Part shown: positions 1 through 64,000 of the stretch, one piece after another
How positions within the stretch are numbered: position 1 is the stretch's first letter
Layout of the letters: each line of letters starts with the position of its first letter
DNA from: Alphaproteobacteria bacterium
Lineage (GTDB): Bacteria > Pseudomonadota > Alphaproteobacteria > SMXQ01
Length of the DNA: 64,000 nucleotides
Direction: 5' to 3'
NCBI GenBank assembly: GCA_035714115.1
Contig: DASTMO010000078.1
Span: forward strand, 42,461-106,460
The notes under the pieces: generated by a model
What the model was told of the DNA's origin: nothing
The model's input: the letters and a program-made list of their open reading frames with translations, nothing else
Database searches by the model: none
Position numbers and translations under genes: made by a program

Positions 1-2
1 AG

Positions 3-1364
3 GTTTATAAAACCTTCGCCGCATGGCAGGCCACCGTGCCGGCCAAAGAATTCGAGCGCAAGCGCAAGGAAGCGGAGCTGCTGTTCCGCCGCCTCGGCAT
101 CACCTTCCTGGTCTACGGCAAGGAAAGCTCGACCGAACGGCTGATCCCGTTCGACGTCATTCCGCGCATCTTCACCGCCGAGGAATGGCAGCATATCCAT
201 GCCGGCTGCACCCAGCGCGTGCGCGCCATTAACGCATTTCTCGGCGACATCTATCACGGCCAGGACATCCTGCGCGCCGGACGCATCCCCGCCGAAGACA
301 TCCTGACCAATTCGCAATATCGCCCCGAGATGCAGGGGCTCGATGTGCAGAACGGCACCTACGTCCATATCGCCGGCCTCGATCTGGTGCGCACCGGCGA
401 GCGCGATTTTTACGTGCTGGAAGACAATCTGCGCACGCCGTCCGGCGTCTCTTACATGCTGGAAAACCGCAACGTCATGATGCGGCTCTTCCCCGACCTG
501 TTCTCGGCGCACAAGGTCGCGCCGGTTGACCACTATCCGGCGCATCTGATGCAGGCGCTGCGCGCGGTGGCGCCCGACGGCAAGCCGAACCCGACCGTCG
601 TGCTGCTCTCGCCCGGCGCCTACAACAGCGCCTATTTCGAGCATGTCTTCCTCGCCGACCAGATGGGCATCGACGTCGTCGAAGGCCAGGATCTGTTCGT
701 CAAGAACGGCTGCGTCTTCATGCGCACCACCAAAGGCCCGCAGCAGGTCGACGTGATCTATCGCCGCGTCGACGACGATTATCTCGACCCGCTGGCCTTC
801 CACCGCGATTCGATGCTCGGCGTGCCCGGCTTGCTCGCCGCCTACCGCGCCGGCAACGTCACGCTCGCCAACGCCATCGGCACCGGCGTCGCCGACGACA
901 AGTCGATGTACGTCCATGTGCCGGAGATGATCCGCTTCTATCTCGGCGAAGAGCCGATCCTGCAAAACGTGCCGACCTACGTGCTGCGCGAGGACGATGA
1001 CCGCGCCTACGTGCTCGACAATCTCGACAAGCTCGTGGTCAAGGAAGTGCACGGCTCTGGCGGCTACGGCATGCTCGTCGGCCCCGCCGCGACGACGAAG
1101 GAGCGCCAGGCCTTCGCCAAGCGCATTATCGCCAATCCGGGCAATTACATCGCCCAGCCGACCCTGTCGCTCTCGACCTGCCCGACATTCGTCGCCAAGG
1201 GCATCGCGCCGCGCCACGTCGATTTCCGGCCCTTCGTGATCAGCGGCAAGACCCAGACGCTGGTCCCCGGCGGCCTGACGCGCGTCGCCCTCATCAAAGG
1301 CTCGCTGGTGGTCAATTCGTCGCAGGGCGGCGGCACCAAAGACACCTGGATCCTGGAGGCCTAA
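3..1364 (+). CDS. Circularly permuted ATP-grasp type 2 protein (COG2308 family), 5'-partial: the reading frame is open to the window edge
   Basis: ORF 36..1364 stays open in frame back to position 3. The sequence (KRKEAELLFRRLGITF, LIPFDVIPRIF) matches the CP-ATP-grasp family that normally precedes an alpha-E protein. About 30-40 N-terminal residues are probably outside the window. Confidence 0.8.
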   Translation, partial: VYKTFAAWQATVPAKEFERKRKEAELLFRRLGITFLVYGKESSTERLIPFDVIPRIFTAEEWQHIHAGCTQRVRAINAFLGDIYHGQDILRAGRIPAEDILTNSQYRPEMQGLDVQNGTYVHIAGLDLVRTGERDFYVLEDNLRTPSGVSYMLENRNVMMRLFPDLFSAHKVAPVDHYPAHLMQALRAVAPDGKPNPTVVLLSPGAYNSAYFEHVFLADQMGIDVVEGQDLFVKNGCVFMRTTKGPQQVDVIYRRVDDDYLDPLAFHRDSMLGVPGLLAAYRAGNVTLANAIGTGVADDKSMYVHVPEMIRFYLGEEPILQNVPTYVLREDDDRAYVLDNLDKLVVKEVHGSGGYGMLVGPAATTKERQAFAKRIIANPGNYIAQPTLSLSTCPTFVAKGIAPRHVDFRPFVISGKTQTLVPGGLTRVALIKGSLVVNSSQGGGTKDTWILEA

Positions 1365-1367
1365 GCG

Positions 1368-2309
1368 ATGTTAGGTCGCAGCGCCAATCATCTCTACTGG
1401 ATGTCGCGCTATATCGAACGCGCCGAGAACACCGCGCGCATTCTCGAGATCAGCCAGCGCATGGCACTGCTGCCGCATGTCGCCAAGAAAGGCGCCAGCG
1501 AATGGCAGGCCGTGCTCGAGATCGCCGGCGACGCCGCCGACTTCGAAGCGCGCTATGGCGAAGTGACGGCGGCGAAAGTCACCGCCTATCTCACGCTCGA
1601 CCGCGAGAACCCCTCCAGCATCTGGTCGACGATCCGCGCCGCGCGCGAAAATGCCCATGCCGAACGCGTCTCGATCACTTCGGAAATGTGGGAAAGCCTC
1701 AACGCCACCTGGCTTGAGGTGAAGGACCTGACGCCGGACATGCTCGGCAAGCACGGCCAGCGCGACTTCTTCGATTGGATCAAGGAGCGCTCGCATCTGT
1801 TCCGCGGCATCACCTTCGGCACCATGCTGCGCGACGAGGCCTATCACTTCGGCCGCCTCGGCACCTTCGTCGAGCGCGCCGACAATGTCGCGCGCATCCT
1901 CGACGTCAAATATCACGTGCTGTTGCCCTCGGTGGAGGATGTCGGCGGCGCGATCGACAATTTCCAATGGGGCGCGCTGCTGCGCTCCGTCTCGGGTTTC
2001 CGCGCCTACCATCGCGTCTACCACGACACGATCGAGCCGAGCCGCGTCACCGAGCTTCTCATCCTCAACGATTCGATGCCGCGCTCGCTGCATGCCTGCC
2101 TCGACAACACCGTCAGCCTGCTCGCCATGCTGAGCGAGGGCCGCCCCAACGAGGCCGCGCGCCTGGCCGGCGAGGTGCATGCTTCGCTGCACTACGGCAA
2201 GATCAGCGACATCTTCAAGACCGGCCTGCACGAGTTTCTGACGATCTTCATCCGACGCAACAATGCATTGTCGGCGGAGATCCAGAACAGCTTCCACCTC
2301 GCGGCTTAA
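1368..2309 (+). CDS. Alpha-E domain protein (COG2307/DUF403)
   Basis: 313 aa, starts 4 nt after the CP-ATP-grasp stop. Conserved MLGRSANHLYWMSRYIERAEN N-terminus typical of alpha-E proteins. Confidence 0.8.
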   Translation: MLGRSANHLYWMSRYIERAENTARILEISQRMALLPHVAKKGASEWQAVLEIAGDAADFEARYGEVTAAKVTAYLTLDRENPSSIWSTIRAARENAHAERVSITSEMWESLNATWLEVKDLTPDMLGKHGQRDFFDWIKERSHLFRGITFGTMLRDEAYHFGRLGTFVERADNVARILDVKYHVLLPSVEDVGGAIDNFQWGALLRSVSGFRAYHRVYHDTIEPSRVTELLILNDSMPRSLHACLDNTVSLLAMLSEGRPNEAARLAGEVHASLHYGKISDIFKTGLHEFLTIFIRRNNALSAEIQNSFHLAA

Positions 2310-2320
2310 GGCGGCATCCG

Positions 2321-3178
2321 ATGAAGCTCGCGATCCAGCACACCACGCTCTACCGCTACGATGCGCCGGTGAACTACACGATCCAGTATCTGCGTCTCAG
2401 CCCGCGTTCCTCCGCCTCGCAGCGCGTGCTGCGTTGGAAGGTGGAGACCCCGGGCGAGGTCATCGAGATGACCGACGCCTTCGGCAACATCCTAAACGTC
2501 CTCGTCGTCGACGAGCCGCATCAGGAGATCGCCATTCGCGTCACCGGCGAGGTCGAGACGACCGATATGGCCGGCGTGGTCGGCAACGAGAACGAGACCC
2601 TGCCGCCCGGCGTCTTCCTGCGCCGCTCTCATCTGACCGAGGGCGGCGACGCCGTCGAGGATATGATCTCGCCGTTGCGCAAATTGATCGCCAAGGACCG
2701 GCTCGAAGGCCTGCACAGCCTGCTCGGCACCGTGAGCGGTGCCGTCGCCTACCGCCAAGGCGAGACCGACGCGGCCACCACCGCCGCCGACGCGCTGGCG
2801 CAAGGCTCCGGCGTCTGCCAGGACCAAGCCCATGTCTTCGTCGCCGCGTCGCGCGCGCTCGGCGTGCCGGCGCGCTATGTCTCGGGCTATCTGCATGTGG
2901 GCCTCGGGGCGTCGGACAACGCCTCGCATGCCTGGGCCGAAGCCTGGGTCGACGCGCTCGGCTGGGTCGGGTTCGACATCACCAACGGCATCTCGCCGAC
3001 CGACCAGCATCTGCGCCTCGCCGTCGGCCTCGACTATCTCTCCTGCGCGCCGGTGCGCGGCGTGCGCCGCGGCGGCGGTTCCGAGGCGCTCGACGTCACG
3101 GTGCAGGTGAACCAGGGCAGCCTCGCCGTCATGCCCATGGCGCTGCTCTCGCCCGACAGCGGGCAGGCGCAGCAATAA
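2321..3178 (+). CDS. Transglutaminase-like family protein (N-terminal Bact_transglu_N plus TGase core)
   Basis: ATG at 2321 (MKLAIQHTTLYRYDAPV), in frame with the long 1775..3178 ORF. Cys/His/Asp triad context: GSGVCQDQAH, HAWAEAW, GFDITNG. Confidence 0.8.
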   Translation: MKLAIQHTTLYRYDAPVNYTIQYLRLSPRSSASQRVLRWKVETPGEVIEMTDAFGNILNVLVVDEPHQEIAIRVTGEVETTDMAGVVGNENETLPPGVFLRRSHLTEGGDAVEDMISPLRKLIAKDRLEGLHSLLGTVSGAVAYRQGETDAATTAADALAQGSGVCQDQAHVFVAASRALGVPARYVSGYLHVGLGASDNASHAWAEAWVDALGWVGFDITNGISPTDQHLRLAVGLDYLSCAPVRGVRRGGGSEALDVTVQVNQGSLAVMPMALLSPDSGQAQQ

Positions 3179-3269
3179 GAGCCGCCGCGCGGCGCTTTCT
3201 CCTAGAGCCGGCGCAGCCCCTCCGTTATCCTGCCGGCCCGTTCCCCCGCCTTCGGATGCGCCCTCCGCC

Positions 3270-4001
3270 ATGACCTACGCCGTCGGTTTCCTACTCGACT
3301 CCGGACTTCTGTTCGCCGCCGACACGCGCACCAACGCCGGCGTCGACCATGTCTCGACCTTCCGCAAGCTGACCGTCTTCGAAAAGCCCGGCAGCCGCGT
3401 GATGACGCTGCTGTCGGCCGGCAACCTTGCCATCACCCAGGCGGTGATCGAGGAGCTCAACGTCGGCATCGCCGCCAAACGCAAAGAGAATCTGTTGAAC
3501 GTCAAGACGATGTTCGCCGCCGCGCGCCTGGTCGGCGCCGCCGTGCGCAAGGTGCATGACGTCGACGCTGCGGCGCTGCGCCAGCAGGACACCGATTTCA
3601 ACGTCTCCTTCATCTTCGGCGGCCAGATCAAGGGTGAGCGCCATCGTCTGTTCCAGATTTATTCGGCCGGCAATTTCGTCGAAGCCGCGCCCGACAGCCC
3701 CTATTTCCAGATCGGCGAGAACAAGTACGGCAAGCCGATCATCGATCGCGTCATCACCTACAAATCGAGCCTGATGGAAGCGGCGAAATGCACGCTGCTC
3801 TCGTTCGATTCGACGATGCGAAGCAACGTATCGGTCGGCCTGCCGATCAACATGCTGACTTATCGCAAGAACAGCTATAAGCGCGGCTTCGAAGTCGAGG
3901 TCGACGCGGCCAACGATTATTATCGCAGCGTCGGCGGCTACTGGAGCGATGCCTTGCGCTTCGCGTTCCAGGAAATGCCCAACCCCGACTGGAAGATCTG
4001 A
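3270..4001 (+). CDS. Proteasome-type (Ntn-hydrolase-like) protease, COG3484 family
   Basis: 243 aa, MTYAVGFLLDSGLLFAADTRTNAG. This is the fourth member of the conserved CP-ATP-grasp/alpha-E/TGase cassette. Confidence 0.65.
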   Translation: MTYAVGFLLDSGLLFAADTRTNAGVDHVSTFRKLTVFEKPGSRVMTLLSAGNLAITQAVIEELNVGIAAKRKENLLNVKTMFAAARLVGAAVRKVHDVDAAALRQQDTDFNVSFIFGGQIKGERHRLFQIYSAGNFVEAAPDSPYFQIGENKYGKPIIDRVITYKSSLMEAAKCTLLSFDSTMRSNVSVGLPINMLTYRKNSYKRGFEVEVDAANDYYRSVGGYWSDALRFAFQEMPNPDWKI

Positions 4002-4003
4002 GC

Positions 4004-4585
4004 ATGCTGCGACGGCTTTACGACTGGACGATGTCGCTCGCCTCGGGGCGGCATTCCGAACGGGCGCTGGCCGGCGTCTCATTCGTCGAAAGCTCGTTCT
4101 TTCCGATTCCGCCGGACATCCTTTTGATCCCGATGATCATCGCCCAGCCGCAGAAGGCTTGGCGGCTGGCGACCATCGCCACCATTTCCTCGGTGGTCGG
4201 CGGCTTCCTCGGCTACGCCATCGGCTATTTCCTGTTCGAAGCCGTCGGCCAGCCGATTCTGCAGTTCTACGGCATCGTCGACAAATACGACGAGCTCAAG
4301 CATCTGTTCGACACCTGGGGCGCCTGGATCATCATCGTCAAAGGCATGACGCCGATCCCCTACAAGTTCCTGACCATCACCGCGGGCGCGCTGCATTTCG
4401 ACCTGCTGGTCTTCACGATCGCCTCCGTGATTTCGCGCGGCCTGCGCTTCTTCCTCGTCGCCGCGCTCTTGTGGAAATTCGGCGAGCCGATCCGCGACTT
4501 CATCGAAAAGCGTTTGACGCTGGTCCTCACGCTCGGCCTTGTGATTTTGATCGGCGGCTTCGTCGTGATCAAATATCTGATCTGA
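4004..4585 (+). CDS. YqaA/DedA-family inner membrane protein
   Basis: 193 aa with multiple hydrophobic helices and the SFFPIPPD motif typical of the DedA/YqaA (SNARE-associated) family. Confidence 0.7.
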   Translation: MLRRLYDWTMSLASGRHSERALAGVSFVESSFFPIPPDILLIPMIIAQPQKAWRLATIATISSVVGGFLGYAIGYFLFEAVGQPILQFYGIVDKYDELKHLFDTWGAWIIIVKGMTPIPYKFLTITAGALHFDLLVFTIASVISRGLRFFLVAALLWKFGEPIRDFIEKRLTLVLTLGLVILIGGFVVIKYLI

Positions 4586-4608
4586 TCCGCCTCCCCGGAG
4601 AGTCCGCC

Positions 4609-5151
4609 ATGCCGATCGCTCCCGGCGTCCCCCTGCAGCCGCGCGGCGACATCGCCGCCCGCACCGCCTTTCTCGGTTTGCTCGCCGCGAGCGTGCTGAT
4701 CCTCGGCGGCGCCTTCGCCTTCCAATTCATCGGCGGCCTGCACCCTTGCGCGCTCTGCCTGTGGCAGCGCTACCCCTACGCCGTCATCATCGGCCTCGCC
4801 GGCATCGGCGCCGGTCTCGCGCGCGCCGGGGTCCAGCGCCACCATCTGGCCATCCTCATGGGCCTTTGCGCCCTCGCCTTCATGATCGATGCCGGCATCG
4901 CCGGCTTCCATGTCGGCGTCGAGCAGAAATGGTGGGAAGGCTTGAGCACCTGCTCGGGCACGGTGAGCGGCGCCGCCAGCCTGGACGACCTGCGCGACCG
5001 CCTGCTCGCCGCGCCGGTGATCCGCTGCGACGAGATCGCTTGGTCGATGTTCGGCATCTCCATGGCGGGCTATAATTTCCTCATGGCTCTCGCGCTCGGC
5101 CTTCTCAGCCTGCGCCTGACCGCTTCCTTCGCCAAAACGCCGACGCCGTGA
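4609..5151 (+). CDS. dsbB: DsbB-like disulfide bond formation protein
   Basis: In-frame ATG at 4609 inside the long 3949..5151 ORF. About 180 aa, four TM segments, a CxxC pair (HPCALCLW) in the first loop and a second Cys pair (TCSG...IRCDE) in the second loop. Confidence 0.6.
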   Translation: MPIAPGVPLQPRGDIAARTAFLGLLAASVLILGGAFAFQFIGGLHPCALCLWQRYPYAVIIGLAGIGAGLARAGVQRHHLAILMGLCALAFMIDAGIAGFHVGVEQKWWEGLSTCSGTVSGAASLDDLRDRLLAAPVIRCDEIAWSMFGISMAGYNFLMALALGLLSLRLTASFAKTPTP

Positions 5152-5152
5152 C

Positions 5153-5707
5153 ATGACAGAGAATTCTCGCCCCCATCGCCTGCCCGGCGATCCCGACCGC
5201 GCCGACGCCATCGAACGCATGATCCGCGTCGATCATGCCGGCGAGCATGGCGCCGTGCGCATCTATGACGGGCAGATGGCGGTGCTCAAACGCGGCCCGG
5301 CGGCGCGCGCGATCCGCCATATGGCGGCGCAGGAAAAGCGCCATCTCGAACGGTTCGACAAGCTGATGAACGAGCGCCGCGTGCGCCCGACCCTGCTCGC
5401 GCCGATCTGGGACGTCGCCGGTTTCGCCCTCGGCGCGGCTTCGGCGCTGATGGGGCCGAAGGCGGCGATGGCCTGCACGGTCGCCGTCGAGGAAGTGATC
5501 GAGGAGCATTACCGCCATCAGGCGGAGCAGCTCGGCCAGGACGATCCGACGCTCAAAGCGACGATCGAGGAATTTCGCGCCGACGAAATGAGCCACGGCG
5601 CCACCGCGCTCGATTACGGCGCGAAAGACGCGCCGCTCTATGACGCCTTTTCTTCTGTGGTGAAGGGCGGCGCGCGCCTCGCCATCTGGCTGTCGACCCG
5701 CATCTAG
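5153..5707 (+). CDS. coq7: Demethoxyubiquinone hydroxylase Coq7 (di-iron carboxylate)
   Basis: 184 aa with ExxH-type di-iron motifs (DHAGEHGAVRIY, EEFRADEMSH), typical of bacterial COQ7. Confidence 0.8.
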   Translation: MTENSRPHRLPGDPDRADAIERMIRVDHAGEHGAVRIYDGQMAVLKRGPAARAIRHMAAQEKRHLERFDKLMNERRVRPTLLAPIWDVAGFALGAASALMGPKAAMACTVAVEEVIEEHYRHQAEQLGQDDPTLKATIEEFRADEMSHGATALDYGAKDAPLYDAFSSVVKGGARLAIWLSTRI

Positions 5708-5806
5708 CGCGCCTTCGCGCGACGCGCCTCTAAAAAGAATCGAACCTCACAAACGCGAACGGCCGCACCTCGATGAGGCGCGGCCGTTGCTGAACGCAAT
5801 CTGGCG

Positions 5807-6493
5807 TCAGTTCGCCGCGAAGCAGTAGAACAGGCCAGCGCCGCCGCTGCTGCGCAGCGCGTCGACGCTGCAGCCGCCGCGCGAGCGATGCGAGGTGTTC
5901 CACGAGCGCGCCGGAATCGTCTCATCGAGGCCCTCGCGGTCGTGGTGGCCGAGCATCGCGCCGCCTTCGGCGCCGCTGCGCGTCCAGTTGCCGCAGGTCA
6001 TGTCCTCGCCGGCGGCATAAGCCATGCCGTTGGGCTGCGAACCGGTGAGGATGTCGTGCGTGTTGGGCTGATCGCCGCGGCCGTTGATGCGCATGCCCTT
6101 CTCGCTCAGCGCAGTGAAGCGGCTGAGATTGTTGTTGCCGTCATGCAGGTCGGCGAGCGTGCGCGCGACGACGACGCCCATGGCGTTCTGCCACGGCCCG
6201 GCGCCGATGCGATCGCGCGCGTTGACCGCCGGCTGGCCGCCTTCGGCCTGCGTCGAGAGATAGGCGCGCCAGGTTTTGTTGCCGGCGCCCGCCGCCTGGG
6301 CGAGAGCCTGACACTGCTTATCGGCGCCGGCGAGACCGCCGAGATCGCCGCCCTTGCCGGAGCCGACGCTGGTGACGAAGAAGGTCATCTCGGAGGCCTT
6401 GCTCATTTGCTGAGCCTGCGCGCTGGCCAGCGGCAGCAGCGCGAGCGCCGCGCCGGCGGCGACGAGACGAATGGCCTTGGTCGTGATGTGCAT
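5807..6493 (-). CDS. Secreted hypothetical protein (signal peptide, four Cys, Gly/Asn-rich)
   Basis: Start placed at MHITTKAIRLVAAGAALALLPLASAQA, a signal peptide with an AxA cleavage site. The rest has no family I can name. Confidence 0.5.
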   Translation of the reverse strand: MHITTKAIRLVAAGAALALLPLASAQAQQMSKASEMTFFVTSVGSGKGGDLGGLAGADKQCQALAQAAGAGNKTWRAYLSTQAEGGQPAVNARDRIGAGPWQNAMGVVVARTLADLHDGNNNLSRFTALSEKGMRINGRGDQPNTHDILTGSQPNGMAYAAGEDMTCGNWTRSGAEGGAMLGHHDREGLDETIPARSWNTSHRSRGGCSVDALRSSGGAGLFYCFAAN

Positions 6494-6652
6494 AGCGATC
6501 CCCTGTGTGATTGCGCGCGATCGCGCGTTCTTGTGCCGCGACTTTAGCAACCGGGACCGCGGCGAGGGATCACAAGGCCGTAATGCTGCGCCGCGAGAGG
6601 GGCGGCGTTCTGCTGAACGAAAGTATGGGCGACGCAGAACAGCGCGATCGTC

Positions 6653-7216
6653 TTAGAACTGTTCCAGCTCGCTGTCCCAATAGAGGAAGTCGCGCCAGCT
6701 TTCATGCAGATAATTCGGCGGATAGGCGCGCCCGTTCTCCTGCAGCTGGATCGTGCTCGGCTGCACCGGACGCACGCGTGGAAACATCTGCGCGTCCGCC
6801 GGCATCACCCCGCCCTTCTTGAGATTGCACGGCTCACAGGCGGCGACGACGTTGGTCCAGCTCGTGCGTCCGCCGAGCGATTTGGGAATCACATGGTCGA
6901 AGGTGAGGCCTTCGGCCGGGCTGCGCACGCCGCAATATTGGCAGGAGAAGCGGTCGCGCAGGAACACGTTGAACCGCGTGAAGGCCGGACGGCGCGCCGC
7001 CGGGATGTAATCCTTCAGCGACACAACCGACGGCAGACGCATGGCGCGCGTCGGCGAATGCACTTCGCGGTCGTATTCCGAGACAATATTGACGCGCCCC
7101 AAGAACACCGCTTTCACGGCTTCCTGCCAAGGCCACAGAGACAAGGGAAAATAGGAGAGCGGCCGAAAATCGGCGTTCAGGACCAGCGCGGGACAGCTAT
7201 CTGGCGAAGCAAGCAA
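6653..7216 (-). CDS. HNH endonuclease (stand-alone)
   Basis: 187 aa. HNH motif CQYCGVRS...LTFDHVIPKSLGG...NVVAACEPCNLKKG. Confidence 0.8.
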   Translation of the reverse strand: MLASPDSCPALVLNADFRPLSYFPLSLWPWQEAVKAVFLGRVNIVSEYDREVHSPTRAMRLPSVVSLKDYIPAARRPAFTRFNVFLRDRFSCQYCGVRSPAEGLTFDHVIPKSLGGRTSWTNVVAACEPCNLKKGGVMPADAQMFPRVRPVQPSTIQLQENGRAYPPNYLHESWRDFLYWDSELEQF

Positions 7217-7375
7217 CGCTCACTCCCTGGGGATAAGAGCCACTCAACGCTCATATCAAACAACAGGCCGGTGACCGTTTCAAGACCGCCGAGGGCTTTT
7301 TCGCAACCCCTGGTAGGAACCGCTGTTTAAAACCCCTAAAGGCAGCGTTTCTGTAAGAAAGTTTCAGAGCGGAAA

Positions 7376-8041
7376 TCAGGCCGCCGCGAACAGGCCGCGC
7401 AGGAAGGCGCCGCCGAGGGTGAGGCCTTCCATGTCGATGGAATGGCCGAGGCCGGGCCGCGTATGGCCTTCCACCGGCACATCGAGCGCGTCGAGCGCCG
7501 AGACCGACAATTGATGCAGGCCGTAATCGACCACCGGATCGTCGTCGCCGTGGATCAGCATCACCGGCGGGCGCACGCGGATCTCACTCGCAAGGGTTTC
7601 CGCGCCCAAGAGCGCGCCGGAATAGCCGAGCACGCCGGCGCAAGGGCTGACGCGGCGCAGCGCCACATGCAACGCCGTCATCGTGCCTTGCGAGAAGCCG
7701 ACGAGGGCGAGCTGCGCGTCGGTCAGCTTGCGCGCTTCCAGTTCCAGATCGAGGAATCTGTCGAGGATCGGCGCGGCCATGCGCGCGCCTTCCATCATGC
7801 GCGCCGGAGCGCGGTCGCTCAGGCTGAACCACTGCCGGCCGAACGGCGCCATCTCGCAAGGAAAGGGCGCATGCGGCGAAACGAACGCCGCATCGGGCAG
7901 AAGCCGCGCGAAATGCGGCGCCAGGCCGATCAGATCGTTGCCGTCGGCGCCGTAGCCATGCAGCAGCACGATAAGCTGCTTGGCCGGGCCGCCCGAGGCC
8001 GGATCGAGCGACGGGCCTTCGAGTTTCGGATAGCTGCTCAT
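7376..8041 (-). CDS. Phospholipase/carboxylesterase family alpha/beta hydrolase
   Basis: Start at MSSYPKLEG (ATG 8039-8041). LLHGYGADGND, GFSQGTM nucleophile elbow, Asp/His downstream. Confidence 0.75.
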   Translation of the reverse strand: MSSYPKLEGPSLDPASGGPAKQLIVLLHGYGADGNDLIGLAPHFARLLPDAAFVSPHAPFPCEMAPFGRQWFSLSDRAPARMMEGARMAAPILDRFLDLELEARKLTDAQLALVGFSQGTMTALHVALRRVSPCAGVLGYSGALLGAETLASEIRVRPPVMLIHGDDDPVVDYGLHQLSVSALDALDVPVEGHTRPGLGHSIDMEGLTLGGAFLRGLFAAA

Positions 8042-8946
8042 GGCTTTTCCCCTTTGGCCGCGTCGAATTCGGCCATGTCGCCGGACGCGACTCCACCGAC
8101 CCAGCGCCTGAGGCCGGCGACGAGCGCGAGATACTCCGGTTCGTCCGGGCCGATCAATCCCTCGCGGATCAGAAAATCGATGATCACGAGGTTGCAGTTG
8201 AACTTGAAATCGAAGCTGCCGCGCACCGTTTCCATCACGCGCTCGATCGGCCACAACTCGAAGCCGGCACTTTCGCCGTCGTTCGGCTTGGGGCGGAAAT
8301 CCGCCGGCAGCTCAAGATCGTAAACGAAAAGAATATCGGGCCGCAGGCCGCCATCGCGCTCGCAGCAATAGGTGATGGCGCTGGACGGCCGCGCGCGCGT
8401 CGCCAGCGCCGCCGGAATGCTGGCCTCTTCATCGCATTCCTTCACCAGGGTATCGAACACGCCATGACCAAAGGAGATGCCGCCGGCGCAAAGATTGTCG
8501 AGCTCGTTGGGATAGGTCGCCTTGCTGGCGCTGCGCCGCGACACCCACATGCTGAGTTTCGCACCGTCGCGCACGATGCCGTTGAGATGCACGCCGAGCG
8601 AAGTCACGCCGAACTTGGGCGCGGCGGCGCGCTCGACGCGCAGCAAAGGCTCCGCGCCGAAACGCGGCGCCACGGCATAGAACTCGTCGCGCCAGGCCGT
8701 CACGGTGCCGTCGGCGCGAAAGGCATCGGTGACGTCCTTCATCGCGGCGCTGCGCGCGTCGAAGCCGGCGAGCGCCTCGCTCATGCGCACGGCATCTTCG
8801 ACGACGGCGAAGACTTTCGGAAAAGCGGCGAGACGCGGCGCGAAAGCCCGCGCGATCCAACCGACACGCTGCCCCGCAACGATGAAGGGGAGATAGCGCG
8901 CCGGATCGTGATCGTTGCAGACGCGGATGTGATCGAGAAAGGCCAT
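8038..8946 (-). CDS. NUDIX hydrolase with N-terminal DUF4743-like domain
   Basis: 302 aa. Nudix-box-like region around GGISFGHG...E. 4-bp overlap with the downstream hydrolase gene. Confidence 0.65.
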   Translation of the reverse strand: MAFLDHIRVCNDHDPARYLPFIVAGQRVGWIARAFAPRLAAFPKVFAVVEDAVRMSEALAGFDARSAAMKDVTDAFRADGTVTAWRDEFYAVAPRFGAEPLLRVERAAAPKFGVTSLGVHLNGIVRDGAKLSMWVSRRSASKATYPNELDNLCAGGISFGHGVFDTLVKECDEEASIPAALATRARPSSAITYCCERDGGLRPDILFVYDLELPADFRPKPNDGESAGFELWPIERVMETVRGSFDFKFNCNLVIIDFLIREGLIGPDEPEYLALVAGLRRWVGGVASGDMAEFDAAKGEKP

Positions 8947-9096
8947 TAGGTTGTATCGAGATGATCTTGCTTGTTCCGTCTCGGCTTACCCGGCGGCTTG
9001 CCTTGACGCAAGAGGCCTGCGGAGCCAGAGTGCCGAACCGCTCAAAAAAACGCTGGCCCCGGCGTCGCCGACGCAACACCGCCCGCTTTTCGCCGT

Positions 9097-10818
9097 TTGA
9101 TGTCCATGACCGTCACCGCGCCTCCCGCTGCCGCGAATGAAACACCTGCCGCCCCGGCCCTGCCGGGGGCGAAGCTGCTGCCGCTTTGCCGCGACGCTTT
9201 GGCGGCCGCGCGCAGCTACGGCGAGGCCGCGCGCCAGTCGGTCACGGCGCTCCTTGTAACGGCCGGAAAAGTCGACGCGGCGAAACTCGACGCCCATCAA
9301 TTTGCCGCCCATGCGCTGGCCTGGACCGCCACCTATGTCGAAGCCTTGGGCCAGATGCTCGCTTGGGCCGAGCGGTTAGAGGCCGAGAGCAAATTCGGCG
9401 AATTGGAGTGGCTCATCCTGCAGGCGGCGTACGGCGAATATCTCGCCCAACTCGCCGGCGGCATCTCGCTGGCGCAAGGCGAGATCGCGCGCCACGGCGA
9501 TATGGGGCTGCCGCACGAAAGCCTGCGCGCGCTGTTCGTGCCCGCCGCCACGCAACTGATCGCCGCCGGCAACAGCGCCGCGGCGCGCCAGCGCCTCGCT
9601 GAACTGGTGAACGAGAACCGCTTCGGCGATCCCGGCCTCGGCGACGAGACGCTGGAGGCCGTGCAGAGCGAGTTTCGCCGCTTCACCGAAGAGACGATCG
9701 CGCCCCACGCCCACGGCTGGCATCTGCAGAACCAGCTGATCCCGCTGGACGTGATCGAGAAGCTCGCCGAACTCGGCGTTTTCGGCCTGACCGTGCCGGA
9801 GGAATATGGCGGCTTAGGCATGAACCGCATCGCTCTTTGCGTCGTCACCGAGGAATTGAGCCGCGGCTATATTGGCGTCGGCTCGCTCGGTACGCGTTCG
9901 GAAATCGCCGGCGAACTGATCCGTCTCGGCGGCACCGACGCGCAGAAGCAGAAATATCTGCCGAAGATCGCCAGCGGCGAGATTCTGCCGACCGCCGTCT
10001 TCACCGAGCCCAATACAGGCTCCGATCTCGGCGCTTTACGCACCCGCGCCGTGCGCGCGAAGCGCGACGGCAAGGACGTCTATCTCATCACCGGCAACAA
10101 GACCTGGATCACTCACGCCGCGCGCTCGGACATGATGACGCTGTTGGCGCGCACCGATCCGAACGAACCGGGCTGGAAGGGTCTCTCGATGTTCCTCGCG
10201 GAAAAGCCGCGCGGCACAGACGAGAACCCGTTCCCCGCGCCGGGCATGAGCGGCGGCGAGATCGAAGTGCTCGGCTATCGCGGCATGAAGGAATATGAGC
10301 TCGGCTTCGACGAATTCATCGTGCCGACGGAGAACCTGCTCGGCGGCGTCGAAGGCCAGGGCTTCAAGCAATTGATGCAGACCTTCGAGGTGGCGCGCAT
10401 CCAGACCGCGGCGCGCGCCGTCGGCGTGGCGCAGAACGCCATGGAGCTGGCGCTGTCCTATGCCCAGTCGCGCAAGCAGTTCGGCCGCAGCATCGGCGAA
10501 TTCCCGCGCGTCGCCGGCAAGATCGCCTGGATGGCGGTCGAAACCATGATCGCCCGCCAGCTCGCCTATTTCGCCGCGCGCGAGAAGGATTCGGAGCGGC
10601 GCTGCGACCGCGAGGCCGGCATGGCCAAACTGCTCGGCGCGCGCGTCGCCTGGTCGAACGCCGACAATGCCTTGCAGATTCACGGCGGCAACGGCTATGC
10701 CCTCGAATATCAGATCAGCCGGGTGCTGTGCGACGCGCGCATCCTCAATATTTTCGAAGGCGCGGCCGAGATCCAGGCTCAGGTGATCGCGCGCGGCATC
10801 CTCGACGGGAGAAACTGA
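9097..10818 (+). CDS. Acyl-CoA dehydrogenase family protein (long N-terminal extension)
   Basis: 573 aa. ACAD middle and C-terminal motifs (ITGNKTWITHA, ALQIHGGNGY, NIFEGAAEIQ). Confidence 0.85.
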   Translation: MMSMTVTAPPAAANETPAAPALPGAKLLPLCRDALAAARSYGEAARQSVTALLVTAGKVDAAKLDAHQFAAHALAWTATYVEALGQMLAWAERLEAESKFGELEWLILQAAYGEYLAQLAGGISLAQGEIARHGDMGLPHESLRALFVPAATQLIAAGNSAAARQRLAELVNENRFGDPGLGDETLEAVQSEFRRFTEETIAPHAHGWHLQNQLIPLDVIEKLAELGVFGLTVPEEYGGLGMNRIALCVVTEELSRGYIGVGSLGTRSEIAGELIRLGGTDAQKQKYLPKIASGEILPTAVFTEPNTGSDLGALRTRAVRAKRDGKDVYLITGNKTWITHAARSDMMTLLARTDPNEPGWKGLSMFLAEKPRGTDENPFPAPGMSGGEIEVLGYRGMKEYELGFDEFIVPTENLLGGVEGQGFKQLMQTFEVARIQTAARAVGVAQNAMELALSYAQSRKQFGRSIGEFPRVAGKIAWMAVETMIARQLAYFAAREKDSERRCDREAGMAKLLGARVAWSNADNALQIHGGNGYALEYQISRVLCDARILNIFEGAAEIQAQVIARGILDGRN

Positions 10819-10819
10819 C

Positions 10820-11026
10820 ATGTCCGAAGGCATGAACACCGCCTTCACCGTGATGATCGGCGTCGCCGCCCTGGCGACGCTGGCGGTGGTTTTCATCGGC
10901 GTCATCAACATGAGCCGCAAGGGCCACGACCCGCGCACCTCGAACAAGCTGATGCGTTGGCGCATCATTCTGCAGGCGGTGGCGATCGGCCTGATCGTGC
11001 TGTTCCTGCTGATCGCGAAACGCTGA
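10820..11026 (+). CDS. Twin transmembrane helix small protein (HIG1-like)
   Basis: 68 aa, two hydrophobic helices separated by RKGHDPRTSNKLMRWR. Tightly packed between the ACAD and pduO genes. Confidence 0.55.
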   Translation: MSEGMNTAFTVMIGVAALATLAVVFIGVINMSRKGHDPRTSNKLMRWRIILQAVAIGLIVLFLLIAKR

Positions 11027-11589
11027 TGGTCAAACTCACCAGGATCTACACGCGCGGCGGCGATGCGGGCGAAACCTCGCTCGGCGACGGCGCGCGCGTG
11101 CCTAAGCACGATCTGCGCGTCGAGGCGATGGGAGCGGTGGACGAGGCCAATGCGGCCGTCGGTCTGGCGCGTCTGCATGTGGATGGCGATTTCGACGCCA
11201 TGCTCGGGCGCATCCAGAACGACCTGTTCGATCTTGGCGCCGATCTCTGCGTGCCCGAGGGAGCCGAACGGACGAACGGCGCGTTACGCATCGTCCAGAC
11301 GCAGATCGACCGACTCGAGCGCGAGATCGACGCCATGAACGCCAAGCTCGCGCCGCTCAATTCCTTCATCCTGCCCGGCGGCAGCGCGGCGAGCGCCAAT
11401 CTGCATTTGGCGCGAACCGTGGCGCGCCGCGCCGAACGGCTGATGACGGCGCTGGCGGCGCGCGAGCGCCTCAACCCGCTGGCAGTGGCCTATATCAACC
11501 GCCTGTCGGATCATCTGTTCGTGCTGGCGCGCGCGCTCAACGACAATGGCGCGCGGGACGTTCTCTGGACTCCCGGCGCCAATCGTTAA
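11026..11589 (+). CDS. pduO: PduO-type ATP:cob(I)alamin adenosyltransferase
   Basis: ATG 11026 overlapping the upstream stop. MVKLTRIYTRGGDAGETSLGDG is the canonical N-terminus of PduO-type adenosyltransferases. Confidence 0.85.
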   Translation: MVKLTRIYTRGGDAGETSLGDGARVPKHDLRVEAMGAVDEANAAVGLARLHVDGDFDAMLGRIQNDLFDLGADLCVPEGAERTNGALRIVQTQIDRLEREIDAMNAKLAPLNSFILPGGSAASANLHLARTVARRAERLMTALAARERLNPLAVAYINRLSDHLFVLARALNDNGARDVLWTPGANR

Positions 11590-11614
11590 TCTATTTGAAA
11601 AGATTAATCTTTTT
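11586..11614 (+). terminator. AT-rich hairpin TTAATCT-N8-AGATTAA plus T-run overlapping the pduO stop codon
   Basis: 7-bp perfect inverted repeat at 11586-11592 / 11601-11607, followed by tcttttt. Either a weak intrinsic terminator or an operator upstream of hbd. Confidence 0.3.
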
Positions 11615-11740
11615 GCCATACGATCCGCCCTTGGCCTGATCTAGCCCCTTGCCAGCTGGGTGTCGATAGTGGTTATGTTGCGCCGCAACATACACCGGCG
11701 CGCGAAGTCTGAGACCCCGCGCCTCTTCCAGAGGGCAGTC

Positions 11741-12613
11741 ATGATCGAGAAGGTCGGCGTCGTCGGCGCGGGACAAATGGGCAGCGGCATCGCGCATGTG
11801 ATGGCGCAGTCCGGCATCGACGTGATGCTCGTCGACATCAACGCGCAGCAGCTCGAGAAAGCGCTCGCCACGATCCGCAAGAACATGGAGCGCCAGGTCG
11901 CCAAGGGCGTGCTGAAGGCGGATGACGTGCCGCTCGCCCTCGGCCGCATCAAGACCAGCGGCGACATGGCCGATCTGGGCGATCGCGACCTCGTCATCGA
12001 GGCCGCCACCGAGAACGAGAAGATCAAGACGGCGATCTTCAAGGATCTCATCGGCCATCTGAAAGGCGACTGCATGGTCGCCTCCAACACCTCCTCGATC
12101 TCGATCACGCGCCTCGCCGCCGCCACCGACCGGCCGGACAAATTCATCGGCATGCATTTCATGAATCCGGTGCCGGTGATGAAGCTGGTGGAGATCATCC
12201 CCGGCATCGCCACGGCCAAGAGCACGCTCGAATCCGTGCGCACGCTCGCCGAGAGGATCGGCAAGTCGCCGGTCGCCTCGGAAGATTACCCGGCCTTCAT
12301 CGTCAACCGCATCCTGCTGCCGATGATCAACGAAGCGGTCTACGCGCTCTATGAGGGCGTCGGCACCGTCTCGGCCATCGATACGGCGATGAAGCTCGGC
12401 GCCGCCCATCCGATGGGTCCGCTGGAGCTCGCCGACTTCATCGGCCTCGACACCTGCCTCAGCATCATGCAGGTGCTCTACGAAGGCCTCGCCGACAGCA
12501 AATACCGCCCCTGCCCGCTGCTGGTGAAATATGTCGAAGCCGGCTGGTATGGCCGCAAGAGCGGCAAGGGCTTCTACGATTATTCCGGCGATAAGCCCGT
12601 TCCCACGCGCTGA
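11741..12613 (+). CDS. hbd: 3-hydroxybutyryl-CoA dehydrogenase
   Basis: Start at [18 protein letters not shown] (Rossmann GxGxxG). The 3HCDH N and C domains are recognisable. Confidence 0.85.
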
Positions 12614-12670
12614 GCTTGCACGCTAAGCTTCCGGCGCGGCGCGACAAGACGCCGCGCCAGGGAGCCGCAC

Positions 12671-13165
12671 ATGCCCATTAAAACCGGCGCACCGATGCCG
12701 CCGCTGTCTCTGCCGCTGGTGGGTGGCGGAAACTTCACGCTGAACGCGCCGCCGCCCGGCCATTACACCCTGCTGGTGTTCTATCGCGGGCTGCATTGCC
12801 GGCGCTGCCCGGCGCATCTCGCGTCTTTCCAGGCCGCCCTCGACGATTTCATCTCGCTCGGCGTGCAAGTCGTCGCCGTCAGCTCCGACGACGCGGCGCG
12901 CGCGGCCCAATCGGCCAAGGACTGGGGCATCGACCGGCTGCCCATCGCTTACGGCTTTCCCCTCGCCGCCGCGGCGGACTGGGGACTTTATGTCTCCGAG
13001 GCGGCCAAGCCCGGCGATCCGGCGCGCTTCACCGAACCGGCCTTCTTCTGCATCGACCGCGATGGGCGGCTGGACAGCGCGGCGATCAACACCGGCCCGC
13101 GCCTGCGCGTCAGCGCCGGCGAAGCGCTCGCTCATGTGCGCGCCCGCCTGAAAGGCGGCGAATAG
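12671..13165 (+). CDS. Redoxin/peroxiredoxin-like thioredoxin-fold protein
   Basis: 164 aa; LLVFYRGLHCRRCPAHL resembles the AhpC/TSA-type active-site region. Confidence 0.55.
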   Translation: MPIKTGAPMPPLSLPLVGGGNFTLNAPPPGHYTLLVFYRGLHCRRCPAHLASFQAALDDFISLGVQVVAVSSDDAARAAQSAKDWGIDRLPIAYGFPLAAAADWGLYVSEAAKPGDPARFTEPAFFCIDRDGRLDSAAINTGPRLRVSAGEALAHVRARLKGGE

Positions 13166-13747
13166 CTATTTGACGAGCGCGGCCTTGATCAGCGCCTTGG
13201 CTTCGTCGCTGTCCCAGGCGGCGGGACCGGACAGGCGGCCGAGCTCGCGCCCCTGGCGGTCGATCAGGATCGTCACCGGCAATTCGCGAATCGCCAAGGC
13301 GCGCGCCGCTTCGCCGCGCGAATCGAAGCGCATGGCCAATTCGCGCAGTTCCAGCTTTTTGTAGAACGGCTCGACCACGGCGAGGCCGGTGCGATCCTGC
13401 GACAAGGCCAGCACGGTGAGGCCATCATTCTTGAAGGCCTTTTGCAGGCGATCGAGCGCGGTCATTTCCGTCACGCAAGGGGCGCACCAGGTCGCCCAAA
13501 AATTGACGAGCGTCACCTGCCCTTTCAAGCCGGAAAGCTGCAGCCGGCGGCCCTTTTCGTCGAGAAAGGCCACGTCGGGCGCTGGCTGGGGCGGGCTGGC
13601 CGGGCTAAAGTCCTGAAATTCGCCGCGAAAGGCCGGCAAGGCGACCCGATCCGGGGTTGATCCGCGCTCGGATTTGCCCGATACCACCAACGCGCCGCCG
13701 CCGATCGCGGCCAAAACGAGCGCCGCCGCGATGACCGTCATGGTCAT
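13166..13747 (-). CDS. TlpA-family thiol:disulfide interchange protein (membrane-anchored thioredoxin)
   Basis: Start placed at [17 protein letters not shown] (signal anchor). WATWCAPC thioredoxin motif. Confidence 0.75.
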
Positions 13748-13784
13748 CACTTTGTTTCGCCGCCAACCGCTAGATCCTGTCGTC

Positions 13785-15209
13785 ATGTCCAAACGCCCGT
13801 CCAAAAAACCCGCCGCCAAGAAGAACGCCAACACGATGTGGGGCGGCCGTTTCGAGACCGGCCCCGACGCGCTGATGTCGCGCATCAACGCCTCCATCGA
13901 CTTCGACAAGCGGCTCTACGCGCAAGACATCCGCGCCTCGATCGCGCATGCCCAGATGCTGGGCAAGCAGCGCATCATCGCGCGCACGGACGTCGCCGCC
14001 ATCGTCGCCGGCCTGTCGAAGATACTGCAACAAATCGAGCGCGGCGCGTTCGAATTCAAGACGGAACTGGAAGACATCCATCTCAACGTCGAAAAGCGCC
14101 TGACCGACATGATCGGCCCCGCCGGCGGCCGGCTGCACACGGGCCGCTCGCGCAACGACCAGGTGGCGACCGACTTCCGCCTCTGGGTGCGCGACTGCAT
14201 CGACGCCACCGACCGCGCGCTCGGCGCGCTGCAAGAAGCGCTGATCGGCAAGGCCGAAACGCATGCCGCCACCGTCATGCCGGGCTTCACCCATCTGCAG
14301 AGCGCCCAGCCGGTGACCTTCGGCCATCACATGCTCGCCTATGTCGAGATGATCGGACGCGACCGCGGCCGCTTCATGGACGCGCGCGCGCGCGTCAACG
14401 AATCGCCGCTCGGCGCCGCCGCGCTCGCCGGCACCTCTTTCCCGATCGACCGCGAGGCGACCGCCAAGGCGCTCGGCTTCGCCCGTCCTCTGGCCAATTC
14501 GATGGACGCCGTCTCGGCGCGCGACTTCGCCTTGGAATTCCTCGCGGCCTGCGCGATCTGCGCCACGCATCTGTCGCGCATGGCCGAAGAGCTGGTGATC
14601 TGGTCGTCGCCGCAGTTCGCCTTCGTGAAACTGTCGGACGGCTTCACCACCGGCTCGTCGATCATGCCGCAAAAGCGCAACCCGGACGCCGCCGAACTGA
14701 TCCGCGCCAAGACCGGGCGCATCGCCGGCGCGCTGGTCGGCCTGCTGACGGTGATGAAAGGCCTGCCGCTCGCCTACAGCAAGGACATGCAGGAGGACAA
14801 GGAGCCGCTGTTCGACGCCGCGGACTCTCTCTCCCTCGCCGTGCATGCCATGACCGGCATGATGAGCAGCCTGACGGTGAACGAAGCGCGCTTGCGCGCC
14901 GCCGCGTCGGCCGGTTTCTCGACCGCGACCGATCTGGCCGATTGGCTTGTGCGCGAAGCGAATTTGCCGTTCCGCGAAGCCCATCATGTGACGGGCAGCC
15001 TGGTGAAGCTCGCCGAGAGCAAGGGTTGCGAGCTCGCCGATCTGTCGCTCGCCGAAATGCAGGCCGCCGACAAACGCATCACCAAGAGCATTTACGGCGT
15101 GCTCTCCGTCGACAAATCGGTGGCCAGCCGCACCAGCTTGGGCGGCACCGCGCCGGTGCGCGTGCGCGCCGCCGCCAAGGCCGCCCGCAAAAAGTTTCTG
15201 AAGGGCTGA
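13785..15209 (+). CDS. argH: Argininosuccinate lyase
   Basis: ATG 13785 ([26 protein letters not shown]). Fumarate-lyase signature [12 protein letters not shown]. Confidence 0.9.
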
Positions 15210-15211
15210 TC

Positions 15212-15352
15212 ATGCCGAAGCCGCTCCGCACTCTCGCGCTCCTGATGCTCGTCGCGGCGCTCGCCGCTCCGCTGGCCGCCTGCGGCAAGAAGGGGCCACC
15301 GCAGCCGCCCGACGAGAACAGCGAATATCCGCGCAACTATCCGACGCGCTGA
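15212..15352 (+). CDS. Small lipoprotein (46 aa) between argH and lysA
   Basis: MPKPLRTLALLMLVAALAAPLAACGKK, a signal peptide with lipobox LAAC. Confidence 0.45.
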   Translation: MPKPLRTLALLMLVAALAAPLAACGKKGPPQPPDENSEYPRNYPTR

Positions 15353-15358
15353 TCCAGC

Positions 15359-16624
15359 ATGAACGCTTTCGCTTATCAGAACGGCGCGCTCGCCTGCGAA
15401 TCCGTGCCGCTCGCCAAGATCGCCGAAGCCGTCGGCACGCCGGTTTACGTCTATTCCAGCGCCGCGCTCGAAGCGCAGTATCGCGCCTTCGCCGATGCCT
15501 TCGTCGGCCAGAACGCCCGCGTCTGCTTTGCCGTGAAGGCCAATTCCAACCAAGCCGTGATCCGCACCTTTGCCGCGCTCGGCGCCGGTGCTGACGTGCT
15601 GTCGGAAGGCGAGCTGCGCCGCGCGCTCGCCGCCGGTGTGCCGGCCGAGAAGGTCGTGTTCTCCGGCGTCGGCAAGTCGCGCGAGGAAATGGCCTTCGCG
15701 CTCAAAGCCGGTATCGGTCAGTTCAACGTCGAATCGATTCCCGAACTGCGCCAACTCAGCGAAGTGGCAAGTGGCCTCGGCAAGACCGCCCATATCGCCG
15801 TGCGCGTGAACCCGGACGTGGACGCCAAGACCCACGCCAAGATCACCACCGGCAAGAAAGAGAACAAGTTCGGCATCGATTACGACGTCGCGCCCGCCGT
15901 CTATGCCGAAGCCGCGAAGCTTCCAGGCATCAAGGCGCTCGGTATCGCCGTGCATATCGGCTCGCAGCTCTTGGACCTCGCGCCGTTCCGCGACGCTTTC
16001 GTGCTGATCGCGGACTTGGCGCAACGCTTGCGCGCCGAAGGCCACGATATCCGCCGCCTCGACCTCGGCGGCGGCCTCGGCATCTCTTATCAAAGCGAGA
16101 CGCCGCCGCCGCCTTCGGCTTATGCCGCCGTGGTGAAGGAAGCCGTCGGTCATCTCAATTGCGAGCTGACCTTCGAGCCGGGCCGCCTGCTGGTCGGCAA
16201 CGCCGGCGTACTGGTCTCGCGCGTGCTCTATGTGAAGGACGGCTCCGATCGCCGCTTCGTCATCGTCGATGCCGCCATGAACGACCTGATGCGCCCGGCG
16301 CTCTATGAGGCTTGGCACGACATCCGCCCGCTGGCCGAACCGGCCGCCGGCACGACCATCGCGCCCGTCGATGTCGTCGGCCCGGTCTGCGAGACTACCG
16401 ACATCTTCGCCAAGGACCGCGAATTGCCGCCGCTGGCTGCCGACGATCTCGTCGCCTTCGCTTCGGCCGGCGCATACGGCGCGGTCATGGCGTCGGACTA
16501 CAACAGCCGCCCGCTGGTCCCCGAAGTGCTGGTGAAGGGCGGCGAGTTCGCCGTCATCCGCCCGCGCCAGAGTTACGAGGATATGCTGGGGCGCGATCAG
16601 GTCGCCCCCTGGCAGACGAAATAG
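15359..16624 (+). CDS. lysA: Diaminopimelate decarboxylase
   Basis: 421 aa. PLP-lysine region CFAVKAN and the DLGGGLGI motif. Confidence 0.9.
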   Translation: MNAFAYQNGALACESVPLAKIAEAVGTPVYVYSSAALEAQYRAFADAFVGQNARVCFAVKANSNQAVIRTFAALGAGADVLSEGELRRALAAGVPAEKVVFSGVGKSREEMAFALKAGIGQFNVESIPELRQLSEVASGLGKTAHIAVRVNPDVDAKTHAKITTGKKENKFGIDYDVAPAVYAEAAKLPGIKALGIAVHIGSQLLDLAPFRDAFVLIADLAQRLRAEGHDIRRLDLGGGLGISYQSETPPPPSAYAAVVKEAVGHLNCELTFEPGRLLVGNAGVLVSRVLYVKDGSDRRFVIVDAAMNDLMRPALYEAWHDIRPLAEPAAGTTIAPVDVVGPVCETTDIFAKDRELPPLAADDLVAFASAGAYGAVMASDYNSRPLVPEVLVKGGEFAVIRPRQSYEDMLGRDQVAPWQTK

Positions 16625-16689
16625 TCAGCCGCCCCAATTACTTGCCTAAAAGCACAGCGATCACCGCGCTAACGCAGCGGTGATCGGCC

Positions 16690-19299
16690 ATGCCCGAATC
16701 CCAAGTGCGGTTCCTGGCAAAGCGTGGCATCGTTGCGAAGATGACCGCGACCGCCGACCCGACGCCCGCCGAGACGGGCTCCGCGCCGGACCAGCTTCTC
16801 CGACCGAGAGGACTGGACGGACGGCTGTGGCTCGCGCGCGGTGCGCTGTTCTGGGAAAAGCTGTGGCCCGGCCTGTGGCCCGCCCTCGGCGTGATCGGCC
16901 TCTTTCTCGTTTTCGCCCTGTTCGACGCGTTGCCCGGTCTGCCAGTCTGGGCGCATGGCATCGCGCTCGCCTTCTTCGCCGTAGCGCTGATCGGCGCGCT
17001 GTGGTTCGGCCTGCGCAAGATCGACCTGCCCGGCTTCGGCCCGGCGCGCCGGCGCATCGAGACCGTCACCGGCTTGGCCCACCGTCCACTCGACACCTTG
17101 CGCGACAAAATCGCCGCCGGGGCGAACGATCCGGCCGCCGCCGCCTTGTGGGAACTGCATCAACGGCGCGCCCGCGCCAGCATCGAGCGGCTGCGCGTCG
17201 GCCTGCCGCAGCCCGGCCTCGCCAAGCGCGATCCTTACGCTTTGCGCGCCGCACTCCTGCTGCTGCTCAGCGTCGGCGTCATCATTTCTTGGGGCGACGG
17301 CCGCGCGCGCATCGCCCGCGCTTTCCTGCCAGGCAGCGGCGCGCCGGCGGCGCAGCTCGCGCTCGACGTTTGGATCACGCCGCCGAGCTACACCGGCCTC
17401 GCGCCGGTCCATCTGGCGCGGCGCGGCGCGCCCAATCTCGTCGCGAACGGCACCGCCGGCGAAGACGGCCCCATCGCCATTCCCGTCGGCTCCACCGTGC
17501 TCGCCCAATTGCAGGGCGGCCGCAAAGTGCCGAATCTGTCGCTCGGCGAATTCGCTCAAAGCTTTGATGCCGTCGATAGCGGCTCGTTCCGCCTCACCGC
17601 GCCGATCGAGACGGTCAGCGACGGCGCCCAGCGCCTGAGCGTGACGCAGAACGGCAAGGAGATCGCCGGCTGGCCGGTCAACGTGCTGGCCGACAACGAT
17701 CCGGAAATCGCCATGCCGACGCCGCCGGCCCGCACCGAGCGCGGTGCGTTGCGCCTGTCTTACGAAGGCTCCGACGATTACGGTATCGTCAGCTTGCAAG
17801 CGGTGGTGCGCCGCGCGTCAACCGGCGACGGCATCGGCACGCAGCCGCTGGCGCTCGACATGCCGGTCTCCAGCCGCAACGCCAAGACGATCAAAGGCAG
17901 CGGCTTTCACGATCTGACCGCCCATCCTTGGGCCGGCCTGCCGGTGACGCTGCAGCTCGTCGCCAAGGACGCGCTCGGCCAGGTCGCCGTCACCGAGCTG
18001 GTGCCCTTCGTACTGCCCGAGCGCGATTTCCAGCATCCGGTGGCGCGCGCCATCGTCGAGCTGCGCAAGCTCTTGGCGCTCTCGCCGCGCAATCGCGAGG
18101 CGGTGCGCAACGGCCTGACCGACATCGCCGAAGCGCCGCAGGCCTTCGGCAACGACACCGTGACCTTCCTGGCCCTGCGGTCGGCGTCGGCGCGCCTGCG
18201 CTACGGCGGGGACGACGAGACCATCGCCTCGGTGCAGTCGCTGCTGTGGGACACGGCGCTGCGCATCGAGGACGGCCGCATGTCGCTGGTCGAGCGCGAG
18301 CTGCGCGACCTGCAAAACCAGCTGCAGCAGGCGCTGCAGCGGGGCGCCCCGCAGAACGAGATCGACCGCCTGATCAATCAGCTGCAGCAGGCGATGAACC
18401 GCATGATCCAGGAGATGCTGCGCAACGCGCAGAACATGCCGCCGCAGCAGATGCCCTACGATCCCAACGCGCGCTATGTCACGAGCGACGAATTGCAGCG
18501 CATGCTCGAGGCGGCGCGCGAAATGGCGCGCAACGGCGACATGGACGGCGCGCGCGAGTTGCTGGCGCAGCTGCAGCAGATGCTCGAAAGTCTGCAATCG
18601 AGCCAGAACGCTCAATCGCAGCAGCAGATGCAGCAGCAACAGCAGGCGAACGAGATGATGCGCCAGATGCAGGAGCTGATGCGGCGCCAGCGCGAGCTGA
18701 TGGAGCAGACCTACCGCGACGCGCAAGGCCAGAATCAGCAAGGCCAGAATCAGCAAGGGCGGAATCAGCAAGGCCAGCAGGGCCAGGCCGAGCAGGAAGC
18801 GTTGCGCCGCATGCTCGGCGACATGATGCGCCAGCTCGGCGAGATGGGCGGCCAGATCCCTGAGGGCTTCGGCAATGCCGAACGCTCGATGAACGATGCC
18901 GGTCAGGCGCTCGGCAGCGGCCAGCCCGGCCAGGCGCTCGGGCCGCAGGCCAATGCGCTCGAGCAATTGCAGCAGGGCGCCGGCCAGATGATGCAGCAGC
19001 TGCAGCAGATGATGGGCCAGGGCCAAGGGCCGGGACAACCCGGCCAGCAGATGGGCCAGCCGGGACAGCCGGGCGGCCCGCAGCAGCCGCGCCCCGGCGA
19101 TCGCAGCTTCGATCCGCTCGGCCGCCAGGCGCCGAGCAGCACCAGCGAACGCGAGGAGACCTTCGGCCGCGGTCTGCCCAAGGCCGGCGATATGCTGCAA
19201 TCGCGCGAGATTCTCGAAGAGCTCCGCCGCCGCGCCGGCGAAGCTGAACGGCCCAAGCTCGAACTGGATTATATTGATCGTTTGCTCCGCCGTTTCTAA
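16690..19299 (+). CDS. Large membrane-anchored DUF4175/TIGR02302-like protein with a long C-terminal Q-rich low-complexity region
   Basis: 869 aa. N-terminal TM helices (LWPGLWPALGVIGLFLVFALF), a globular middle section, then ~250 aa rich in Q/M/G repeats. Confidence 0.6.
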   Translation: MPESQVRFLAKRGIVAKMTATADPTPAETGSAPDQLLRPRGLDGRLWLARGALFWEKLWPGLWPALGVIGLFLVFALFDALPGLPVWAHGIALAFFAVALIGALWFGLRKIDLPGFGPARRRIETVTGLAHRPLDTLRDKIAAGANDPAAAALWELHQRRARASIERLRVGLPQPGLAKRDPYALRAALLLLLSVGVIISWGDGRARIARAFLPGSGAPAAQLALDVWITPPSYTGLAPVHLARRGAPNLVANGTAGEDGPIAIPVGSTVLAQLQGGRKVPNLSLGEFAQSFDAVDSGSFRLTAPIETVSDGAQRLSVTQNGKEIAGWPVNVLADNDPEIAMPTPPARTERGALRLSYEGSDDYGIVSLQAVVRRASTGDGIGTQPLALDMPVSSRNAKTIKGSGFHDLTAHPWAGLPVTLQLVAKDALGQVAVTELVPFVLPERDFQHPVARAIVELRKLLALSPRNREAVRNGLTDIAEAPQAFGNDTVTFLALRSASARLRYGGDDETIASVQSLLWDTALRIEDGRMSLVERELRDLQNQLQQALQRGAPQNEIDRLINQLQQAMNRMIQEMLRNAQNMPPQQMPYDPNARYVTSDELQRMLEAAREMARNGDMDGARELLAQLQQMLESLQSSQNAQSQQQMQQQQQANEMMRQMQELMRRQRELMEQTYRDAQGQNQQGQNQQGRNQQGQQGQAEQEALRRMLGDMMRQLGEMGGQIPEGFGNAERSMNDAGQALGSGQPGQALGPQANALEQLQQGAGQMMQQLQQMMGQGQGPGQPGQQMGQPGQPGGPQQPRPGDRSFDPLGRQAPSSTSEREETFGRGLPKAGDMLQSREILEELRRRAGEAERPKLELDYIDRLLRRF
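18724..18783 (+). repeat. 15-bp tandem repeat (caaggccagaatcag, about 4 copies) encoding a QGQNQ repeat inside the Q-rich region
   Basis: Direct tandem copies visible in the sequence at 18724-18783. Confidence 0.6.
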
Positions 19300-19348
19300 C
19301 GGCGTCGCGGGGGATAGATTGCTGCGCCGCTTTTAACGGCGGGAACGG

Positions 19349-19714
19349 CTAGTATTTGCCGGCGAGAGCGGCTTCCGCCGCGTCGCAGATTTCCTTCAGG
19401 CTGAACGGCTTCGGCACGACCTTGTGGATCAGCACATCCAGGTTGTGCGCGCGCTGCCGCTCGGCGCTATAGCCCGACATCATCAGAATGCGCAGCTCGG
19501 GCTTGTCCTTCGCCATCTTGAGCGCGAGGGCGATGCCGTCCATGCCTGGCATGACGATGTCGGTGATCAGCAGGTCGAAGGTCTCGGTCTGCAGCACGGT
19601 GAGCGCCTGTAGGCCGTCTTCGACGACGGTCACATCATGGCCGCGATGATCGAGCGCGCGTTTGACGAATTCGCGGACCGCCCGGTCGTCTTCCGCCACC
19701 AGAATGCGCGCCAT
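19349..19714 (-). CDS. cpdR: Single-domain CheY-like response regulator (CpdR-like)
   Basis: 121 aa. MARILVAEDD...DLLITDIVMPGMDG receiver domain with no output domain. Confidence 0.7.
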   Translation of the reverse strand: MARILVAEDDRAVREFVKRALDHRGHDVTVVEDGLQALTVLQTETFDLLITDIVMPGMDGIALALKMAKDKPELRILMMSGYSAERQRAHNLDVLIHKVVPKPFSLKEICDAAEAALAGKY

Positions 19715-19724
19715 GTGGCCCCCG

Positions 19725-20393
19725 TCACTTGTCCGCGGTGAATGTGATGGTCAATCCCGTGGCGTCGGCCGGCGGGTTACGCAGACTGGTGACGAACGAC
19801 GCGCTCTCGCCGGGCAGCAGACGCGCCTGCGCGGCTTTGAAAGTCCAGTTTTGCAGGTCCTTGTCGCCCTGCTTGACGATGGCCCGCATGGTCGGCACGT
19901 CGCGCGCGGCCGAAGAGACGTTGGCGACGACGCCTTCGATGGCGAGCACCGCCACGCCGTCTTCCGTGCGGCTGGTCGAGGAGACGTTGCGCAGTTCGAG
20001 GCCAGCGCCGACTTCCTCGCTGGTGAAGCCGGCCAACTCATAAAGCTTGGCGGCGGGCGGCCAGGCGGCGACGAGTTGGTGGCGCCAGCCGACCAGCGCG
20101 CCGACGATGCCGCCGACGATCAGCAGCAGCACGGCCCAGGCGATCACGCCGCTGCGCGGCCTTTTCTGCGAGGTGAGCGCCGGCAGATTGGTTCCCGGCG
20201 GACGCGCCGCGCCCGGAATGGCGCGGAAATCGCTCTCAAGCGGCGGCAGTTCGACCTGACGCGGCAAATCTTCCGGCGGCTTTTGCGTCCATTGATGGCC
20301 GCATTTGGCGCAGCGCACGACGCGGCCGTCCGGCCCCAGCAGGGTCGGATCGACGAGATAGCGTGTGCCGCAAGCTGTGCAGGAAAGGATCAT
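19725..20393 (-). CDS. MJ0042-type zinc-ribbon membrane protein with DUF3426-like C-terminal domain
   Basis: Start at MILSCTACGTRYLVDP...CAKCGHQW (CxxC...CxxC), then a TM helix and a C-terminal domain. The upstream part of the 337-aa ORF looks like an off-frame extension. Confidence 0.6.
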   Translation of the reverse strand: MILSCTACGTRYLVDPTLLGPDGRVVRCAKCGHQWTQKPPEDLPRQVELPPLESDFRAIPGAARPPGTNLPALTSQKRPRSGVIAWAVLLLIVGGIVGALVGWRHQLVAAWPPAAKLYELAGFTSEEVGAGLELRNVSSTSRTEDGVAVLAIEGVVANVSSAARDVPTMRAIVKQGDKDLQNWTFKAAQARLLPGESASFVTSLRNPPADATGLTITFTADK

Positions 20394-20681
20394 CGCCCCT
20401 GGCGGGATAAGCGGGGAACGCGGGAAAAGCGCGTTTTTATAGGCTTTCGCGCGCGCTCTGGCAAGCCGGCGGGCCGCCTTTTCGCGAGCGCCGGCATCGA
20501 ATAACGCGTTGATTTTGCCGCACTCGCGCGCCGGGCGCCAGCACCACGCAAGAGATGTCCACAGCCTGTTCGAAACTGGACGATCCAGGGTGCGCTGTGC
20601 GATTCTCGCCCCTCGTTCGGCGACGCCGCGCTTGCGAGCGCGACGCCGCATTAACCTTTCTGCGCAGAACGGCTCCGCCCC

Positions 20682-21359
20682 TTGGTTCGCTTTCAGAATG
20701 TCGGTATGCGCTACGGCGTCGGGCCGGAAGTCCTGCACGACGTCAATTTCGCCCTGGCGCCCGGCTCATTCCACTTCCTGGTCGGGCCTTCGGGCGCCGG
20801 CAAGTCTTCGCTGCTGCGCCTGATGTATCTAGCGCATCGCCCGTCGCGCGGCTTGATCACCCTGTTCGACCGCGACATCGCCACCACGCCGCGCGCCGAA
20901 CTGCCGGAACTGCGCCGCAAGATCGGCGTCGTGTTCCAGGAATTCCGCCTGCTGGACCATCTCAGCGTGCTCGACAACGTCGCCCTGCCGCTGCGCGTTG
21001 CCGGCATGGGCGAAAAGCAGCTGAAGGATTATGCCGAGGAACTCTTAAGCTGGGTCGGCCTCGCTGACCACATGCAGGCGCGCCCGGCCATCCTCTCGGG
21101 CGGCCAGAAGCAGCGCGTCGCCATCGCCCGCGCCGTCATCAGCCGGCCGAAACTGCTGCTCGCCGACGAGCCGACCGGCAATGTCGACGACAAGATCGCG
21201 CTGCGCCTGCTCTATCTGTTCGAAGAATTGAACAAGCTCGGCACCACCATCGTCATCGCCACCCACAACGAGGCGCTGATTTCGCGTTTCGGCCATCCGC
21301 AACTCCATCTCGAGAACGGCGAGCTGTCGGTGCGCGCCGGCGGCAAGCGGAGCGCCTGA
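20682..21359 (+). CDS. ftsE: Cell division ATP-binding protein FtsE
   Basis: Walker [13 protein letters not shown] signature [14 protein letters not shown], Walker [10 protein letters not shown]. Confidence 0.85.
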
Positions 21360-21360
21360 C

Positions 21361-22269
21361 ATGCTGGGCCTGTTCGAAACCCGCTCCGATCTGCCTCTGC
21401 GCTCCGATGCCTCGCGCCGCTTCCTGCCCTGGCTGGTCGCGCTCAATGTCTATCTCGCCGCGCTCGCGCTCGCCGGCCTGATGGCGCTCGGCGACGCCGT
21501 TTCGGCCTGGGACAAAGGCCTGACCGGCTCCATGACGGTGCAGATTCCCGCGCCTGTCTCGAAGGACGGCGACCGGCTAGGCGACAATGCGCCGCGCGTC
21601 GCGCGCGCGCTCGAAGTGCTGCGCGGCCAGCCCGGCGTCGCTTCGGCCAACGCGCTCTCGCGCGGCGAAATGGCCGCCCTGATGGAGCCCTGGCTCGGCA
21701 GCGCCGGCGGCCTGGTCGCCGAATTGCCGCTGCCCGCCCTGATCGACGTGAAGATCCGCGACGGCGCCGGGCTGAATGCCGATGGGCTGCAAAGCGTGCT
21801 GAGCGCCGCCGTGCCGGGCGCGACGGTGGACGATCACAAGAAATGGCTCGACCGCCTGCTGCTGCTCGTCCATTCCGTCGAGCTGGTCGCCGGTGCGGTG
21901 GTGCTGCTGGTCGCCGGCGCGGCCATCGCCACGGTGATCTTCATCACCCGCACCGGCCTGTCGCTGCATCATGACGTGATCGGCCTGCTCCATGTCATCG
22001 GCGCGCAGGACGTCTATATCGCCCGCCAGTTCCAGTCCCAAGCGCTCGGCCTCGGCATCAAGGGCGGGCTGATCGGCTTCGCCCTCGCCGCGCTCACGCT
22101 CGGCGGGCTCGGCCTGCTCGCCGGACGGTTGGGGTCGCAAATGCTGCCGCCGCTGCAGCTCGGACCGCTGCAATGGCTGCTGCTCGCCGCCTTGCCGCTT
22201 GCCGTGGCGCTGATCGGCATGGCCACCGCGCGCATCACCGTCATGCGCACCCTGGCTCGCCTGCCTTGA
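21361..22269 (+). CDS. ftsX: Cell division permease-like protein FtsX
   Basis: 302 aa, four TM helices and a periplasmic domain, immediately after ftsE. Confidence 0.8.
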   Translation: MLGLFETRSDLPLRSDASRRFLPWLVALNVYLAALALAGLMALGDAVSAWDKGLTGSMTVQIPAPVSKDGDRLGDNAPRVARALEVLRGQPGVASANALSRGEMAALMEPWLGSAGGLVAELPLPALIDVKIRDGAGLNADGLQSVLSAAVPGATVDDHKKWLDRLLLLVHSVELVAGAVVLLVAGAAIATVIFITRTGLSLHHDVIGLLHVIGAQDVYIARQFQSQALGLGIKGGLIGFALAALTLGGLGLLAGRLGSQMLPPLQLGPLQWLLLAALPLAVALIGMATARITVMRTLARLP

Positions 22270-22282
22270 TTGGGCGCCTGAC

Positions 22283-22960
22283 ATGAGCGACAGCGCGCCG
22301 GACCTCGCGCGCCCAGACGCGCCGCGCCGGAAAACCGTCTGTCGCGTCGTGCGCGGCCTGTTGGCGCTTTACGCGCTCTGGCTCGCCGGCCTGATCTGGT
22401 ACGCCTACGACATTCCGCGCGAGATCGATGACACCTCCACCGTCACCGACGCGGTGGTGGTGCTGACCGGCGGCTCGGGCCGCGTCGACGTCGGCCTTGC
22501 CTTGCTCGCCGAGCGGCGCGCGCAAAAATTGCTGGTGACCGGCGTGGCGCGCGACGTCGATCTCGATCAATTGCTGCGCGTTTCCATGCGCCAGGACGCG
22601 CGCAATCTGCGCGATCGCATCACGCTGGGCCATGAAGCCGGCGACACCGCCGGCAACGCCCGCGAGACGGCGGAATGGATGGCGCGCGAAGGGCTCGCCT
22701 CGCTGCGCCTCGTCACCGCCAGCTATCACATGCGCCGCAGCTTGCTGGAATTCCATCGCGCCATGCCCGGGGCGCGCATCGTCCCGCATCCGGTCTTTCC
22801 GGTTGGCTTCCGCCTCGCCGAATGGCAACGCTGGCCCGGCACCATGTCGCTACTGATCAGCGAGTACAGCAAATATCTGGTCGCCGCGACGGCGGGCGCG
22901 CTCGGCATCACCTTGCCGGAGACGCCGCAGCCGGCCGTGTCGGCGCGCGCCCCGTCATGA
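22283..22960 (+). CDS. YdcF/ElyC/SanA (DUF218) family protein
   Basis: TDAVVVLTGGSGR...KLLVTGV, typical of DUF218. Confidence 0.7.
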   Translation: MSDSAPDLARPDAPRRKTVCRVVRGLLALYALWLAGLIWYAYDIPREIDDTSTVTDAVVVLTGGSGRVDVGLALLAERRAQKLLVTGVARDVDLDQLLRVSMRQDARNLRDRITLGHEAGDTAGNARETAEWMAREGLASLRLVTASYHMRRSLLEFHRAMPGARIVPHPVFPVGFRLAEWQRWPGTMSLLISEYSKYLVAATAGALGITLPETPQPAVSARAPS

Positions 22961-23679
22961 TCCGCGCTTTGCTCTTCAACGTCGCCTTCTACGGCGTCAC
23001 CACGATCCTCGGGATTCTCTACCTGCCGCTGCTGCTCATTCCCGGCAAAGCGGGACAGCGCGCGATGATGGCGGCGGGGCGCGCCTGGTCGGCGCTGATC
23101 CTGTGGCTGCTCAAAGTCATCATCGGCCTCGATTTCGAGGTGCGCGGGCGCGAACATCTGCCCGCCGGTCCCTGCCTGATCGCCGCCAAGCATCAGTCGG
23201 CCTGGGACACGCTGATGCTGCCGGTGCTGCTCGGCGATCCGGTGGTTGTCCTTAAGCGGGAATTGTTCTGGATCCCCTTCTACGGCTGGTACGCCAAACG
23301 CGCCGGCATGGTCGCCATCGACCGCAAGGGCGGCGCCAAGGCGCTGCGCGCCATGCTGCGCGACGCCAAAGCGCGCACGGTGAAGGACGGCCGCGCACTC
23401 GTCATATTCCCGCAAGGCACGCGCACCGCGCCGGGAGTGTCGGCCCCCTATCAGCCGGGCGTCGCCGCGCTTTACGGCGACCTCGGACTGCCCTGCGTGC
23501 CCATGGCGCTCAATTCCGGCCTGTTCTGGGGCCGGCGCGCCTTCACCAAGCGGCCGGGCCGCATCATCGTGGAATTCCTGCCCGCCATCCCGCCGGGCCT
23601 CGCCAAACGCGACTTGCTCGCGCGTTTGGAGGCCGCCATCGAGCCGGCGACGGCGCGGCTGGAAAAATCAAGGCACTGA
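22957..23679 (+). CDS. plsC: 1-acyl-sn-glycerol-3-phosphate acyltransferase
   Basis: ATG at 22957 overlapping the upstream stop. HQSAWD (HxxxxD) and FPQGTR motifs. Confidence 0.8.
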   Translation: MIRALLFNVAFYGVTTILGILYLPLLLIPGKAGQRAMMAAGRAWSALILWLLKVIIGLDFEVRGREHLPAGPCLIAAKHQSAWDTLMLPVLLGDPVVVLKRELFWIPFYGWYAKRAGMVAIDRKGGAKALRAMLRDAKARTVKDGRALVIFPQGTRTAPGVSAPYQPGVAALYGDLGLPCVPMALNSGLFWGRRAFTKRPGRIIVEFLPAIPPGLAKRDLLARLEAAIEPATARLEKSRH

Positions 23680-23793
23680 TTTATAAAGAAAATATCTATT
23701 TATACACTTATAAATTGTAAATTATCAAATAAAACATTTTTTGAGCGTTGATTTAGCCCGGAACCGCCTCTATCTTCCGCCCGTTGCTTTCAT

Positions 23794-24918
23794 TTGGGGC
23801 GTAGAGCCGTGACCATCGACATTCAGAGCCTGTACAAGCGCTTCGGTACGCAGCCCGTTCTGCGCGGCGTCGATCTCGAGATCGGCGACGGCGAACTTGT
23901 GGCCCTGCTCGGCGCCTCCGGCTCCGGCAAGACGACCCTGCTGCGCATTCTCGCCGGCCTCGAATATCCCGATGGCGGCGACATCCTGGTCGACGGCGAA
24001 AGCTGGATCGCCAAGCCGACCCAGGCGCGCCAGGTCGGCTTCGTCTTTCAGCACTACGCCCTGTTCGGCCATCTCACCGTCGCCGAGAACATCGCCTTCG
24101 GCCTGCGCGTGCGCGAAAAGTCGCGCCGCCCGAGCGAAGCGACGATCCAGGCCAAGATCAAAGAGCTGCTTGAGCTGATCCAGCTCGACAAGCTCGGCCA
24201 CCGCTATCCCTCGCAGCTCTCCGGCGGCCAACGCCAGCGCGTCGCCCTGGCGCGCGCCCTCGCCATCGAGCCTGGTGTGCTGCTGCTCGACGAGCCGTTC
24301 GGCGCGCTCGACGCCGGTGTGCGCAAGGATCTGCGCCATTGGCTGCGCGAGCTGCACAAGCAGCTCGGCATGACAACCGTCTTCGTGACGCACGACCAGG
24401 AAGAGGCGCTCGAGCTCGCCGACCGCGTCGTCATCCTCAACGAAGGCCGCATCGAGCAGATCGGCACGCCGGAAGAGGTCTACGACCATCCGGCGACGCC
24501 CTATGTGCTGCGCTTCCTCGGCGGCGCCAACGAATTGCCGGGCCGCCTGCGCGCGGGCCGCATCGACGTCGACGGCTTGGACACCAGCGCCATCGAGCGC
24601 ATCGCCGCCGGCGACGGCGCAGCCAGCCTTTTCGTGCGCCCGCACGACATCGACGTGCTGCCCGACGAAGCCGGCCAGGCCAAGATCGGCTCGGTCTACA
24701 TCACCGGCGCGCAAGCCCATGTCGAACTGTTCCTCGGCGGCCGGCCGCTGACCGCGGAAATCCGCCGCGACATCGCCCGCGCCCGCGGCCTCAAGGCCGG
24801 CCAGCGCGTGCGCTTGAAAGCTATGCACGGCCGCCTCTTCACCGCCCCGCATGGCGCGGCGGCGAGCGCCCCGACCAAGTCGGATGCCGAAGACCTCGCC
24901 TGTATCGCGCGGCCCTGA
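23794..24918 (+). CDS. cysA: Sulfate/thiosulfate ABC transporter ATP-binding protein
   Basis: [24 protein letters not shown], and a C-terminal TOBE-like domain. Start may instead be the GTG at 23809. Confidence 0.85.
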
Positions 24919-24984
24919 GCCGCCCACCCGGCGCGCCCCGCGCAATCTCATTCCGCTTCCACGCTTCTCCGTGAACGAAAGACC

Positions 24985-26031
24985 ATGACCATGAGCAACT
25001 TCCCTCGTCGTATCGCGCTCGTCGCCACGCTGCTCGCCAGCGTTGCCGCCTCGCCCGCCGCCTTCGCGCAATCCTCTCCGGCTGACTACAAAGGCCCGAC
25101 CGAAATCCTCAACGTCTCCTATGACGTCGCCCGCGAGCTGTTCGTGAAGATCAACGACGCCTTCAATGCCGATTGGCAGAAGCAGGGCGGAAAAAAGATC
25201 GACATCAAGCAGTCGCACGCCGGCACCTCGGCCCAGGCGCGCGCCATCATGGAAGGCCTGCCGGCCGATGTCGTGACCTTCAACCAGCTTCTCGACGTGC
25301 AGGTTCTCGTCGACAAGGGCAAGCTGATCAACGCCGATTGGCAGAAGCGCCTGCCCAACGCCGCCTCGCCGTTCTATTCGATGCCCGCCTTCCTCGTGCG
25401 CAAGGGCAATCCGAAGAACGTGAAGGACTGGAACGATCTGGTCCGCGCCGACGTGAAGTCCGTCTTCCCCAATCCGAAGACCTCGGGCAACGCGCGCTAC
25501 ACCTATCTCGCCGCCTATGCCTACTCGCTGGCGAACAACGGCAAGGATCACGCCAAGGCGCAGGACTTCGTGAAGAACTTCCTGAACAACGTCGCGGTGT
25601 TCGACACCGGCGGTCGCGCCTCGACCACCACGTTTGTGGAGCGCGGCATCGGCGACGTGCTGATCACCTTCGAATCGGAAGTAAACGGCGTGAAGAAGGA
25701 ATATGGCGATAAAGGCTATGAGATCGTCATCCCGTCGCAGAGCATTCTCGCCGAGTTCCCGGTGGCTGTCGTCGACCGCAACGTCGACCGTAAGGGCACC
25801 CGCTATCTCGCCGAGAATTATCTGAAGTTCCTTTACAGCGAGACCGGCCAGGAGATCGCCGCGAGCTTCTCGCTGCGCGTCCCCGACGCCAAGGTCGCCG
25901 AGCGACACAAGGCCGAATATCCGGCCGTGAAGCTCGTCACCGTGGACGATGTGTTCGGCGGCTGGGAAAAGGCCAACAAGGAGCACTTCTCCGACGGCGG
26001 CATCCTCGACAAGGTGTTCGTGAAGCGCTAA
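24985..26031 (+). CDS. sbp: Sulfate ABC transporter periplasmic substrate-binding protein
   Basis: 348 aa with a signal peptide (AFAQ). Family resemblance to Sbp/CysP. Confidence 0.85.
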   Translation: MTMSNFPRRIALVATLLASVAASPAAFAQSSPADYKGPTEILNVSYDVARELFVKINDAFNADWQKQGGKKIDIKQSHAGTSAQARAIMEGLPADVVTFNQLLDVQVLVDKGKLINADWQKRLPNAASPFYSMPAFLVRKGNPKNVKDWNDLVRADVKSVFPNPKTSGNARYTYLAAYAYSLANNGKDHAKAQDFVKNFLNNVAVFDTGGRASTTTFVERGIGDVLITFESEVNGVKKEYGDKGYEIVIPSQSILAEFPVAVVDRNVDRKGTRYLAENYLKFLYSETGQEIAASFSLRVPDAKVAERHKAEYPAVKLVTVDDVFGGWEKANKEHFSDGGILDKVFVKR

Positions 26032-26059
26032 AGCGCTTCATCATCTGACCTGAGGCCAA

Positions 26060-26941
26060 ATGTCCCTCTCCGCGACCATCACCACCACGCAACCGCCGCG
26101 CCCGGCTGTCAAAAGCCAGGCGCGGCGTCGCGTTCTGCCCGGCTTCGGGCTGACGATGGGCGCGACCTTGTTCTATCTCGCGCTGATCGTGCTGCTGCCG
26201 GTCGCGGCCTTGATCCTCAAGACCGCCGACGGCGGCTTCGCCCGCTTCTGGCAAGTCGTCGGCAGCCCGCGCGCCATCGCCGCTTTTCAGGTGACGATCG
26301 GCGCGTCCCTGATCGCCACCGCCTTCAACGCGATCTACGGCCTGCTCGTCGCCTGGGTGCTGACGCGCTACCGCTTTCCCGGCCGCCGCTTGCTCGATGC
26401 TCTGGTCGACGTGCCCTTCGCCCTGCCGACCGCCGTCGCCGGCATCGCGCTGACCGCGCTCTTCGCCGGCAACGGCTGGTTCGGCCACATCTTGGAGCCG
26501 GCGGGACTGAAGGTCGTCTACACCATCACCGGCGTCGCCGTCGCCATGGCCTTCACCAGCGTGCCCTTCGTCGTGCGCACGGTGCAGCCCGTGCTCGAAG
26601 AACTGAAACCGGAAGCCGAAGAAGCGGCGCGCACCCTCGGCGCGACGGACTGGCAGGTCTTCACCCGCGTCATCTATCCGGCAATCTTCCCGGCGCATCT
26701 GGCCGGCAGCGCCATGTCTTTCGCGCGCTCGATGGGCGAATTCGGCGCGGTCGTCTTCATCGCCGGCAACTTGCCGTTCCAGACCGAGATCGCGCCGCTC
26801 CTCGTCTTCATCCGCCTGGAGGAATACGACTATCCGGCCGCCGCGGCGATCGCCACCGTGCTGCTCGCCGTCGCCTTCGTCCTGCTGCTCACCACCAACG
26901 CGATCCAGGCCTGGCGCCTGCGCCGCGTCGTGAAGGATTGA
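26060..26941 (+). CDS. cysT: Sulfate ABC transporter permease CysT
   Basis: 293 aa, six TM helices, EAA-loop region ARTLGATDWQVF. Confidence 0.85.
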   Translation: MSLSATITTTQPPRPAVKSQARRRVLPGFGLTMGATLFYLALIVLLPVAALILKTADGGFARFWQVVGSPRAIAAFQVTIGASLIATAFNAIYGLLVAWVLTRYRFPGRRLLDALVDVPFALPTAVAGIALTALFAGNGWFGHILEPAGLKVVYTITGVAVAMAFTSVPFVVRTVQPVLEELKPEAEEAARTLGATDWQVFTRVIYPAIFPAHLAGSAMSFARSMGEFGAVVFIAGNLPFQTEIAPLLVFIRLEEYDYPAAAAIATVLLAVAFVLLLTTNAIQAWRLRRVVKD

Positions 26942-27795
26942 GGCGCAGCATGGCCGCAACCTTGCCCGAAGATCTGTTGAAGCCGCCCGCCTCCAAAGCG
27001 CCGCGCTGGCTAATCGGCGCCGCGTTGCTGCTGACCGCGCTCTTCATCGTCGCGCCGCTGCTGGTGATCTTCGATCAAGCCTTCGCCAAAGGCATCGAGG
27101 TGTTCCGCAACAACCTCGTGCACAAGGACACGCTGCACGCCGTGTGGCTGACCGTCGTCACCGCGCTGATCGTCGTGCCGCTCAATCTGACGTTCGGCCT
27201 CGCCGCCGCCTGGGCCATCACCAAGTTCGAATTCCCCGGCAAGAAGCTGCTGCTGACCACCATCGACATCCCGTTCTCGGTCTCGCCCATCGTCGCCGGC
27301 GTCTGCTACCTGCTGCTCTACGGCTCGAACGGCCTGTTCGGCGGCTGGCTGGCGGAGATGGACGTGCGCATCATGTTCAGCATGCCGGCGATCATCCTGG
27401 TGACACTGTTCGTCACCAGCCCGTTCGTCGCGCGCGAACTGATCCCGCTGATGCAGGTGCAGGGCCGCGATCAGGAAGAAGTCGCCGCCACGCTCGGCGC
27501 CAGCGGCTGGCAGATCTTCCGCCGCGTGACCTTGCCGAACGTCAAATGGGCGCTGCTCTACGGCGCGGTGCTGTGCAACGCCCGCGCTATGGGCGAGTTC
27601 GGCGCGGTCTCGGTCGTCTCGGGCAACATCCGCGGCGAGACCAACACTCTGCCGCTGCAAGTGCAGTTGCTCTATCAGGACTACAACGCCACCGGCGCCT
27701 TCGCCGCCGCCTCGGTCCTGACCCTGCTGGCCTTTGTGACCTTGATCCTCAAGGCCATTCTCGAGCGCCATACCCAGAGCCGCAGCGGGCATTAA
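26938..27795 (+). CDS. cysW: Sulfate ABC transporter permease CysW
   Basis: 285 aa. 4-bp start/stop overlap with cysT. Confidence 0.85.
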   Translation: MRRSMAATLPEDLLKPPASKAPRWLIGAALLLTALFIVAPLLVIFDQAFAKGIEVFRNNLVHKDTLHAVWLTVVTALIVVPLNLTFGLAAAWAITKFEFPGKKLLLTTIDIPFSVSPIVAGVCYLLLYGSNGLFGGWLAEMDVRIMFSMPAIILVTLFVTSPFVARELIPLMQVQGRDQEEVAATLGASGWQIFRRVTLPNVKWALLYGAVLCNARAMGEFGAVSVVSGNIRGETNTLPLQVQLLYQDYNATGAFAAASVLTLLAFVTLILKAILERHTQSRSGH

Positions 27796-28013
27796 GTCGG
27801 CTTTTCCCCAGTGGATAAGTCTGTGGGCAATTCCTATATATTTTCCCAGGTTATTGCCGGTGGATAGCCTGAGTAAGATTCTTTAGCGGCAATAATTTTT
27901 AGTAATTACAGCAGCTTAGTGTCCATGCAGCCGCTGTGGAACACATAGAGAACGTTGTCTTCGAGACAAGCCCGCCGTAAGATCGTTTTCAGTCAGTAAG
28001 CCCGGAAATGCGA

Positions 28014-28047
28014 GCCGCCCCCGACCCTAGGTTTGGGCGGCGTTTTT
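28014..28047 (+). terminator. Rho-independent terminator/attenuator hairpin immediately upstream of the nrdJ ribosome-binding site
   Basis: gccgccc (28014-28020), a 14-nt loop, gggcggc (28035-28041), then GTTTTT. A GGAGA Shine-Dalgarno follows at 28054 and the ATG at 28067. Confidence 0.45.
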
Positions 28048-28066
28048 ATCGTCGGAGACAGCGGTC

Positions 28067-30484
28067 ATGGCGTCGGTTGCAGCGATTTCCCAGCAGATCT
28101 GGGACATGAAGTACCGCCTCAAGGACGCGCAGGGCGTCGCTGTGGATAAATCCATCGAGGGCACCTGGCGCCGCATCGCCGACGCGCTCGCCGAAGCCGA
28201 GCAGCCCGAGGGCCGCAAAGCCTGGGCCGACAAGTTCTACGGCGCGCTGGAAGACTTCGCCTTCCTGCCGGCCGGACGCATCATCGCCGGCGCCGGCACG
28301 GGCCGCTCCGTCACCCTGTTCAACTGCTTCGTGATGGGCACCGTGCCCGACGCCATGGGCGGCATCTTCGCGCACTTGCGCGAAGCGGCGCTGACCATGC
28401 AGCAGGGCGGCGGCATCGGCTACGACTTCTCAACGCTCCGCCCCAAGGGCGCGCCGGTGAAGGGCGTCGGGGCAGACGCCTCGGGCCCGCTCTCCTTCAT
28501 GGACGTGTGGGACGCCATGTGCCGCACCATCATGTCCGCCGGCAGCCGCCGCGGCGCGATGATGGCGACGATGCGCTGCGACCATCCCGACATCGAGGCC
28601 TTCATCGAGGCCAAGCGCGAGCCGGGCCGCCTGCGCATGTTCAACCTCTCGGTGCTGGTCACCGACGCCTTCATGGAAGCGGTGAAGGCCAACCTGCCGT
28701 GGGACCTGACCTTCAACGGCACGGTGTTCCGCACCGTCGAGGCGCGCGGCCTGTGGGACAAGATCATGCACGCCACCTACTCCTACGCGGAGCCGGGCGT
28801 GATCTTCATCGACCGCATCAACCGCCGCAACAACCTGCACTATTGCGAGACGATCAGCGCCACCAACCCCTGCGGCGAGCAGCCGCTGCCGCCCTACGGC
28901 GCTTGCCTGCTCGGCTCGATCAACCTCGCCCGCCTCGTCGTCGATCCCTTCGAGGAGACGGCGCGGCTCGACATGAACCGCCTGCGCAAGCTCGTGCCGC
29001 TCGCCGTGCGCATGATGGACAATGTGGTCGACGTCTCGAAATTCCCGCTCGAGGAGCAGACCCGCGAAGCCCAAGCCAAGCGCCGCATCGGCCTCGGCGT
29101 CACCGGCCTGGCCGACGCTCTCATCATGTGCCGCGCGCGCTACGGCTCGGCCGAGGCGCTGCGCCTGACCGGCGAATGGATGGGCGCGATCGAGCGCGAG
29201 GCTTATTTGGCTTCCACCGAACTGGCGCGTGAGAAGGGCGCTTTCCCGCTGTTCGACAAGGACGCCTATCTCTCGGGCGACACCATTCTCGGCCTCGACG
29301 CCGACGTGCGCGAGGCCATCAATAAGCACGGCATCCGCAACGCGCTCCTGACCTCCATCGCGCCGACCGGCACCATCTCGCTGCTCGCCGACAACGTCTC
29401 GTCGGGCCTCGAGCCGGTGTTCAGCTTTACCTACACGCGCCGCATCCTGCTGCCCGACGGCACGCGCCAGGAAGAGGAGGTGAGCGATTACGCCTACCGC
29501 CTGTTCAAGCGCCTGAAGGGCGACAACGTGCCGCTGCCCGATTATTTCGTCGACGCGCAGGTGCTCAAGCCCGCCGACCATGTGGCGATGCAGGCCGCCG
29601 TGCAGAAGCATGTCGACAGCTCGATCTCCAAGACGATCAACGTGCCCGTCGACATCGACTTCGAGGAATTCAAGGACGTCTACCTGAAGGCTTACGAGAC
29701 CGGCTGCAAGGGCTGCACGACCTACCGGCCGAACGACATCACCGGCTCGGTGCTCGAAGTGAAGCCGGCCAAGGACGCCGAGGAAGGCCAGCAGGAGCTG
29801 CCGCTCGACAAGCCCAAGGCGGCGCGCCATGCCGACCCGTACGAGGCCGGCGGCGTCGTCTACATGACCCAGCCACTCGACCGGCCGGGCGCGCTCGAAG
29901 GCCGCACCTACAAGCTGCGCTGGCCCGAGAGCGAGCATGCCATGTACATCACGATCAACGACGTGGTGCAGGACGGCCGTGTGCGCCCCTTCGAGATTTT
30001 CGTGAACTCGAAGAACATGGAGCATTTCGCTTGGACCGTCGGCCTGACGCGCATGATCTCGGCGGTGTTCCGCCGTGGCGGCGACGTCTCCTTCGTCGTC
30101 GAAGAGCTCAAAGCCGTGTTCGATCCGCGCGGCGGCCAATGGATGGACGGGCGCTATGTGCCGTCATTGCTCGCCGCCATCGGCGACGTAATTGAGAAAC
30201 ATATGATCGCCATCGGCTTCCTGCCCAACCCGCAGGAAAAGCGCGACGGCCTGTTCGACCGCCAGGTGGTGAACCTGAACGAGGCGCGCGGTCACGAAGA
30301 CCATGATCATGGCCACGAGCATCACGGCCACGAGCATCACGGCCACGATCATTCGCACAATCATTCTCAGGGCAAAGCCGCTGATGGCCGTTTCCGCCAA
30401 TGCCCGAAATGCGGCCAGGCCAGCCTGATCAAGCAGGAAGGCTGCGACAGCTGCCTGAGCTGCGCCTACTCGAAGTGCGGGTGA
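28067..30484 (+). CDS. nrdJ: Class II (adenosylcobalamin-dependent) ribonucleotide reductase
   Basis: 805 aa. RNR active-site region NPCGEQPLPPYGACLLGSINL, a C-terminal CPKCG...CDSCLSC zinc ribbon, and a His-rich HEDHDHGHEHHGHEHHGHDHSHNH insertion before it. Confidence 0.9.
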   Translation: MASVAAISQQIWDMKYRLKDAQGVAVDKSIEGTWRRIADALAEAEQPEGRKAWADKFYGALEDFAFLPAGRIIAGAGTGRSVTLFNCFVMGTVPDAMGGIFAHLREAALTMQQGGGIGYDFSTLRPKGAPVKGVGADASGPLSFMDVWDAMCRTIMSAGSRRGAMMATMRCDHPDIEAFIEAKREPGRLRMFNLSVLVTDAFMEAVKANLPWDLTFNGTVFRTVEARGLWDKIMHATYSYAEPGVIFIDRINRRNNLHYCETISATNPCGEQPLPPYGACLLGSINLARLVVDPFEETARLDMNRLRKLVPLAVRMMDNVVDVSKFPLEEQTREAQAKRRIGLGVTGLADALIMCRARYGSAEALRLTGEWMGAIEREAYLASTELAREKGAFPLFDKDAYLSGDTILGLDADVREAINKHGIRNALLTSIAPTGTISLLADNVSSGLEPVFSFTYTRRILLPDGTRQEEEVSDYAYRLFKRLKGDNVPLPDYFVDAQVLKPADHVAMQAAVQKHVDSSISKTINVPVDIDFEEFKDVYLKAYETGCKGCTTYRPNDITGSVLEVKPAKDAEEGQQELPLDKPKAARHADPYEAGGVVYMTQPLDRPGALEGRTYKLRWPESEHAMYITINDVVQDGRVRPFEIFVNSKNMEHFAWTVGLTRMISAVFRRGGDVSFVVEELKAVFDPRGGQWMDGRYVPSLLAAIGDVIEKHMIAIGFLPNPQEKRDGLFDRQVVNLNEARGHEDHDHGHEHHGHEHHGHDHSHNHSQGKAADGRFRQCPKCGQASLIKQEGCDSCLSCAYSKCG

Positions 30485-30499
30485 GAAGTCCCTAGATCG

Positions 30500-30592
30500 T
30501 CACCCTCGGGTTTAACCCGAGGGTCCATCTCTCCAGCGCTTATCTTTTTGAAGCATGGATGCTCGGGTCAAGCCCGAGCATGACGGTTTTTT
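30500..30592. repeat. REP-like double-hairpin intergenic element, copy 1 (shares an identical 33-nt core with the copy at 33775..33857)
   Basis: Hairpin 1 is accctcggg/cccgagggt. The identical hairpin 2 is catggatgctcgggtcaagcccgagcatgacg, followed by a T-run. It lies between the convergent nrdJ and cyt b561 genes. Confidence 0.6.
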
Positions 30593-30600
30593 GACGAGGC

Positions 30601-31179
30601 TCAGCCCTTGATCGTCCACATCTTGCGCAGGATCCCCTCGCCCAAGAGCTGATGCAGCAGGGCCATGCCCGCATGGCCGATCAGATAGGCCCACATCACG
30701 TTGGCGAGCGCGCCGTGCAGCTCGGCGAAGCTATGGCCGAGGCCCGTCATCTTGCCGGTCGCATCCATCTGCCAGAACACGACGCTGCCGGTCACGGCGA
30801 GATAGGTCGCGAGCAGCAGGCCGAGACCATGCACGGCATTGGCGAAGGCGGTGTGAACGGTGGCGTCGGGCATTTCCAGGCGGCGCAGCGCCTCGCCATA
30901 GGCGCGCAGGTCGGCGAAGATCGCGCTCCGGCGCGCCGCCGAAAACCACGGGAAGAATGCGCCGACGCCCGCCTCGCTGCGGCGGACCAAGGTCCAGAGC
31001 CAGAACAGGATGACGATGGCGAGGCTGGCCATGCCGACCCATTCATGCAGCAGGAACGGAGTCTCGATCGGACGGCGCGGCGGATGCGGCTCCTCCATCA
31101 CGAGGCTGACGAGCAGCTGGAACAGGATGGCGCAGGCCAACAGGGCATGCAGCGCTTTGGTGACGAGACTGTGACGCAT
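30601..31179 (-). CDS. Cytochrome b561 family membrane protein (CybB-like)
   Basis: 192 aa, four TM helices with conserved His positions (HALLACAIL, HEWVGMASL, HGLGLLL, HAGMALLH). Confidence 0.7.
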   Translation of the reverse strand: MRHSLVTKALHALLACAILFQLLVSLVMEEPHPPRRPIETPFLLHEWVGMASLAIVILFWLWTLVRRSEAGVGAFFPWFSAARRSAIFADLRAYGEALRRLEMPDATVHTAFANAVHGLGLLLATYLAVTGSVVFWQMDATGKMTGLGHSFAELHGALANVMWAYLIGHAGMALLHQLLGEGILRKMWTIKG

Positions 31180-31290
31180 GGCGCGGCTCCAGGAACGGAC
31201 GATCTACCCGCCAGCGATGCTAATCCCGCGCCGCGATGCCGCCCAGCGCGATGCGCGCGCCTGAGAGTGAATCGCGCGGATTCTTAGCGT

Positions 31291-31830
31291 TCAGCCGCAG
31301 CGTCCGTCGACTTCGCGCTTCAGTTTTTCCAGGTAAGGATCGCGGATGCCGAGCTGCGTCAGATGGCTCAGCGTGTTGTCGAGATAGTCGCGGTTCGGCC
31401 CGCTCGCGCCGCAAGCGCCGAGGATCAGCTCGGCCTTTTCGCCGAGTTCGAGCTTGCCGACATATTGCAGATGGCTGCGGTCGGTCACGTAGGTCCAGGC
31501 CGAGGCGATGCGGCGGTGGGTCGGCTCGCCGACCTCGATGGTGACGCGGCGTCGGAAATAGACGCCGGTGATCAGCTCGCGCGCATCCAGCGTTTCCAGC
31601 GCCTGCGCCATGTCGGCCTCGGCGACATGGAAGGCGACGCCGCGGCAAGAGCCGCCGCGGTCGAGCCCGAGCACCAGGCCGGGCTTATCCGGCGTGCCGC
31701 GGTAATGTTTCGACTGCACGCAGAAGGCGCGGTGCCAGCCGCGCAGGTAAGCCGGTTCCGATTCGATGTGGGGAAATCCCGGATTCCACATCAAGGAGCC
31801 GTAACCGAAAATCCACATATCCGACGACAT
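31291..31830 (-). CDS. Gamma-glutamylcyclotransferase, ChaC family
   Basis: MWIFGYGSLMWNPGFP (YGSL motif) and GGSCRGVAFHV. Start could also be the upstream in-frame ATG at 31881. Confidence 0.75.
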   Translation of the reverse strand: MSSDMWIFGYGSLMWNPGFPHIESEPAYLRGWHRAFCVQSKHYRGTPDKPGLVLGLDRGGSCRGVAFHVAEADMAQALETLDARELITGVYFRRRVTIEVGEPTHRRIASAWTYVTDRSHLQYVGKLELGEKAELILGACGASGPNRDYLDNTLSHLTQLGIRDPYLEKLKREVDGRCG

Positions 31831-31984
31831 GGCGGGCGATACACCAGATGAAGTGGAGCGCCGGAGCCGAACATCCTGCATGCGATCTTATGCAGCGCCT
31901 TCGACTCCGCCGCGCTTTCGGCTAGTATAGCCCTTGCCCGCTTTGTCCGCATCCATTGGCCGTTCCGTCGCAAGCACCGCGTTC

Positions 31985-33034
31985 ATGACCAACGTCACCC
32001 GCCGCCTTCTCATCGCGACGCTCATCGTCTTCCTGCTGGCGGGCCTCGGCCTCGCGGGCTTCTGGGTCTATGGCGCCGACAAGCTGCGCGCCAACGTGAA
32101 CGTTTGGGCCGAAAGCTGGCGCGCCGAAGGCAACGCCGTCGCCTACAAGCCGTTCGCCGTCACCGGCTTCCCGCTTTATTTCCGCGCCCGGCTCGACGAT
32201 TTCGCCATCGCCGGCGGCGGCGCGACGTCGCCCTGGCGCTGGCAGGCGCCGGCGCTGCGTCTGCGCGCCTCGCCCTTCGCGCCGACCCGCGCGCGCGCCG
32301 ACTTCACCGGCGAGCACAAGGTCGCCGCCGAATTGTTCGGCGTGCCGGTCGCCTTCACCGCCGCCACCAAAGACGGCATCGCCCGCGTGCAGCGACGCGG
32401 CGGCCAATATGACGGCGGCCTGGAAATGCGCGAGTCCTCGCTCGTCATCGAAGGCGTCAGCGGAATTTTCACGCTGAAAGAAGCGCTGATCGACGCCTTC
32501 CACATCAATCGCGTGCCGAACCATCTGACGGCGAGCGCCGGCCTGACCGTCGCGCTCGACGATCTGACCCTGCCCGCCGCCCTGCTGCCCGGCCCGCTCG
32601 GCGCGCGCATCGACGCACTCAACCTCGAAGCCAAGGTGATGGGCGGCATCGGGCCCAACTTGAACGTCGCCAGCGTCGCCGCCTGGCGCGACGACGGCGG
32701 CACGGTCGAGGTCGACAGCTTCACGCTGCGCTGGGGTCCCTTGCGCATCAAGGCCGAAGGCACCATCGCGCTCGACAAGGATTTGCAGCCGCTCGCCGCC
32801 TTCACCGCGACCATGACCGGCTTCGCCGAGACCATCGATCTGCTGGTCGCTCAGGGCGCCTTCAACGCCGAGGACGCCGCCTCGGCCAAGATGCTGCTGT
32901 CGCTGCTGGCCAAGACGCCGCTGACCGGCGGCGCGCCGGAAATCGCCGTGCCGCTGACCGTGCAGAACCAGCGCCTGTTCGTCGGGCCGGTGCCGCTGTT
33001 CACGCTGCGGCCGATCATCTGGCCGGCCACGTGA
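31985..33034 (+). CDS. DUF2125-like membrane-anchored protein
   Basis: Start placed at MTNVTRRLLIATLIVFLLAGLGLAGFW (signal anchor). Otherwise a conserved alphaproteobacterial protein of unknown function. Confidence 0.5.
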   Translation: MTNVTRRLLIATLIVFLLAGLGLAGFWVYGADKLRANVNVWAESWRAEGNAVAYKPFAVTGFPLYFRARLDDFAIAGGGATSPWRWQAPALRLRASPFAPTRARADFTGEHKVAAELFGVPVAFTAATKDGIARVQRRGGQYDGGLEMRESSLVIEGVSGIFTLKEALIDAFHINRVPNHLTASAGLTVALDDLTLPAALLPGPLGARIDALNLEAKVMGGIGPNLNVASVAAWRDDGGTVEVDSFTLRWGPLRIKAEGTIALDKDLQPLAAFTATMTGFAETIDLLVAQGAFNAEDAASAKMLLSLLAKTPLTGGAPEIAVPLTVQNQRLFVGPVPLFTLRPIIWPAT

Positions 33035-33759
33035 ACGCGCCGGATCGCCCAGGGACCGCCATGATGACGCCCGCCGAAGACCTGCCGCCGGATCAGGCGC
33101 CCAAAGAGGCGGTGAGCGAGCATCCCAAGCGTCCCTCGCATATCAAGACCTCCGAAGTGCTGCAGCGCCTGGCCGAGGACGTGAAGGGCCAGGAAAGCAT
33201 CACCGTCGGCTGGCTCGTCGCCCGCCTCGGCACCCGCGCCTTCGGCGCGATCATCCTGTTGATGGCGCTGCCCAACATCACGCCGCAGATCCCCGGCATG
33301 TCGACGATCTTCGGCCTGCTGATCATGCTGCCCGCCGTGCAGATCATGGTCGGCCTGTCGCAGATGTGGCTGCCGAGCTTCCTGGCGCGCCAGACCATGC
33401 CGGCGCCGACCGTCGGCAAAATTCTCGAATTCGCCGTGCCTTGGGTTCAGCGAATGGAAAAGCTGATCAAGCCGCGCTTCGAATTCCTGATGAGCCCGCC
33501 GTGGGAGAACATCGTCGGCGCCGCCGTGCTGTGGCTCGGCTTCATCCTGTTCCTGCCGATCCCCGGCGCGAACTTCCTGCCGGCGCTCGCCTGCGCCTTC
33601 ATGGCGCTCGGCATGCTGGAACGCGACGGCCTGTTCATCATGGCCGGCCTCGGCATCGCCGTGGCGTCGATGGTGGTGCTGGCGATGATCATCGGCGGCC
33701 TGTGGCACGTGCTCGACCAGCATTGGCACACGGTGATCGATTTCTTCACGCGCTGGTAG
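33031..33759 (+). CDS. exoD: Exopolysaccharide synthesis protein ExoD family
   Basis: 242 aa, multi-pass membrane protein with N-terminal segment SHIKTSEVLQRL....GAIILLMALPN. Confidence 0.7.
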   Translation: MNAPDRPGTAMMTPAEDLPPDQAPKEAVSEHPKRPSHIKTSEVLQRLAEDVKGQESITVGWLVARLGTRAFGAIILLMALPNITPQIPGMSTIFGLLIMLPAVQIMVGLSQMWLPSFLARQTMPAPTVGKILEFAVPWVQRMEKLIKPRFEFLMSPPWENIVGAAVLWLGFILFLPIPGANFLPALACAFMALGMLERDGLFIMAGLGIAVASMVVLAMIIGGLWHVLDQHWHTVIDFFTRW

Positions 33760-33774
33760 CCGCACAATAAGCCA

Positions 33775-33857
33775 TCACCCTCGGACTTGATCCGAGGGTC
33801 CATGTCGAAAAAGAAAAACCTGAAACATGGATGCTCGGGTCAAGCCCGAGCATGACG
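33775..33857. repeat. REP-like double-hairpin intergenic element, copy 2
   Basis: Hairpin 1 is accctcgga/tccgagggt, with a compensatory base-pair change relative to copy 1. Hairpin 2 is identical to copy 1. It lies between the convergent exoD and tyrC genes. Confidence 0.6.
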
Positions 33858-33869
33858 ATGAAGAACGGC

Positions 33870-34829
33870 CTAAGCCTGGCCGGCCTTGACTATGCTGCGG
33901 CGAATCTCACGCGTCTTGGCGAACTTCTTCTGCAGCTTATCGCCCTGATCCCAGCGGATCGCGCGCTGCATGGCCGACAAATCCTCATTGAGGCGGCCCA
34001 GCATCTCGAGCACGGCATCCTTGTTGTTCAGGAAGATGTCGCGCCACATCACCGGATCGGAGGCGGCGATGCGGGTGAAATCGCGAAAGCCGCTGGCGGC
34101 GTATTTGATCACTTCGCCGCGCAGATGCTTCTCCAGCTCCGTCGCCGTGCCGACGATGGTGAAGGCGATCAGGTGCGGCAGATGCGAGGTGATCGCCAGC
34201 ACGCGGTCGTGATGCGCCGCGTCCATCACGTCGACGTTCGAGCCGATGGCCTCCCAGAAAGCGCGCAGCTTCGCCGTCGCCTTCGGATCGCCCTTGGGCA
34301 ACGGCGTCAGGATCACCCAGCGACCCACGAACAGTTCGGCGAAGCCAGAGGTCGGCCCGGAATTTTCCGTACCGGCGAGCGGATGGCCGGGCACGAAATG
34401 CGCATGCTTGGGCAGGAACGGCGCCATGTCCTTGACGACCGTCTGCTTGACCGAACCGACGTCGGAAACGATGGCGCCCGGCTCGAGATGCGGGCCGATG
34501 GCTTGAGCCACCGCCTTGCACGCGCCGACCGGCACGCAAACGATGACGAGATCGGCGCCCTTCACGGCCTTGGCCGGATCGGCGACGGCGCTATCGATAA
34601 AGCCCAGCTTCTTGGCGGTGTTGCGCGTCGCGGCCGTGCGCGCCGTGCCGACGATCTCGCCGACCAGGCCGTTCTTCTTCGCCGCCCAGGCGATGGACGA
34701 GCCGATATGGCCGAGGCCGATCAGCGCCAGCTTCTTGAACAGCGGCGCGCGTTTGGCGGCTTTCTTCTTGGCCGGGGCTTTCTTGGCGAGCTTCTTCGCG
34801 GGCTTCTTGGCGGGCTTTTTTACCATCAC
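33870..34829 (-). CDS. tyrC: Cyclohexadienyl/prephenate dehydrogenase with lysine-rich N-terminal tail
   Basis: GLIGLGHIGSS Rossmann motif after an N-terminal MMVKKPAKKPAKKLAKKAPAKKKAAKRAP segment. Confidence 0.8.
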   Translation of the reverse strand: MMVKKPAKKPAKKLAKKAPAKKKAAKRAPLFKKLALIGLGHIGSSIAWAAKKNGLVGEIVGTARTAATRNTAKKLGFIDSAVADPAKAVKGADLVIVCVPVGACKAVAQAIGPHLEPGAIVSDVGSVKQTVVKDMAPFLPKHAHFVPGHPLAGTENSGPTSGFAELFVGRWVILTPLPKGDPKATAKLRAFWEAIGSNVDVMDAAHHDRVLAITSHLPHLIAFTIVGTATELEKHLRGEVIKYAASGFRDFTRIAASDPVMWRDIFLNNKDAVLEMLGRLNEDLSAMQRAIRWDQGDKLQKKFAKTREIRRSIVKAGQA

Positions 34830-35953
34830 AGGCTCTTCTTGAAATCAGCAAGCGCGGCGACGACCGCCTTCATCTCCGCTTCCAGGCCGATGGTGATGCG
34901 CAGGCTCTCCGGCAGGCCGTATTTCGGCACCTGGCGCACAATGATGCCGCGCTCGGTGAGGAACCTGTCGGCCGCTTCCGCCTGCGCCGCGTCGGCGAAG
35001 CGCACCAGCACGAAATTCGCGACGCTCGGCACGACGCGATAGCCGAGCTTGGTCAGTTCCGCCGTCAGCCAGATGCGCCAGCGCTCGTTATGGTCGCGCG
35101 CCCGGCTCAGATATTCGACGTCTTCCACCGCGGCGATGCCGGCGGCCTGCGTCGCCGAGCCGACGTTGAACGGCATGCGGATGCGATTGAGATGGTCGAT
35201 CATGCGCGGCGTGCCGTAGGCCCAGCCGAGGCGCAGGCCGCCCATGGCGTAAATTTTTGAAAAGGTGCGCGTCATGATGACGTTGTCGCCCTTGCCGACC
35301 GACGCATCGACCAGCGTCGCGCCGGCGTCGTAATCATTGGCGGTGACGAACTCGGCATAGGCCGCGTCGATCACCAGCACGACATTGTCCGGCAAGGCGG
35401 CGCGCAGGCGCTTCATCTCCGTCGCCGACAGGTAGGTGCCGGTCGGATTGTTCGGATTGGAGATATAGACCAGCTTGGTCTGCGGCGTGACCTTGGCGAG
35501 CAATTTATCGACATCGCTCGTCAGGTTCGTCTCGCCCGCCGTGACCGGAGTCGCGCCGACCGACAAGGCGGCGATCGGATAGATCAGGAAGCCGTGCTCG
35601 CTATAGAGCACTTCGTCGCCGGGGCCGGCATAGGCGCGCGCGAGCAGGCCGAGGATTTCGTCCGAGCCGGCGCCGCAGATGATGCGGTCGGCATCGAGGC
35701 CATGACGCGCGCCGATGGCTTCGCGCAACGCGACCGCGCCGCCGTCGGGATAGCGGTGCATCGCGGCGGCGGCCTTGTTGTAGGCGGCGACGGCTTTGGG
35801 GCTGGGGCCGAGCGCGCTCTCGTTCGACGACAGCTTCATCGGATTGGCGTTGCCGGCGATCTTCGACTTGCCGCCGACATAGGCCTCGATGGCGTCGATG
35901 CCGGGCCTTAACTCAGGGAGGCGCAGCTCATCGTCCTTAGCGTTGTCGCTCAT
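34826..35953 (-). CDS. hisC: Histidinol-phosphate aminotransferase
   Basis: 375 aa class II aminotransferase. SKIYAMGGLRLGW PLP-lysine region. Confidence 0.85.
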   Translation of the reverse strand: MSDNAKDDELRLPELRPGIDAIEAYVGGKSKIAGNANPMKLSSNESALGPSPKAVAAYNKAAAAMHRYPDGGAVALREAIGARHGLDADRIICGAGSDEILGLLARAYAGPGDEVLYSEHGFLIYPIAALSVGATPVTAGETNLTSDVDKLLAKVTPQTKLVYISNPNNPTGTYLSATEMKRLRAALPDNVVLVIDAAYAEFVTANDYDAGATLVDASVGKGDNVIMTRTFSKIYAMGGLRLGWAYGTPRMIDHLNRIRMPFNVGSATQAAGIAAVEDVEYLSRARDHNERWRIWLTAELTKLGYRVVPSVANFVLVRFADAAQAEAADRFLTERGIIVRQVPKYGLPESLRITIGLEAEMKAVVAALADFKKSL

Positions 35954-36870
35954 CGCGCGGTTCCGCTCTTGAGCGCGGCGCTTTCTTCGTCCGTCAAGGC
36001 TGCGGCATAAGCGCCGAGCGAACCGATGCGCAGCAGCGCCGGGCCGAGCGCGGCGGACAGCTGCGCCAAGCGGCCGTCATCGGCGGCGACGAAGCCGTCC
36101 ACTTCGGCGAGATAACGCAGCACGCCCTGGCGCGCTTCGTCGACGATCACCACCGGCGGCAGGCCGGCGGCCGAGAGCGCGGCGGTCAGGCGCGCGCGGC
36201 TCAATTGCTCGCCGGCTTCGAGCGCCAGCCAGGTGCGATCCTCGCCAGTCGGCTCAGGGGCGACGCGGGCGATGGCGACGGCGGCGAGCGCGCCGCGATC
36301 GGCCATGGGCTCGTAGAACGGCAGGCGGGCGAACACGCGCGGCTCGTCGGGGCCGGCGCTGAACAGCATCGGCCACCAGGGGGCGCGTTCGCCCTGCTCG
36401 GGGAAGGGCAGCACGCCGACCGTGGCGCGGCCTTCGCTCACCTCGCGCATGACCTGCGAGGCGCCCTGGCAGGCGATCATCGGGGTGGTCGCGCCGTAAT
36501 AGTCGCGCGCCAAATCCCACAGGCCCGGCGGGGTGTCCTCGCCGCCGGTCAGCACCGCGACCGAGAACGGCCCCTGCAGGCGCAGCAGCGACGACATGAT
36601 CTCGCGCCAAAGCCGCACCAGGGATGGGACCGGGAACGGGCCTTCGTGGCGGCGCACGATGCGGCGCAGCACCAGAGCCTCGCGGCCGGGGCGGAGATAG
36701 ACGGCGGGGGGCTTGCCAGACGGGGCCGCAGCGGCGCCGGGGCCGGACAGCTTGGCCTGGCCGATCTGCTCAGCGAGGGCGGCACGGCGCATCAGCAGAT
36801 CGTGGATCGCCGTATCGATCCCGTCGATCTCCCCGCGCAGATCGTCGAGGGTCGTCTTGCCGTCGCTCAT
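35950..36870 (-). CDS. Chorismate mutase (AroQ) fused to a prephenate-dehydratase-like (PDT-fold) domain, no ACT domain
   Basis: Start at MSDGKTTLDDLRGEIDGIDTAIHDLLMRRAALAEQIG (AroQ helix). The C-terminal ~200 aa has PDT-like topology, but I could not see the TRF/ESRP catalytic motifs. Confidence 0.6.
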   Translation of the reverse strand: MSDGKTTLDDLRGEIDGIDTAIHDLLMRRAALAEQIGQAKLSGPGAAAAPSGKPPAVYLRPGREALVLRRIVRRHEGPFPVPSLVRLWREIMSSLLRLQGPFSVAVLTGGEDTPPGLWDLARDYYGATTPMIACQGASQVMREVSEGRATVGVLPFPEQGERAPWWPMLFSAGPDEPRVFARLPFYEPMADRGALAAVAIARVAPEPTGEDRTWLALEAGEQLSRARLTAALSAAGLPPVVIVDEARQGVLRYLAEVDGFVAADDGRLAQLSAALGPALLRIGSLGAYAAALTDEESAALKSGTAR

Positions 36871-37064
36871 GGGGGTCAAAACCGCCGAAAAAGGGGGATA
36901 AGTCATAGTCCTAGCGGGTTGCAAAATCAAAGAAAACATTGACAGTGCGGGCCTCGAACCCTAGCTATCACAGCCAATGAAACCGCCTGGCCGGCCAGGA
37001 GTTTGGCGGACCCTTTTGGGGTCCGTGAGACCGCCGGCCCCCGGAGAAACCGGGATCAGCGAGC

Positions 37065-38234
37065 ATGAACATCCCGCACAGCCAGACCGACAGCGCCAGC
37101 GAAGCCCCCCAGACCGGCCACAAGGTCACGCTGGGCGCGCCGACGCCGATGAAGCTCGACAGCGGCCTGGATCTCGGCCCCTTCACGCTCGCCTACCAGA
37201 CCTACGGCAGCCTGAACGCCGACAAGTCGAATGCCATCCTGGTCTGCCACGCGCTGACCGGCGACCAGTTCGCCGCCGGCCGCCATCCGGTGACCGGCAA
37301 GCGCGGCTGGTGGGACAACGCCATCGGTCCGGGCAAGCCGCTCGACACCGACAAATATTTCATCATCTGCTCGAACATCCTCGGCGCCTGCATGGGCACC
37401 ATCGGGCCGAAAGAGATCGACCCCGCGAGCGGCAAGCCTTACGCCCTCGCCTTCCCGGTCATCACCATCGGCGACATGGTGAAAGCGCAAAAGCTGCTGA
37501 TCGACCATCTCGGCATCGACCAGCTGTTCTGCGTCGTCGGCGGCTCGATGGGCGGCATGCAGGTGCTCGACTGGGTCGCGCGCTATCCCGACCGCATGTT
37601 CGCCGCGGTGCCGATCGCCACGGCGGCGCGCTGCTCGGCGCAGAACATCGCCTTCCACGAAGTCGGTCGCCAGGCGATCATGGCCGATCCGGAATGGCGC
37701 GACGGCGACTATCTGGCGCAGAACACGCGGCCGGAACGTGGCCTCGCGGTCGCGCGCATGAGCGCGCATATCACCTACCTCTCGGAAGCGGCGCTGCACC
37801 GCAAGTTCGGCCGCGCCCTGCAGGACCGCAAAGCCGTGACCTACGGCTTCGACGCCGACTTCCAGGTGGAAAGCTATCTGCGCCACCAGGGCACGACCTT
37901 CGTCGACCGCTTCGACGCGAACTCCTACCTCTACATCACGCGCGCCATCGACTATTTCGACCTGGCGAGCGAGCACGGCTCCATCGCCGAGGCCTTCAAG
38001 GGCACCAAGGTGCGCTTCTGCGTGCTCTCGTTCTCGAGCGACTGGATGTTCCCGACCTATGAAAGCCGCGCTTTGGTGCACGGCCTCAACGCCGCGGCTG
38101 CCAACGTCAGCTTCGTCGAGATCCAGACCGACCAGGGCCACGACTCGTTCCTGCTCGACATTCCCGACTACCACCGCACCTTGACCGGCTTCCTCAACGG
38201 CGCGGCCGCTCACCGGGGATTGATCCGCAAATGA
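37065..38234 (+). CDS. metX: Homoserine O-acetyltransferase
   Basis: 389 aa alpha/beta hydrolase. GGSMGGM nucleophile elbow and the MetX-specific N-terminus. Confidence 0.9.
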
Positions 38235-38860
38235 CCGCTCCGAGCGCGCTGATCTCGAACGGCCGCATCCGCGCCGACCTGCTGATCGTCGCCGATCTGG
38301 TGAGCAACGGCACGCGCGTGCTCGACGTCGGCTGCGGCGAAGGCGCGCTTCTGCGCCATCTCGCCGACACCAAGAATGTCGATGCACGCGGCATCGAGCT
38401 GCGCCAGGAAGGCGTGAATGCCTGCGTGCAGCAGGGCTTGTCGGTGATCCAGGGCAACGCCGAGACGGACCTGAAAGACTATCCGTCCGACGCTTTCGAT
38501 TATGTGATCCTGAGCCAGGCGCTGCAGGCGATGCGCGATCCGCGCGGTACGCTGGTCGAATTGCTGCGCATCGGCAAGAACGCCATCATCTCGTTCGACA
38601 ATTTCGGCCATTGGGCGATGCGCCTGAGCCTCTTGCTGAACGGCCGCATGCCGGTCGCCGACGCACCGCGCCACACTTGGTACGACACCGGCACCATCCG
38701 CCCCTGCACCATCGGCGATTTCCTGACCCTGTGCGGCGATCTCGGCATCGAGCCCGAGCGCTTCTTCACCGTGCATGACAACGGGCGCACGCGCGAAGTG
38801 TCGCCGAGCAGCTGGCGCGCCCGACTCACCGCGCGTCAGGCCGTCTTTCTGCTGAAATAG
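38231..38860 (+). CDS. metW: Methionine biosynthesis protein MetW
   Basis: 209 aa with SAM-MTase-like fold motif [12 protein letters not shown]. 4-bp overlap with metX. Confidence 0.85.
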
Positions 38861-39599
38861 CTTCGCGGCGCTGCCCGCCATCGGACAGCGGCGCCAGCAC
38901 CCGCGATTTGCGGCGCGCCTTCGCCGGCTCGGCGATCGCCGTCGGCGCGTAGATCTGTTTCACCGCCTCGATCATCACCACGCCCGCCAGGCTGGGAAAC
39001 CAGCGCAGGCCGAGCTTTTCCCACGCCGGCGCGGAGGCGATCATCATGCGCGACTGGCTCGGCGGCACGAACAGCGCGCCGGTGGTGACAATCGGCGTGA
39101 AGAGCGAATCGCGCAGCAGGCGCGAGAGCTGCGTCGCGCTGTAAGGCAAGCCCTGGCCGAACGGCGTGCGGTCGAGCTGCGCCCACAGGCCGCGCCGGTT
39201 CGGCACCACCACGATCATGCGCCCGCCCGCCGCCAGCACACGCCAGGCCTCGCGCAGCATCTGGCGCAGCTGCTCGGTCTGCTCGACGGCATGGACCAGA
39301 AGCACGCGATCCATCGACAGATCGGGCAGCGGCAGTTCCGCTTCGTCGGCGAGCAGCGCCACATTGCCGCTGGCGGCCGGCCAGGGCAGCACCCCTTGCG
39401 CCGGCGGCATGGCCGCGATCACCCGCTCGGCCTCGTCCATGAAAGGGCGCAGATAAGGCACGGCGTAACCGACGCCGAGGACGCGCTGGCCCTGCACATC
39501 CGGCCAAATCTCGCGCAGGCGGCGGCGCAGCATGCGGCTCACCGCCTGGCCGAGGCTGGTGGCGTAGAAATCGCGCAGGTCGATGACATCGGTCCACAT
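38826..39599 (-). CDS. Class I SAM-dependent methyltransferase
   Basis: 257 aa. VLGVGYAVPYL and LAAGGRMIVVVPN motifs. Divergent from gloB. Confidence 0.65.
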   Translation of the reverse strand: MWTDVIDLRDFYATSLGQAVSRMLRRRLREIWPDVQGQRVLGVGYAVPYLRPFMDEAERVIAAMPPAQGVLPWPAASGNVALLADEAELPLPDLSMDRVLLVHAVEQTEQLRQMLREAWRVLAAGGRMIVVVPNRRGLWAQLDRTPFGQGLPYSATQLSRLLRDSLFTPIVTTGALFVPPSQSRMMIASAPAWEKLGLRWFPSLAGVVMIEAVKQIYAPTAIAEPAKARRKSRVLAPLSDGGQRREAISAERRPDAR

Positions 39600-39619
39600 G
39601 GCGGAAATGTAGCATAGCC

Positions 39620-40411
39620 ATGGCGGAGTGCTATTCTTGCGCCATGCTCGACATCCGCCGCATCCCCGCCCTCACCGACAATTATCTCTGGCTCGTCCGC
39701 GAGCCGAAAAGCGGCCTTGTCGCCGTGGTCGATCCGGCCGAGGCCGCGCCCGTCGAGGCCGCGCTCGCCACAATGGGGTGGAAGCTGACGCATATCCTCA
39801 ACACGCATCACCATAAGGATCATGTCGGCGGCAATCTGGCGCTGAAGGAAAAATGGGGCTGCCATATCGTCGGCCCCGCCGCCGATGCCGAGCGCATTCC
39901 CGGCATCGACGAAGAGGTCGGCGACGGCGAGACCTGGCGCCTCGGCGAGGAAAGCTACGAGGTGTTCGACGTGCCGGGCCATACGCGCGGCCATATCGCC
40001 TACTGGTTTCCCGACAGCGACGCGCTCTTTTGCGGCGACACCCTGTTCGCGCTCGGTTGCGGCCGCCTGTTCGAAGGCACGCCGGAGCAGATGTGGCGCT
40101 CGCTCGGCAAGTTCGACGTGATGCCCGACGAGACGCGCGTGTTCTGCGCCCATGAATATACCCAGGCCAATGCGCGCTTCGCCCTGACGGTCGACGGCGG
40201 CAACGCAGCGCTCATCGCGCGCGCCAAGGCGGTGGACGAGGCCCGCGCCAAAGGCGAGGCCACGGTGCCGTCGACGCTCGGCGAGGAACGCGCCACCAAC
40301 CCCTTCCTGCGCGCCGACGATCCGGACCTCGCCCGCAATCTCGGCCTGGATCCGCGCGATCCGGTCGCCGTCTTCGCCGAAGTGCGCGGCCGCAAAGACC
40401 AGTTCAAATAA
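39620..40411 (+). CDS. gloB: Hydroxyacylglutathione hydrolase (glyoxalase II)
   Basis: THHHKDHVGGN metallo-beta-lactamase motif. Start may be the internal Met (MLDIRRIP) at 39644. Confidence 0.8.
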   Translation: MAECYSCAMLDIRRIPALTDNYLWLVREPKSGLVAVVDPAEAAPVEAALATMGWKLTHILNTHHHKDHVGGNLALKEKWGCHIVGPAADAERIPGIDEEVGDGETWRLGEESYEVFDVPGHTRGHIAYWFPDSDALFCGDTLFALGCGRLFEGTPEQMWRSLGKFDVMPDETRVFCAHEYTQANARFALTVDGGNAALIARAKAVDEARAKGEATVPSTLGEERATNPFLRADDPDLARNLGLDPRDPVAVFAEVRGRKDQFK

Positions 40412-40431
40412 AACAAAGGGGGAGAAGCACC

Positions 40432-41031
40432 GTGAAGCTGTTCTATTCGCCGTCGTCGCCTTATGTGCGCATGGTTCATGCCGTGGCCATCCTGAAAGGG
40501 CTGGACGACAAGGTCGAGAAAATGCCGGCCCGCGCGCCGGGCATGGACCTCGACAAGCGCAACCCGCTCAACAAAGTGCCGACGCTGATCACCGACGAAG
40601 GCGAGACGCTGATCGAATCGAAACTGATCTGCCAATATCTCGACGAGATCGGCCAGGGCGCGCCGCTCTACGGCCACGAGCCGACCATGCGCCGGCGCGT
40701 GCTGCAGCAGGAAGCCCTCGGCCATGGCGTGCTCGACGCCGCCGTGCTCTGCCGCATGGAAGAGCGCATGCGCAAGCCGGAGATGCGCTCGGCCGAATGG
40801 CTGGAGCGCCAGACCAAGAAGCTGGAGCTCGGCTTCGCGGCGATCGAAGAGGTCGTCGGCCGCCTCGGCCCAAGCCTCGGCATCGCTCATATCACCTACG
40901 CCTGCGCCCTCTTCTTCATCGAGCAGCACAAGATCTTCGACTGGCGCGGCAAATATCCCAAGCTCGCCGCCTGGTACGACAAGGTGCGCCAGGATCCGAC
41001 GCTCGTCGCCACAGAGCCGAAGCCGGCGTGA
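40432..41031 (+). CDS. Glutathione S-transferase family protein
   Basis: 199 aa. SPSSPYVRMV N-terminal GST thioredoxin-like motif. Confidence 0.75.
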   Translation: MKLFYSPSSPYVRMVHAVAILKGLDDKVEKMPARAPGMDLDKRNPLNKVPTLITDEGETLIESKLICQYLDEIGQGAPLYGHEPTMRRRVLQQEALGHGVLDAAVLCRMEERMRKPEMRSAEWLERQTKKLELGFAAIEEVVGRLGPSLGIAHITYACALFFIEQHKIFDWRGKYPKLAAWYDKVRQDPTLVATEPKPA

Positions 41032-41033
41032 AC

Positions 41034-41447
41034 ATGAGCGAGGCCGACCAGATTATCGCTGCGCTCGGCCTCGCGCCCCATCCTGAAGGCGGATATTTCC
41101 GCGAGACCTGGCGAGATGAAGCGCAACCGCGCGGCCATGGCACGGCAATTTATTATCTGCTGAAGGCAGGGGAAATCTCGCGCTGGCACCGCGTCGATGC
41201 CGCCGAAATCTGGCATTACTACGCCGGCGCAGCCCTGGCGCTCTCCATCGCCGCACCCGACGCCGAAGCCGCGACGCATAAGCTCGGGCCGGACATTCTC
41301 GACGGCGAGCAGCCGCAAATCCTCGTGCCGCCGCATCATTGGCAAAGCGCGCGAAGCCTCGGCGATTGGACGCTGGTCGGCTGCACCGTCTCGCCGGCCT
41401 TCGAGTTCGCCGGCTTCGAGATCGCCGCTAAGGATTGGAATCCTTGA
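41034..41447 (+). CDS. Cupin (DUF985-like) protein
   Basis: ATG 41034 (MSEADQIIAAL) in frame within the 40797..41447 ORF. HPEGGYFRETW is typical of the DUF985 cupin family. Confidence 0.6.
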   Translation: MSEADQIIAALGLAPHPEGGYFRETWRDEAQPRGHGTAIYYLLKAGEISRWHRVDAAEIWHYYAGAALALSIAAPDAEAATHKLGPDILDGEQPQILVPPHHWQSARSLGDWTLVGCTVSPAFEFAGFEIAAKDWNP

Positions 41448-43203
41448 GGCACCATTCGCGCCACAGCGCGCGATAGGCCGACTCAAGTGAGCGCGTGAAG
41501 CCCGCCGCATCCATCAAGGGCGAGGCCGACATGCGCGCGCGCATGCCGCCGCGCAACTCCGCCAATCTCGAACGATCGGCGGCGAGCTTTGCAGCGATAG
41601 CGACATAGTCATCGGCTGTTTGCGCCACCAAATCGCCGAGACCGATGCGCGTCATGAGGCTGGCGCCGACGCGGGCGCAATGGCGGTCGCCCGCCAGCGT
41701 CACCACCGGCACGCCCATCCACAGCGCCTCGCAGGTCGTCGTTGTGCCGTTGTAGGGCAGGCTGTCGAGCGCGACGTCCATCTCGTTATAGAGCGCCATA
41801 TGGCCGCCGTAGCCGCGCACCCGCCCGGCGAAGCCGAGACGTGCCGGATCGATGCCGGCGATGGCGAAGCGCGCCACCACGCCCTGACGCACCTCCGGAT
41901 CGTCGAGGCCGCGGGCCTTCAACAACAGGCGCGAATCCGGCACGGCGAGCAGCAGCTGCGCCCAAAGATCGAGCGTCTCGTCCGAGAGTTTCGGCAGATT
42001 GTTGAAACTGCCGAAGGTGACCGGCCCCGCCGGGCGCGCGGCGACATCCGGCGCGCCCTCGCCCGGCGCGTAGCAGAGAAAGCCGTTCGACAGACGGACG
42101 AGCTTCTCCGTCGCGAAAGCCTCATATCCATCAGGATCGGCGATGGCGTCGGTCAACCGCGCGCCCATCGTGGCGAGACCCGTCGTGTCGGGATAGCCGA
42201 GCCAAGTCACCTGCACCGGCGCAGGCTTGCGCGCGAAGACGCCGAGCCGGTTGCCGGCGGTGTGGCCGGCGAGATCGACCAGGATGTCGATGCCGTCATG
42301 ACGGATCGCCTCGGCGAGCGAGGCGTCGTTCAGCTCGCGCGCATCGCGCCAATGGGCCACCGAGGCGCGCAGCTTGGCGGTGACCGCGTCCGGCTTGGCG
42401 ACATCGGAGTAAGCATAAATCTCGACCGCCGCCGGATCATGCGCCGGCAAGACGCGCGACAGGAAGAAGGCGACCGAATGCATGTGGAAATCGGGCGAGA
42501 CATAGCCGATACGCAAGCGCCGCGCCGGATCGCGTTCGTTGCCATGCGGCGACGCTGCGGGCAATCGTGCGGCGTAAGCCGCGGCTGCGGCGCGCTGCAG
42601 CTCGAACAACTCAAGCCGGTCGGTCATCACGTAATGCGACGAAAGCGCTAGCGTCGACAGCGACGACAGGGCGTTGGGATCGCGCCGTACGGCTTCGCGA
42701 TGGGCGGCCAGGCCTTCGCTCACTTGGCGGGCGTCGATCAATGCCGAGCCCAGCCGCCCGAGCAACGATGCGGAGCTCGGCTCGAGCGCCAGCGCCTTGC
42801 GGCGCGCCGCCACCGCTTCGCTCAGCTTCTCGCGCTGGCGCAGCAGGCTGGCCAGCACCTGCCAGGCCTTCCCGTATTGCGGCGCCAGCGCCACGGCGCG
42901 GCGCAGCAGCGGCTCGGCCTCGATGATTTCGCCGCGTTCGCGGTGGATGTTGGCGAGATTGACCATGAAGTCGGGCTGACGCGGATTGCGCTCGATGGCG
43001 CGCGCCATCAAGGCAACGCCTTCATCGCCCTGACCCGCTTTGCACAAAGCGATGCCGAGCACATGGAGGATGTCGGCATTCTCCGGCTCGGCGGCCAGCA
43101 GCGGCTTCAGACGCACCGCCGCATCGGCGGCATCGCCGCGCTGCAACGCCGCGAGCGCCTGCTGGAAACTCGCCTTGAACGCCGGCCCTGTCGCCAAGAT
43201 CAA
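41428..43203 (-). CDS. TPR-repeat protein with C-terminal O-GlcNAc-transferase-like (GT41) domain
   Basis: 591 aa. N-terminal TPRs, then a C-terminal domain with MGVPVVTLAGDRHCARVGASLMTRIGL, as in SPINDLY/OGT-like bacterial proteins. Confidence 0.75.
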   Translation of the reverse strand: MILATGPAFKASFQQALAALQRGDAADAAVRLKPLLAAEPENADILHVLGIALCKAGQGDEGVALMARAIERNPRQPDFMVNLANIHRERGEIIEAEPLLRRAVALAPQYGKAWQVLASLLRQREKLSEAVAARRKALALEPSSASLLGRLGSALIDARQVSEGLAAHREAVRRDPNALSSLSTLALSSHYVMTDRLELFELQRAAAAAYAARLPAASPHGNERDPARRLRIGYVSPDFHMHSVAFFLSRVLPAHDPAAVEIYAYSDVAKPDAVTAKLRASVAHWRDARELNDASLAEAIRHDGIDILVDLAGHTAGNRLGVFARKPAPVQVTWLGYPDTTGLATMGARLTDAIADPDGYEAFATEKLVRLSNGFLCYAPGEGAPDVAARPAGPVTFGSFNNLPKLSDETLDLWAQLLLAVPDSRLLLKARGLDDPEVRQGVVARFAIAGIDPARLGFAGRVRGYGGHMALYNEMDVALDSLPYNGTTTTCEALWMGVPVVTLAGDRHCARVGASLMTRIGLGDLVAQTADDYVAIAAKLAADRSRLAELRGGMRARMSASPLMDAAGFTRSLESAYRALWREWCLKDSNP

Positions 43204-43922
43204 TACATATGCTGGCCGCCGTTCACCGACAGGGTCGAGCCGGTGATGAAGCCGGCGTCGTCGGCGACGAGGAACAGCACGGCGCGGGCAATTTCATCGG
43301 CGCGGCCCAGACGGCCGACCGGAATGCGCGCGACGATCTTTTCAAGCACGTTGGGCGGCACGGCGCGCACCATGTCGGTGTCGATATAGCCCGGCGCGAT
43401 GGCGTTGACGGTGACGTTCTTCGCCGCGCCTTCCTGGGCCAAGGCTTTGGTGAAGCCGTGGATGCCCGATTTGGCGGCGGCGTAGTTCACCTGGCCATAT
43501 TGGCCGGCCTGACCGTTGATCGAGCCGATGTTGACGATGCGGCCGAAGCTGCGCTCGCGCATGCCGTCGATCACGACGCGCGACATATTGAAGCAGGAGC
43601 CGAGATTGGTGTCGATCACCGCCTGCCAATTCTCCGGCGTCATCTTCACCATGGTGGCATCGCGCGTGATGCCGGCATTGTTGACCAGCACATCGACCGG
43701 CCCCAATTCGGCGACGATCTTGGCGACACCGGCCTGGCATTCGGGAAATTTCGCCACATCCCATTTGTAGGAGGAGATGCCGGTCTCCTTGGTGAAGGCC
43801 GCCGCCGCTTCGTCGTTGCCGGCGTAGACCGCCGCCACCTTATAGCCAGCGTTCTTGAGGGCCAGCGAAATCGCGCCGCCGATACCCCGCGTGCCGCCCG
43901 TCACCACCGCAATGCGCGCCAT
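43200..43922 (-). CDS. phaB: Acetoacetyl-CoA reductase
   Basis: 240 aa SDR. VTGGTRGIG and YAAAK motifs. 4-bp overlap with the upstream ORF. Confidence 0.9.
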   Translation of the reverse strand: MARIAVVTGGTRGIGGAISLALKNAGYKVAAVYAGNDEAAAAFTKETGISSYKWDVAKFPECQAGVAKIVAELGPVDVLVNNAGITRDATMVKMTPENWQAVIDTNLGSCFNMSRVVIDGMRERSFGRIVNIGSINGQAGQYGQVNYAAAKSGIHGFTKALAQEGAAKNVTVNAIAPGYIDTDMVRAVPPNVLEKIVARIPVGRLGRADEIARAVLFLVADDAGFITGSTLSVNGGQHMY

Positions 43923-43979
43923 GTTCCGATGCTCCGTGAAACGTCCCTGTTGAACCGAGGCTCCTGCGAGCCTTTTTAT

Positions 43980-45152
43980 TTAGCGCTCGACGCAGATGGC
44001 GATGCCCATGCCGCCGCCGATGCAGAGCGTGGCGAGGCCTTTCTTGGCGTCGCGCTTCTGCATCTCATGCAGCAGCGACACCAGGATGCGCGTGCCCGAT
44101 GCACCGATCGGATGGCCGAGCGCGATGGCGCCGCCGTTGACATTCACCTTCGCCGGATCCCAGCCGAGATCCTTGTTCACCGCGCAGGCCTGCGCCGCGA
44201 AGGCCTCGTTGGCCTCGATCAGGTCGAGATCGCCGATTTTCCAACCGGCCTTTTCCAGCGCGCGCTTGGTCGCCGGGATCGGGCCGGAGCCCATCACCGC
44301 CGGATCGACGCCGGCCTGCGCCCAGGCGCGGATCACTGCGAGCGGCTTGACGCCACGCTTGGCAGCATCGCTATCGCTCATCAGCACCACCGCGGCGGCG
44401 CCGTCGTTGATGCCCGAGGCGTTGCCCGCCGTCACCGTGCCGTCCTTGTTGAAGGCCGGACGCAGCTTGCCGAGCGTGTCGATGGTGGTGCCATGGCGCG
44501 GGAACTCGTCGACGGCGAAAATCTCCTCGCCTTTGCGCGAGACCAGGGTGATCGGCAGGATCTCATCCTTGAAACGGTCGGCCTTCTGCGCCGCTTCGGC
44601 CTTCTGCTGGCTGGCAGCGGCGAAAGCGTCCTGATCGGCGCGGCTGATCTGCCATTTGGCGGCGACATTCTCCGCCGTGATGCCCATGTGATAGCCGTTG
44701 AAGGCATCCCACAGGCCGTCGCGGATCATGCTGTCGACGAACGACAGATCGCCCATCTTCTGGCCGTTGCGCAAATGCGCGACATGGGGCGCGAGGCTCA
44801 TGTTCTCCTGGCCGCCGGCGACGACGATCGACGCGTCGCCGCTGCGGATCGCCTGAAAGCCGAGCGCGACGGATTTGATGCCCGAGCCGCAGACATGATT
44901 GACCCCGTAGGCCGGCACGCCGTCAGGCAGGCCCGCCTTGATGCTCGCCTGACGCGCCGGGTTTTGGCCTTGGCCGGCCGTCAGCACCTGGCCGAGGACG
45001 ACCTCAGAGACTTCCTCTGGCGCAGTCTTGGCGCGCGTCAGCGCCTCGGCGATCACCTTGGCGCCGAGCTCATGAGCCGGCAGGGCCGACAATTTGCCGG
45101 AGAAGGCGCCGATGGCCGTGCGAACGGCGCCGGCGATAACGATGTCGGCCAT
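43980..45152 (-). CDS. phaA: Acetyl-CoA acetyltransferase (beta-ketothiolase)
   Basis: Start at [17 protein letters not shown]. Thiolase motifs NHVCGSGIK and GGGMGIA. Confidence 0.9.
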
Positions 45153-45315
45153 GAAAACCTCCTGGGGCGCGGCGAGACAAAGATTGCGAACCGCCAGTTT
45201 AGAAGAGCGCGCGGCGGACACAAGACGATCGCGCATTGCGCGCGCTTTCGTGACGCGCGAATGACAAGCTTGTCCAAGCCATTTGCCTAAGCCGCAGGCA
45301 TGTTGCGACGCGGTG

Positions 45316-46674
45316 TCAGCGGCGTTTGGTTGCGGGCGTCTTGCGAGCGGGAGCCTTCTTGGCCGGCGTTTTCTTGGCCGGCGTTTTCTTGGCCGGCGCC
45401 TTCGCGGTTTTCGTCTTCGGCGTCATGCCGTCGAGCCAGTCGGCCAGCGGCTCCCAGCTTTGCGCGCGAGCCTGACGGCCGACGATCATCGCCACATGGC
45501 CGCTCGGCACCTTGACCGCCGTCGCCTTCGGCAAGGCAGCGGCGAGGGCCGCCGAAGAGGCCAGCGGCACGATCTTGTCCTGCTGCGGCATCAGCAAAAG
45601 CGCCGGCTTGTCGCAGCGCGCAGGATCGATCGTCTCGCCGGCGACGCGCCAGGCGCCGTTCATCGGCGCGTTCTGGCCGTACCAGCCGACGAGGCATTCG
45701 GCGGCGACCTTGGCGGCGAGCGGCACGCCATCGTTCACCCAATCTTCCAGCGCGACGAACAATTCGCCGTTTTCTCCGGCCTGTTGGCTCTTGGCGAAGG
45801 CGCGGTATTTGCGCCCGACCAGATAGGGATCGAGGCTGGCGAACATGGCCTGCAGCAGATCGACGGGAAATTCCGCCAAACTTGCGAAGGCCGCCGTCAA
45901 CGTCGCCGCATTGGCGGCATCGAGCGGCGCTTGGATCGGCGCGCCCTCCGCCTGGAAATCCCAGGGCGTCGCCAGCAATGCAAGCGCCGAGACCTTGTTC
46001 GGATGCAGCTGCGCCAAGGCCAAAGCGAGATTGCCGCCCATGCAATAGCCGATCACCGCCAGAGGCTTGCCCGCAGCTTTCGCCGCTGCGTCGAGCGCGC
46101 CCGCCAATCGCCCGGCGATGTAGTCGGTGAGATCGAAGCCGCGCTCGATCTCGCCCGGCGCGTCCCAATCGACCAGCAACGGGCGATGGCCGCGCGCGGC
46201 GAGATAGCGCAGCAAGCTGGTCTTGCCGGTGAGGTCGAGCACATGGCCGCGATTGACCAGCGACGGCACGACGAGAACCGTCGAACCCGTATTGCGCGTC
46301 CCGTAATCGAGCAGGCGCGTTGTGCCCTCGCGCCAGAGGACCGGCGGCTCTTTCAGCGAGCGGCGATAGGGATGGGCGCGATAGGCCGAGACGCCGGCGG
46401 CGAATTCGAGAAAGCGGTCTTCGCCGGCATGATCGACGGCGGCGGCAAGATCGTCACCGCTTACCGCGCCGAGAGCCTTTTGCAGCGCTGCCGCCTCGGC
46501 GGCGAGCGGCGCCGGCCAGGGAAAGCCGCCGCTGGCGATCAGCGGCAGAGCGGCGCGCAGGCTTGCCCAAGCCGTTCCCGCGCTCGCCAGATGCAGCGCC
46601 AGCGGGCGCGGACCCAGCCGATGCGCTGCCCGGCTGGGCTTTGGGCTTTTCTTCTGTGCGGGACGGCGCGCCAT
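45316..46674 (-). CDS. phaC: Poly(3-hydroxyalkanoate) synthase PhaC (catalytic core; N-terminus apparently displaced into another frame), with C-terminal lysine-rich AKP-repeat tail
   Basis: Lipase box with Cys nucleophile ([11 protein letters not shown]). LIASGG and [13 protein letters not shown] match the LIESGG and PPCINKYYILDL motifs as I recall them from Cupriavidus necator (Ralstonia eutropha) PhaC, i.e. alignment against a remembered, not searched, reference. Asp/His downstream. Tail is [26 protein letters not shown]. Confidence 0.7.
45354..45405 (-). repeat. 15-bp tandem DNA repeat (ggccggcgttttctt, about 3 copies) encoding the PAKKT repeats of the PhaC tail
   Basis: Direct repeats visible at 45361-45405. 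Confidence 0.5.
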
Positions 46675-46675
46675 G

Positions 46676-46954
46676 GGACGGGACAGAACCTGCGAATGGA
46701 GGCTGCGACAGCGCCGCGAGACTATGGCCTGCGGCGGCGACGAACCAGAGCTTCAGGGCATCCAGCGCCGCGCCGGACATGGAGCCGGACAGGACGCCGG
46801 TCACGGCAGCCAAATCGGGGGCATCCTGTCCCGGCGACGCGCTTTTTGCGGCAAACGCGAAGGCCGCCTGACGCTCCCAAAGATCGAAAAGAGCTTTCGC
46901 AAATGCGGCGATTTCGCCGTTTTGGCCGCCTTTTTCGCCCGATTCGTCGCTCAT
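46676..46954 (-). other. ORF likely encoding the displaced N-terminal ~93 aa of phaC (the frame changes near 46675), alternatively a separate small gene
   Basis: In ORF 46454..46954 the translation looks protein-like only up to about 46676, exactly where the phaC-core ORF starts in the +1 frame. 93 aa plus the core would restore a class-I-length PhaC. Confidence 0.3.
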
Positions 46955-47135
46955 TTGCCAAGTTTATCAGTGTGCCGAGCCATTCGCCAGGACGATGCCG
47001 CGGCGCAGCGAAAGCTTGCGCGATGCAGCATTTTCACGCCATCTTGAAGGCTGTTCGACCGGGGAAGCGTCCAGAGAGCCCGCGCCGGTCCCAGGTTTCA
47101 CTCTGTGATTTCACGCAGCGCCCGAGGACGATCCC

Positions 47136-47729
47136 ATGACCGACACCCCCGGCACGGACAGCCCCGTCATCACCATCAAGAAATACGCCAACCGCCGTCT
47201 CTACAATACGGCGACATCGAGCTACGTCACGCTCGAGCATCTGGCGCAAATGGTGAAAGAGGGCGTCGACTTCGTGGTGCTCGACGCCAAGACCAACGAA
47301 GACCTCACCCGCCAGGTGCTGACGCAGATCATCATCGAGGAAGAGGCCAAGGGCGAGAATCTGCTGCCGATCAAATTCCTGCGCCAGATGATCGGCCTTT
47401 ACGGCCACGGCATGCAGGGTCTGGTGCCGCGCTATCTCGACCTCAGCATGGAATCCTTCTCGCGCAACCAGCAGCAGATCCGCAGCTATATGGAAGAGAC
47501 CTTCTCCGGCCTCTTTCCGTTCGGCGACAAGCTGAACGAAATGGGCAAACGCAACATGGCGATGTTCGAAGACGCCATGAAGATGTTCTCGCCCTTTCCG
47601 GCCGCGCAAGGCGGCGCGACCCGCCCGGCGGACGACGGCGAGGGTGAATCGGCCGAGATCCGCGATCTCAAGGCCAAGCTGGACACGCTGCAGAACCAGC
47701 TCGATCAGCTGCTGCGCGCCAAGAAATAG
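47136..47729 (+). CDS. phaR: Polyhydroxyalkanoate synthesis repressor PhaR
   Basis: VITIKKYANRRLYNTATSSYVTLE is the PhaR DNA-binding signature. 197 aa. Confidence 0.9.
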   Translation: MTDTPGTDSPVITIKKYANRRLYNTATSSYVTLEHLAQMVKEGVDFVVLDAKTNEDLTRQVLTQIIIEEEAKGENLLPIKFLRQMIGLYGHGMQGLVPRYLDLSMESFSRNQQQIRSYMEETFSGLFPFGDKLNEMGKRNMAMFEDAMKMFSPFPAAQGGATRPADDGEGESAEIRDLKAKLDTLQNQLDQLLRAKK

Positions 47730-47744
47730 CGAACCAATGAAAGA

Positions 47745-49724
47745 TCAGGCGCGTACGCGCGTCTGATCGTCGGCCTGCAGATCGTCGCCGAGCTTGTCCT
47801 CGGCGGCGAAGGATTTGTGCAGGCGCGCCGCGGGGAAGCGCAACGTCACCGTGGTGCCGCCCCCCGGAACGCTGGCGATCTGCAACTTGCCGCCATGCAG
47901 TTCGATGAGATGCTTGGTCAGCGGCAGGCCGAGGCCGGTGCCTTCGTATTTGCGACTCAGCCGGCTGTCGATCTGGCGGAACGGCTCGAGAGCCGTGACG
48001 ATTTCGTCGGCGGTCATGCCGATGCCGCTGTCTTTGACGATGAACAGCAGATCGCCCGCCCCCTCGGCATCGGCCGCATCAAGCATCGCGGTGAGTGAGA
48101 CGCGCCCGCCCGCTTCGGTAAATTTGAAGGCGTTGGCCAGGATGTTGATCAGAATTTGCTTCACGCGGCGCTTGTCGCCGTAAAGATACGGCAGACTCGC
48201 CGGCACCGAGACATCGAGCGACGCTCTCGTCTTGCCTTCATGTGCGCCGACCATGCGCAGGCTGTCGGCGACGATGTCGGCAGGGCGGATGTAATCCTCC
48301 AGCAGCGTCATGCGGCCGGCCTCGGCCTTCGACAGATCAAGGATGTCGTTGATCAGGCTCAAGAGATGCTTGCCGCTGTCCTCGATATGTTTGACATATT
48401 CGAGCACGCGCTCGTCAACCTGGCCGAAGGCGCCCGAGCCGATCACCTCGGAAAAGCCGATGACGGCATTGAGCGGCGTACGCAGCTCATGGCTCATGGC
48501 GGCGAGGAAGGCGGACTTCGCGCGGTTGGCGTTGTCGGCCAGATCCTTGGCCGCGCGCAACTCGTCGAGCGCGCGCTTGCGGTCGGTCGTGTCGCGAAGA
48601 TTGGCGATGATGCCGCCGATACCGGGATCGCCCTGAAGGTTGCAACAGGTGATCTCGAAGACGCGCCATTGCCCGTCTTCGTGACGCAGCTGAACTTCCG
48701 CCGTCATGTTGATTCCCTGCTCCTCCTGCACGCGCGCGAGGAATCCGTAGAACGCGCCGAGCTCCGCCGGCGGCATGAACTCGTCCATCCGCCGGCCGAT
48801 CAGCCACGTCGGCGCGTAACCGAGAATGCGCTTGGTGGTTTCGCTGCAATAGGCGAACTGGCCGCGACCGTCGATGATGGTGATGACGTCGGAGCTGTTG
48901 CGGATCAGCGAACGATGGCGGCGGGTGTTGAGCTCGAGGCTGCGCGCTGCGAGGGCGCTCGTCACCGACAGGCGGCGGTCGGCGATCACCGTCACCAAGC
49001 CGAGCAGCAGGATTAGGAACGTCGCCCCGGCGATCGCCACGGCGAGATATTGCGGCGCCAGATCCTTGCCCAGCGTGAACAGCGGTGTGCGCAAGGCGGG
49101 ATGGTATTGCGCGGCGGCCATGCCGACGTAGTGCATGCCCGAAATGGCCACGGCCATCACCGCCGCGCTGAGCAGCTTTTGCCAATAGACATGGATGTTG
49201 AACGCCAGCCACAGCGCCGCCGTAGCTGCACCGACGGCGATGACGACCGACGCCGAGAACAGGATCGGCTCGTAGTCGATCACCGCGTCCATGATCATCG
49301 CGGCCATGCCGATGTAATGCATGGCTGCGATGCCGAAGCCCATGAACAGCCCGGCGGCGGCGAGACGCATGCGGCCGTTCGCGCCCGAGCCGGCCCCCGA
49401 ACCGATGCCCAAACCGACAATGGCGAAGCCAGCCCCGGCGGCGAGCACGGCGACGACCAGCGACAAGACGGTCAGCGCGATGTCGTAGCGCACCGGCACA
49501 GTCATGTGGAAGGCCAGCATGGCGACGAGATGCATCGACCAGACGCCGCCGCCCATCGACGCGGCCGCGAGAACAAGCCACCACAGACGCGCGCGGCCGC
49601 GCGCGTCGCGCAGCCGGCCGGCGACATCGAGCGACACGAACGAAGCGAAAGCCGCGATCGCGATCGACAACGCGACCAGCGTCACATCGTGGCTTCCGGT
49701 CAGATGATTATGGACGTGCGGCAA
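47745..49724 (-). CDS. MHYT-domain sensor histidine kinase (MHYT x3, PAS, HisKA, HATPase_c)
   Basis: Repeated motifs WSMHLVAMLAF, AAMHYIGMAAM, ISGMHYVGMAAAQY. H-box MSHELRTPLN and the ATPase G-boxes. Confidence 0.8.
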   Translation of the reverse strand: MPHVHNHLTGSHDVTLVALSIAIAAFASFVSLDVAGRLRDARGRARLWWLVLAAASMGGGVWSMHLVAMLAFHMTVPVRYDIALTVLSLVVAVLAAGAGFAIVGLGIGSGAGSGANGRMRLAAAGLFMGFGIAAMHYIGMAAMIMDAVIDYEPILFSASVVIAVGAATAALWLAFNIHVYWQKLLSAAVMAVAISGMHYVGMAAAQYHPALRTPLFTLGKDLAPQYLAVAIAGATFLILLLGLVTVIADRRLSVTSALAARSLELNTRRHRSLIRNSSDVITIIDGRGQFAYCSETTKRILGYAPTWLIGRRMDEFMPPAELGAFYGFLARVQEEQGINMTAEVQLRHEDGQWRVFEITCCNLQGDPGIGGIIANLRDTTDRKRALDELRAAKDLADNANRAKSAFLAAMSHELRTPLNAVIGFSEVIGSGAFGQVDERVLEYVKHIEDSGKHLLSLINDILDLSKAEAGRMTLLEDYIRPADIVADSLRMVGAHEGKTRASLDVSVPASLPYLYGDKRRVKQILINILANAFKFTEAGGRVSLTAMLDAADAEGAGDLLFIVKDSGIGMTADEIVTALEPFRQIDSRLSRKYEGTGLGLPLTKHLIELHGGKLQIASVPGGGTTVTLRFPAARLHKSFAAEDKLGDDLQADDQTRVRA

Positions 49725-49802
49725 GAACGAAAGGACTCCCCCTAGCGGCGCCGGACGGCGCGCGCAAATCGGAGAACCAGCATAGTCGTGCCGGTTTAAC
49801 CG

Positions 49803-49819
49803 TATCTTAAAATAAGATA
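49803..49819. promoter_or_regulatory. Perfect AT-rich palindrome TATCTTAAAATAAGATA in the kinase/aminotransferase intergenic region
   Basis: 17-bp perfect inverted repeat inside a short AT-rich island. It sits upstream of the MHYT kinase start and downstream of the aminotransferase stop. Confidence 0.3.
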
Positions 49820-49859
49820 AGGAAGATTTTCTTGCTTGCTCAGTGACTTAGTCTGAGCG

Positions 49860-51287
49860 TTAAGGAACCGCCCGCAAAGCTTCGCTCAAAATGCCGAAGA
49901 GTTCGGCGATTTGCGCCGCACTCACGATGAGCGGCGGCGACAATGCGATGATGTCGCCGGTGACGCGGATCAGTAGGCCGCGCTTCTGGCATTCGAGGAA
50001 CACCTCGTAGGCGCGCGCGCCAGGCGCGCCCGGGCGCGGCGCGAGCTCGATGCCGGCGACCAAGCCGATATTGCGAATGTCGATGACGTTGGGCAGGCCT
50101 TTGAGCGCATGCGCCGCCTCTTCCCACGGCGCCGAAAGATCGGCGGCGCGCTGGAAAAGATTGTCGCGCTCATAGATGTCGAGCGTCGCGAGCGCCGCGG
50201 CGCAGGCCAGCGGATGGGCCGAATAGGTGTAGCCGTGGAACAGCTCGATGACGTTCTCCGGCCCGTTCATGAAGGCGTCATAGATGCCCTTGCGCACCAT
50301 CACGCCGCCCATCGGCACGGCGCCGTTGGTGATGCCCTTGGCCATCGTCATCAGATCGGGAACGACGCCGAAATAATCGGCAGCGAAGGGCGCTCCGAGA
50401 CGGCCGAAGCCGGTGATGACCTCGTCGAAGATCAAGAGGATGCCGTGCTTGTCGCAAATCGCGCGCAGCTTCTCGAGATAGCCCTGCGGCGGCACCAGTA
50501 CGCCGGTCGAGCCGGCCATCGGCTCGACGATGACGGCGGCGATCGTCGAAGCGTCGTGCAGCGTCACCAGCGCTTCGAGATTGTCGGCGAGATGCGCGCC
50601 CCATGCCGGCTGGCCGCGCGAGAAGGCATTGTGCTCGAGGTTATGCGTGTGCGGCAGATGGTCGACGCCGTTGAGCATGTTGCCGAACTGCTTGCGGTTG
50701 CCGACGATGCCGCCGACCGAGATGCCGCCGAAGTTCACGCCGTGATAGCCGCGCTCGCGGCCGATCAGGCGCGTGCGCGAGCCTTCGCCGCGCAGCTTAT
50801 GGTAGGCGAGCGCGATCTTCAGCGCCGTCTCGACCGATTCGGAGCCCGAATTGGTGAAGAACACATGATCCAAATCGCCCGGCGCCATGCCGGCGAGACG
50901 GCTCGCCAGCTCGAAGGCCTTCGGATGGCTCATCTGGAAGGCGGTGGCGTAATCCATCTCGCGCGCCTGCTCGGCGATGGCGTCGGCGATCTCGTCGCGG
51001 CAATGGCCGGCGTTGACGCACCACAGGCCGGCGCTGCCGTCGAGCAGCTTGCGTCCGTCGGTCAGCTCGTAATGCATGTCCTTGGCTTTGGCGATCAGGC
51101 GCGGCGCCGCCTTGAACTGGCGGTTCGGCGTGAATGGCACCCAATAGGCCTCGAGATCGTTGCGCGCCGTGGCGCTCTGGTTCGCCGAGCGGGCCGTGTT
51201 CGCGGCAATCGTTTTTTTACGGGACGCCGTCCCATTTTCGGCGCCGCTTTTGCGGGTCGCGGGCTTATCGGTCGTGCCGCCGGTCAT
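49860..51287 (-). CDS. Class III (omega) aminotransferase, beta-alanine/omega-amino acid--pyruvate type
   Basis: 475 aa. Close match throughout to the omega-amino-acid:pyruvate aminotransferase family (LWCVNAGH, DEVITGFGRLG, TMAKGITNGAVPMG). Confidence 0.85.
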   Translation of the reverse strand: MTGGTTDKPATRKSGAENGTASRKKTIAANTARSANQSATARNDLEAYWVPFTPNRQFKAAPRLIAKAKDMHYELTDGRKLLDGSAGLWCVNAGHCRDEIADAIAEQAREMDYATAFQMSHPKAFELASRLAGMAPGDLDHVFFTNSGSESVETALKIALAYHKLRGEGSRTRLIGRERGYHGVNFGGISVGGIVGNRKQFGNMLNGVDHLPHTHNLEHNAFSRGQPAWGAHLADNLEALVTLHDASTIAAVIVEPMAGSTGVLVPPQGYLEKLRAICDKHGILLIFDEVITGFGRLGAPFAADYFGVVPDLMTMAKGITNGAVPMGGVMVRKGIYDAFMNGPENVIELFHGYTYSAHPLACAAALATLDIYERDNLFQRAADLSAPWEEAAHALKGLPNVIDIRNIGLVAGIELAPRPGAPGARAYEVFLECQKRGLLIRVTGDIIALSPPLIVSAAQIAELFGILSEALRAVP

Positions 51288-51556
51288 GGCTCGGCTCCCT
51301 TTTGAACTCGAAGACGCTTGTTATCGTTCAAGATTACACCCCGCCTGGACGATCCGGCACCCGGCGAGTGCGAAACGGTCGCTGCGGAGCGCAAAACGGG
51401 CGACGGCCTTATGGAGCCCAGAGCCTTGGCGGATCACGCGAATCGGCCGCTATTTGGTTAATTTAACCGTGACTCTACGCCTTTTAACATATTGTAAACA
51501 CTACATTTTTCCCATTGCCTCGCAAAATGGACAGCGCTACAAATCAACAAAAGCCG

Positions 51557-51570
51557 CTAAAATTTTAGCT
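51557..51570. promoter_or_regulatory. Perfect 14-bp palindrome GCTAAAATTTTAGC in an AT-rich promoter region
   Basis: Located about 30 bp upstream of the 51600 ORF inside an AT-rich island (51440-51600). Candidate operator. Confidence 0.3.
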
Positions 51571-51599
51571 AAAGCTGACGGATACATCGGACCCGCAAC

Positions 51600-51983
51600 G
51601 TGCAGATCGGCGCCAGCGCCATAACCCCTTACGGGATGCAGTCCAGCGCGACGACAGCGATGTCGGCGCAGGCGGGCGCGCGTGCCTATGCGGAAATGAC
51701 GCCGGTCGCGCCGGTCAGCGAGATTCTGCGCGGCCAGCGCGGCGAAGCTTGGATCGACGCGTCTTGGACCGAAGCGCCCGAGCGCCCAGCCCAGATCGAT
51801 CCTTACGAGACCGGCGAAACCGACGGCGCCGTGGCCTTCGCCGCCCAGACCCTGGGCCAGACGGCCGAGCCGCACTATGCCGCCCCGGCGGCCCATCAGG
51901 TCGGCTGCGCCGCCTATCGCGCGGCGCAAGGCGGCCAAGGCGAATTCCGCCGCGGCGACATGGGCATCGACCTGGTCGCCTAA
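51600..51983 (+). CDS. Hypothetical small acidic Ala/Gln-rich protein (start uncertain: GTG 51600 or ATG near 51636)
   Basis: High GC3 codon usage consistent with real coding. No recognisable domain. Sits just upstream of the glycosyltransferase operon. Confidence 0.35.
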   Translation: MQIGASAITPYGMQSSATTAMSAQAGARAYAEMTPVAPVSEILRGQRGEAWIDASWTEAPERPAQIDPYETGETDGAVAFAAQTLGQTAEPHYAAPAAHQVGCAAYRAAQGGQGEFRRGDMGIDLVA

Positions 51984-52101
51984 GGGCGCCACAGGCAGTC
52001 CGCTGCCTTGCAAAAACCCTTCCTGGACAGTAATTTAGTCGGCAATTCATCCCGGCGCCGGCGCGGCTCATGCGTCGCCAAAGCCAATCTCGCAGGCTGC
52101 G

Positions 52102-53304
52102 ATGGACGCCGACGCGCGCGCTCCCCATTCCCTTAAAGTGCTTCACGTCATCACCGGCCTCAACACGGGCGGCGCGGAGATGATGCTGACCAAGCTGCTG
52201 GCGCGCCTGCCGCAGACGCAGACGCGCCATGTGGTCGTCTCTCTGACCGGCGGCGGACCGCTAGCCGACCGCATCGCCGGTTATGGCATCCCGGTGATCT
52301 TTCTCGGATTGAATGCCACCGGCTTTCTCGCCAAGGCGAAGGCCGCGTTCGGCGGCCTGCGTCAGCTGCGCCGCCTGATCGCCAAGGAGAAGCCCGACAT
52401 CGTCCAAGCCTGGATGTATCACGCCAACCTGTTCGCCGGCGTCGCCTCCCTCGGCTTGTCGGCCGTGATCTGGGGCATCCGCCAGAGCGACCTCGATCCT
52501 GCCGTCAGCAAACGCTCGACCATCCGTGTCGCCAAGCTCGGCGGTTTCCTCTCGCGCGCCTTGAGCGATTCGATCCTCTGCTGCTCGGAAGTCGCGCGCG
52601 TCGTGCATGAACGCATCGGCTATGATCCAGGCCGCATGGTGGTGATTCCCAACGGTTTCGATCTCGCCGAATTCAAGCCAGACGCGGCGGCGCGCGCCGC
52701 CGTGCGCCGCGAGATCGGCCTCGGCGACGACATTCCCCTCATCGGGCTGATCGCCCGCTTCGATTCGCAGAAAGACCACCGCAATTTTCTCGCCGCCGCG
52801 GCCGAGGTCAGCCGCGCGCTGCCGCAAGCGCGCTTCCTGCTGTGCGGCGGCGGCATCGACGCGCAGAACAAGACGCTGGCGAACTGGATTTCCGAGTTCG
52901 GCCTCGATGGCCGCTGCCACATGCTGGGCGCGCGCGCCGACATGCCGGCGGTGACCGCCGCGCTCGACGTCGCAGTTTCCGCGTCAGCCTTCGGCGAAGG
53001 TTTTCCCAACGTGCTCGGCGAAGCGATGGCCTGCGGTGTGCCCTGCGTCGCCACGGACGTCGGCGATTCGCGCCTCATCGTGCGCGAAACGGGGCGCATC
53101 GTGGCGCCGCGCGAGCCTGAAGCGTTGGCCGACGCCATCGCGAGCATCCTGCGCCTGCCGGCCGCCGACCGTGCCGCGCTCGGCGCCGCCGCGCGCCAAC
53201 GCATCGCCCAGCATTTCGAGATCGGCGTGATCGCCGAGCGCTATCTCGCGCTTTACCGCGACACTCTCGCGGCAAAAGCGCCAGCCGAACGCATGGGAGC
53301 CTGA
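52102..53304 (+). CDS. Glycosyltransferase family 4 (GT-B fold)
   Basis: 400 aa. N-terminal VITGLNTGGAEMM and C-terminal E-x7-E region (EGFPNVLGEAMACGVPCVATDVG). Confidence 0.8.
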   Translation: MDADARAPHSLKVLHVITGLNTGGAEMMLTKLLARLPQTQTRHVVVSLTGGGPLADRIAGYGIPVIFLGLNATGFLAKAKAAFGGLRQLRRLIAKEKPDIVQAWMYHANLFAGVASLGLSAVIWGIRQSDLDPAVSKRSTIRVAKLGGFLSRALSDSILCCSEVARVVHERIGYDPGRMVVIPNGFDLAEFKPDAAARAAVRREIGLGDDIPLIGLIARFDSQKDHRNFLAAAAEVSRALPQARFLLCGGGIDAQNKTLANWISEFGLDGRCHMLGARADMPAVTAALDVAVSASAFGEGFPNVLGEAMACGVPCVATDVGDSRLIVRETGRIVAPREPEALADAIASILRLPAADRAALGAAARQRIAQHFEIGVIAERYLALYRDTLAAKAPAERMGA

Positions 53305-53307
53305 CCC

Positions 53308-55263
53308 ATGTGCGGCATCGCCGGCCTTCTCGACCATTCGCGCACCCTCGGCGGCGACTCGCTGGAATCCCTCGCCGCGCGCATGGCGGGCACGCTGCTG
53401 CATCGCGGGCCGGATGACGGCGGCGCTTGGAGCGCGGCCAACGCCGGCATCGGCTTCGGCTTCCGCCGCCTAGCCATCATCGATCTGACGCCCGCCGGCC
53501 ATCAGCCGATGCTGGCAGACGACGGCAAATCGGCCATCGTCTTTAACGGCGAAATCTACAACGCCGAAGACATCCGCCGCGAGCTCGATGCCATGGGCGG
53601 CGCGCCCAATGGGGGCTGGCGCGGCCATTCCGACACCGAGGTGCTGCTGCAGGCCTGCCGCCGCTTCGGCGTCGTCGGCGCGACCCAGCGGCTCGTCGGC
53701 ATGTTCGCTTTCGCCTTTTGGGACGATGCGGCGCAGCGCTTGACGTTGGTGCGCGACCGCCTCGGCATCAAGCCGCTCTATTGGGCGCGCGCCGGCAAGC
53801 AGTTCCTCTTCGCCTCCGAGCTCAAGGCGCTGCGCGCTCATCCTGACTTCTCGGCTGAGATCGATGACACCGCGCTCTCGGCCTATCTGCGCCAAGCCTA
53901 CGTGCCGGCACCGCGCAGCATCTATCGCGACGCGGCCAAATTGCCGCCCGGCCACATGCTGACCGTGACGGCCGGCGGCGAGCCGCAGATCTCGCGCTAC
54001 TGGAACCTGCGCGACATCGCGCGCGACGGCCAACGCGCCGCCAAGAACAAGCCGATCGACAACGCCGCCGCCATCGAGGAGATGGACAAGCTGCTGCGCG
54101 AGGCGGTGAAGCTGCGCATGATCGCCGACGTGCCGCTCGGCGCGTTTCTCTCGGGCGGCATCGATTCATCGACCGTGGTCGCGCTGATGCAGGCGCAGTC
54201 GGACCGGCCGGTGAAGACCTTCACCATCGGTTTTCACGAGGCGGGCTACAACGAAGCGGCCCACGCCAAGCAGGTTGCGGCCCACCTCGGCACCGAGCAT
54301 ACCGAGCTTTACATCAGTCCCGATCACGCGTTGCAGTTGATCCCGCGCATCCCGGACCTGTTCGACGAGCCCTTCGCCGATCCGTCGCAGGTGCCGACCT
54401 ACCTCGTCTCCGAGATGACGCGCCGCCATGTCACAGTCGCGCTGTCGGGCGACGGCGGCGACGAATTGTTCGCCGGCTATTCCCGCTATTCCTGGGCCGC
54501 GCGGCTGAAGCGCTGGACCGACAGCGTGCCCCTGCCGCTGCGTCAGCTCACCGCCGCCGCCATGCGCGCCGTGCCGACCGAAAGCTGGGATTCGCTGTCG
54601 CGCCTCATTCCCGAGAATCGCCGGCCGCGCCAGTTTGGCCATAAGGTACAGAAGCTCGCCGGCCTGCTCGCCGAGCGTTCGGCCGACGACGTGCGCCGCC
54701 GCCTGGTCGGCTTCTGGCACAAGCCCGAGGAGCTGCTCGGCCGCGAATACGCTCCCTATGACGCGCTGTGGGACGACAGCATCAACGCCGATCTGCCGGA
54801 CTTCACGGCGCGCATGCAATATCTCGACACGGTGACCTATCTGCCGGACGACATCCTGGCGAAGGTCGATCGCGCCAGCATGGCGGTGAGCCTGGAAGCG
54901 CGCGTGCCGCTGCTCGACCATCGCGTGGTCGAGCATGTCTGGAACCTGCCGGCCGATCTCAAGCTGCATCAAGGCAAGGCCAAATGGCTGCTGCGCCAGG
55001 TGCTCTACAAATATGTGCCGGCGTCCCTCGTCGAGCGCCCGAAAATGGGCTTCGCCGTGCCGATCAACAGCTGGCTGCGCGGGCCTTTGCGCGATTGGGC
55101 CGAAAGCCTGCTCGACGAGACCCGCCTGAAGCGCGAAGGCATCTTTGATCCCGCTCCGATACGCCGCAAGTGGCAGGAGCACTTATCCGAAAGCCGGGAT
55201 TGGCAGTTCGATCTTTGGGTCGTACTGATGTTCCAAGCTTGGCATGAAAGGTGGCGGCCGTGA
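53308..55263 (+). CDS. Asparagine synthase (glutamine-hydrolysing) family amidotransferase
   Basis: MCGIAG N-terminal nucleophile Cys2. SGGIDSS PP-loop. 651 aa. Confidence 0.85.
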   Translation: MCGIAGLLDHSRTLGGDSLESLAARMAGTLLHRGPDDGGAWSAANAGIGFGFRRLAIIDLTPAGHQPMLADDGKSAIVFNGEIYNAEDIRRELDAMGGAPNGGWRGHSDTEVLLQACRRFGVVGATQRLVGMFAFAFWDDAAQRLTLVRDRLGIKPLYWARAGKQFLFASELKALRAHPDFSAEIDDTALSAYLRQAYVPAPRSIYRDAAKLPPGHMLTVTAGGEPQISRYWNLRDIARDGQRAAKNKPIDNAAAIEEMDKLLREAVKLRMIADVPLGAFLSGGIDSSTVVALMQAQSDRPVKTFTIGFHEAGYNEAAHAKQVAAHLGTEHTELYISPDHALQLIPRIPDLFDEPFADPSQVPTYLVSEMTRRHVTVALSGDGGDELFAGYSRYSWAARLKRWTDSVPLPLRQLTAAAMRAVPTESWDSLSRLIPENRRPRQFGHKVQKLAGLLAERSADDVRRRLVGFWHKPEELLGREYAPYDALWDDSINADLPDFTARMQYLDTVTYLPDDILAKVDRASMAVSLEARVPLLDHRVVEHVWNLPADLKLHQGKAKWLLRQVLYKYVPASLVERPKMGFAVPINSWLRGPLRDWAESLLDETRLKREGIFDPAPIRRKWQEHLSESRDWQFDLWVVLMFQAWHERWRP

Positions 55264-56186
55264 GCGACGGCACGACAGAAGCGACGCCGAAAGCCCGCGT
55301 GTCTTCCTGGCGGACGGCGATTCCCTGGTGGGTGAAGATCACCGCGAAGGTCGCGTTGAGCCGCCTGCCGGTGAGCGGGCGCGTCTGGCAGCAGCTGCGC
55401 ATCTTCTCGCCCGGCGACATGCTGCTGCCCGATTACGCCATCGGCGTGTTTCGCGCCCACTACCAGCGCGCCGGCCGTCCCGCACCGGGTTTCACCTATC
55501 TGGAATTGGGACCGGGCGATTCGCTCGCCACCGCCGCGGTCGCTTGGGCGCATGGCGCGGCCGGCGGCTGGCTCGTCGATGCCGGCGCTTATGCCGCGCG
55601 CGACATCGACCTCTATCGTCCGTTGCTCGACCGTCTGGCCGAACAGCATGAGGCGCTCGGCCTGCTGCGCGACGTGCGCGGCCTGAAAGATTGCGGTTCG
55701 GTCGCCGAGCTGCTCGAACGAACCGGTTGCCGTTTCCGTGAAAACGGCCTCGCCGATCTCAAGGCTATTCCCGAGGGCAGCATCGACTTCGTGCTGTCGC
55801 AAGCGACGCTCGAGCATGTGCCGCGCGCCGAGTTCGCCGCGACCATGCGCGAGCTTTACCGCCTGATGAAGCCGGGCGCGGCCAGCTCGCACCAGATCGA
55901 TTTCAAGGACCATCTCGGCGGCTCGCTGCACAACCTGCATTTCTCCGAAGGCTTCTGGGAGAAGCCCTGGTTCGCGCGGCGCAGCGGGTTCTACACCAAC
56001 CGCCTGCAGCTCTCCGACGTGCTGCGCGACATGGCCGCTGCCGGCTTCGCCGTCGAGATCGTTCAGAAAGAGACCTGGGACGCGCTGCCGGTCGAGAAGA
56101 GCCGTCTGGCCATGCCCTTCCGCGAGCGATCCGACGAAGATCTCAAGACCAAGAGCGCGGAACTGATCGCCAAGAAACATGCCTGA
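55251..56186 (+). CDS. Class I SAM-dependent methyltransferase
   Basis: GTG start overlapping the asnB-like stop. LELGPGDS SAM-binding motif I. Confidence 0.6.
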   Translation: MAAVSDGTTEATPKARVSSWRTAIPWWVKITAKVALSRLPVSGRVWQQLRIFSPGDMLLPDYAIGVFRAHYQRAGRPAPGFTYLELGPGDSLATAAVAWAHGAAGGWLVDAGAYAARDIDLYRPLLDRLAEQHEALGLLRDVRGLKDCGSVAELLERTGCRFRENGLADLKAIPEGSIDFVLSQATLEHVPRAEFAATMRELYRLMKPGAASSHQIDFKDHLGGSLHNLHFSEGFWEKPWFARRSGFYTNRLQLSDVLRDMAAAGFAVEIVQKETWDALPVEKSRLAMPFRERSDEDLKTKSAELIAKKHA

Positions 56187-57339
56187 CGGCCTTTCCGGCT
56201 CCAAGACGCTGCTGTTTCTCGTCACCGAGGATTGGTACTTCTGCTCGCACCGCCTGCCGATCGCGCGCGCGGCGCGCGACGCCGGTTATGACGTGGCGGT
56301 GGCGACCCGCGTGGCGGCCCATGGCGAGGCGATCCGCGCCGAGGGCTTTCGCCTGATCCCGCTCGCCAAGCTCGGCCGCAGCATGGGCAATCCGCTGCGC
56401 GAACTGTCGGGCCTGCTCGAAGTCGTCCGGCTCTATCGCCGCGAGAAGCCCGACATCGTCCATCACGTCGCGCTCAAGCCGGCGATCTTCGGCTCGCTCG
56501 CCGCGCGAATCGCCGGCGTTAAGCGCACCGTCAACGCCATTGCCGGCCTCGGCAGCATCTTTTCCTCGCAGAGCGCCAAAGCGCGCCTGCTCCGCCCTGT
56601 GGTGAAGCTCGCCTTCCGCCTTCTGCTCAACCGCGAAGGCGCTGCCGTGATCGTGCAGAATCCAGATGACGGCCGCCTGCTGACCGGCGGCGGCCTCGTC
56701 GATCCGGCGCGCCTTACCTTGATCAAGGGCTCGGGCGTCGATCTGGCGCGCTTCGCCGCCACGGCTGAACCTGTGACCGACGCGGTCCATCCGCCGATCG
56801 CCACGCTGGTCTCGCGCATGCTGTGGGACAAGGGCGTTGGCGTGCTGGTCGAGGCGGCCCGTCTTCTGCGCGCGCGCGGCGTTCCCTTGCGCGTGCGCCT
56901 TGCCGGCACGCCGGACCCCGAAAACATGGGCTCCATCCCCGAGGAACAGTTGCGCGCCTGGCATGACGAAGGCGTTGTCGAGTGGATCGGCTTTTGCGAC
57001 GATGTGGCGGGCCTTTGGCGGGCCAGCCATATCGCCGTGCTGCCCTCCTGGTATGGCGAAGGCGTACCGAAAAGCCTGCTCGAAGCCGCCGCAGCCGCGC
57101 GGCCCATGGTCGCCGTCGACGGCCCGGGCCTGCGCGAGGTGGTGACGGACGGAGAGACCGGCCTGCTGGTCGGCCCGCGCGATGCCGCCGCCTTGGCCAG
57201 CGCGCTGCAGCGGCTCGCCGAGGACGGCGCGATGCGCCGGCGCATGGGCGAAGCTGCGCGAAGACGCGCAGAGCATGAGTTCGGCGAAGCCGCGGTGGCC
57301 GAAGCGACCTTGGCGCTGTACCGCCGCTTATTGACGTAG
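56179..57339 (+). CDS. Glycosyltransferase family 4 (GT-B fold)
   Basis: 386 aa. C-terminal EGVPKSLLEAAAAARPMVAVDGPG E-x7-E-like motif. 8-bp overlap with the methyltransferase. Confidence 0.75.
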   Translation: MPDGLSGSKTLLFLVTEDWYFCSHRLPIARAARDAGYDVAVATRVAAHGEAIRAEGFRLIPLAKLGRSMGNPLRELSGLLEVVRLYRREKPDIVHHVALKPAIFGSLAARIAGVKRTVNAIAGLGSIFSSQSAKARLLRPVVKLAFRLLLNREGAAVIVQNPDDGRLLTGGGLVDPARLTLIKGSGVDLARFAATAEPVTDAVHPPIATLVSRMLWDKGVGVLVEAARLLRARGVPLRVRLAGTPDPENMGSIPEEQLRAWHDEGVVEWIGFCDDVAGLWRASHIAVLPSWYGEGVPKSLLEAAAAARPMVAVDGPGLREVVTDGETGLLVGPRDAAALASALQRLAEDGAMRRRMGEAARRRAEHEFGEAAVAEATLALYRRLLT

Positions 57340-57356
57340 GGAGAGATCGACAGGCC

Positions 57357-58544
57357 ATGAGCCGCGCGCCGCGCCGCACCGCCCGCAACAAGCGCCCGAA
57401 AAAGACCGGGGCGCCGGCCGCCACGCGCCTGATCCGCACCGCGCGCGAGGAGGATATTCCCGCCCTGTTGATGATCGAGCATCAGTCCTTCCCGACCGAC
57501 CGCATCTCGCAACGCTCTTTCCGCTACATGCTGACCAAGGGCAACGCCTGCACCCTGGTCGAGGCCGACCGTGCGAGCGGCGAGATCCGCGGCTACGCCA
57601 TGGTCTCCTTCAACCGCTCGACCTCGCTGGCGCGGCTCTATTCGATCGCGGTGGCGCCGCGCTGGCGCGCCAAGGGGGTCGGCCGCGCCCTGCTGCGCGC
57701 TGCCGAAGAGGCCGCGCGCGAGAAATCCGCCGCCTACATGCGCCTGGAAGTGCGCGCCGAAGACAAAGACACCCAGGCCTTCTATCGCAGCATGGGCTAC
57801 AAGCCCTTCGGCACCCACAGCCAGTATTATGACGACGATGCCGACGCCGTCCGCATGGACAAGATCATCGCGCCCGGCCTCGCCCCCAATGTCACCCGCG
57901 TGCCTTACTACCGCCAGCGCCTCGACTTCACCTGCGGCCCGGCGGCGGTGATGATGGCGATGCATGCGCTCGACCGCGACAGGCCGATGACGGCGATCGA
58001 GGAGCTCCGCATCTGGCGCGAGGCGACCACGATCTTCATGACCCAGGGCCATGGCGGCACCAGCGCGCAAGGCCTGGCCCTCGCGGCTTGGAAGCGCGGC
58101 TTCGATGTCGAGCTGCATACCAACGAGCGCGGCGTGCCCTTCGTCGAGAGCGTGCGCAGCGAGCTCAAGCGCGACGTGATCCGCGCGGTCCACCAGGACT
58201 TTCTCGACGAATTGGCGAAGACCAAAGTGCAGCTCGTGCCGCGCGCCCTGAGCTTCAAGCAGCTCCGCGAGAAGTTCGATGCCGGCGGCATCCCCATCGT
58301 GCTGGTCTCCTCCTACCAGTTCGACCGGCGCAAGGAACTGCATTGGGTTGTTGTGACCGGCTACGACGACACCTATGTTTACGTCCACGATCCTTTCGTC
58401 GACGTCGCCGAAGCCAAAAGCCAGACCGACCGCATGCATATTCCGGTCCCGCAACGCATTTTCGACCGCATGGCGCGCTACGGCTCGCGCCATCGCAAGG
58501 CCGCGCTGATCGTCAAGCCGCGCCGCAAGACGAGCGCGCCATGA
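57357..58544 (+). CDS. GNAT N-acetyltransferase fused to a C39-like papain-fold cysteine peptidase domain
   Basis: N-terminal GNAT (RLYSIAVAPRWRAKGVGRALL, motif A). C-terminal DFTCGPAAVMMAMHAL (catalytic Cys) and HWVVVTGYDD (His). Confidence 0.75.
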   Translation: MSRAPRRTARNKRPKKTGAPAATRLIRTAREEDIPALLMIEHQSFPTDRISQRSFRYMLTKGNACTLVEADRASGEIRGYAMVSFNRSTSLARLYSIAVAPRWRAKGVGRALLRAAEEAAREKSAAYMRLEVRAEDKDTQAFYRSMGYKPFGTHSQYYDDDADAVRMDKIIAPGLAPNVTRVPYYRQRLDFTCGPAAVMMAMHALDRDRPMTAIEELRIWREATTIFMTQGHGGTSAQGLALAAWKRGFDVELHTNERGVPFVESVRSELKRDVIRAVHQDFLDELAKTKVQLVPRALSFKQLREKFDAGGIPIVLVSSYQFDRRKELHWVVVTGYDDTYVYVHDPFVDVAEAKSQTDRMHIPVPQRIFDRMARYGSRHRKAALIVKPRRKTSAP

Positions 58545-60136
58545 CGCAGCACGTCATCGTCGTCGACCGCGAGGAAGACTTCAAATGGCCGGCGGAGAAC
58601 CGCCAGGTGCTGACGGCCAAGGAGTTCGTCGGCAACATCCGCGGCAAAGACGGCGGCAAGAAATTTCCCGCTTCGGCGCGCGTCATCAATCTCTGCCGCG
58701 ATTACAGCTACCTTTCGCTCGGCTATTACTCCTCGCTGCTCGCCGAAGCGCGCGGCCAGAAAGTGATTCCCTCCGTCGAGGTGCTGCTCGACCTCAATTG
58801 GAAGCGGCTCTATCAGAGCGATCTGCCGGAGCTGAACGACCTGCTGCGCAAGACCTTCTCCGGCAGCGACGAAGATCCGGTCGGCTTCACCCTGCATCTG
58901 TTCTTCGGCGCCGCCGACGACGTGCGGCTGCGCGAGCTGGCGCGGCGCATCTTCGACCTGTTCCGCGCGCCGATGCTGGCGGTGGATTTGCGCAACGGCA
59001 AGGAGGGCTGGGAGATCACGGCCATCCGGCCGATCTCGATCAAGGATCTGCCCGCCGGGCAGGAAGACGCTTTCGCCGTCGCGCTGGATCGCTATACACG
59101 CAGCGCCTGGCGGGCCGCCAAGCCGGACCAGCCGGCGGTCTATTCCATCGCCATCCTGCACAATCCGCAGGAGCGGCTACCGCCGTCGAACGAGCGCGCG
59201 CTGAAAAAATTCATCAAGATCGGCGAGCAGATGGGCGTCGAGATGGAGCTCATCACGCGCAAGGATTACAGCCGCCTGCCGGAATATGACGCGCTGTTCA
59301 TCCGCGAGACGACCGACCTCGACGACCACACCTATCGCTTCGCGCGCAAGGCCGAGGACGAAGGCATGCCGGTGATCGACAGCCCGCAGGCCATCCTCAA
59401 ATGCACCAACAAGATCTATCTCGCCGAGCTGCTCACCGCCAACGGCGTGCCGACGCCGCGCACGCTGACGCTGGATCGCCGCCAGCTCGATCGCGTCGAG
59501 GCCGAGTTCGGCTATCCGGTCGTCATCAAGATCCCCGACGGCTCCTTCTCGCGCGGCGTGCACAAGGTCGAGAACCGCGAGCAGCTCGAGGAGCTGGCCG
59601 GCAAGCTGTTCGAGGAATCTGACCTGATCCTCGCCCAGGAATTCATGCAGACCGAATACGACTGGCGCGTCGGCGTGCTCAACTACAAGCCGATCTTCGT
59701 CTGCCAGTACTTCATGGCCAAGGGCCATTGGCAGGTGCTGAAGTACCATAACGGCGGCCAGACCGATTACAGCGAGGGCGACGACCGCTCCTTCTCCGTC
59801 GAGGACGCCCCCCGCGAGATCGTCGATATCGCGGTGAAGGCCGCCAGCCTGATCGGCGATGGTTTGCACGGCATCGACATCAAGCAGACGGCAAACGGCG
59901 TCTATGTCATCGAGATCAACGACAACCCGAACATCGACGCCGGCGTCGAGGACGCGGTGCTGAAGGACGATCTCTATCGCCTGATCATTCGCGATTTCGT
60001 CCGCCGCATCGAAAAGCGCAACGCCGCCCTGCCTGCCGCCGCCCGCCATGTGACGCAAGCTCCGGCCCAAGCTCCCGCGCAGCCCGCCGCCGAAGAGGCC
60101 GAGCCAGCTCCCCCGGCGCGCAGCGCCGCATCCTAG
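58541..60136 (+). CDS. RimK-type ATP-grasp ligase with N-terminal RLAN (RimK-like ATP-grasp N-terminal) domain
   Basis: ATG 58541 overlapping the upstream stop. The C-terminal half has ATP-grasp motifs (VVIKIPDGSFSRGVHKV, DWRVGVLN, HGIDIKQTANGVYVIEINDNPN). The N-terminal ~230 aa (LCRDYSYLSLGYYSSLLAEARG) matches RLAN. Confidence 0.8.
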   Translation: MTQHVIVVDREEDFKWPAENRQVLTAKEFVGNIRGKDGGKKFPASARVINLCRDYSYLSLGYYSSLLAEARGQKVIPSVEVLLDLNWKRLYQSDLPELNDLLRKTFSGSDEDPVGFTLHLFFGAADDVRLRELARRIFDLFRAPMLAVDLRNGKEGWEITAIRPISIKDLPAGQEDAFAVALDRYTRSAWRAAKPDQPAVYSIAILHNPQERLPPSNERALKKFIKIGEQMGVEMELITRKDYSRLPEYDALFIRETTDLDDHTYRFARKAEDEGMPVIDSPQAILKCTNKIYLAELLTANGVPTPRTLTLDRRQLDRVEAEFGYPVVIKIPDGSFSRGVHKVENREQLEELAGKLFEESDLILAQEFMQTEYDWRVGVLNYKPIFVCQYFMAKGHWQVLKYHNGGQTDYSEGDDRSFSVEDAPREIVDIAVKAASLIGDGLHGIDIKQTANGVYVIEINDNPNIDAGVEDAVLKDDLYRLIIRDFVRRIEKRNAALPAAARHVTQAPAQAPAQPAAEEAEPAPPARSAAS

Positions 60137-60208
60137 GTCCACGCGCAGCGCCGCATCCTAGGTCCACGCGCAGCGCGGCCTCGTAACAGCTCTGGGTAAC
60201 AGCTCTGG
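60118..60208 (+). repeat. Tandem duplications at the 3' end of the RimK-like gene: 25-bp unit x2.5 (60118-60180) and 13-bp unit x2 (60183-60208)
   Basis: gcgcagcgccgcatcctaggtccac is repeated directly. The first copy contains the stop codon. gtaacagctctgg is repeated directly. Confidence 0.7.
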
Positions 60209-60268
60209 CCGTTGGCGATGCAGCGGGAGCGTTGTATCCTCGACGAAACCCCAAATTGAGGCTCGCCC

Positions 60269-61270
60269 ATGCTCGCCGCGCTCCGCAACAGCTTCCTTCT
60301 GGCCCTCGCCGGTCTCGTCGCCTTTGCCAATACGGCAGACGCTCAACAGAAAGTCAGCTTCGGCACCGACTGGCGCGCGCAGGCCGAGCACGGCGGCTTC
60401 TATCAGGCCGTCGCCAAAGGCTTTTATGCCGCGCGCGGCCTCGACGTCTCGCTGCGTCAGGGCGGCCCGCAGATCAACCACGCGCAATTGCTCGCCGCCG
60501 GCCGCGTCGACTTCAGCCTGTCGTCGAACAGCTTCATCGCGCTCAATTACACGCGCGAGCGCATCCCGATGGTCACCGTCGCCGCGCTGTTCCAGAAGGA
60601 TCCGGCGGTGCTGATCGCCCATCCCGGCCAGGGCAACGACACGCTCGAGCAACTGCGCGGCAAGCCGATCTTCATCGGCAGCGACACCCGCGTCGGCTCG
60701 TGGAATTTCCTGCGCGCCCGCTTCGACTACGACAACGCGCAGATCCGCCCTTACACCTTCAGCATCGCGCCCTTCCTCGCCAACAAGGCGACGATCCAGC
60801 AGGGCTATCTCGGCAGCGAGCCGTTCCTGATGGAGCAACAAGGCGTCAAGCCGGTGGTGATGCTGCTCGCCGATGCCGGCTATTCGAGCTACGGCGCGTT
60901 GATCTCGACTTCGATGAAAATGGTCCATGAAAAGCCGCAGATCGTGCAGGCTTTCGTCGATGCCAGCATCGAGGGCTGGTACGACTATCTCTATGGTGAC
61001 CCGGCGCCGGCGAACGCGCTCATCAAGAAGGACAACCCGGAGATGACCGACGACTTGCTCGCTTACGGGCGCGGCAAGATGATCGAATACGGCATCCTCG
61101 ATTCGGGCGACGCGGCCGAGCTGGGCATCGGCGCCATGAGCAACGCGCGCTGGAAGGGCTTCTTCGACATGATGGTGGGCGAAGGGCTCTATCCCAAGGA
61201 GATGGACGTCACCGAGGGCTATGACCTGCAATTCGTCAACAAGCGCGTCGGCGTCCAGTTGAAGAAGTAG
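60269..61270 (+). CDS. ABC transporter substrate-binding protein, NMT1/THI5-like (nitrate/sulfonate/taurine family)
   Basis: 333 aa with a signal peptide (ANTADAQ). Fold family resemblance. Confidence 0.75.
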   Translation: MLAALRNSFLLALAGLVAFANTADAQQKVSFGTDWRAQAEHGGFYQAVAKGFYAARGLDVSLRQGGPQINHAQLLAAGRVDFSLSSNSFIALNYTRERIPMVTVAALFQKDPAVLIAHPGQGNDTLEQLRGKPIFIGSDTRVGSWNFLRARFDYDNAQIRPYTFSIAPFLANKATIQQGYLGSEPFLMEQQGVKPVVMLLADAGYSSYGALISTSMKMVHEKPQIVQAFVDASIEGWYDYLYGDPAPANALIKKDNPEMTDDLLAYGRGKMIEYGILDSGDAAELGIGAMSNARWKGFFDMMVGEGLYPKEMDVTEGYDLQFVNKRVGVQLKK

Positions 61271-61277
61271 GAACCGC

Positions 61278-62045
61278 ATGACGGGCGAGGCTCCACCGCC
61301 CCTGTTGAACCTGCGGGGCGTCACGCATCTCTACGGCACCGGATTGCTGGCGCTCGACGGCGTCGACCTGACGGTGCCGCATGGCGATTTCCTGTCCCTG
61401 CTCGGCCCGTCGGGCTGCGGCAAATCGACGCTGCTGCGCCTGATCGCCGGATTGCTCGCGCCGGCCCGCGGCGCCGTCGATTGGCCGAGCGGCAAGCCCG
61501 CCCCCGGCGATATCGGCTTCGTCTTTCAGGAACCGACGCTGATGCCCTGGGCCAGCGTGACCGACAATGTGCGCCTGCCGCTCAAGCTGACCAAGCGCAG
61601 AGAAAATCCCGCCGAGGTCGCCGCCGCGCTCGACCTGGTCGGCCTCGCCGATTTCGCGGCGGCTTTCCCCAATGAGCTCTCCGGCGGCATGAAGATGCGC
61701 GTCTCGCTGGCGCGCGCCTTGGTGACGCGGCCGAAACTGCTGCTGCTCGATGAGCCGTTCGCCGCCCTCGACGAGATCACGCGCTTCAGGCTCAACGACG
61801 ATTTGCTGCGCATCTGGCGCGAGCGCCAATGCACGGTGATCTTCGTCACCCACAGCGTGTTCGAAGCGGCGTTCCTGTCGCAGCGCGTCGCCGTCATGTC
61901 GGCCAGGCCGGGCCGCATCGCCGCCCTTGAACCGATCTCCTTGCCGGCCCTGCGCGTGCCCGACCTGCGCACCGACGCCGCCTATGGCACGATCTGCCGC
62001 CGTCTCTCCGATCTGCTGGCTGATGCGATGCGGGAGCCGGCATGA
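61278..62045 (+). CDS. ABC transporter ATP-binding protein (NitT/TauT family)
   Basis: GPSGCGKST, LSGGMKMRVSLARAL, LLLLDEPF. Confidence 0.85.
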   Translation: MTGEAPPPLLNLRGVTHLYGTGLLALDGVDLTVPHGDFLSLLGPSGCGKSTLLRLIAGLLAPARGAVDWPSGKPAPGDIGFVFQEPTLMPWASVTDNVRLPLKLTKRRENPAEVAAALDLVGLADFAAAFPNELSGGMKMRVSLARALVTRPKLLLLDEPFAALDEITRFRLNDDLLRIWRERQCTVIFVTHSVFEAAFLSQRVAVMSARPGRIAALEPISLPALRVPDLRTDAAYGTICRRLSDLLADAMREPA

Positions 62046-62818
62046 AAGCCTTCATCGACCGCCTCGCGCCTTACATCCTCGGGCTCATCGCCCTGGCGCT
62101 CTGGGAAGGCTTGACGCGGCTAAATGCCGTGCCGGTCTATGTGCTGCCCGGCCCGCTGCTGATCGCCAAGACCCTGTGGCAGGACGGCGCGAGCCTGCTC
62201 GGCTCGCTTTGGTTCACATTGAAGATCACCGCCCTGGCGCTCGCCGCCGCGACGCTCGGCGGCGTCCTGCTCGCCGTCGTCATGGCGCAGTCGCGCATCC
62301 TCGAGCGCAGCCTTCTGCCCTATGCCGTGATCGCCCAAGTGACGCCGGTGGTCGCCATCGCGCCGCTCATCATCATCTGGGCCGACAACACGACCCTCGC
62401 GCTGGTCATCTGCGCCTGGATCGTCGCCTTCTTCCCGATCACGGCCGCGACCATGACGGGGCTGAACGCCGCCGACCATAATCTGCGCGATCTTTTCCGC
62501 ATCTACGGCGCGAGCCGCTGGCAAAGCTTGCGCCTGCTGCGCGCGCCGGCCGCGCTGCCCTACTTCCTCACCGGCTTGCGCGTCTCGGGCGGACTGTCGC
62601 TGGTCGGCGCGGTGGTCGCCGAATTCGTCGCCGGAACCGGCGGCGCGGAGACAGGCCTGGCCTTCCGCATCCTCGAATCGGGCTATCGGCTGCAGATCCC
62701 GCGCCTGTTCGCGGCGCTGACTTTGCTCGCCGCCGCCGGCATCGTCATCTATCTGGCGCTCGATCTTCTGTCGAAGCTGCTGCTGCGTCGCTGGCACGAG
62801 ACGCATCAGCGCCACTAG
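62042..62818 (+). CDS. ABC transporter permease (NitT/TauT family)
   Basis: 258 aa, six TM helices. 4-bp overlap with the ATPase gene. Confidence 0.8.
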   Translation: MKAFIDRLAPYILGLIALALWEGLTRLNAVPVYVLPGPLLIAKTLWQDGASLLGSLWFTLKITALALAAATLGGVLLAVVMAQSRILERSLLPYAVIAQVTPVVAIAPLIIIWADNTTLALVICAWIVAFFPITAATMTGLNAADHNLRDLFRIYGASRWQSLRLLRAPAALPYFLTGLRVSGGLSLVGAVVAEFVAGTGGAETGLAFRILESGYRLQIPRLFAALTLLAAAGIVIYLALDLLSKLLLRRWHETHQRH

Positions 62819-63989
62819 CGCTCTCCTGCGAACGCGCATCGAGCGTGACCACGGCCGGCGAGGTTTCCGACATCGCCGTGAAGGCTCCCTTCTCTTCCGC
62901 TGGGGCCGGCGAGCGCTGGCCCATGCGATAGACGACGAAGCTCAGCATCGCGGCATGGATAACCGCCGTATAGAGGAACAGGCCCGAGGGGCCAATGGCG
63001 CTCATGGCCGTCGAGGCCAGGATCGGCCCGATCGCCGAGCCGATGCCGTTGGCGAGCAGCAGCCCGCTCGAAGCCTCGACGAACTCGTCTTTCGCCATCA
63101 TGTCGTTGGCATGGGCGACGCAGAGCGCGTAGATCGGAAACGCCGTTGCGCCGAATGCCACCGTGAGCAGGAAGATGGTGCGCGGCCAGACCGCACCGAC
63201 GATGGCCAGCGCGATGCCGGCGACGAGCGCCAGGCCGCAGGCCAGCGCGATCACCTGGCGGCGGTCGCGGCTGTCCGACAGGCGGCCGAACGGCCATTGC
63301 GCCAGCGCGCCACCGAGCACGGTCAGGCCCATGAAAGTGGCGAGGCTCGTCAGATCGAGGCCGCGCCCAGTGGCATAGAGCGGCGCCAGCGACCAAAAGG
63401 CGCCGTTGGCGAGGCCGACGACAGCGCAGCCGACGACCCCGACCGGCGAGAGCGCATAGAGATGCTTGGGCCGTAATCGCACAGCCGCAAGCGGCGCGGG
63501 CGTCGGCGAGCGGGTCAGCGCCACCGGCACGGCGGCGAGCGACACCAGGATCGAGGCCAGGGCGAACAGCGGAAATGCCGCCGGATCGTAAAGCGTGATC
63601 ATGAACTGGCCGACGGTGATGACCGTCAGATTGATGAAGGTATAAATGCCGAAGATGGTGCCGCGCGTCGCGTTGGTCGCGCGCTCGTTGAGCCAGCTCT
63701 CGATGACGAGATAAAGCCCGGCGAAGCAAAAGCCGGTGAGCGCGCGCAGCGGCCACCAGACGATCGGCGAGAGGAACAGGATATGCAGCAAGGCCACGGT
63801 GGCCGCCACCGCCACCATGGCGGTGAAGGCGCGGACATGACCCACCGCGCGCACGGCATGGGGGCAAAAAATACAGCCGAGCGCGAAGCCGATGTAATAG
63901 GCCGAGCCCATGACGCCGATGCTGAGCGTCGAGAAAGCCTCGATCTCGGCGCGGATCGGCAGCAGCGTCGATTGCAGGCCGTTGCCCAT
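62745..63989 (-). CDS. MFS transporter, start uncertain or beyond the window edge
   Basis: About 12 TM helices. The ORF is open to the window end. First in-window ATG is at 63987-63989. The C-terminal end overlaps the convergent ABC permease by 74 bp. Confidence 0.6.
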   Translation of the reverse strand: MGNGLQSTLLPIRAEIEAFSTLSIGVMGSAYYIGFALGCIFCPHAVRAVGHVRAFTAMVAVAATVALLHILFLSPIVWWPLRALTGFCFAGLYLVIESWLNERATNATRGTIFGIYTFINLTVITVGQFMITLYDPAAFPLFALASILVSLAAVPVALTRSPTPAPLAAVRLRPKHLYALSPVGVVGCAVVGLANGAFWSLAPLYATGRGLDLTSLATFMGLTVLGGALAQWPFGRLSDSRDRRQVIALACGLALVAGIALAIVGAVWPRTIFLLTVAFGATAFPIYALCVAHANDMMAKDEFVEASSGLLLANGIGSAIGPILASTAMSAIGPSGLFLYTAVIHAAMLSFVVYRMGQRSPAPAEEKGAFTAMSETSPAVVTLDARSQESASGADASRASDAAAASTEDRAPDR

Positions 63990-64000
63990 CAGCAGCAAGG

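What the first reader, a model, noticed from the sequence alone, without database searches (positions are those of the whole stretch)
45316..45420. Histone-H1-like lysine-rich AKP/PAKK tail on PhaC, and a similar tail on TyrC, each encoded by DNA tandem repeats
PhaC ends in [33 protein letters not shown]. The cyclohexadienyl dehydrogenase at 33870-34829 begins with MMVKKPAKKPAKKLAKKAPAKKKAAKRAP. Such PAKKA-type tails are known DNA/nucleoid-binding modules on PHB-granule proteins (PhaM, PhaF). Here the synthase itself carries one, and so does an unrelated aromatic amino-acid enzyme. The PhaC tail is encoded by a 15-bp tandem repeat (45354-45405), which makes it length-variable by slippage.
Basis: partly seen in the sequence, partly recalled or inferred. 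Interest (0 to 1): 0.5.

Follow-up and report, generated by a model that had tools for sequence, protein, structure and literature searches.

The report
Lysine-rich disordered tails on two enzymes
A PHB-synthase-like enzyme and an unrelated tyrosine-pathway enzyme in an uncultured alphaproteobacterium each carry a real, conserved, histone-H1-like lysine-rich tail whose length changes between strains by whole repeat units; it may stick the enzymes to DNA, but that is untested.

Summary
ORF 45316-46674(-) ends in a 35-residue tail rich in Lys, Ala, Pro and Thr, encoded partly by a perfect 15-bp x2.9 repeat. TyrC (33870-34826/34829, -) starts with a 28-residue Lys/Ala/Pro tail over a 12-bp x4.2 repeat. 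These are the only two such stretches in six frames of the 64 kb.

Length change by slippage is shown directly. Near-identical strains carry 1, 2 or 3 AKKTP units, and the window lacks exactly 15 bp relative to two other assemblies. TyrC alleles differ by one 4-residue unit.

The tails are not random. All 17 closest PhaC homologues (at least 68% identity) keep tails of 38-93 residues, net charge +13 to +42, ending in a conserved basic motif such as KRR, KKRRS or KKRRR. Of the 17 closest TyrC homologues, 15 keep a basic N-tail. A syntenic relative has tails on the same two proteins only.

The "PhaC" is a divergent synthase. It looks like the Rhodospirillum rubrum PhaC1 type: phaR is divergent from phaC1-phaA-phaB, the Cys-Asp-His triad is intact, and PhaC is the best fold match. 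It scores below the NCBIfam class I and III cut-offs.

Tethering to the nucleoid in cis, as PhaM and PhaF do in trans, is plausible but unproven. The TyrC tail argues for a more general polyanion-binding or lineage-wide trait.

Verdict: modestly interesting, a new member of a known kind.

The parts
45316..46674 (-). PhaC-family gene (452 aa), apparently of the R. rubrum PhaC1 type: a divergent PHA synthase-like alpha/beta hydrolase
   Evidence: ORF. Pfam Abhydrolase_1. NCBIfam class III PhaC 153.9 bits against a cut-off of 365. Best PDB sequence and fold matches are PhaC. GYCMGG box; C211, D366 and H393 are invariant in A1. The start is supported by homologue N-termini.
45319..45423 (-). C-terminal Lys/Ala/Pro/Thr-rich tail, residues 418-452 ([35 protein letters not shown])
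   Evidence: AF2 pLDDT is 36-53 with no secondary structure from residue 421. Conserved as a K-rich tail in all 17 closest homologues.
45356..45398 (-). Perfect 15-bp tandem repeat (GCCAAGAAAACGCCG on the coding strand, encoding AKKTP), 2.9 copies; the slippage-prone core of the tail
   Evidence: TRF. Alleles with 1, 2 and 3 units are 447, 452 and 457 aa. A 15-bp indel separates the window from L081 and L082 in an otherwise identical alignment.
46615..46674 (-). Basic, disordered N-terminal segment of the same protein ([20 protein letters not shown], net +7)
   Evidence: Mean pLDDT 44 for residues 1-10 and 58 for residues 11-20. Relatives carry AKP-like N-termini of variable length.
33870..34829 (-). 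tyrC, prephenate/arogenate (cyclohexadienyl) dehydrogenase; probable start is ATG 34826, the ORF's first start codon is GTG 34829
   Evidence: NCBIfam NF005694 at 482 bits against a cut-off of 409; Pfam PDH_N and PDH_C. TGATG overlap with the upstream aminotransferase stop.
34743..34826 (-). N-terminal Lys/Ala/Pro tail of TyrC (MVKKPAKKPAKKLAKKAPAKKKAAKRAP), placed before the Rossmann GxGxxG
   Evidence: Basic N-tails occur in 15 of the 17 closest homologues. In-frame GC3 is 0.82.
34764..34817 (-). Imperfect 12-bp tandem repeat (encoding PAKK/LAKK), 4.2 copies
   Evidence: TRF. Alleles of 314 and 318 aa differ by one 4-residue unit (P0246, P0248 against P0247).
43980..45152 (-). phaA (acetyl-CoA acetyltransferase), downstream in the same operon
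   Evidence: Synteny in 71 of 80 genomes.
43200..43922 (-). phaB (acetoacetyl-CoA reductase)
   Evidence: TIGR01829 at 351 bits against a cut-off of 302. Synteny in 59 of 80 genomes.
47136..47729 (+). phaR (PHB-responsive repressor), divergent from the phaC1-type gene
   Evidence: ORF. PHB_acc_N and PHB_acc on the identically placed gene in L081 and L084. Synteny in 76 of 80 genomes.

Best explanation
Both tails are genuine, translated, intrinsically disordered polycationic extensions with a histone-H1/PAKKA-like Lys-Ala-Pro(-Thr) composition. They are built and resized by replication slippage of in-frame 15-bp and 12-bp units. Their presence and charge, though not their sequence, are kept across an uncultured alphaproteobacterial clade.

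On the PhaC1-type synthase, the C-tail and a shorter basic N-terminus most likely act as non-specific polyanion-binding arms. These would hold the synthase, and so nascent PHB granules, on the nucleoid. That is the job PhaM (Ralstonia) and PhaF (Pseudomonas) do in trans, here built into the enzyme in cis. On TyrC the same physical property is expected, but its physiological purpose is unknown.

Shown here: the tails are real, repeat-encoded, polymorphic in units, conserved in the clade, predicted disordered, and attached to a PhaC-fold enzyme in a phaR/phaC1AB locus.

Inferred: that the tails bind anything, and that the binding partner is DNA.
For: Reality and translation:
- In-frame GC3 is 0.80 and 0.82, against 0.48-0.68 in the other frames.
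- All observed indels are multiples of 3.
- The tyrC start overlaps the upstream stop as TGATG.

Slippage:
- PhaC alleles are 447, 452 and 457 aa, carrying 1, 2 and 3 AKKTP units.
- The 3-unit allele appears in two independent assemblies.
- The indel is exactly 15 bp, with identical flanks against the 3-unit alleles L081 and L082.

Selection rather than drift:
- All 17 closest PhaC1-type homologues keep tails of 38-93 aa.
- Summed over those tails there are 267 K, 106 R and only 20 D+E in 926 residues. All end in a basic motif such as KRR, KKRRS or KKRRR.
- The K:R ratio of 2.5:1 reverses the proteome's 0.53:1.
- A 75%-identical syntenic relative has tails on the same two proteins and nowhere else in about 33 kb.
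- Other lineages of the same PhaC1-type family carry Arg-rich basic tails, in 19 of 80 genomes and 68 of 120 proteins. The C-terminus is therefore a recurrent site for a basic appendage.

Disorder: AF2 gives mean pLDDT 81 for the whole model, but only 36-53 for residues 421-452, and no secondary structure there.

Synthase identity.

Precedent for function:
- Four lysines in the PAKKA motifs of PhaM attach PHB granules to the nucleoid.
- The H1-like C-terminal domain of PhaF binds DNA and segregates granules.
- PAKKA repeats on Ku and Hlp interact with DNA.
- The tail alone gives weak, sub-threshold matches to Rv3852-family and Hc2 H1-like nucleoid proteins.
Against: - No binding was or could be tested here.
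- The same kind of tail on TyrC, an amino-acid enzyme with no granule to partition, shows the tail is not PHB-specific in this lineage.
- Cultured members of the family (Azospirillum, Magnetospirillum) lack the tail, so it is dispensable for the enzyme.
- Copy number varies between near-identical strains, so exact length is not constrained.
- The genome has other in-frame pentapeptide repeats of no obvious function, GQNQQ and HGHEH.
- Whether this genome also has a class I PhaC, or PhaM/PhaF-like adaptors, is unknown. Only about 73 kb of it was seen.
- NCBI's annotation of the same MAG omits the TyrC tail.
Confidence: 0.45

Rival explanations
1. The tails are neutral or nearly neutral low-complexity expansions. 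Slippage-prone in-frame repeats at protein termini are tolerated because they do not disturb the folded enzyme, and they have no binding role.
For: - Unit-number polymorphism exists between near-identical strains.
- Tail sequences diverge fast, and lengths range from 38 to 93 aa.
- Tails occur on two unrelated enzymes.
- Other in-frame 15-bp repeats are present in the window.
- The tail is absent from cultured relatives.
Against: - Tails are retained in all 17 closest PhaC1-type and 15 of the 17 closest TyrC homologues, even though each Lys codon is one mutation from a stop codon.
- Acidic residues are almost absent, and the C-terminal basic motif is conserved.
- Lys is preferred over Arg, against the proteome trend.
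- Tails sit on the same two proteins only in a diverged syntenic relative.
Confidence: 0.25
2. The tails bind polyphosphate or another non-DNA polyanion such as RNA, ribosomes or acidic phospholipids. They would then co-localise the enzymes with polyP granules or membranes rather than with the nucleoid, as reported for AlgP on polyP granules.
For: AlgP, with an H1-like KPAA-repeat C-terminal domain homologous to that of PhaF, localises to polyP granules and spaces them. The polycationic composition of the tails does not discriminate between polyanions. The tail alone also gives a faint match to the Lys-rich end of a ValRS model.
Against: There is no evidence here for polyP genes near either locus. 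For PHB-related proteins, the documented partner of such tails is DNA.
Confidence: 0.15
3. The TyrC extension is not part of the protein. Translation would start at the CTG at 34742, as in NCBI's 290-aa model. Alternatively, the A-rich 5' codons serve mainly to keep the start region unstructured for translational coupling.
For: NCBI's annotation of the same MAG (HEU0071814.1, P0245) begins MFKKLALIG. Most TyrC orthologues elsewhere have no extension.
Against: - CTG is a rare start codon, and no Shine-Dalgarno-like sequence is visible before it on reading the sequence.
- The ATG overlaps the upstream stop codon as TGATG.
- The extension stays open, in frame and basic in 15 of the 17 closest homologues, despite sequence turnover and 12-bp indels.
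- In-frame GC3 is 0.82, against 0.48-0.56 out of frame.
Confidence: 0.07

Closest known systems
PhaM of Ralstonia eutropha / Cupriavidus necator (PHB granule-nucleoid adaptor with C-terminal PAKKA motifs)
   Same: Both have a Lys/Ala/Pro C-terminal tail, and the window tail contains a literal PAKKA. In the PhaM-PhaC1 complex the tail is physically linked to a PHA synthase. The tail lysines attach granules to the nucleoid.
   Different: PhaM is a separate phasin-like protein that binds and activates PhaC1 in trans. Here the tail is fused to the synthase-like enzyme itself. There is no PhaM-like domain and no evidence of activation.
PhaF (Pseudomonas putida) and AlgP (P. aeruginosa), with H1-like KPAA/AAKP-repeat C-terminal domains
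   Same: All are intrinsically disordered, tandemly repeated, Lys-Ala-Pro-rich C-terminal domains. PhaF and AlgP tether storage granules (PHA, polyP) and space or segregate them. The AlgP repeat region is a mutational hot spot.
   Different: The PhaF and AlgP tails are much longer: the AlgP C-terminal domain is 195 aa and contains a 154-aa KPAA repeat region. They sit on non-enzymatic helical proteins. The window tails are 28-35 aa on enzymes. The repeat units differ (AKKTP and PAKK against KPAA).
PAKKA-repeat tails of mycobacterial Hlp (HupB) and M. smegmatis Ku, and the N-terminal repeats of Deinococcus HU
   Same: These are lineage-specific, rapidly evolving Lys-rich low-complexity termini that are absent from close relatives. 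They are proposed to have evolved repeatedly.
   Different: Those host proteins already bind DNA. Here the hosts are metabolic enzymes with no known nucleic-acid function.
Rhodospirillum rubrum PhaC1 (Rru_A0275) in the phaC1-phaA-phaB operon
   Same: The locus architecture is the same: phaR is divergent from phaC1-phaA-phaB. PhaC1 is strongly divergent from the class I PhaC2 and PhaC3. In R. rubrum it contributes to PHB, which is lost completely only in the phaC1 phaC2 double mutant.
   Different: No direct sequence comparison with Rru_A0275 was made. Cultured relatives of the family (Azospirillum, Magnetospirillum) have no Lys-rich tail.

Membership tests
PHA synthase (PhaC) superfamily | Lipase-box-like G-X-C-X-G with a catalytic Cys | tested here: met
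   GYCMGG is present and C211 is invariant in 27 homologues. It aligns to the Cys box of solved PhaCs, GFCVGG in 5hz2 and GYCIGG in 9knj.
PHA synthase (PhaC) superfamily | Cys-Asp-His catalytic triad conserved | tested here: met
   C211, D366 (QQDKIVP) and H393 (SGHVAMIVG) are invariant. They align with REDHIVP and SGHIAGVIN of 5hz2.
PHA synthase (PhaC) superfamily | PhaC fold as the closest solved structure | tested here: met
   The AF2 model has pLDDT 81. The 14 best Foldseek PDB hits are all PhaC (9knl, 5xav, 5hz2, 5t6o), with E from 7e-17 to 5e-14.
Class I / class III PhaC (NCBIfam TIGR01838 / TIGR01836) | Score above the curated family cut-off | tested here: not met
   Class III scores 153.9 bits against a cut-off of 365.3. 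Class I scores 98.3 against 622.65. Class II scores 37.8 against 855.4. No PhaE-like partner is present: the overlapping ORF166 has no family hit and is not conserved.
PHA synthase (PhaC) superfamily | Polymerises (R)-3-hydroxyacyl-CoA | not testable with these tools
   Support is by context only (phaA, phaB, phaR adjacent) and by R. rubrum genetics for the syntenic PhaC1.
R. rubrum PhaC1-type synthase | Gene order with phaR divergent from phaC1-phaA-phaB | tested here: met
   In 80 genome loci, PhaR is present in 76, PhaA in 71 and PhaB in 59, in the same order and orientation. The same layout is described for R. rubrum.
R. rubrum PhaC1-type synthase | Direct orthology to Rru_A0275 by sequence | not tested
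   The R. rubrum sequence was not among the 80 loci kept and could not be fetched.
PAKKA / histone-H1-like Lys-rich low-complexity tails | Terminal, Lys-Ala-Pro-rich, acid-free tract made of short tandem repeats | tested here: met
   Composition is, repeats and clade statistics.
PAKKA / histone-H1-like Lys-rich low-complexity tails | Intrinsic disorder | tested here: met
   For residues 421-452, pLDDT is 36-53 with no secondary structure. This is a prediction only.
PAKKA / histone-H1-like Lys-rich low-complexity tails | Non-specific DNA binding | not testable with these tools
This rests on analogy to PhaM, PhaF, AlgP, Ku and Hlp.
Curated H1-like nucleoid protein families (Pfam HC2, NCBIfam Rv3852_fam / histone_lik_HC2) | Score above the family cut-off | tested here: not met
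   The tail alone scores 28.5 bits on Rv3852_fam against a cut-off of 100, 15.9 on HC2 against 40, and 12.7 on Hc2 against 135. The resemblance is compositional only.
PhaM / PhaF granule-nucleoid adaptors | Phasin-like granule-binding domain joined to the Lys-rich tail | tested here: not met
   No phasin, PhaM or PhaF family hit on either protein at the thresholds used (Pfam E <= 0.001; NCBIfam E <= 0.01). The tail is joined to an enzyme core instead. It may work like these adaptors but is not a member of the family.
Prephenate/arogenate (cyclohexadienyl) dehydrogenase TyrC | Score above the NCBIfam equivalog cut-off, with PDH_N and PDH_C domains | tested here: met
   NF005694 scores 482 bits against a cut-off of 409 over residues 28-318. 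PDH_N and PDH_C are both present. The tail lies outside the model.

The most novel reading that the evidence does not exclude
In this uncultured alphaproteobacterial clade the nucleoid, or another polyanionic scaffold, is used as a docking surface for selected metabolic enzymes through short, evolvable H1-like tails. For the PhaC1-type synthase, this makes granule initiation and partitioning adaptor-free: the PhaM/PhaF function is built into the enzyme in cis. The slippage-prone repeat number would tune binding strength between strains.
Probability: 0.15. Interest if true: 0.6.

Novelty: new member of a known kind. Interest (0 to 1): 0.35.

Why it matters
If the tail tethers the synthase to DNA, the granule-to-nucleoid link known from PhaM and PhaF can be achieved by about 35 residues fused to the enzyme. 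That would be a third, independent solution to spacing and inheriting storage granules. It would also be a compact tag for engineering PHB granule number and size.

The natural 1, 2 and 3-unit alleles form a ready-made series for testing how tail length affects binding.

The TyrC case matters for annotation. NCBI's annotation of this MAG starts the protein at a rare CTG codon and so leaves out a lineage-specific N-terminal tail. Such features are therefore under-counted in public records.

If the tails prove functionless, the case is still a clean example of slippage-driven low-complexity growth held at fixed positions.

Tried and rejected
- Tail-only search of the 5.8-billion-protein database. 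The first query was too short. A 42-aa natural allele returned only two meaningless hits. This gave no view of which other families carry such tails.
- Tail-only Pfam and NCBIfam scans gave only sub-threshold compositional matches: Rv3852_fam, HC2 and the end of a ValRS model.
- Walking along the sister MAG contig to sample more of the proteome. The right side gave about 9 kb more with no further tails. The left side failed.
- ORF166 (46454..46954) as a PhaE-like or phasin partner. It has no family hits. It overlaps the well-supported phaC1 start. It is matched only in L001, over the overlap. Rejected as spurious.
- A second PhaC in the window. tblastn with the catalytic core finds none.
- A promoter and terminator scan of 45100-47200 found nothing above shuffled expectation.
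- My first tail-extraction regex failed and was replaced.
- Literature searches found no paper describing a Lys-rich tail on a PhaC. This is a negative result in an incomplete library, not proof of novelty.
Full report
**1. Observation**

The ORF at 45316..46674 on the minus strand (452 aa) ends ...[41 protein letters not shown]. The last 35 residues (nt 45319..45423) are 31% Lys, 23% Ala, 20% Thr, 17% Pro and 9% Arg, with no acidic residue. Tandem Repeats Finder reports a perfect 15-bp repeat of 2.9 copies at 45356..45398. On the coding strand this is GCCAAGAAAACGCCG, encoding AKKTP.

The ORF at 33870..34829 (minus strand) begins MMVKKPAKKPAKKLAKKAPAKKKAAKRAP and lies over an imperfect 12-bp repeat of 4.2 copies at 34764..34817.

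Lys makes up 3.8% and Arg 7.2% of 47 window ORFs. The binomial probabilities of the tail Lys counts are about 7e-8 and 3e-10. A six-frame scan for K/A/P/T-rich 25-mers finds only these two places in the 64 kb. This holds with relaxed thresholds too. The same scan finds none in 853 kb of related loci from other genomes.

**2. Are the tails translated?**

- Third-position GC in the tail frames is 0.80 and 0.82, as in the genome's genes (0.78-0.92). It is 0.48-0.68 in the other two frames.
- For the PhaC-like protein the tail is simply the end of a well-supported ORF.
- For TyrC, the ATG at 34826 overlaps the stop of the upstream aminotransferase gene as TGATG. Other gene callers start there (P0247, 318 aa).
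- NCBI's annotation of the same MAG (HEU0071814.1, 290 aa) instead starts at residue 30, which is a CTG codon at 34742 (and the sequence).
- The extension stays open, in frame and basic in 15 of the 17 closest homologues, although its sequence turns over. The two exceptions are 290-aa start-call variants.

I conclude that the tail is part of the protein, and I put about 7% on the alternative.

**3. What the host proteins are**

TyrC is unambiguous. It scores 482 bits on NCBIfam NF005694 against a cut-off of 409, and has PDH_N and PDH_C domains. It sits in an apparent operon of chorismate mutase, aminotransferase and tyrC.

The "PhaC" needs more care.

- Pfam sees only a generic alpha/beta hydrolase.
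- NCBIfam class III PhaC scores 153.9 bits against a cut-off of 365, and class I scores 98 against 623. It is therefore not a canonical class I or III synthase.
- Its best solved-structure sequence matches are PhaCs, with E from 7e-17 to 2e-12.
- An AlphaFold model (pLDDT 81, pTM 0.81) has PhaC structures as its top 14 fold matches.
- The GxCxG box (GYCMGG) and the residues C211, D366 and H393 are invariant across 27 homologues. They align with the catalytic motifs of 5hz2.
- The locus is phaR (47136..47729, +) divergent from this gene, followed by phaA and phaB. In 80 species-representative genomes carrying a homologue, PhaR is alongside in 76, PhaA in 71 and PhaB in 59, in the same order. 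These genomes include Azospirillum, Magnetospirillum, Stellaceae, Kiloniellales and Dongiaceae.

This is the layout described for Rhodospirillum rubrum phaC1-phaA-phaB with divergent phaR. There, PhaC1 is only 14-18% identical to the class I paralogues. PhaC2 is the dominant synthase, and PHB is lost completely only in the phaC1 phaC2 double mutant. I therefore call the window gene a PhaC1-type synthase by synteny. I did not compare it directly with the R. rubrum sequence. No second PhaC is present in the window, and the rest of the genome was not available.

**4. Slippage is demonstrated, not just plausible**

The 90%-identity cluster of the window protein has four members, of 447, 452, 452 and 457 aa. 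Their tails differ only by having 1, 2, 2 and 3 AKKTP units. The 3-unit allele occurs in two independent assemblies, GCA_044226095.1 and SRR28480388. At the DNA level the window lacks exactly one 15-bp unit relative to them, with identical flanks.

TyrC alleles of 314 and 318 aa differ by one PAKK or LAKK unit. The N-terminus of the PhaC1-type protein is also basic and disordered. In relatives it is AKP-like and varies in length.

**5. Distribution**

All 17 closest PhaC1-type homologues (68-100% identity) have Lys-rich C-tails of 38-93 residues (median 53) with net charge +13 to +42. Summed over the 17 tails there are 267 K, 106 R and 20 D+E in 926 residues. Each tail ends in a basic motif such as KRR, KKRRS or KKRRR. 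The K:R ratio of 2.5 is the reverse of the proteome's 0.53.

More distant members often carry shorter Arg-rich tails, for example RKRPRKRRG. These make up 68 of the top 120 proteins and 19 of 80 genomes. The other 60 of the 80 genomes, including Azospirillum and Magnetospirillum, have essentially none.

For TyrC, basic N-tails are present in 15 of the 17 closest homologues. They are sporadic elsewhere and absent from cultured taxa such as Oceanibaculum, Allostella and Hyphomicrobium.

At least three relatives appear to have both tailed genes on one contig (matching contig lengths). In one of them, about 33 kb of syntenic DNA at roughly 75% identity shows K/A/P-rich stretches on the same two proteins only. 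The tails are therefore clade-specific, fixed in position and conserved in charge, while free in sequence and length.

**6. Mechanism**

Retention in every close homologue, exclusion of acidic residues, the preference for Lys and the conserved C-terminal motif all argue that the tails are kept by selection for a polycationic, disordered arm.

The best-documented role for such arms is non-specific DNA binding. The lysines in the PAKKA motifs of PhaM attach PHB granules to the nucleoid. The H1-like C-terminal domain of PhaF does the same for PHA granules. PAKKA repeats on Ku and Hlp interact with DNA.

The most likely reading for the PhaC1-type enzyme is a cis-fused nucleoid tether. I put this at about 0.45.

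Three things hold the confidence down:
- The same tail is found on TyrC, which has no granule to partition.
- The tail is absent from cultured family members.
- The repeat number is polymorphic.

The rivals are:
- Near-neutral low-complexity growth (0.25). This genome also has in-frame GQNQQ and HGHEH pentapeptide repeats.
- Binding to polyP or another polyanion, as for AlgP (0.15).
- Non-translation of the TyrC extension (0.07).

**7. Comparison and novelty**

The tail belongs to a well-known kind, the PAKKA / H1-like Lys-rich low-complexity terminus. It is not a member of any curated H1-like family: the tail-only scores are far below the cut-offs. It is also not a PhaM or PhaF homologue, because there is no phasin-like domain.

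What is new is the host. One is a PHA-synthase-family enzyme and the other an aromatic amino-acid dehydrogenase, neither with a known nucleic-acid function. I found no paper describing a Lys-rich tail on a PhaC, but the library is incomplete.

I rate it a new member of a known kind, with interest 0.35. It gives a concrete and cheaply testable hypothesis for PHB cell biology. Lys-rich tails on bacterial proteins are familiar, though, and nothing functional is shown.

Noticed in passing
window 34742 and 34826: NCBI's annotation of the same MAG (HEU0071814.1, 290 aa) starts TyrC at a CTG codon and so removes the Lys-rich tail. Other gene callers keep the ATG start that includes the tail. NCBI's start call (possibly guided by homology) hides this lineage-specific extension.
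   Followed up: partly
window 46615-46674: The N-terminus of the PhaC1-type protein is also basic and predicted disordered ([20 protein letters not shown], net +7). In relatives it is AKP-like (for example MAPRRKAPAAKAAAKKPAAKTAAKQK) and differs by a 9-residue indel between close strains.
   Followed up: partly
window 18723-18777: An in-frame 15-bp tandem repeat of 3.7 copies encodes GQNQQ units inside a DUF4175 protein (16690-19299).
   Followed up: partly
window 30306-30352: An in-frame 15-bp tandem repeat of 3.1 copies encodes a His-rich HGHEH tract near the C-terminus of a ribonucleotide reductase (28067-30484), just before a Cys-rich end.
   Followed up: partly
window 60117-60208: A perfect 25-bp x2.4 repeat is followed by a perfect 13-bp x2 repeat. 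They lie at the 3' end of, and beyond, an ORF (58088-60136) that corresponds by position to the RimK/ATP-grasp gene in sister-MAG locus L086 (not itself scanned), and upstream of an ORF (60269-61270) that corresponds by position to the NMT1-family gene in L086. Their function is unknown.
   Followed up: no
window 41428-43203: A gene with TPR repeats and a GT41 (O-GlcNAc-transferase-like) domain overlaps the phaB stop by 4 bp. A syntenic clade relative (L084) has it in the same place, 10 bp after phaB. tblastn found only one weak, opposite-strand match in the 80 other genome loci. It may be co-transcribed with the pha operon.
   Followed up: partly
window 46454-46954: A 166-aa ORF overlaps the phaC1-type start by 220 nt. 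It has no family hit and is not conserved, so it is probably spurious and not a PhaE-like or phasin gene.
   Followed up: yes
window 57357-58544: A GNAT + DUF3335 (peptidase C39-like) fusion protein has mixed Lys/Arg basic N- and C-termini. These are not AKP-type.
   Followed up: no
L009, L016, L034, L042 and other loci (C-terminus of the PhaC1-type gene): Stellaceae and other lineages carry short Arg-rich C-terminal tails (for example RRRRRKR, RPRPRRPAGRR) on the same enzyme family. The C-terminus is therefore a recurrent site for basic appendages of differing composition.
   Followed up: partly

Follow-up and report, generated by a model that had tools for sequence, protein, structure and literature searches.

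A lineage-specific six-gene unit adjoining a predicted glycan-tailoring cassette to a GNAT-C39/RLAN-RimK pair in uncultured Alphaproteobacteria

The unit, its junctions and a small upstream ORF

The window, a stretch of 64,000 nucleotides from an alphaproteobacterial contig, carries six closely spaced genes on one strand at 52102-60136, which we treat as two modules: module A (52102-57339) with four genes and module B (57357-60136) with two (Table 1). The ORF check found all six genes in the order given by a preliminary description of this DNA, and the domains which it had named were recovered with Pfam models. Catalytic residues are intact in the enzymes of the unit.

Table 1. Features of the six-gene unit and its flanks (window coordinates)
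Feature	Coordinates	Strand	Basis
Small ORF, 127 aa, no assigned family, candidate seventh gene	51600..51983	+	Called as gene
GT4a, GT4 glycosyltransferase, module A	52102..53304	+	Pfam Glyco_transf_4 + Glycos_transf_1
AsnB-family glutamine-dependent amidotransferase, WbpS/WbqG type (predicted), module A	53308..55263	+	GATase_7 + Asn_synthase
Class I SAM methyltransferase (MT), module A	55260 (or 55251)..56186	+	Methyltransf_11
GT4b, GT4 glycosyltransferase, module A	56179..57339	+	Pfam Glyco_trans_4_2 + Glycos_transf_1
RimI/Ard1-like GNAT fused to DUF3335 C39-like papain-fold domain, module B	57357..58544	+	
RLAN fused to RimK/LysX-type ATP-grasp ligase, module B	58541..60136	+	
Perfect 25-bp tandem repeat, 2.4 copies, across RimK stop codon	60117..60176	.	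Tandem Repeats Finder
13-bp repeat, 2 copies, after the 25-bp repeat	60183-60208		Tandem Repeats Finder

The proposed translational coupling is borne out by the junctions, which lie between an overlap of 8 bp (13 bp, if MT starts at 55251) and a gap of 17 bp. As read from the sequence, GT4a and asnB are separated by 3 bp, and MT overlaps GT4b by 8 bp (ATGCCTGA). The asnB stop and the MT start do overlap, as had been described, by 13 bp from the start at 55251 or by 4 bp (GTGA) with GTG 55260 as the start. The gap between GT4b and the GNAT gene, 17 bp long, carries a GGGAGAG ribosome-binding site, and the GNAT and RimK genes share an ATGA overlap of 4 bp. No promoter-like site was found in the unit, including the junction of the two modules, and no Rfam match anywhere in it; terminator-like matches did not clearly exceed what shuffled sequence gives, and none was convincing at the GT4b/GNAT junction. 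It is thus from gene spacing only that we infer co-transcription of the six genes and the probable small ORF. That module B is driven separately by a promoter of its own just ahead of the GNAT-C39 gene, which would reduce the arrangement to pure adjacency, seems very improbable to us, as the gap in the window holds the ribosome-binding site only, this junction shows neither a promoter-like nor a convincing terminator-like site, and the two genes overlap by 4 bp in locus L083. A promoter inside GT4b could still act, however; the gap reaches 86-97 bp in L085 and L087, which leaves room for a promoter, and the pair is served by its own promoter in the majority of other genomes.

The unit probably begins upstream of the six genes to which the preliminary description limited it. 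A small ORF, preceded by an AT-rich intergenic region, lies 118 bp upstream of GT4a; the ORF keeps its position in L081, L083 and L087 and can be recognised in L001 and L094. The ORF bears signs of coding (GC3 of 0.83, substitutions mostly at the third codon position), its relatives have the C-terminal motif AAYxxxx..[IVF]D[LIV]x[VA]-stop in common, and it matches nothing in Pfam or NCBIfam. It might be imagined as the substrate of a RiPP-like or protein-modification system, cleaved by the C39-like domain, N-acetylated by the GNAT, extended at its C-terminus by RimK and then glycosylated, amidated and methylated by module A. The position of the ORF throughout the clade described below, its coding-like substitutions and the conservation of its extreme C-terminus above all other parts agree with this, and C39 domains process peptide leaders while RimK and LysX target C-termini. 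However, the ORF has neither a double-glycine motif nor an acidic C-terminus, no family match and no exporter partner; a regulator role would be equally possible, and it is missing from the many loci that hold module B only, so it is not the general substrate of the pair. We therefore regard this role as most improbable. At the other end of the unit, the 25-bp and 13-bp repeats at the RimK 3' end also occur in L081.

Module A and its relatives in surface-polysaccharide loci

The AsnB protein starts with MCGIAG, has the Cys2 nucleophile, and matches Asn_synthase (407 bits, Pfam) besides GATase_7. Its best-scoring NCBIfam model is TIGR03108 (eps_aminotran_1), at 605 bits against a cut-off of 817, and it exceeds the cut-off of TIGR01536 (493 against 267 bits). 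The TIGR03108 members WbpS, WbqG and PGN_1234, which likewise combine an N-terminal Cys glutamine amidotransferase with Asn_synthase, are all required for uronamide formation (PMC7468200). AsnB is accordingly predicted to be a WbpS/WbqG-type amidotransferase that converts a uronic acid to a uronamide, although it stays below the family cut-off and its gene lies outside a complete polysaccharide locus. Its close orthologues (58-60% identical) are embedded among GT4, Wzy, flippase and ABC genes in surface-polysaccharide loci of other Alphaproteobacteria.

The remaining genes of module A have relatives in the same kind of locus. GT4a, with TIGR03088 as its best NCBIfam match (162 bits, cut-off 409), has orthologues of 29-40% identity adjoining AsnB in L170 and L171, and GT4b is 47-53% identical to GT4 enzymes of polysaccharide/LPS-type loci in L088 (Azospirillum brasilense), L170 and L171. 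In L170, Wzy_C and MurJ are followed by an MT gene (49% identical to ours) adjoining the GT4b orthologue (53%), and by a GT4 gene adjoining AsnB (58%); L171 holds an ABC exporter, Wzy_C, GT4, MT, GT4, AsnB (60%) and GT4a (40%). L088 combines a WecA-type transferase, Polysacc_synt_2 and epimerases with GT4b (50%) and AsnB (60%), and L089 has Polysacc_synt_2, DegT, GT4 and AsnB. In all four of these contexts, which lie outside the clade, AsnB belongs to an ordinary surface-polysaccharide locus, and no RimK was found near it. In the window no priming transferase, flippase, polymerase or exporter was found near module A within at least 10 kb; across the clade, only the small ORF and module B are constantly next to it.

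The MT (Methyltransf_11, 31 bits, cut-off 21; motif I LELGPGDS) is only 58% identical to that of L081, while the rest of the unit is 97-100% identical between these strains, whose DNA is ~96.6% identical. Thus, the allele has been swapped between two close strains, and the MT gene is an allelic-replacement hotspot. Surface-glycan loci subject to diversifying selection typically show such allele swapping.

Module B as an autonomous pair

A system of RLAN-RimK and a GNAT-peptidase (PF14401, PF11814) was reportedly predicted by comparative genomics by Iyer, Aravind and co-workers in 2009, and module B is a typical member of it, with the same two genes, domains and adjacency. The GNAT protein had been described as a fusion to a C39-like peptidase; the fusion stands, and the label is better given as DUF3335 (PF11814, C39-like), which scores 272 bits against 44 for Peptidase_C39_2, the canonical Peptidase_C39 model remaining below its cut-off. 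The Acetyltransf_1 match belongs to a RimI/Ard1-like GNAT at residues ~25-170, followed by the papain-fold domain at ~182-386. A GNAT domain is a frequent fusion partner of DUF3335 (PMC10318531). RLAN-RimK consists of RLAN (residues ~1-190, 150 bits) and a RimK/LysX-type ATP-grasp (residues ~200-500, 38 bits; Pfam).

Relatives were encoded by at least 598 of the 600 pattern matches listed for genome contigs and by at least 586 of the 600 listed for metagenome contigs. The GNAT gene adjoins RimK in 156 of 167 RimK-anchored loci; in six of the others, the sequence stops 135 bp or less ahead of RimK. When the ORFs around the pair were clustered all against all, no third partner conserved across taxa emerged, and the genes directly downstream of the pair are mixed (CorA, GumN, MepA, DctP, LysR, a sigma-54 activator). 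Module B is thus an autonomous, widespread two-gene system.

The nearest characterised relatives of both enzymes modify protein termini: RimI/Ard1 (Naa10) acetylates protein alpha-amino groups, and RimK (the ribosomal protein S6 glutamate ligase) and the LysW-dependent LysX/ArgX are the ligases. The module B enzymes differ from them in several respects, as the GNAT does not reach the 86-bit cut-off for RimI and is fused to a peptidase-like domain, while RLAN-RimK adds the 190-residue N-terminal RLAN, reaches 98 bits against TIGR00768 (cut-off 143), has no S6 or LysW context and, unlike RimK and LysX, is typically paired with a GNAT.

The NAGGN system offers another comparison, since one cluster there, with the AsnO amidotransferase (TIGR03104), the Ngg GNAT/ATP-grasp fusion (TIGR03103) and an M42 peptidase (TIGR03106), shares four kinds of catalytic domain with our unit, namely AsnB-like amidotransferase, GNAT, ATP-grasp and peptidase. 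By possible analogy, the GNAT and the RimK-like ligase could yield an N-acetyl dipeptide, and the whole unit might make an amidated di- or oligopeptide of this kind, perhaps glycosylated by GT4 into a compatible solute; MshA, BshA and sucrose-phosphate synthase are GT4 enzymes making cytoplasmic glycosides, albeit with weak matches only here. We consider such a small-solute pathway quite unlikely. AsnB scores 400 bits with TIGR03104 (cut-off 570), well short of its TIGR03108 score, and its orthologues sit in polysaccharide loci; the GNAT matches TIGR03103 weakly (27 bits, cut-off 569), the peptidase is papain-like and of a clan other than M42, and the pair normally occurs without any amidotransferase. 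Thus the three NAGGN family cut-offs are missed widely or the component is absent, and the domains are fused differently.

The join of the two modules

We could evaluate 101 RLAN-RimK loci, those whose upstream sequence extends for 6.2 kb or more. In 95 of them, neither homologues of GT4, AsnB or MT nor polysaccharide genes occur within 10 kb, and all of these lie outside the clade of the window (RimK identity 47-61%). In a neighbour-joining tree of RimK, the six cassette-bearing loci fall into a single monophyletic clade, that of the window, which contains no other loci (RimK identity of 69% or more); pair-only Rhodospirillales MAGs are its sister group. The modules were therefore joined once, in a single event in one group of uncultured alphaproteobacteria, and the link of the pair to glycosyltransferases rests on this event, as the AsnB contexts elsewhere are free of RimK. 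The cassette extension, with its glycosyltransferases, amidotransferase and methyltransferase, is specific to the clade and is not known to be part of the predicted RLAN-RimK/GNAT-peptidase system. This comes close to the complete lack of synteny which the preliminary description took as a sign of coincidental adjacency, and it weakens the inference, drawn there from coupling, of a common glycosylated or amidated peptidyl product. The statement that no characterised pathway has such an architecture holds for the searchable literature as well.

Across genomes the modules are independent, each with its own evolutionary history. Since the pair stands alone while module A orthologues sit in RimK-free polysaccharide loci, since the join is single, since the nearest module B relatives act on protein termini, and since the MT allele swap resembles surface-glycan loci and TIGR03108 members are needed for uronamide, we favour, at about even confidence, a lineage-specific mosaic operon whose modules would be co-transcribed yet act chemically independently, on presumed substrates and towards presumably separate products. 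The clade RimK fits this as well: only 1 of ~108 family-wide conserved columns is changed, not above control groups, and with these positions kept its chemistry is probably unchanged.

In such a mosaic operon, a common transcript would start from a promoter ahead of either GT4a or the small ORF. Module A would be a cassette taken from an O-antigen/EPS-type locus, in which sugars are added by both GT4 enzymes, a uronic-acid carboxylate is turned into a uronamide by the WbpS-like amidotransferase with ATP and with ammonia from glutamine, and MT methylates the glycan. In module B, the ATP-grasp would activate a carboxylate as an acyl phosphate, most likely the C-terminus or a side chain of a peptide or protein or that of an N-acyl amino acid, and ligate to it a probably glutamate-like amino acid; the RimI-like GNAT would acetylate an alpha-amino group, and the Cys-His-Asp C39-like domain may cleave or trim the same substrate or serve as a transacylase.

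A product shared by modules A and B is possible, and one hybrid product, resulting from functional coupling within the clade, is our tentative alternative. It could be an oligosaccharide of the surface or the periplasm to whose uronic acid or aminosugar RLAN-RimK, with the C39-like domain acting as the transacylase, attaches an amino acid or a short peptide by an amide bond, and which is further N-acetylated (GNAT), amidated to the uronamide and methylated; conversely, both GT4 enzymes could glycosylate the peptide or amino acid that the pair produces. Glycans decorated with amino acids do exist, which counts against independent modules. In butirosin biosynthesis, the ATP-grasp BtrJ and the papain-like transacylase BtrH act on an aminoglycoside, the acyl chain finishing on an aminosugar, closthioamide uses CtaD and CtaG, the latter matching PF11814 (PMC7183216), and in P. 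gingivalis WbpS takes part in making the linking sugar, a 2-N-seryl glucuronamide (PMC7468200). The butirosin and closthioamide couples resemble module B in combining an amide ligase of the ATP-grasp type with a Cys-His-Asp enzyme of C39/BtrH-like papain fold; however, their ATP-grasp is not of the RLAN-RimK type, and they are thiotemplated on an ACP or PCP, with a PLP decarboxylase, neither of which is encoded in the unit. The single join, the glycosyltransferase-free 95 loci, the four RimK-free AsnB contexts, the lack of clade-specific change at conserved RimK sites and the terminus-modifying relatives of module B also speak against a hybrid product. In its favour are the tight module junction (17 bp here, overlapping in L083) and the separation of module A from its usual export and polymerase context. 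Moreover, all members of the clade retain the gene order, even where identity falls to 69% for RimK and 56-57% for AsnB, while the flanking genes vary, so that a functional link is possible, and in the deep-branching L094, L085 and P0007 contig the pair is flanked by tailoring genes, with a further, PCMT-like methyltransferase directly after RimK.

Layout and surroundings of the operon

The preliminary description had proposed a six-gene operon at 52102-60136. All six open reading frames were confirmed at these coordinates on the plus strand, and their domain content in Pfam searches matched the one proposed. They form two modules: a cassette (52102-57339) of two GT4 glycosyltransferases (GT4a and GT4b), an AsnB-type amidotransferase and a SAM methyltransferase (MT), and a pair (57357-60136) consisting of a GNAT-C39-like (DUF3335) fusion protein and an RLAN-RimK protein. 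The junctions were read directly from the DNA. A gap of 3 bp separates GT4a from asnB, asnB overlaps the MT gene by GTGA (provided that MT starts at the GTG at 55260), and MT overlaps GT4b by 8 bp. The 17-bp gap between GT4b and the GNAT gene contains a GGGAGAG ribosome-binding site, and the GNAT-C39 gene shares 4 bp (ATGA) with the start of RimK. Consensus scans detected no promoter-like sites within the unit and no excess of terminator-like sites, and no Rfam match fell inside it. Co-transcription of the six genes is a reasonable inference, while separate transcription was given only a small probability.

Features of the operon and its surroundings (window coordinates)
Feature	Coordinates	Strand	Remarks
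SDR reductase	43200-43922		PHB locus
Thiolase	43980-45236	-	PHB locus
Hydrolase	45316-46674	-	PHB locus
phaR	47136-47729		Further upstream, PHB locus
MHYT/PAS histidine kinase		-	Upstream of operon
AptA-type omega-aminotransferase	49860-51287	-	NF052567, 751 bits; divergent from operon
Small ORF	51600-51983	+	127 codons; between AT-rich intergenic stretch and GT4a
GT4a, GT4 glycosyltransferase	52102-53304	+
AsnB-family glutamine-dependent amidotransferase	53308-55263	+	Asn_synthase, 407 bits
Class I SAM methyltransferase	55251/55260-56186	+
GT4b, GT4 glycosyltransferase	56179-57339	+
GNAT fused to DUF3335 (C39-like papain-fold)	57357-58544	+	DUF3335, 272 bits
RLAN + RimK-type ATP-grasp	58541-60136	+
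NMT1-type binding protein, ABC ATPase and permease, MFS transporter			Downstream of operon

Genes for a priming glycosyltransferase, flippase, Wzy polymerase, polysaccharide exporter or exosortase were absent within about 10 kb of the operon. The ABC system near the pair is an importer of the NMT1 type, and its proximity to the pair is not a conserved feature. The omega-aminotransferase gene was left out of the unit because it is present in L094, a distant member of the clade of loci that bear both modules (1511-2962, minus strand, 73% identity), yet absent in the clade members L001 and L087. Two long plus-strand frames, 43209-45290 (693 aa) and 45283-47139 (618 aa), were first read as upstream genes. 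They have no family matches, run antisense to the minus-strand thiolase and hydrolase genes, and are antisense shadows, an artefact of a high-GC genome. A TPR protein with a GT41 (O-GlcNAc-transferase-like) domain (41428-43203, minus strand) adjoins the PHB genes.

The small ORF is a candidate seventh gene of the unit. It is coding-like (GC3 0.83, third-position changes in excess), keeps its position 5' of GT4a throughout the clade and evolves fast (118-140 aa in relatives), with the extreme C-terminus being most conserved (AAYxxxx..[IVF]D[LIV]x[VA]-stop). It matched none of the family models, and a system centred on it was considered improbable. A small ORF upstream of AsnB in Azospirillum brasilense (L088) is not homologous to it.

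Enzymes of the two modules

The amidotransferase begins with MCGIAG, and thus the Cys2 nucleophile is present. Its best-scoring model was TIGR03108, whose family holds WbpS, WbqG and P. gingivalis PGN_1234, enzymes needed for conversion of uronic acid to uronamide in surface glycans (PMC7468200). The enzyme is WbpS-like, yet its score of 604.9 bits is under the family cut-off of 816.9, while the generic asparagine synthase model TIGR01536 gave 493 bits (cut-off 267). Against TIGR03088, the PEP-CTERM/XrtA glycosyltransferase (cut-off 409), both GT4a (162.5 bits) and GT4b (118.5 bits) scored below threshold, and the two are generic GT4 enzymes.

Many alphaproteobacterial homologues of the amidotransferase exist at about 60% identity, and each of the four contexts of AsnB orthologues examined outside the clade was an ordinary surface-polysaccharide locus without RimK. 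The A. brasilense locus encodes a WecA-type transferase, Polysacc_synt_2, epimerases and a GT4 50% identical to GT4b, and in a Hyphomicrobiaceae MAG (L089) the orthologue lies beside Polysacc_synt_2, DegT and two GT4 genes. A third locus (L170) carries Wzy_C, a MurJ-type flippase and several methyltransferases; here MT (49%) directly adjoins the GT4b orthologue (53%), and AsnB (58%) adjoins a GT4. The fourth (L171) combines an ABC exporter, Wzy_C, GT4, MT, GT4, AsnB (60%) and a GT4a orthologue (40%). Thus, AsnB orthologues at 58-60% identity sit among polysaccharide genes in all four loci, whereas the one in the window adjoins only two GT4 genes and MT. Since TIGR03108 is the best model and the orthologues occur in polysaccharide loci, we assigned the first module as a glycan-tailoring cassette with predicted uronamide-forming machinery of the WbpS type.

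The second module is a typical example of the RLAN-RimK / GNAT-peptidase system, which was itself defined by computational prediction. Its ligase matched RLAN (PF14401) with 149.9 bits (cut-off 25) and RimK with 37.9 bits (cut-off 21), and the AF2 model places an N-terminal alpha/beta region before the ATP-grasp domain. It is not, however, a member of RimK proper, scoring 98.1 bits against TIGR00768 (RimK family alpha-L-glutamate ligase; cut-off 143.4) and 34 bits against the S6 ligase model NF007764 (cut-off 331). Similarly, the C39-like domain passed PF11814 (272 bits, cut-off 25) and PF13529 (44.5 bits, cut-off 24) but fell below the threshold of 22 for PF03412, the bacteriocin-processing Peptidase C39 (19.4 bits), and is thus no canonical C39 peptidase. 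Its papain-type catalytic set (Q187, C193, H329, D345) was invariant across 48 sequences. DUF3335 is frequently fused to GNAT domains (PMC10318531). No experimental study of the pair was found in the reachable literature, and Klebsiella CfmP was rejected as a lead, being a TupA-like ATP-grasp of a different family from RLAN-RimK.

Most economically, the pair would be a cytoplasmic modification system whose substrate is a peptide, an N-acyl amino acid or the terminus of a protein; this substrate would be cleaved or transacylated, N-acetylated and subjected to ATP-dependent ligation of an amino acid. A solute pathway like that of the NAGGN trio was also considered. Its probability is small, as all NAGGN family cut-offs were missed (TIGR03104, 399.9 bits against 570.1; TIGR03103, 27 against 569), and the M42 peptidase of the trio was not found in this locus. 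The thiotemplated ATP-grasp / papain-like transacylase pairs BtrJ/BtrH and CtaD/CtaG use a carrier protein (ACP/PCP), whereas this cluster encodes none: neither the six proteins nor those encoded next to them contain a PP-binding domain, and an additional gene would not fit between the six.

Distribution of the modules and the question of a common product

The pair is very widespread, with more than 7,800 matching protein clusters, and its carriers include Pseudomonas, Azospirillum and Ferrovibrio as well as many MAGs. In a set with one genome per species, at least 598 RLAN-RimK loci were confirmed among the 600 pattern matches listed, and at least 586 among the 600 listed from JGI metagenome contigs. 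The best 80 of each set, together with close homologues from an identity look-up, gave 167 anchored loci. A GNAT gene adjoins RimK in 156 of them, at least 118 of these with the full GNAT and C39-like fusion; six further loci end 135 bp or less upstream of the RimK gene, so that their partner cannot be judged. Most Alphaproteobacteria have the two genes in the same orientation; in Pseudomonas they are divergent.

The partner is GNAT-only or a partial match in about 38 of the 167 loci (e.g., L010-L014, L017, L018, L022, L031, L048, L064, L070, L072, L075, L076), and in 17 of the first 80 the window protein was matched over its GNAT portion only. Both kinds of partner, each with its own RimK locus, occur together in some Pseudomonas genomes (L074 with L076; L048 with L068).

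Genes immediately 3' of the pair were heterogeneous in Pfam scans, and ORF clustering of 86 loci revealed no third partner beyond genus-level synteny. As no third partner is conserved, the substrate of the pair would be something present in all these bacteria.

The cassette was searched for near RimK by tblastn with the proteins of the window (E ≤ 1e-3). Among the anchored loci, GT4a, AsnB, MT and GT4b adjoin RimK only in L001, L081-L085, L087 and L094. Upstream sequence of 6.2 kb or more was available for 101 loci. The cassette is missing from 95 of these, and the RimK proteins of those 95 are 47-61% identical to that of the window. A panel of other polysaccharide genes gave no hits in the remaining loci except L086, the source of four panel genes. 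Neighbour-joining analysis of RimK placed the cassette-bearing loci in a single exclusive clade, with pair-only Rhodospirillales and alphaproteobacterial MAGs as sister group, and therefore the modules were joined once. The fusion of these two modules is previously undescribed.

L086, a metagenome contig of the sister lineage, has (at 10001-21584) an RLAN-RimK gene that abuts an O-antigen-like cluster of a Polysacc_synt flippase, GT4, WbqC, GT2, methyltransferases and a hexapeptide transferase. Its GNAT gene lies 2.3 kb upstream of RLAN-RimK, beyond SET-domain and CNNM genes, and its GT4 is not orthologous to GT4a.

The gene arrangement described from the window thus stands, and the same order was present throughout one clade. 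Its interpretation as a route to a shared product finds only partial support, since no recurrence of the association was seen beyond that clade. We consider it about an even chance that the operon places two independent chemistries under common transcription, and the comparative data slightly favour such independence. A shared product is disfavoured by the single origin of the association and by the full independence of the modules elsewhere. Both enzymes of the pair resemble protein-terminus-modifying enzymes, which also argues against it, as does the lack of the carrier protein of ATP-grasp / papain-like transacylase pathways. RimK itself gives a further argument against a shared product: its neofunctionalisation in the clade was rejected, since of about 108 highly conserved columns only one departs from the consensus of the family, no more than in control groups.

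A hybrid product, made in the clade after recruitment of the pair to a detached glycan-tailoring cassette, seems doubtful, though a number of observations speak for it. The modules stay joined in every clade member, down to identities of 69% for RimK and 56-57% for AsnB, despite changing flanks (the aminotransferase is lacking in L087 and L001, and the genes downstream differ in L094 and L085). L085 also lacks the internal MT. The junction between the modules is tight, and the cassette lies apart from the export and polymerase genes that usually accompany it. Moreover, a PCMT-like / Methyltransf_23 methyltransferase follows RLAN-RimK directly in the deep-branching members L094 (11592-12533), L085 (8924-9490) and contig P0007 (2403-3206), and is absent in the window and in the pair-only loci sampled. 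There is precedent in ATP-grasp and papain-like transacylase chemistry acting on an aminosugar (PMC7183216) and in amino-acid-decorated sugars (PMC7468200). Such a product might be an oligosaccharide with an amide-linked amino acid or peptide and N-acetyl, uronamide and methyl groups, or else a glycosylated N-acetyl peptide; the small ORF and, in some members, the PCMT-like methyltransferase might also be involved.

The operon may give a clue to the chemistry of the pair, or it may not. If a hybrid product were made, it would offer the first genetic access to the chemistry of this uncharacterised pair, which is found in well over 1,000 genomes and metagenome contigs, including Pseudomonas and Azospirillum; with shared chemistry, the additional enzymes would narrow the substrate of the pair and could indicate a new class of amino-acid-decorated glycans. 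If instead the modules are independent, the case calls for caution, as tight translational coupling in one genome does not amount to a shared pathway without independent recurrence. The pair itself is a large family with no known product and merits experiments in its own right.

Comparison with a near-identical strain

The DNA of the window is about 96.6% identical over 15 kb to that of L081 (MAG GCA_044226095.1), and five of the six proteins are 97-100% identical. MT alone is swapped (55260-56186 in the window, 6743-7642 in L081), with 58% identity and lengths of 308 and 299 aa, and the replaced segment extends exactly from the stop of asnB to the start of GT4b. Because L081 and the clade member L083 have MT alleles that share 79% identity, the MT of the window is the foreign allele. 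Such strain-level replacement is a sign of diversification, a behaviour of surface glycans. Both strains also share two perfect repeats: a tandem repeat of 25 bp (2.4 copies, 60117-60176) straddles the RLAN-RimK stop codon, and 3' of it lies a 13-bp repeat in two copies (60183-60208).

Follow-up and report, generated by a model that had tools for sequence, protein, structure and literature searches.

The gene at positions 57357-58544 (+) of the window, which is the whole stretch of 64,000 nucleotides analyzed here, encodes a real enzyme of two domains, in which an acetyltransferase is fused to a cysteine peptidase of the papain type. It overlaps the gene of an ATP-grasp ligase, and we regard as evenly balanced the proposal that the two form a cytoplasmic module in which the ligase builds a short, probably glutamate-containing peptide, the GNAT domain N-acetylates it, and the cysteine domain trims it. 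Both the fusion and its ATP-grasp link were catalogued previously, under Pfam DUF3335, in the NCBI product name, and in PMC10318531, which cites Iyer et al. (2009). The architecture is thus not a new discovery, and the window protein is an ordinary further member of the catalogued DUF3335 family.

The open reading frame starts with ATG, encodes 395 amino acids, and lies exactly where the first-pass annotation had placed it. The three motifs quoted in that annotation are all located in the protein, an agreement far beyond chance: VAPRWRAKGVGRALL at residues 99-113 (57651-57695), DFTCGPAAVMMAMHAL at residues 190-205 (57924-57971), and HWVVVTGYDD at residues 329-338 (58341-58370). The GC3 of the gene is 0.88, similar to that of the adjoining genes. 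The domain assignments come from the ORF list, Pfam, NCBIfam, the family alignment, and an AF2 model (pLDDT 90.6, pTM 0.81). Homologues number in the thousands (at least 3802), and relatives carry the NCBI name [quoted passage not shown] In the alignment, a basic N-terminal extension of low confidence (residues 1-24) is present only in the closest relatives, and it is this extension of about 24 residues alone that sets the window protein apart from other PF11814 members. Signal peptides and membrane segments are absent from both the GNAT-peptidase and its partner ligase. The window protein has a pI of 10.1, while the family median is 8.2-8.5 and many members are acidic. Because pI varies in this way, no substrate can be deduced from it, and the idea that a basic pI signals a polyanionic or acidic substrate was rejected. 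Rfam and tRNA scans of the window gave no matches. Neither protein matched any PADLOC model, and a role as an anti-phage defense system was rejected on that ground.

The GNAT domain occupies residues 24-170 approximately (57426-57866, +). Its best matches in both sequence and structure are the N-alpha-acetyltransferases RimI and Ard1/Naa10, with which it has the acetyl-CoA loop in common. The Pfam model Acetyltransf_1 (PF00583) matches residues 52-148 with an E-value of 3.4e-16 and 60 bits, against a cut-off of 20.7. Motif A, the predicted acetyl-CoA pyrophosphate-binding loop, is R104-x-x-G107-x-G109 within VAPRWRAKGVGRALL (57651-57695, +). There, R104-A-K-G107-V-G109 fits the R/Q-x-x-G-x-G/A loop, and the alignment of the family shows almost no variation at R104, G107, or G109. 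Together with the Pfam match, this bears out the motif A that had been read from the sequence. In the same alignment, E131 (in RLEVR) is invariant and position 143 is either tyrosine or phenylalanine; we take E131 to line up with the general base of RimI, and Y143 presumably occupies the position of its general-acid tyrosine. On the NCBIfam rimI model TIGR01575 the score is 74.2 bits, under the trusted cut-off of 86.4. The GNAT half resembles RimI but cannot be filed as RimI.

The C-terminal half is a DUF3335 "Peptidase_C39-like" papain-fold domain (residues 182-386; 57900-58514, +). PF11814 (DUF3335, "Peptidase_C39 like family") matches these residues over model positions 1-205 of 206, with an E-value of 2.7e-81 and 272.4 bits against a cut-off of 25. 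Four predicted catalytic residues were followed through 82 diverse domains drawn from 50%-identity cluster representatives, and each aligns to a residue of the solved structure 6mpz. Gln187 (57915-57917, +), the predicted oxyanion-hole residue, aligns to Gln21 and is found in 82/82 domains (100%). Cys193 (57933-57935, +), the predicted nucleophile in FTCGP, aligns to Cys27 and is found in 77/82 (94%), the other five having serine or glycine. His329 (58341-58343, +), the predicted general base in HWVVVTG, aligns to His101 (80/82, 98%), and Asp345 (58389-58391, +), the predicted third triad member, aligns to Asp117 (82/82, 100%). Gln187 stands six residues upstream of Cys193, where an oxyanion-hole residue is usually found, and Asp345 is 16 residues downstream of His329, the same His-to-Asp spacing as in 6mpz. 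The predicted structure superposes on solved papain-fold (clan CA) enzymes. In the AF2 model, Cys193 is immediately N-terminal to helix 194-205, His329 lies within strand 328-336, and Asp345 follows strand 340-344. In the model, these four residues occupy canonical papain-fold positions, and from secondary-structure placement and alignment to solved peptidases we infer that Cys193 and His329 are juxtaposed. The structure prediction that had been called for gives the canonical placement on secondary structure, a cysteine at a helix N-terminus with histidine and aspartate on or after consecutive strands. Pfam, the model, and residue conservation also agree on the main claim of the first-pass annotation, a GNAT fused to a papain-fold C39-like peptidase with intact Cys/His. 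One detail has to be corrected: the Gly-Pro said to precede the cysteine actually comes after it (C193-G194-P195), and what stands before it is the invariant Gln187.

DUF3335 comprises about 600 clusters at 50% identity, and GNAT plus DUF3335 is the predominant architecture of PF11814. Stand-alone and tandem contexts were surveyed on mostly short contigs, where one tandem form had no ATP-grasp neighbor. On S. meliloti pSINME02, an operon for an Opp/Dpp-like ABC transporter ends with the gene of a distantly related stand-alone DUF3335, a position consistent with action on peptides.

The adjoining ATP-grasp gene is real as well. It extends from 58541 to 60136 (+) and encodes a protein of 531 amino acids from the LysX/ArgX/RimK clade, made up of an RLAN domain (residues 44-179; 58670-59077, +; Pfam match), a RimK-like ATP-grasp catalytic region (residues 200-497 approximately; 59138-60031, +), and, from about residue 498 onward, a disordered tail rich in Ala, Pro, and Gln. 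In the RLAN domain the motif INLCRDYSYLSLGYYxSLLAEARGQKVIPS is nearly invariant. Because its one conserved cysteine (C52) is serine in 12/89 relatives, a thiol-carrier role for RLAN is unlikely. A sequence-profile search for a solved RLAN homologue found none, and the literature search yielded no paper connecting C39 with RimK and none naming PF14401. The closest solved structures of the ligase belong to the RimK/LysX/ArgX clade. Its ATP/Mg residues are intact, and K330, R376, D446, K448, E458, and N460 are invariant. Aligned by hhalign to canonical RimK, ligase residues R255, R376, and N460 fall on RimK R64, R189, and N262, whose roles are taken from PMC10092738. An argument for glutamate specificity from the poly-Glu contacts of RimK was set aside, since the alignment reached only the equivalents of R64, R189, and N262, residues that are generic to this clade. 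The ligase carries RLAN where RimK has Rimk_N. It scores 34.3 bits on the RimK equivalog PRK10446 (cut-off 331), 98.1 on the rimK_fam subfamily model (143.4), and 27 bits on the Ngg model TIGR03103 (569). Its scores lie under the trusted cut-offs of RimK, LysX, and MptN, so it may ligate something else.

The functional link between the two proteins, previously suggested from their adjacency, is strongly backed by gene order. The ligase gene is directly downstream of the GNAT-peptidase in 76/80 related genomes, and here the stop and start codons overlap as ATGA (58541-58544, +), a sequence feature indicative of translational coupling of both genes. A slight overlap or a gap of at most about 60 nt is the usual spacing of the two genes in related loci. 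The pairing spans Alpha-, Beta-, and Gammaproteobacteria, Leptospiraceae, and Planctomycetota, and the two-gene cassette is present in at least 589 species-level genomes, with the tractable Azospirillum brasilense among its carriers. All-against-all ORF clustering of 80 loci gave the two core genes plus shadow ORFs, with no third conserved gene. No carrier protein, precursor peptide, or transporter is conserved beside the pair. Within 1.5 kb of it, a survey of more than 70 loci found no conserved ORFs of 25-89 amino acids, all small-ORF clusters being shadow ORFs of neighboring genes (ArgE, M14). The recurrent neighbors ArgE, ArgA, M14, and DUF155 include peptide or N-acyl hydrolases, and each is confined to some lineages. 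ArgE and ArgA are bona fide housekeeping arginine genes. The M14 carboxypeptidase is a neighbor in nine loci, with one further M14 in L082. It was considered as a CCP-type deglutamylase and rejected, being closest to carboxypeptidase T/A/B with a marginal likeness to the CCP-like 3l2n. In three loci of one gammaproteobacterial clade (L033, L015, and L017), the module forms one uninterrupted, same-strand gene string with DUF155, rimB, rimK, and an AstE/AspA-type deacylase; this rimB-rimK linkage rests on three closely related loci, and most accessory-gene links are single-clade. The true RimK of L033 has the Rimk_N domain and reaches 231 bits on PF08443. The only ABC system nearby (60269-62818) is of a type with an NMT1-family binding protein (PF09084), and its proximity to the pair is not conserved.

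From these data a mechanism can be proposed. Like RimK, LysX, and ArgX, the ligase would spend ATP to join amino acids to a carboxylate, L-glutamate being the likeliest of them; its preference for glutamate is suggested by analogy. The short alpha-peptide would either be assembled from free amino acids or extend a protein C-terminus. The GNAT domain would then acetylate the free alpha-amino end in an acetyl-CoA-dependent reaction, and the Cys193/His329/Asp345 domain would cleave the peptide, whether to set its length, to release it, or to recycle it. What we infer is that a single substrate serves all three activities, that it is Glu-rich, and that the steps run in this order. Catalytic residues are conserved in all three enzymatic domains (GNAT, Cys peptidase, and ATP-grasp), and the "ligate, acylate, cleave" logic put forward earlier is reasonable. 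A conserved acidic C-terminal tail that could serve as a self-substrate was looked for and is absent, both proteins usually ending in basic residues. To judge from sequence, the cysteine domain may act by hydrolysis or by acyl transfer, as the evidence fits both.

A more specific proposal, to which we give about one chance in several, is a write-cap-erase cassette. The ligase would build an oligo-amino-acid chain, probably oligo-Glu, which the fused partner would N-acetylate and cleave, with RLAN as the docking or specificity domain. The product could be a new N-acetylated acidic peptide metabolite, the bacterial counterpart of NAAG/NAGGN-type solutes, or else a tag that is reversibly attached to the C-terminus of a housekeeping protein. 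With three intact catalytic centers and no other dedicated gene needed, the pair is an unusually clean target for two-protein reconstitution with ATP, acetyl-CoA, and amino acids. Once solved, the function of the cassette would assign roles to two Pfam families (DUF3335 and RLAN), and it would tell whether RimK-type ligases can also work under the control of a cysteine protease, a second mode beside RimB-RimK.

Acyl transfer leads to the rival that survives best, although we judge it rather improbable. The C39-like domain would act as a transacylase or a transpeptidase, in the manner of CtaG, BtrH, or phytochelatin synthase, with Cys193 passing an acyl or peptidyl group to an amine. Amide bonds would then be made by two routes, ATP-grasp and thioester, and the GNAT would add N-acylation. 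CtaG, a proven transacylase with a Cys/His/Asp triad and the same spacing of 16 between H128 and D144, is related by HHpred to PF11814 and to BtrH, and it works with the ATP-grasp ligase CtaD (PMC7183216). A 2023 classification clusters DUF3335 with BtrH_N and phytochelatin synthase (PMC10318531), and the family profile weakly touches BtrH_N-domain structures near the His-Asp region (E 0.14), although the Pfam search gave no BtrH_N match. CtaG/BtrH with CtaD/BtrJ, from closthioamide and butirosin biosynthesis, pair an ATP-grasp amide ligase with a distantly related papain-fold domain whose triad and spacing are the same (PMC7183216). However, these systems are thiotemplated on carrier proteins (PCP/ACP) in biosynthetic clusters, and the characterized transacylases of the cluster draw the acyl group from a carrier-protein thioester. 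Among the neighbors here there is no such template: carrier proteins, phosphopantetheinyl transferases, and decarboxylases are not among the genes conserved near the pair, and the replacement of C52 by serine makes it unlikely that RLAN plays the thiol-carrier part itself.

The peptide module also has to be weighed against a somewhat less probable rival, the maturation of a protein N-terminus. Here, the peptidase would remove the N-terminal segment of a specific protein, the GNAT would acetylate the new alpha-amine, and the ligase would modify the same protein elsewhere. The kinship of the GNAT half to N-terminal acetyltransferases argues for it, and a peptidase-NAT fusion suits consecutive action on one N-terminus. 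The nearest structural relatives of the ligase all act on protein C-termini (LysX/ArgX on LysW, RimK on S6). The actin peptidase ACTMAP is presumably homologous to the DUF3335/C39-like domain. Known protease-then-NAT pairs, each devoted to a single abundant protein, are ACTMAP and NAA80 for actin, and AMPP2 and GNAT7 for RbcL, in each of which a dedicated peptidase exposes the N-terminus and a dedicated GNAT acetylates it (PMC13557074). Those systems differ from the present pair in being eukaryotic or plastid, in consisting of separate proteins, and in having known targets.

Much less probable is a role in surface polysaccharide, which is suggested by the local context. Four co-directional polysaccharide-type genes (GT4, AsnB-like amidotransferase, methyltransferase, GT4; 52102-57339, +; given as context only) end 18 nt upstream of the GNAT-peptidase gene. 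The pair in the window looks co-transcribed with them, which was counted against the peptide-module explanation. The pair would here decorate or process an exopolysaccharide or cell-surface polymer made by the products of these four genes, for instance by adding and N-acetylating an amino-acid side branch. The six genes from 52102 to 60136 all point the same way and either overlap or stand no more than 18 nt apart, the promoter/terminator scan, which carried little information, found no convincing internal promoter or terminator, and the four closest genomes share this layout. The polysaccharide genes are conserved beside the pair only in those genomes (L001-L003 and L084), however. Beyond relatives at 72% identity or more there is no linkage, glycosyltransferases being upstream in only 2 of about 70 loci. 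Both pair proteins are also devoid of export or membrane signals, and a papain-fold peptidase has no obvious glycan role.

The weakest rival is a double-glycine leader peptidase for a ribosomal bacteriocin or RiPP, which is very improbable: its best sequence match among solved structures is the double-glycine protease domain 6mpz, and JGI labels relatives "predicted double-glycine peptidase," but there is no PCAT-type ABC-transporter fusion or neighbor, the 18-nt and overlapping junctions leave no room in the window for a small ORF, and the survey of more than 70 loci, which gave shadow ORFs only, led to its rejection. The C39 likeness claimed in the first-pass annotation stands as far as the alignment of Gln/Cys/His/Asp to 6mpz goes, but the domain is not a bacteriocin-processing C39 proper: PF03412 reaches 19.4 bits against a gathering cut-off of 22, on residues 323-354 only, and there is neither an ABC transporter nor a leader gene.

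Several known systems can be compared to the peptide module proposed here. The C39 domains of PCAT/AMS transporters (LahT150 6mpz, ComA, and PCAT1) have the papain fold and the identical Q-x5-C and H-x15-D spacing. In 6mpz, however, 74 residues separate the cysteine from the histidine, whereas the distance is 136 here, the stretch from the Cys helix to the His strand being longer by about 62 residues. The domain here is fused to a GNAT instead, neither joined to nor beside an ABC exporter. As for RimI and Ard1/Naa10, the GNAT differs from them in its fusion to a peptidase, in addition to its sub-cut-off rimI score. N-acetylated dipeptides are made by pathways that combine a GNAT and an ATP-grasp enzyme, namely bacterial NAGGN (Ngg/AsnO with an M42 peptidase) and mammalian NAAG (NAT8L with RIMKLA/B). 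There, the same enzyme classes (GNAT, RimK-like ligase, and hydrolase) make and turn over an N-acetylated acidic peptide, but the domain arrangement and the peptidase class are different here. The closest precedent for the module is the RimK-RimB pair of ligase and protease. RimK adds polyglutamate to ribosomal protein S6 and also synthesizes free poly-alpha-Glu; RimB, its operon partner and dedicated protease, trims Glu tails and stimulates RimK (PMC11957791). Both systems encode a dedicated protease together with a RimK-family ATP-grasp ligase. RimB, however, is a retropepsin (PF05618), whereas the protease here is a papain-fold cysteine enzyme; the ligase has the extra RLAN domain, and a GNAT is added.

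The open reading frame at 57357..58544 on the forward strand encodes a GNAT-peptidase fusion of 395 residues, and Pfam confirms both domains proposed in the first-pass annotation. An Acetyltransf_1 (GNAT) domain spans residues 52-148 (E 3.4e-16), and a complete DUF3335 domain, the "Peptidase_C39 like family" (PF11814), spans residues 182-386 (272 bits, E 2.7e-81). Pfam matches to Peptidase_C39_2 (44.5 bits) and Peptidase_C39 are weaker, the latter lying under the cut-off. The three motifs quoted in that annotation are found at residues 99-113, 190-205, and 329-338, but the Gly-Pro it placed before the nucleophile comes after it, the order being C193-G194-P195. The GC3 of the gene (0.88) is the same as that of its neighbors. 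The protein is a typical PF11814 member, and thousands of homologs share its two-domain architecture under the NCBI product name [quoted passage not shown]

Conservation was followed in 82 full-length DUF3335 domains, drawn from among the 50%-identity cluster representatives of a library of 1.84 billion proteins. Gln187 and Asp345 are present in all of them, His329 in 80, and Cys193 in 77, the others having Ser or Gly. When a profile built from 30 diverse DUF3335 domains is compared with all PDB sequences, the top match is 6mpz (E 3.8e-6), the double-glycine C39 protease domain of LahT150, whose Gln21, Cys27, His101, and Asp117 align with Q187, C193, H329, and D345. On this conservation and alignment, the catalytic Cys and His ascribed to the peptidase half appear intact. 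Structure prediction agrees: a confident AlphaFold2 model built on 104 sequences (pLDDT 90.6, pTM 0.81) has Cys193 directly before helix 194-205, His329 within strand 328-336, and Asp345 just past strand 340-344. Judged by these helix and strand positions, the predicted placement of the three residues is the papain-fold arrangement.

The GNAT half looks like an acetyl-CoA-dependent alpha-amine acetyltransferase. Its nearest PDB sequences and structures are N-terminal acetyltransferases of the RimI, Ard1, and Naa10 types, and the acetyl-CoA loop R104-x-x-G107-x-G109 is conserved in the family. So is E131 (in RLEVR), the probable counterpart of the RimI general base. The top NCBIfam match is rimI, but its 74.2 bits fall under the 86.4 cut-off, which rules out filing the domain as RimI.

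The RLAN-ATP-grasp ligase gene of the LysX/ArgX/RimK clade lies at 58541..60136 on the same strand. When one genome per species was scanned, more than 589 loci with a relative were found. Among the best 80, such a ligase gene is directly downstream on the same strand in 76, the two genes mostly overlapping or lying at most about 60 nt apart. Two of the four exceptions are cut off where the contig stops; the remaining two (L023, 3919-6053; L062, 696-2612) have a DUF155 gene immediately downstream of the GNAT-peptidase gene, without an intervening RLAN ligase. The module occurs in Alpha-, Beta-, and Gammaproteobacteria, one Leptospiraceae MAG, and Planctomycetota MAGs, and Azospirillum brasilense also has it. 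All-against-all ORF clustering of the 80 loci yielded no third conserved gene. All three catalytic domains appear intact, and the two genes form an obligate cassette that has no further dedicated partner.

To our knowledge, the characterized ligases of this clade all attach an amino acid, in most cases L-Glu, to the carboxylate of a protein C-terminus or cofactor tail. RimK can in addition synthesize free poly-alpha-Glu, and RimB, the protease from its operon, trims these Glu chains and stimulates RimK (PMC11957791). We infer that the GNAT, peptidase, and ligase domains share one substrate. By analogy with the clade and with RimK-RimB, the ligase would assemble a short alpha-peptide that probably contains Glu, either free or attached to a protein as its tail; the GNAT domain would cap the alpha-amine of this peptide; and the Cys peptidase would trim, release, or recycle the peptide. 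We give this scheme as a whole an even chance. The main rival, possible but unlikely, treats the Cys domain as a transacylase of the same sort as CtaG and BtrH, enzymes that likewise partner ATP-grasp ligases (PMC7183216); however, no carrier protein is conserved near the pair, and Cys52 of RLAN appears dispensable. There is a slimmer chance that the fusion is dedicated to cleaving and then acetylating one protein's N-terminus, the logic of ACTMAP/NAA80 and AMPP2/GNAT7. Two further readings are poorly supported: polysaccharide decoration is improbable, the adjoining polysaccharide-type genes of the window (52102-57339) accompanying the pair only in its closest relatives, and bacteriocin leader processing by the Cys domain is more improbable still, a dedicated search near the pair having found no conserved small ORFs.

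Other recurrent neighbors are lineage-limited. Genuine argE (542 bits) and argA (659 bits) genes are found upstream of the module, in divergent orientation, in 24 and 15 loci of Gammaproteobacteria, respectively, many from Thiohalomonadaceae, Ectothiorhodospiraceae, and Competibacter (e.g., L070, 6679-7947, and L069, 6492-7874, both on the reverse strand). This placement may be inherited synteny or a tie to N-acetyl-glutamate metabolism. An M14A-like carboxypeptidase is divergent from the pair in nine loci and in L082. DUF155, which belongs to the RMND1/Sif2 family and bears a membrane helix at its C-terminus, neighbors the pair in six loci and in L082 (8001-11425), recurring immediately downstream. 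In L033 (2525-8401), and likewise in L015 and L017, four more genes continue the string downstream of the pair on the same strand: DUF155, a RimB-type retropepsin (PF05618), a canonical RimK, and an AstE/AspA-type deacylase. These six genes, with tiny gaps, make a single apparent operon that encodes two ligases of the RimK family together with two proteases unrelated to each other.

DUF3335 also occurs in stand-alone and tandem forms. A distant stand-alone "peptidase C39 family protein" (28% identical; L092, 5953-6621, Sinorhizobium meliloti AK83 plasmid pSINME02) closes a five-gene Opp/Dpp-like ABC operon of a substrate-binding protein, two ATPases, and two permeases, with an AsnB-like gene nearby on the opposite strand. 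Two tandem DUF3335 domains without GNAT are found in P0167, P0185, P0190, and P0262 (loci L087, L091). The L087 gene adjoins a divergent radical-SAM/SPASM gene, and no ATP-grasp neighbor is present in L091, the sole tandem form with usable context.

Within the window, a perfect 25-bp tandem repeat of 2.4 copies (CGCGCAGCGCCGCATCCTAGGTCCA, 60117-60176) crosses the ATP-grasp stop codon and is followed by a perfect 13-bp repeat in two copies (60183-60208); both recur in L084, from a ~97% identical public genome, and so are not an assembly artifact. At ~60050-60060, a 9-nt in-frame indel relative to GCA_044226095.1 (QAPAQ---APAQ vs. QAPAQAAAAPAQ) falls in the disordered Ala/Pro/Gln-rich C-terminal tail of the ATP-grasp protein. 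In the polysaccharide cluster, a methyltransferase gene (55251-56186; L084, 6743-7642) forms a divergence island, with ~58% protein identity and ~55-75% DNA identity per 60-nt block between flanking genes of 97-99.7% protein identity, which suggests allelic replacement by recombination. Just upstream of the polysaccharide cluster, a 127-residue forward-strand ORF (51600-51983) has no Pfam match; a gene is called at the equivalent position in L084 (3083-3466).

The GNAT-peptidase/RLAN-ligase neighborhood was reportedly already described by Iyer and colleagues in 2009. A 2023 classification of papain-like enzymes notes the GNAT fusion of PF11814, citing Iyer et al., 2009 (PMC10318531), and the CtaG paper also mentions the family (PMC7183216). 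Our literature search found PF11814 only in these two, and nothing on RLAN/PF14401 or linking C39 with RimK. The GNAT-peptidase belongs to a catalogued, biochemically unexplored family, and GCA_044226095.1 is ~97% identical to the window with the same gene order; this is thus a correct reading of a known family, not a new kind. The cassette is an attractive target for reconstitution. The Q-x5-C and H-x15-D spacings of the fusion are identical to those of 6mpz, and the His-to-Asp spacing is also that of CtaG (PMC7183216), whereas in the DUF3335 family the stretch from the Cys helix to the His strand is ~62 residues longer than in transporter-borne C39 domains.
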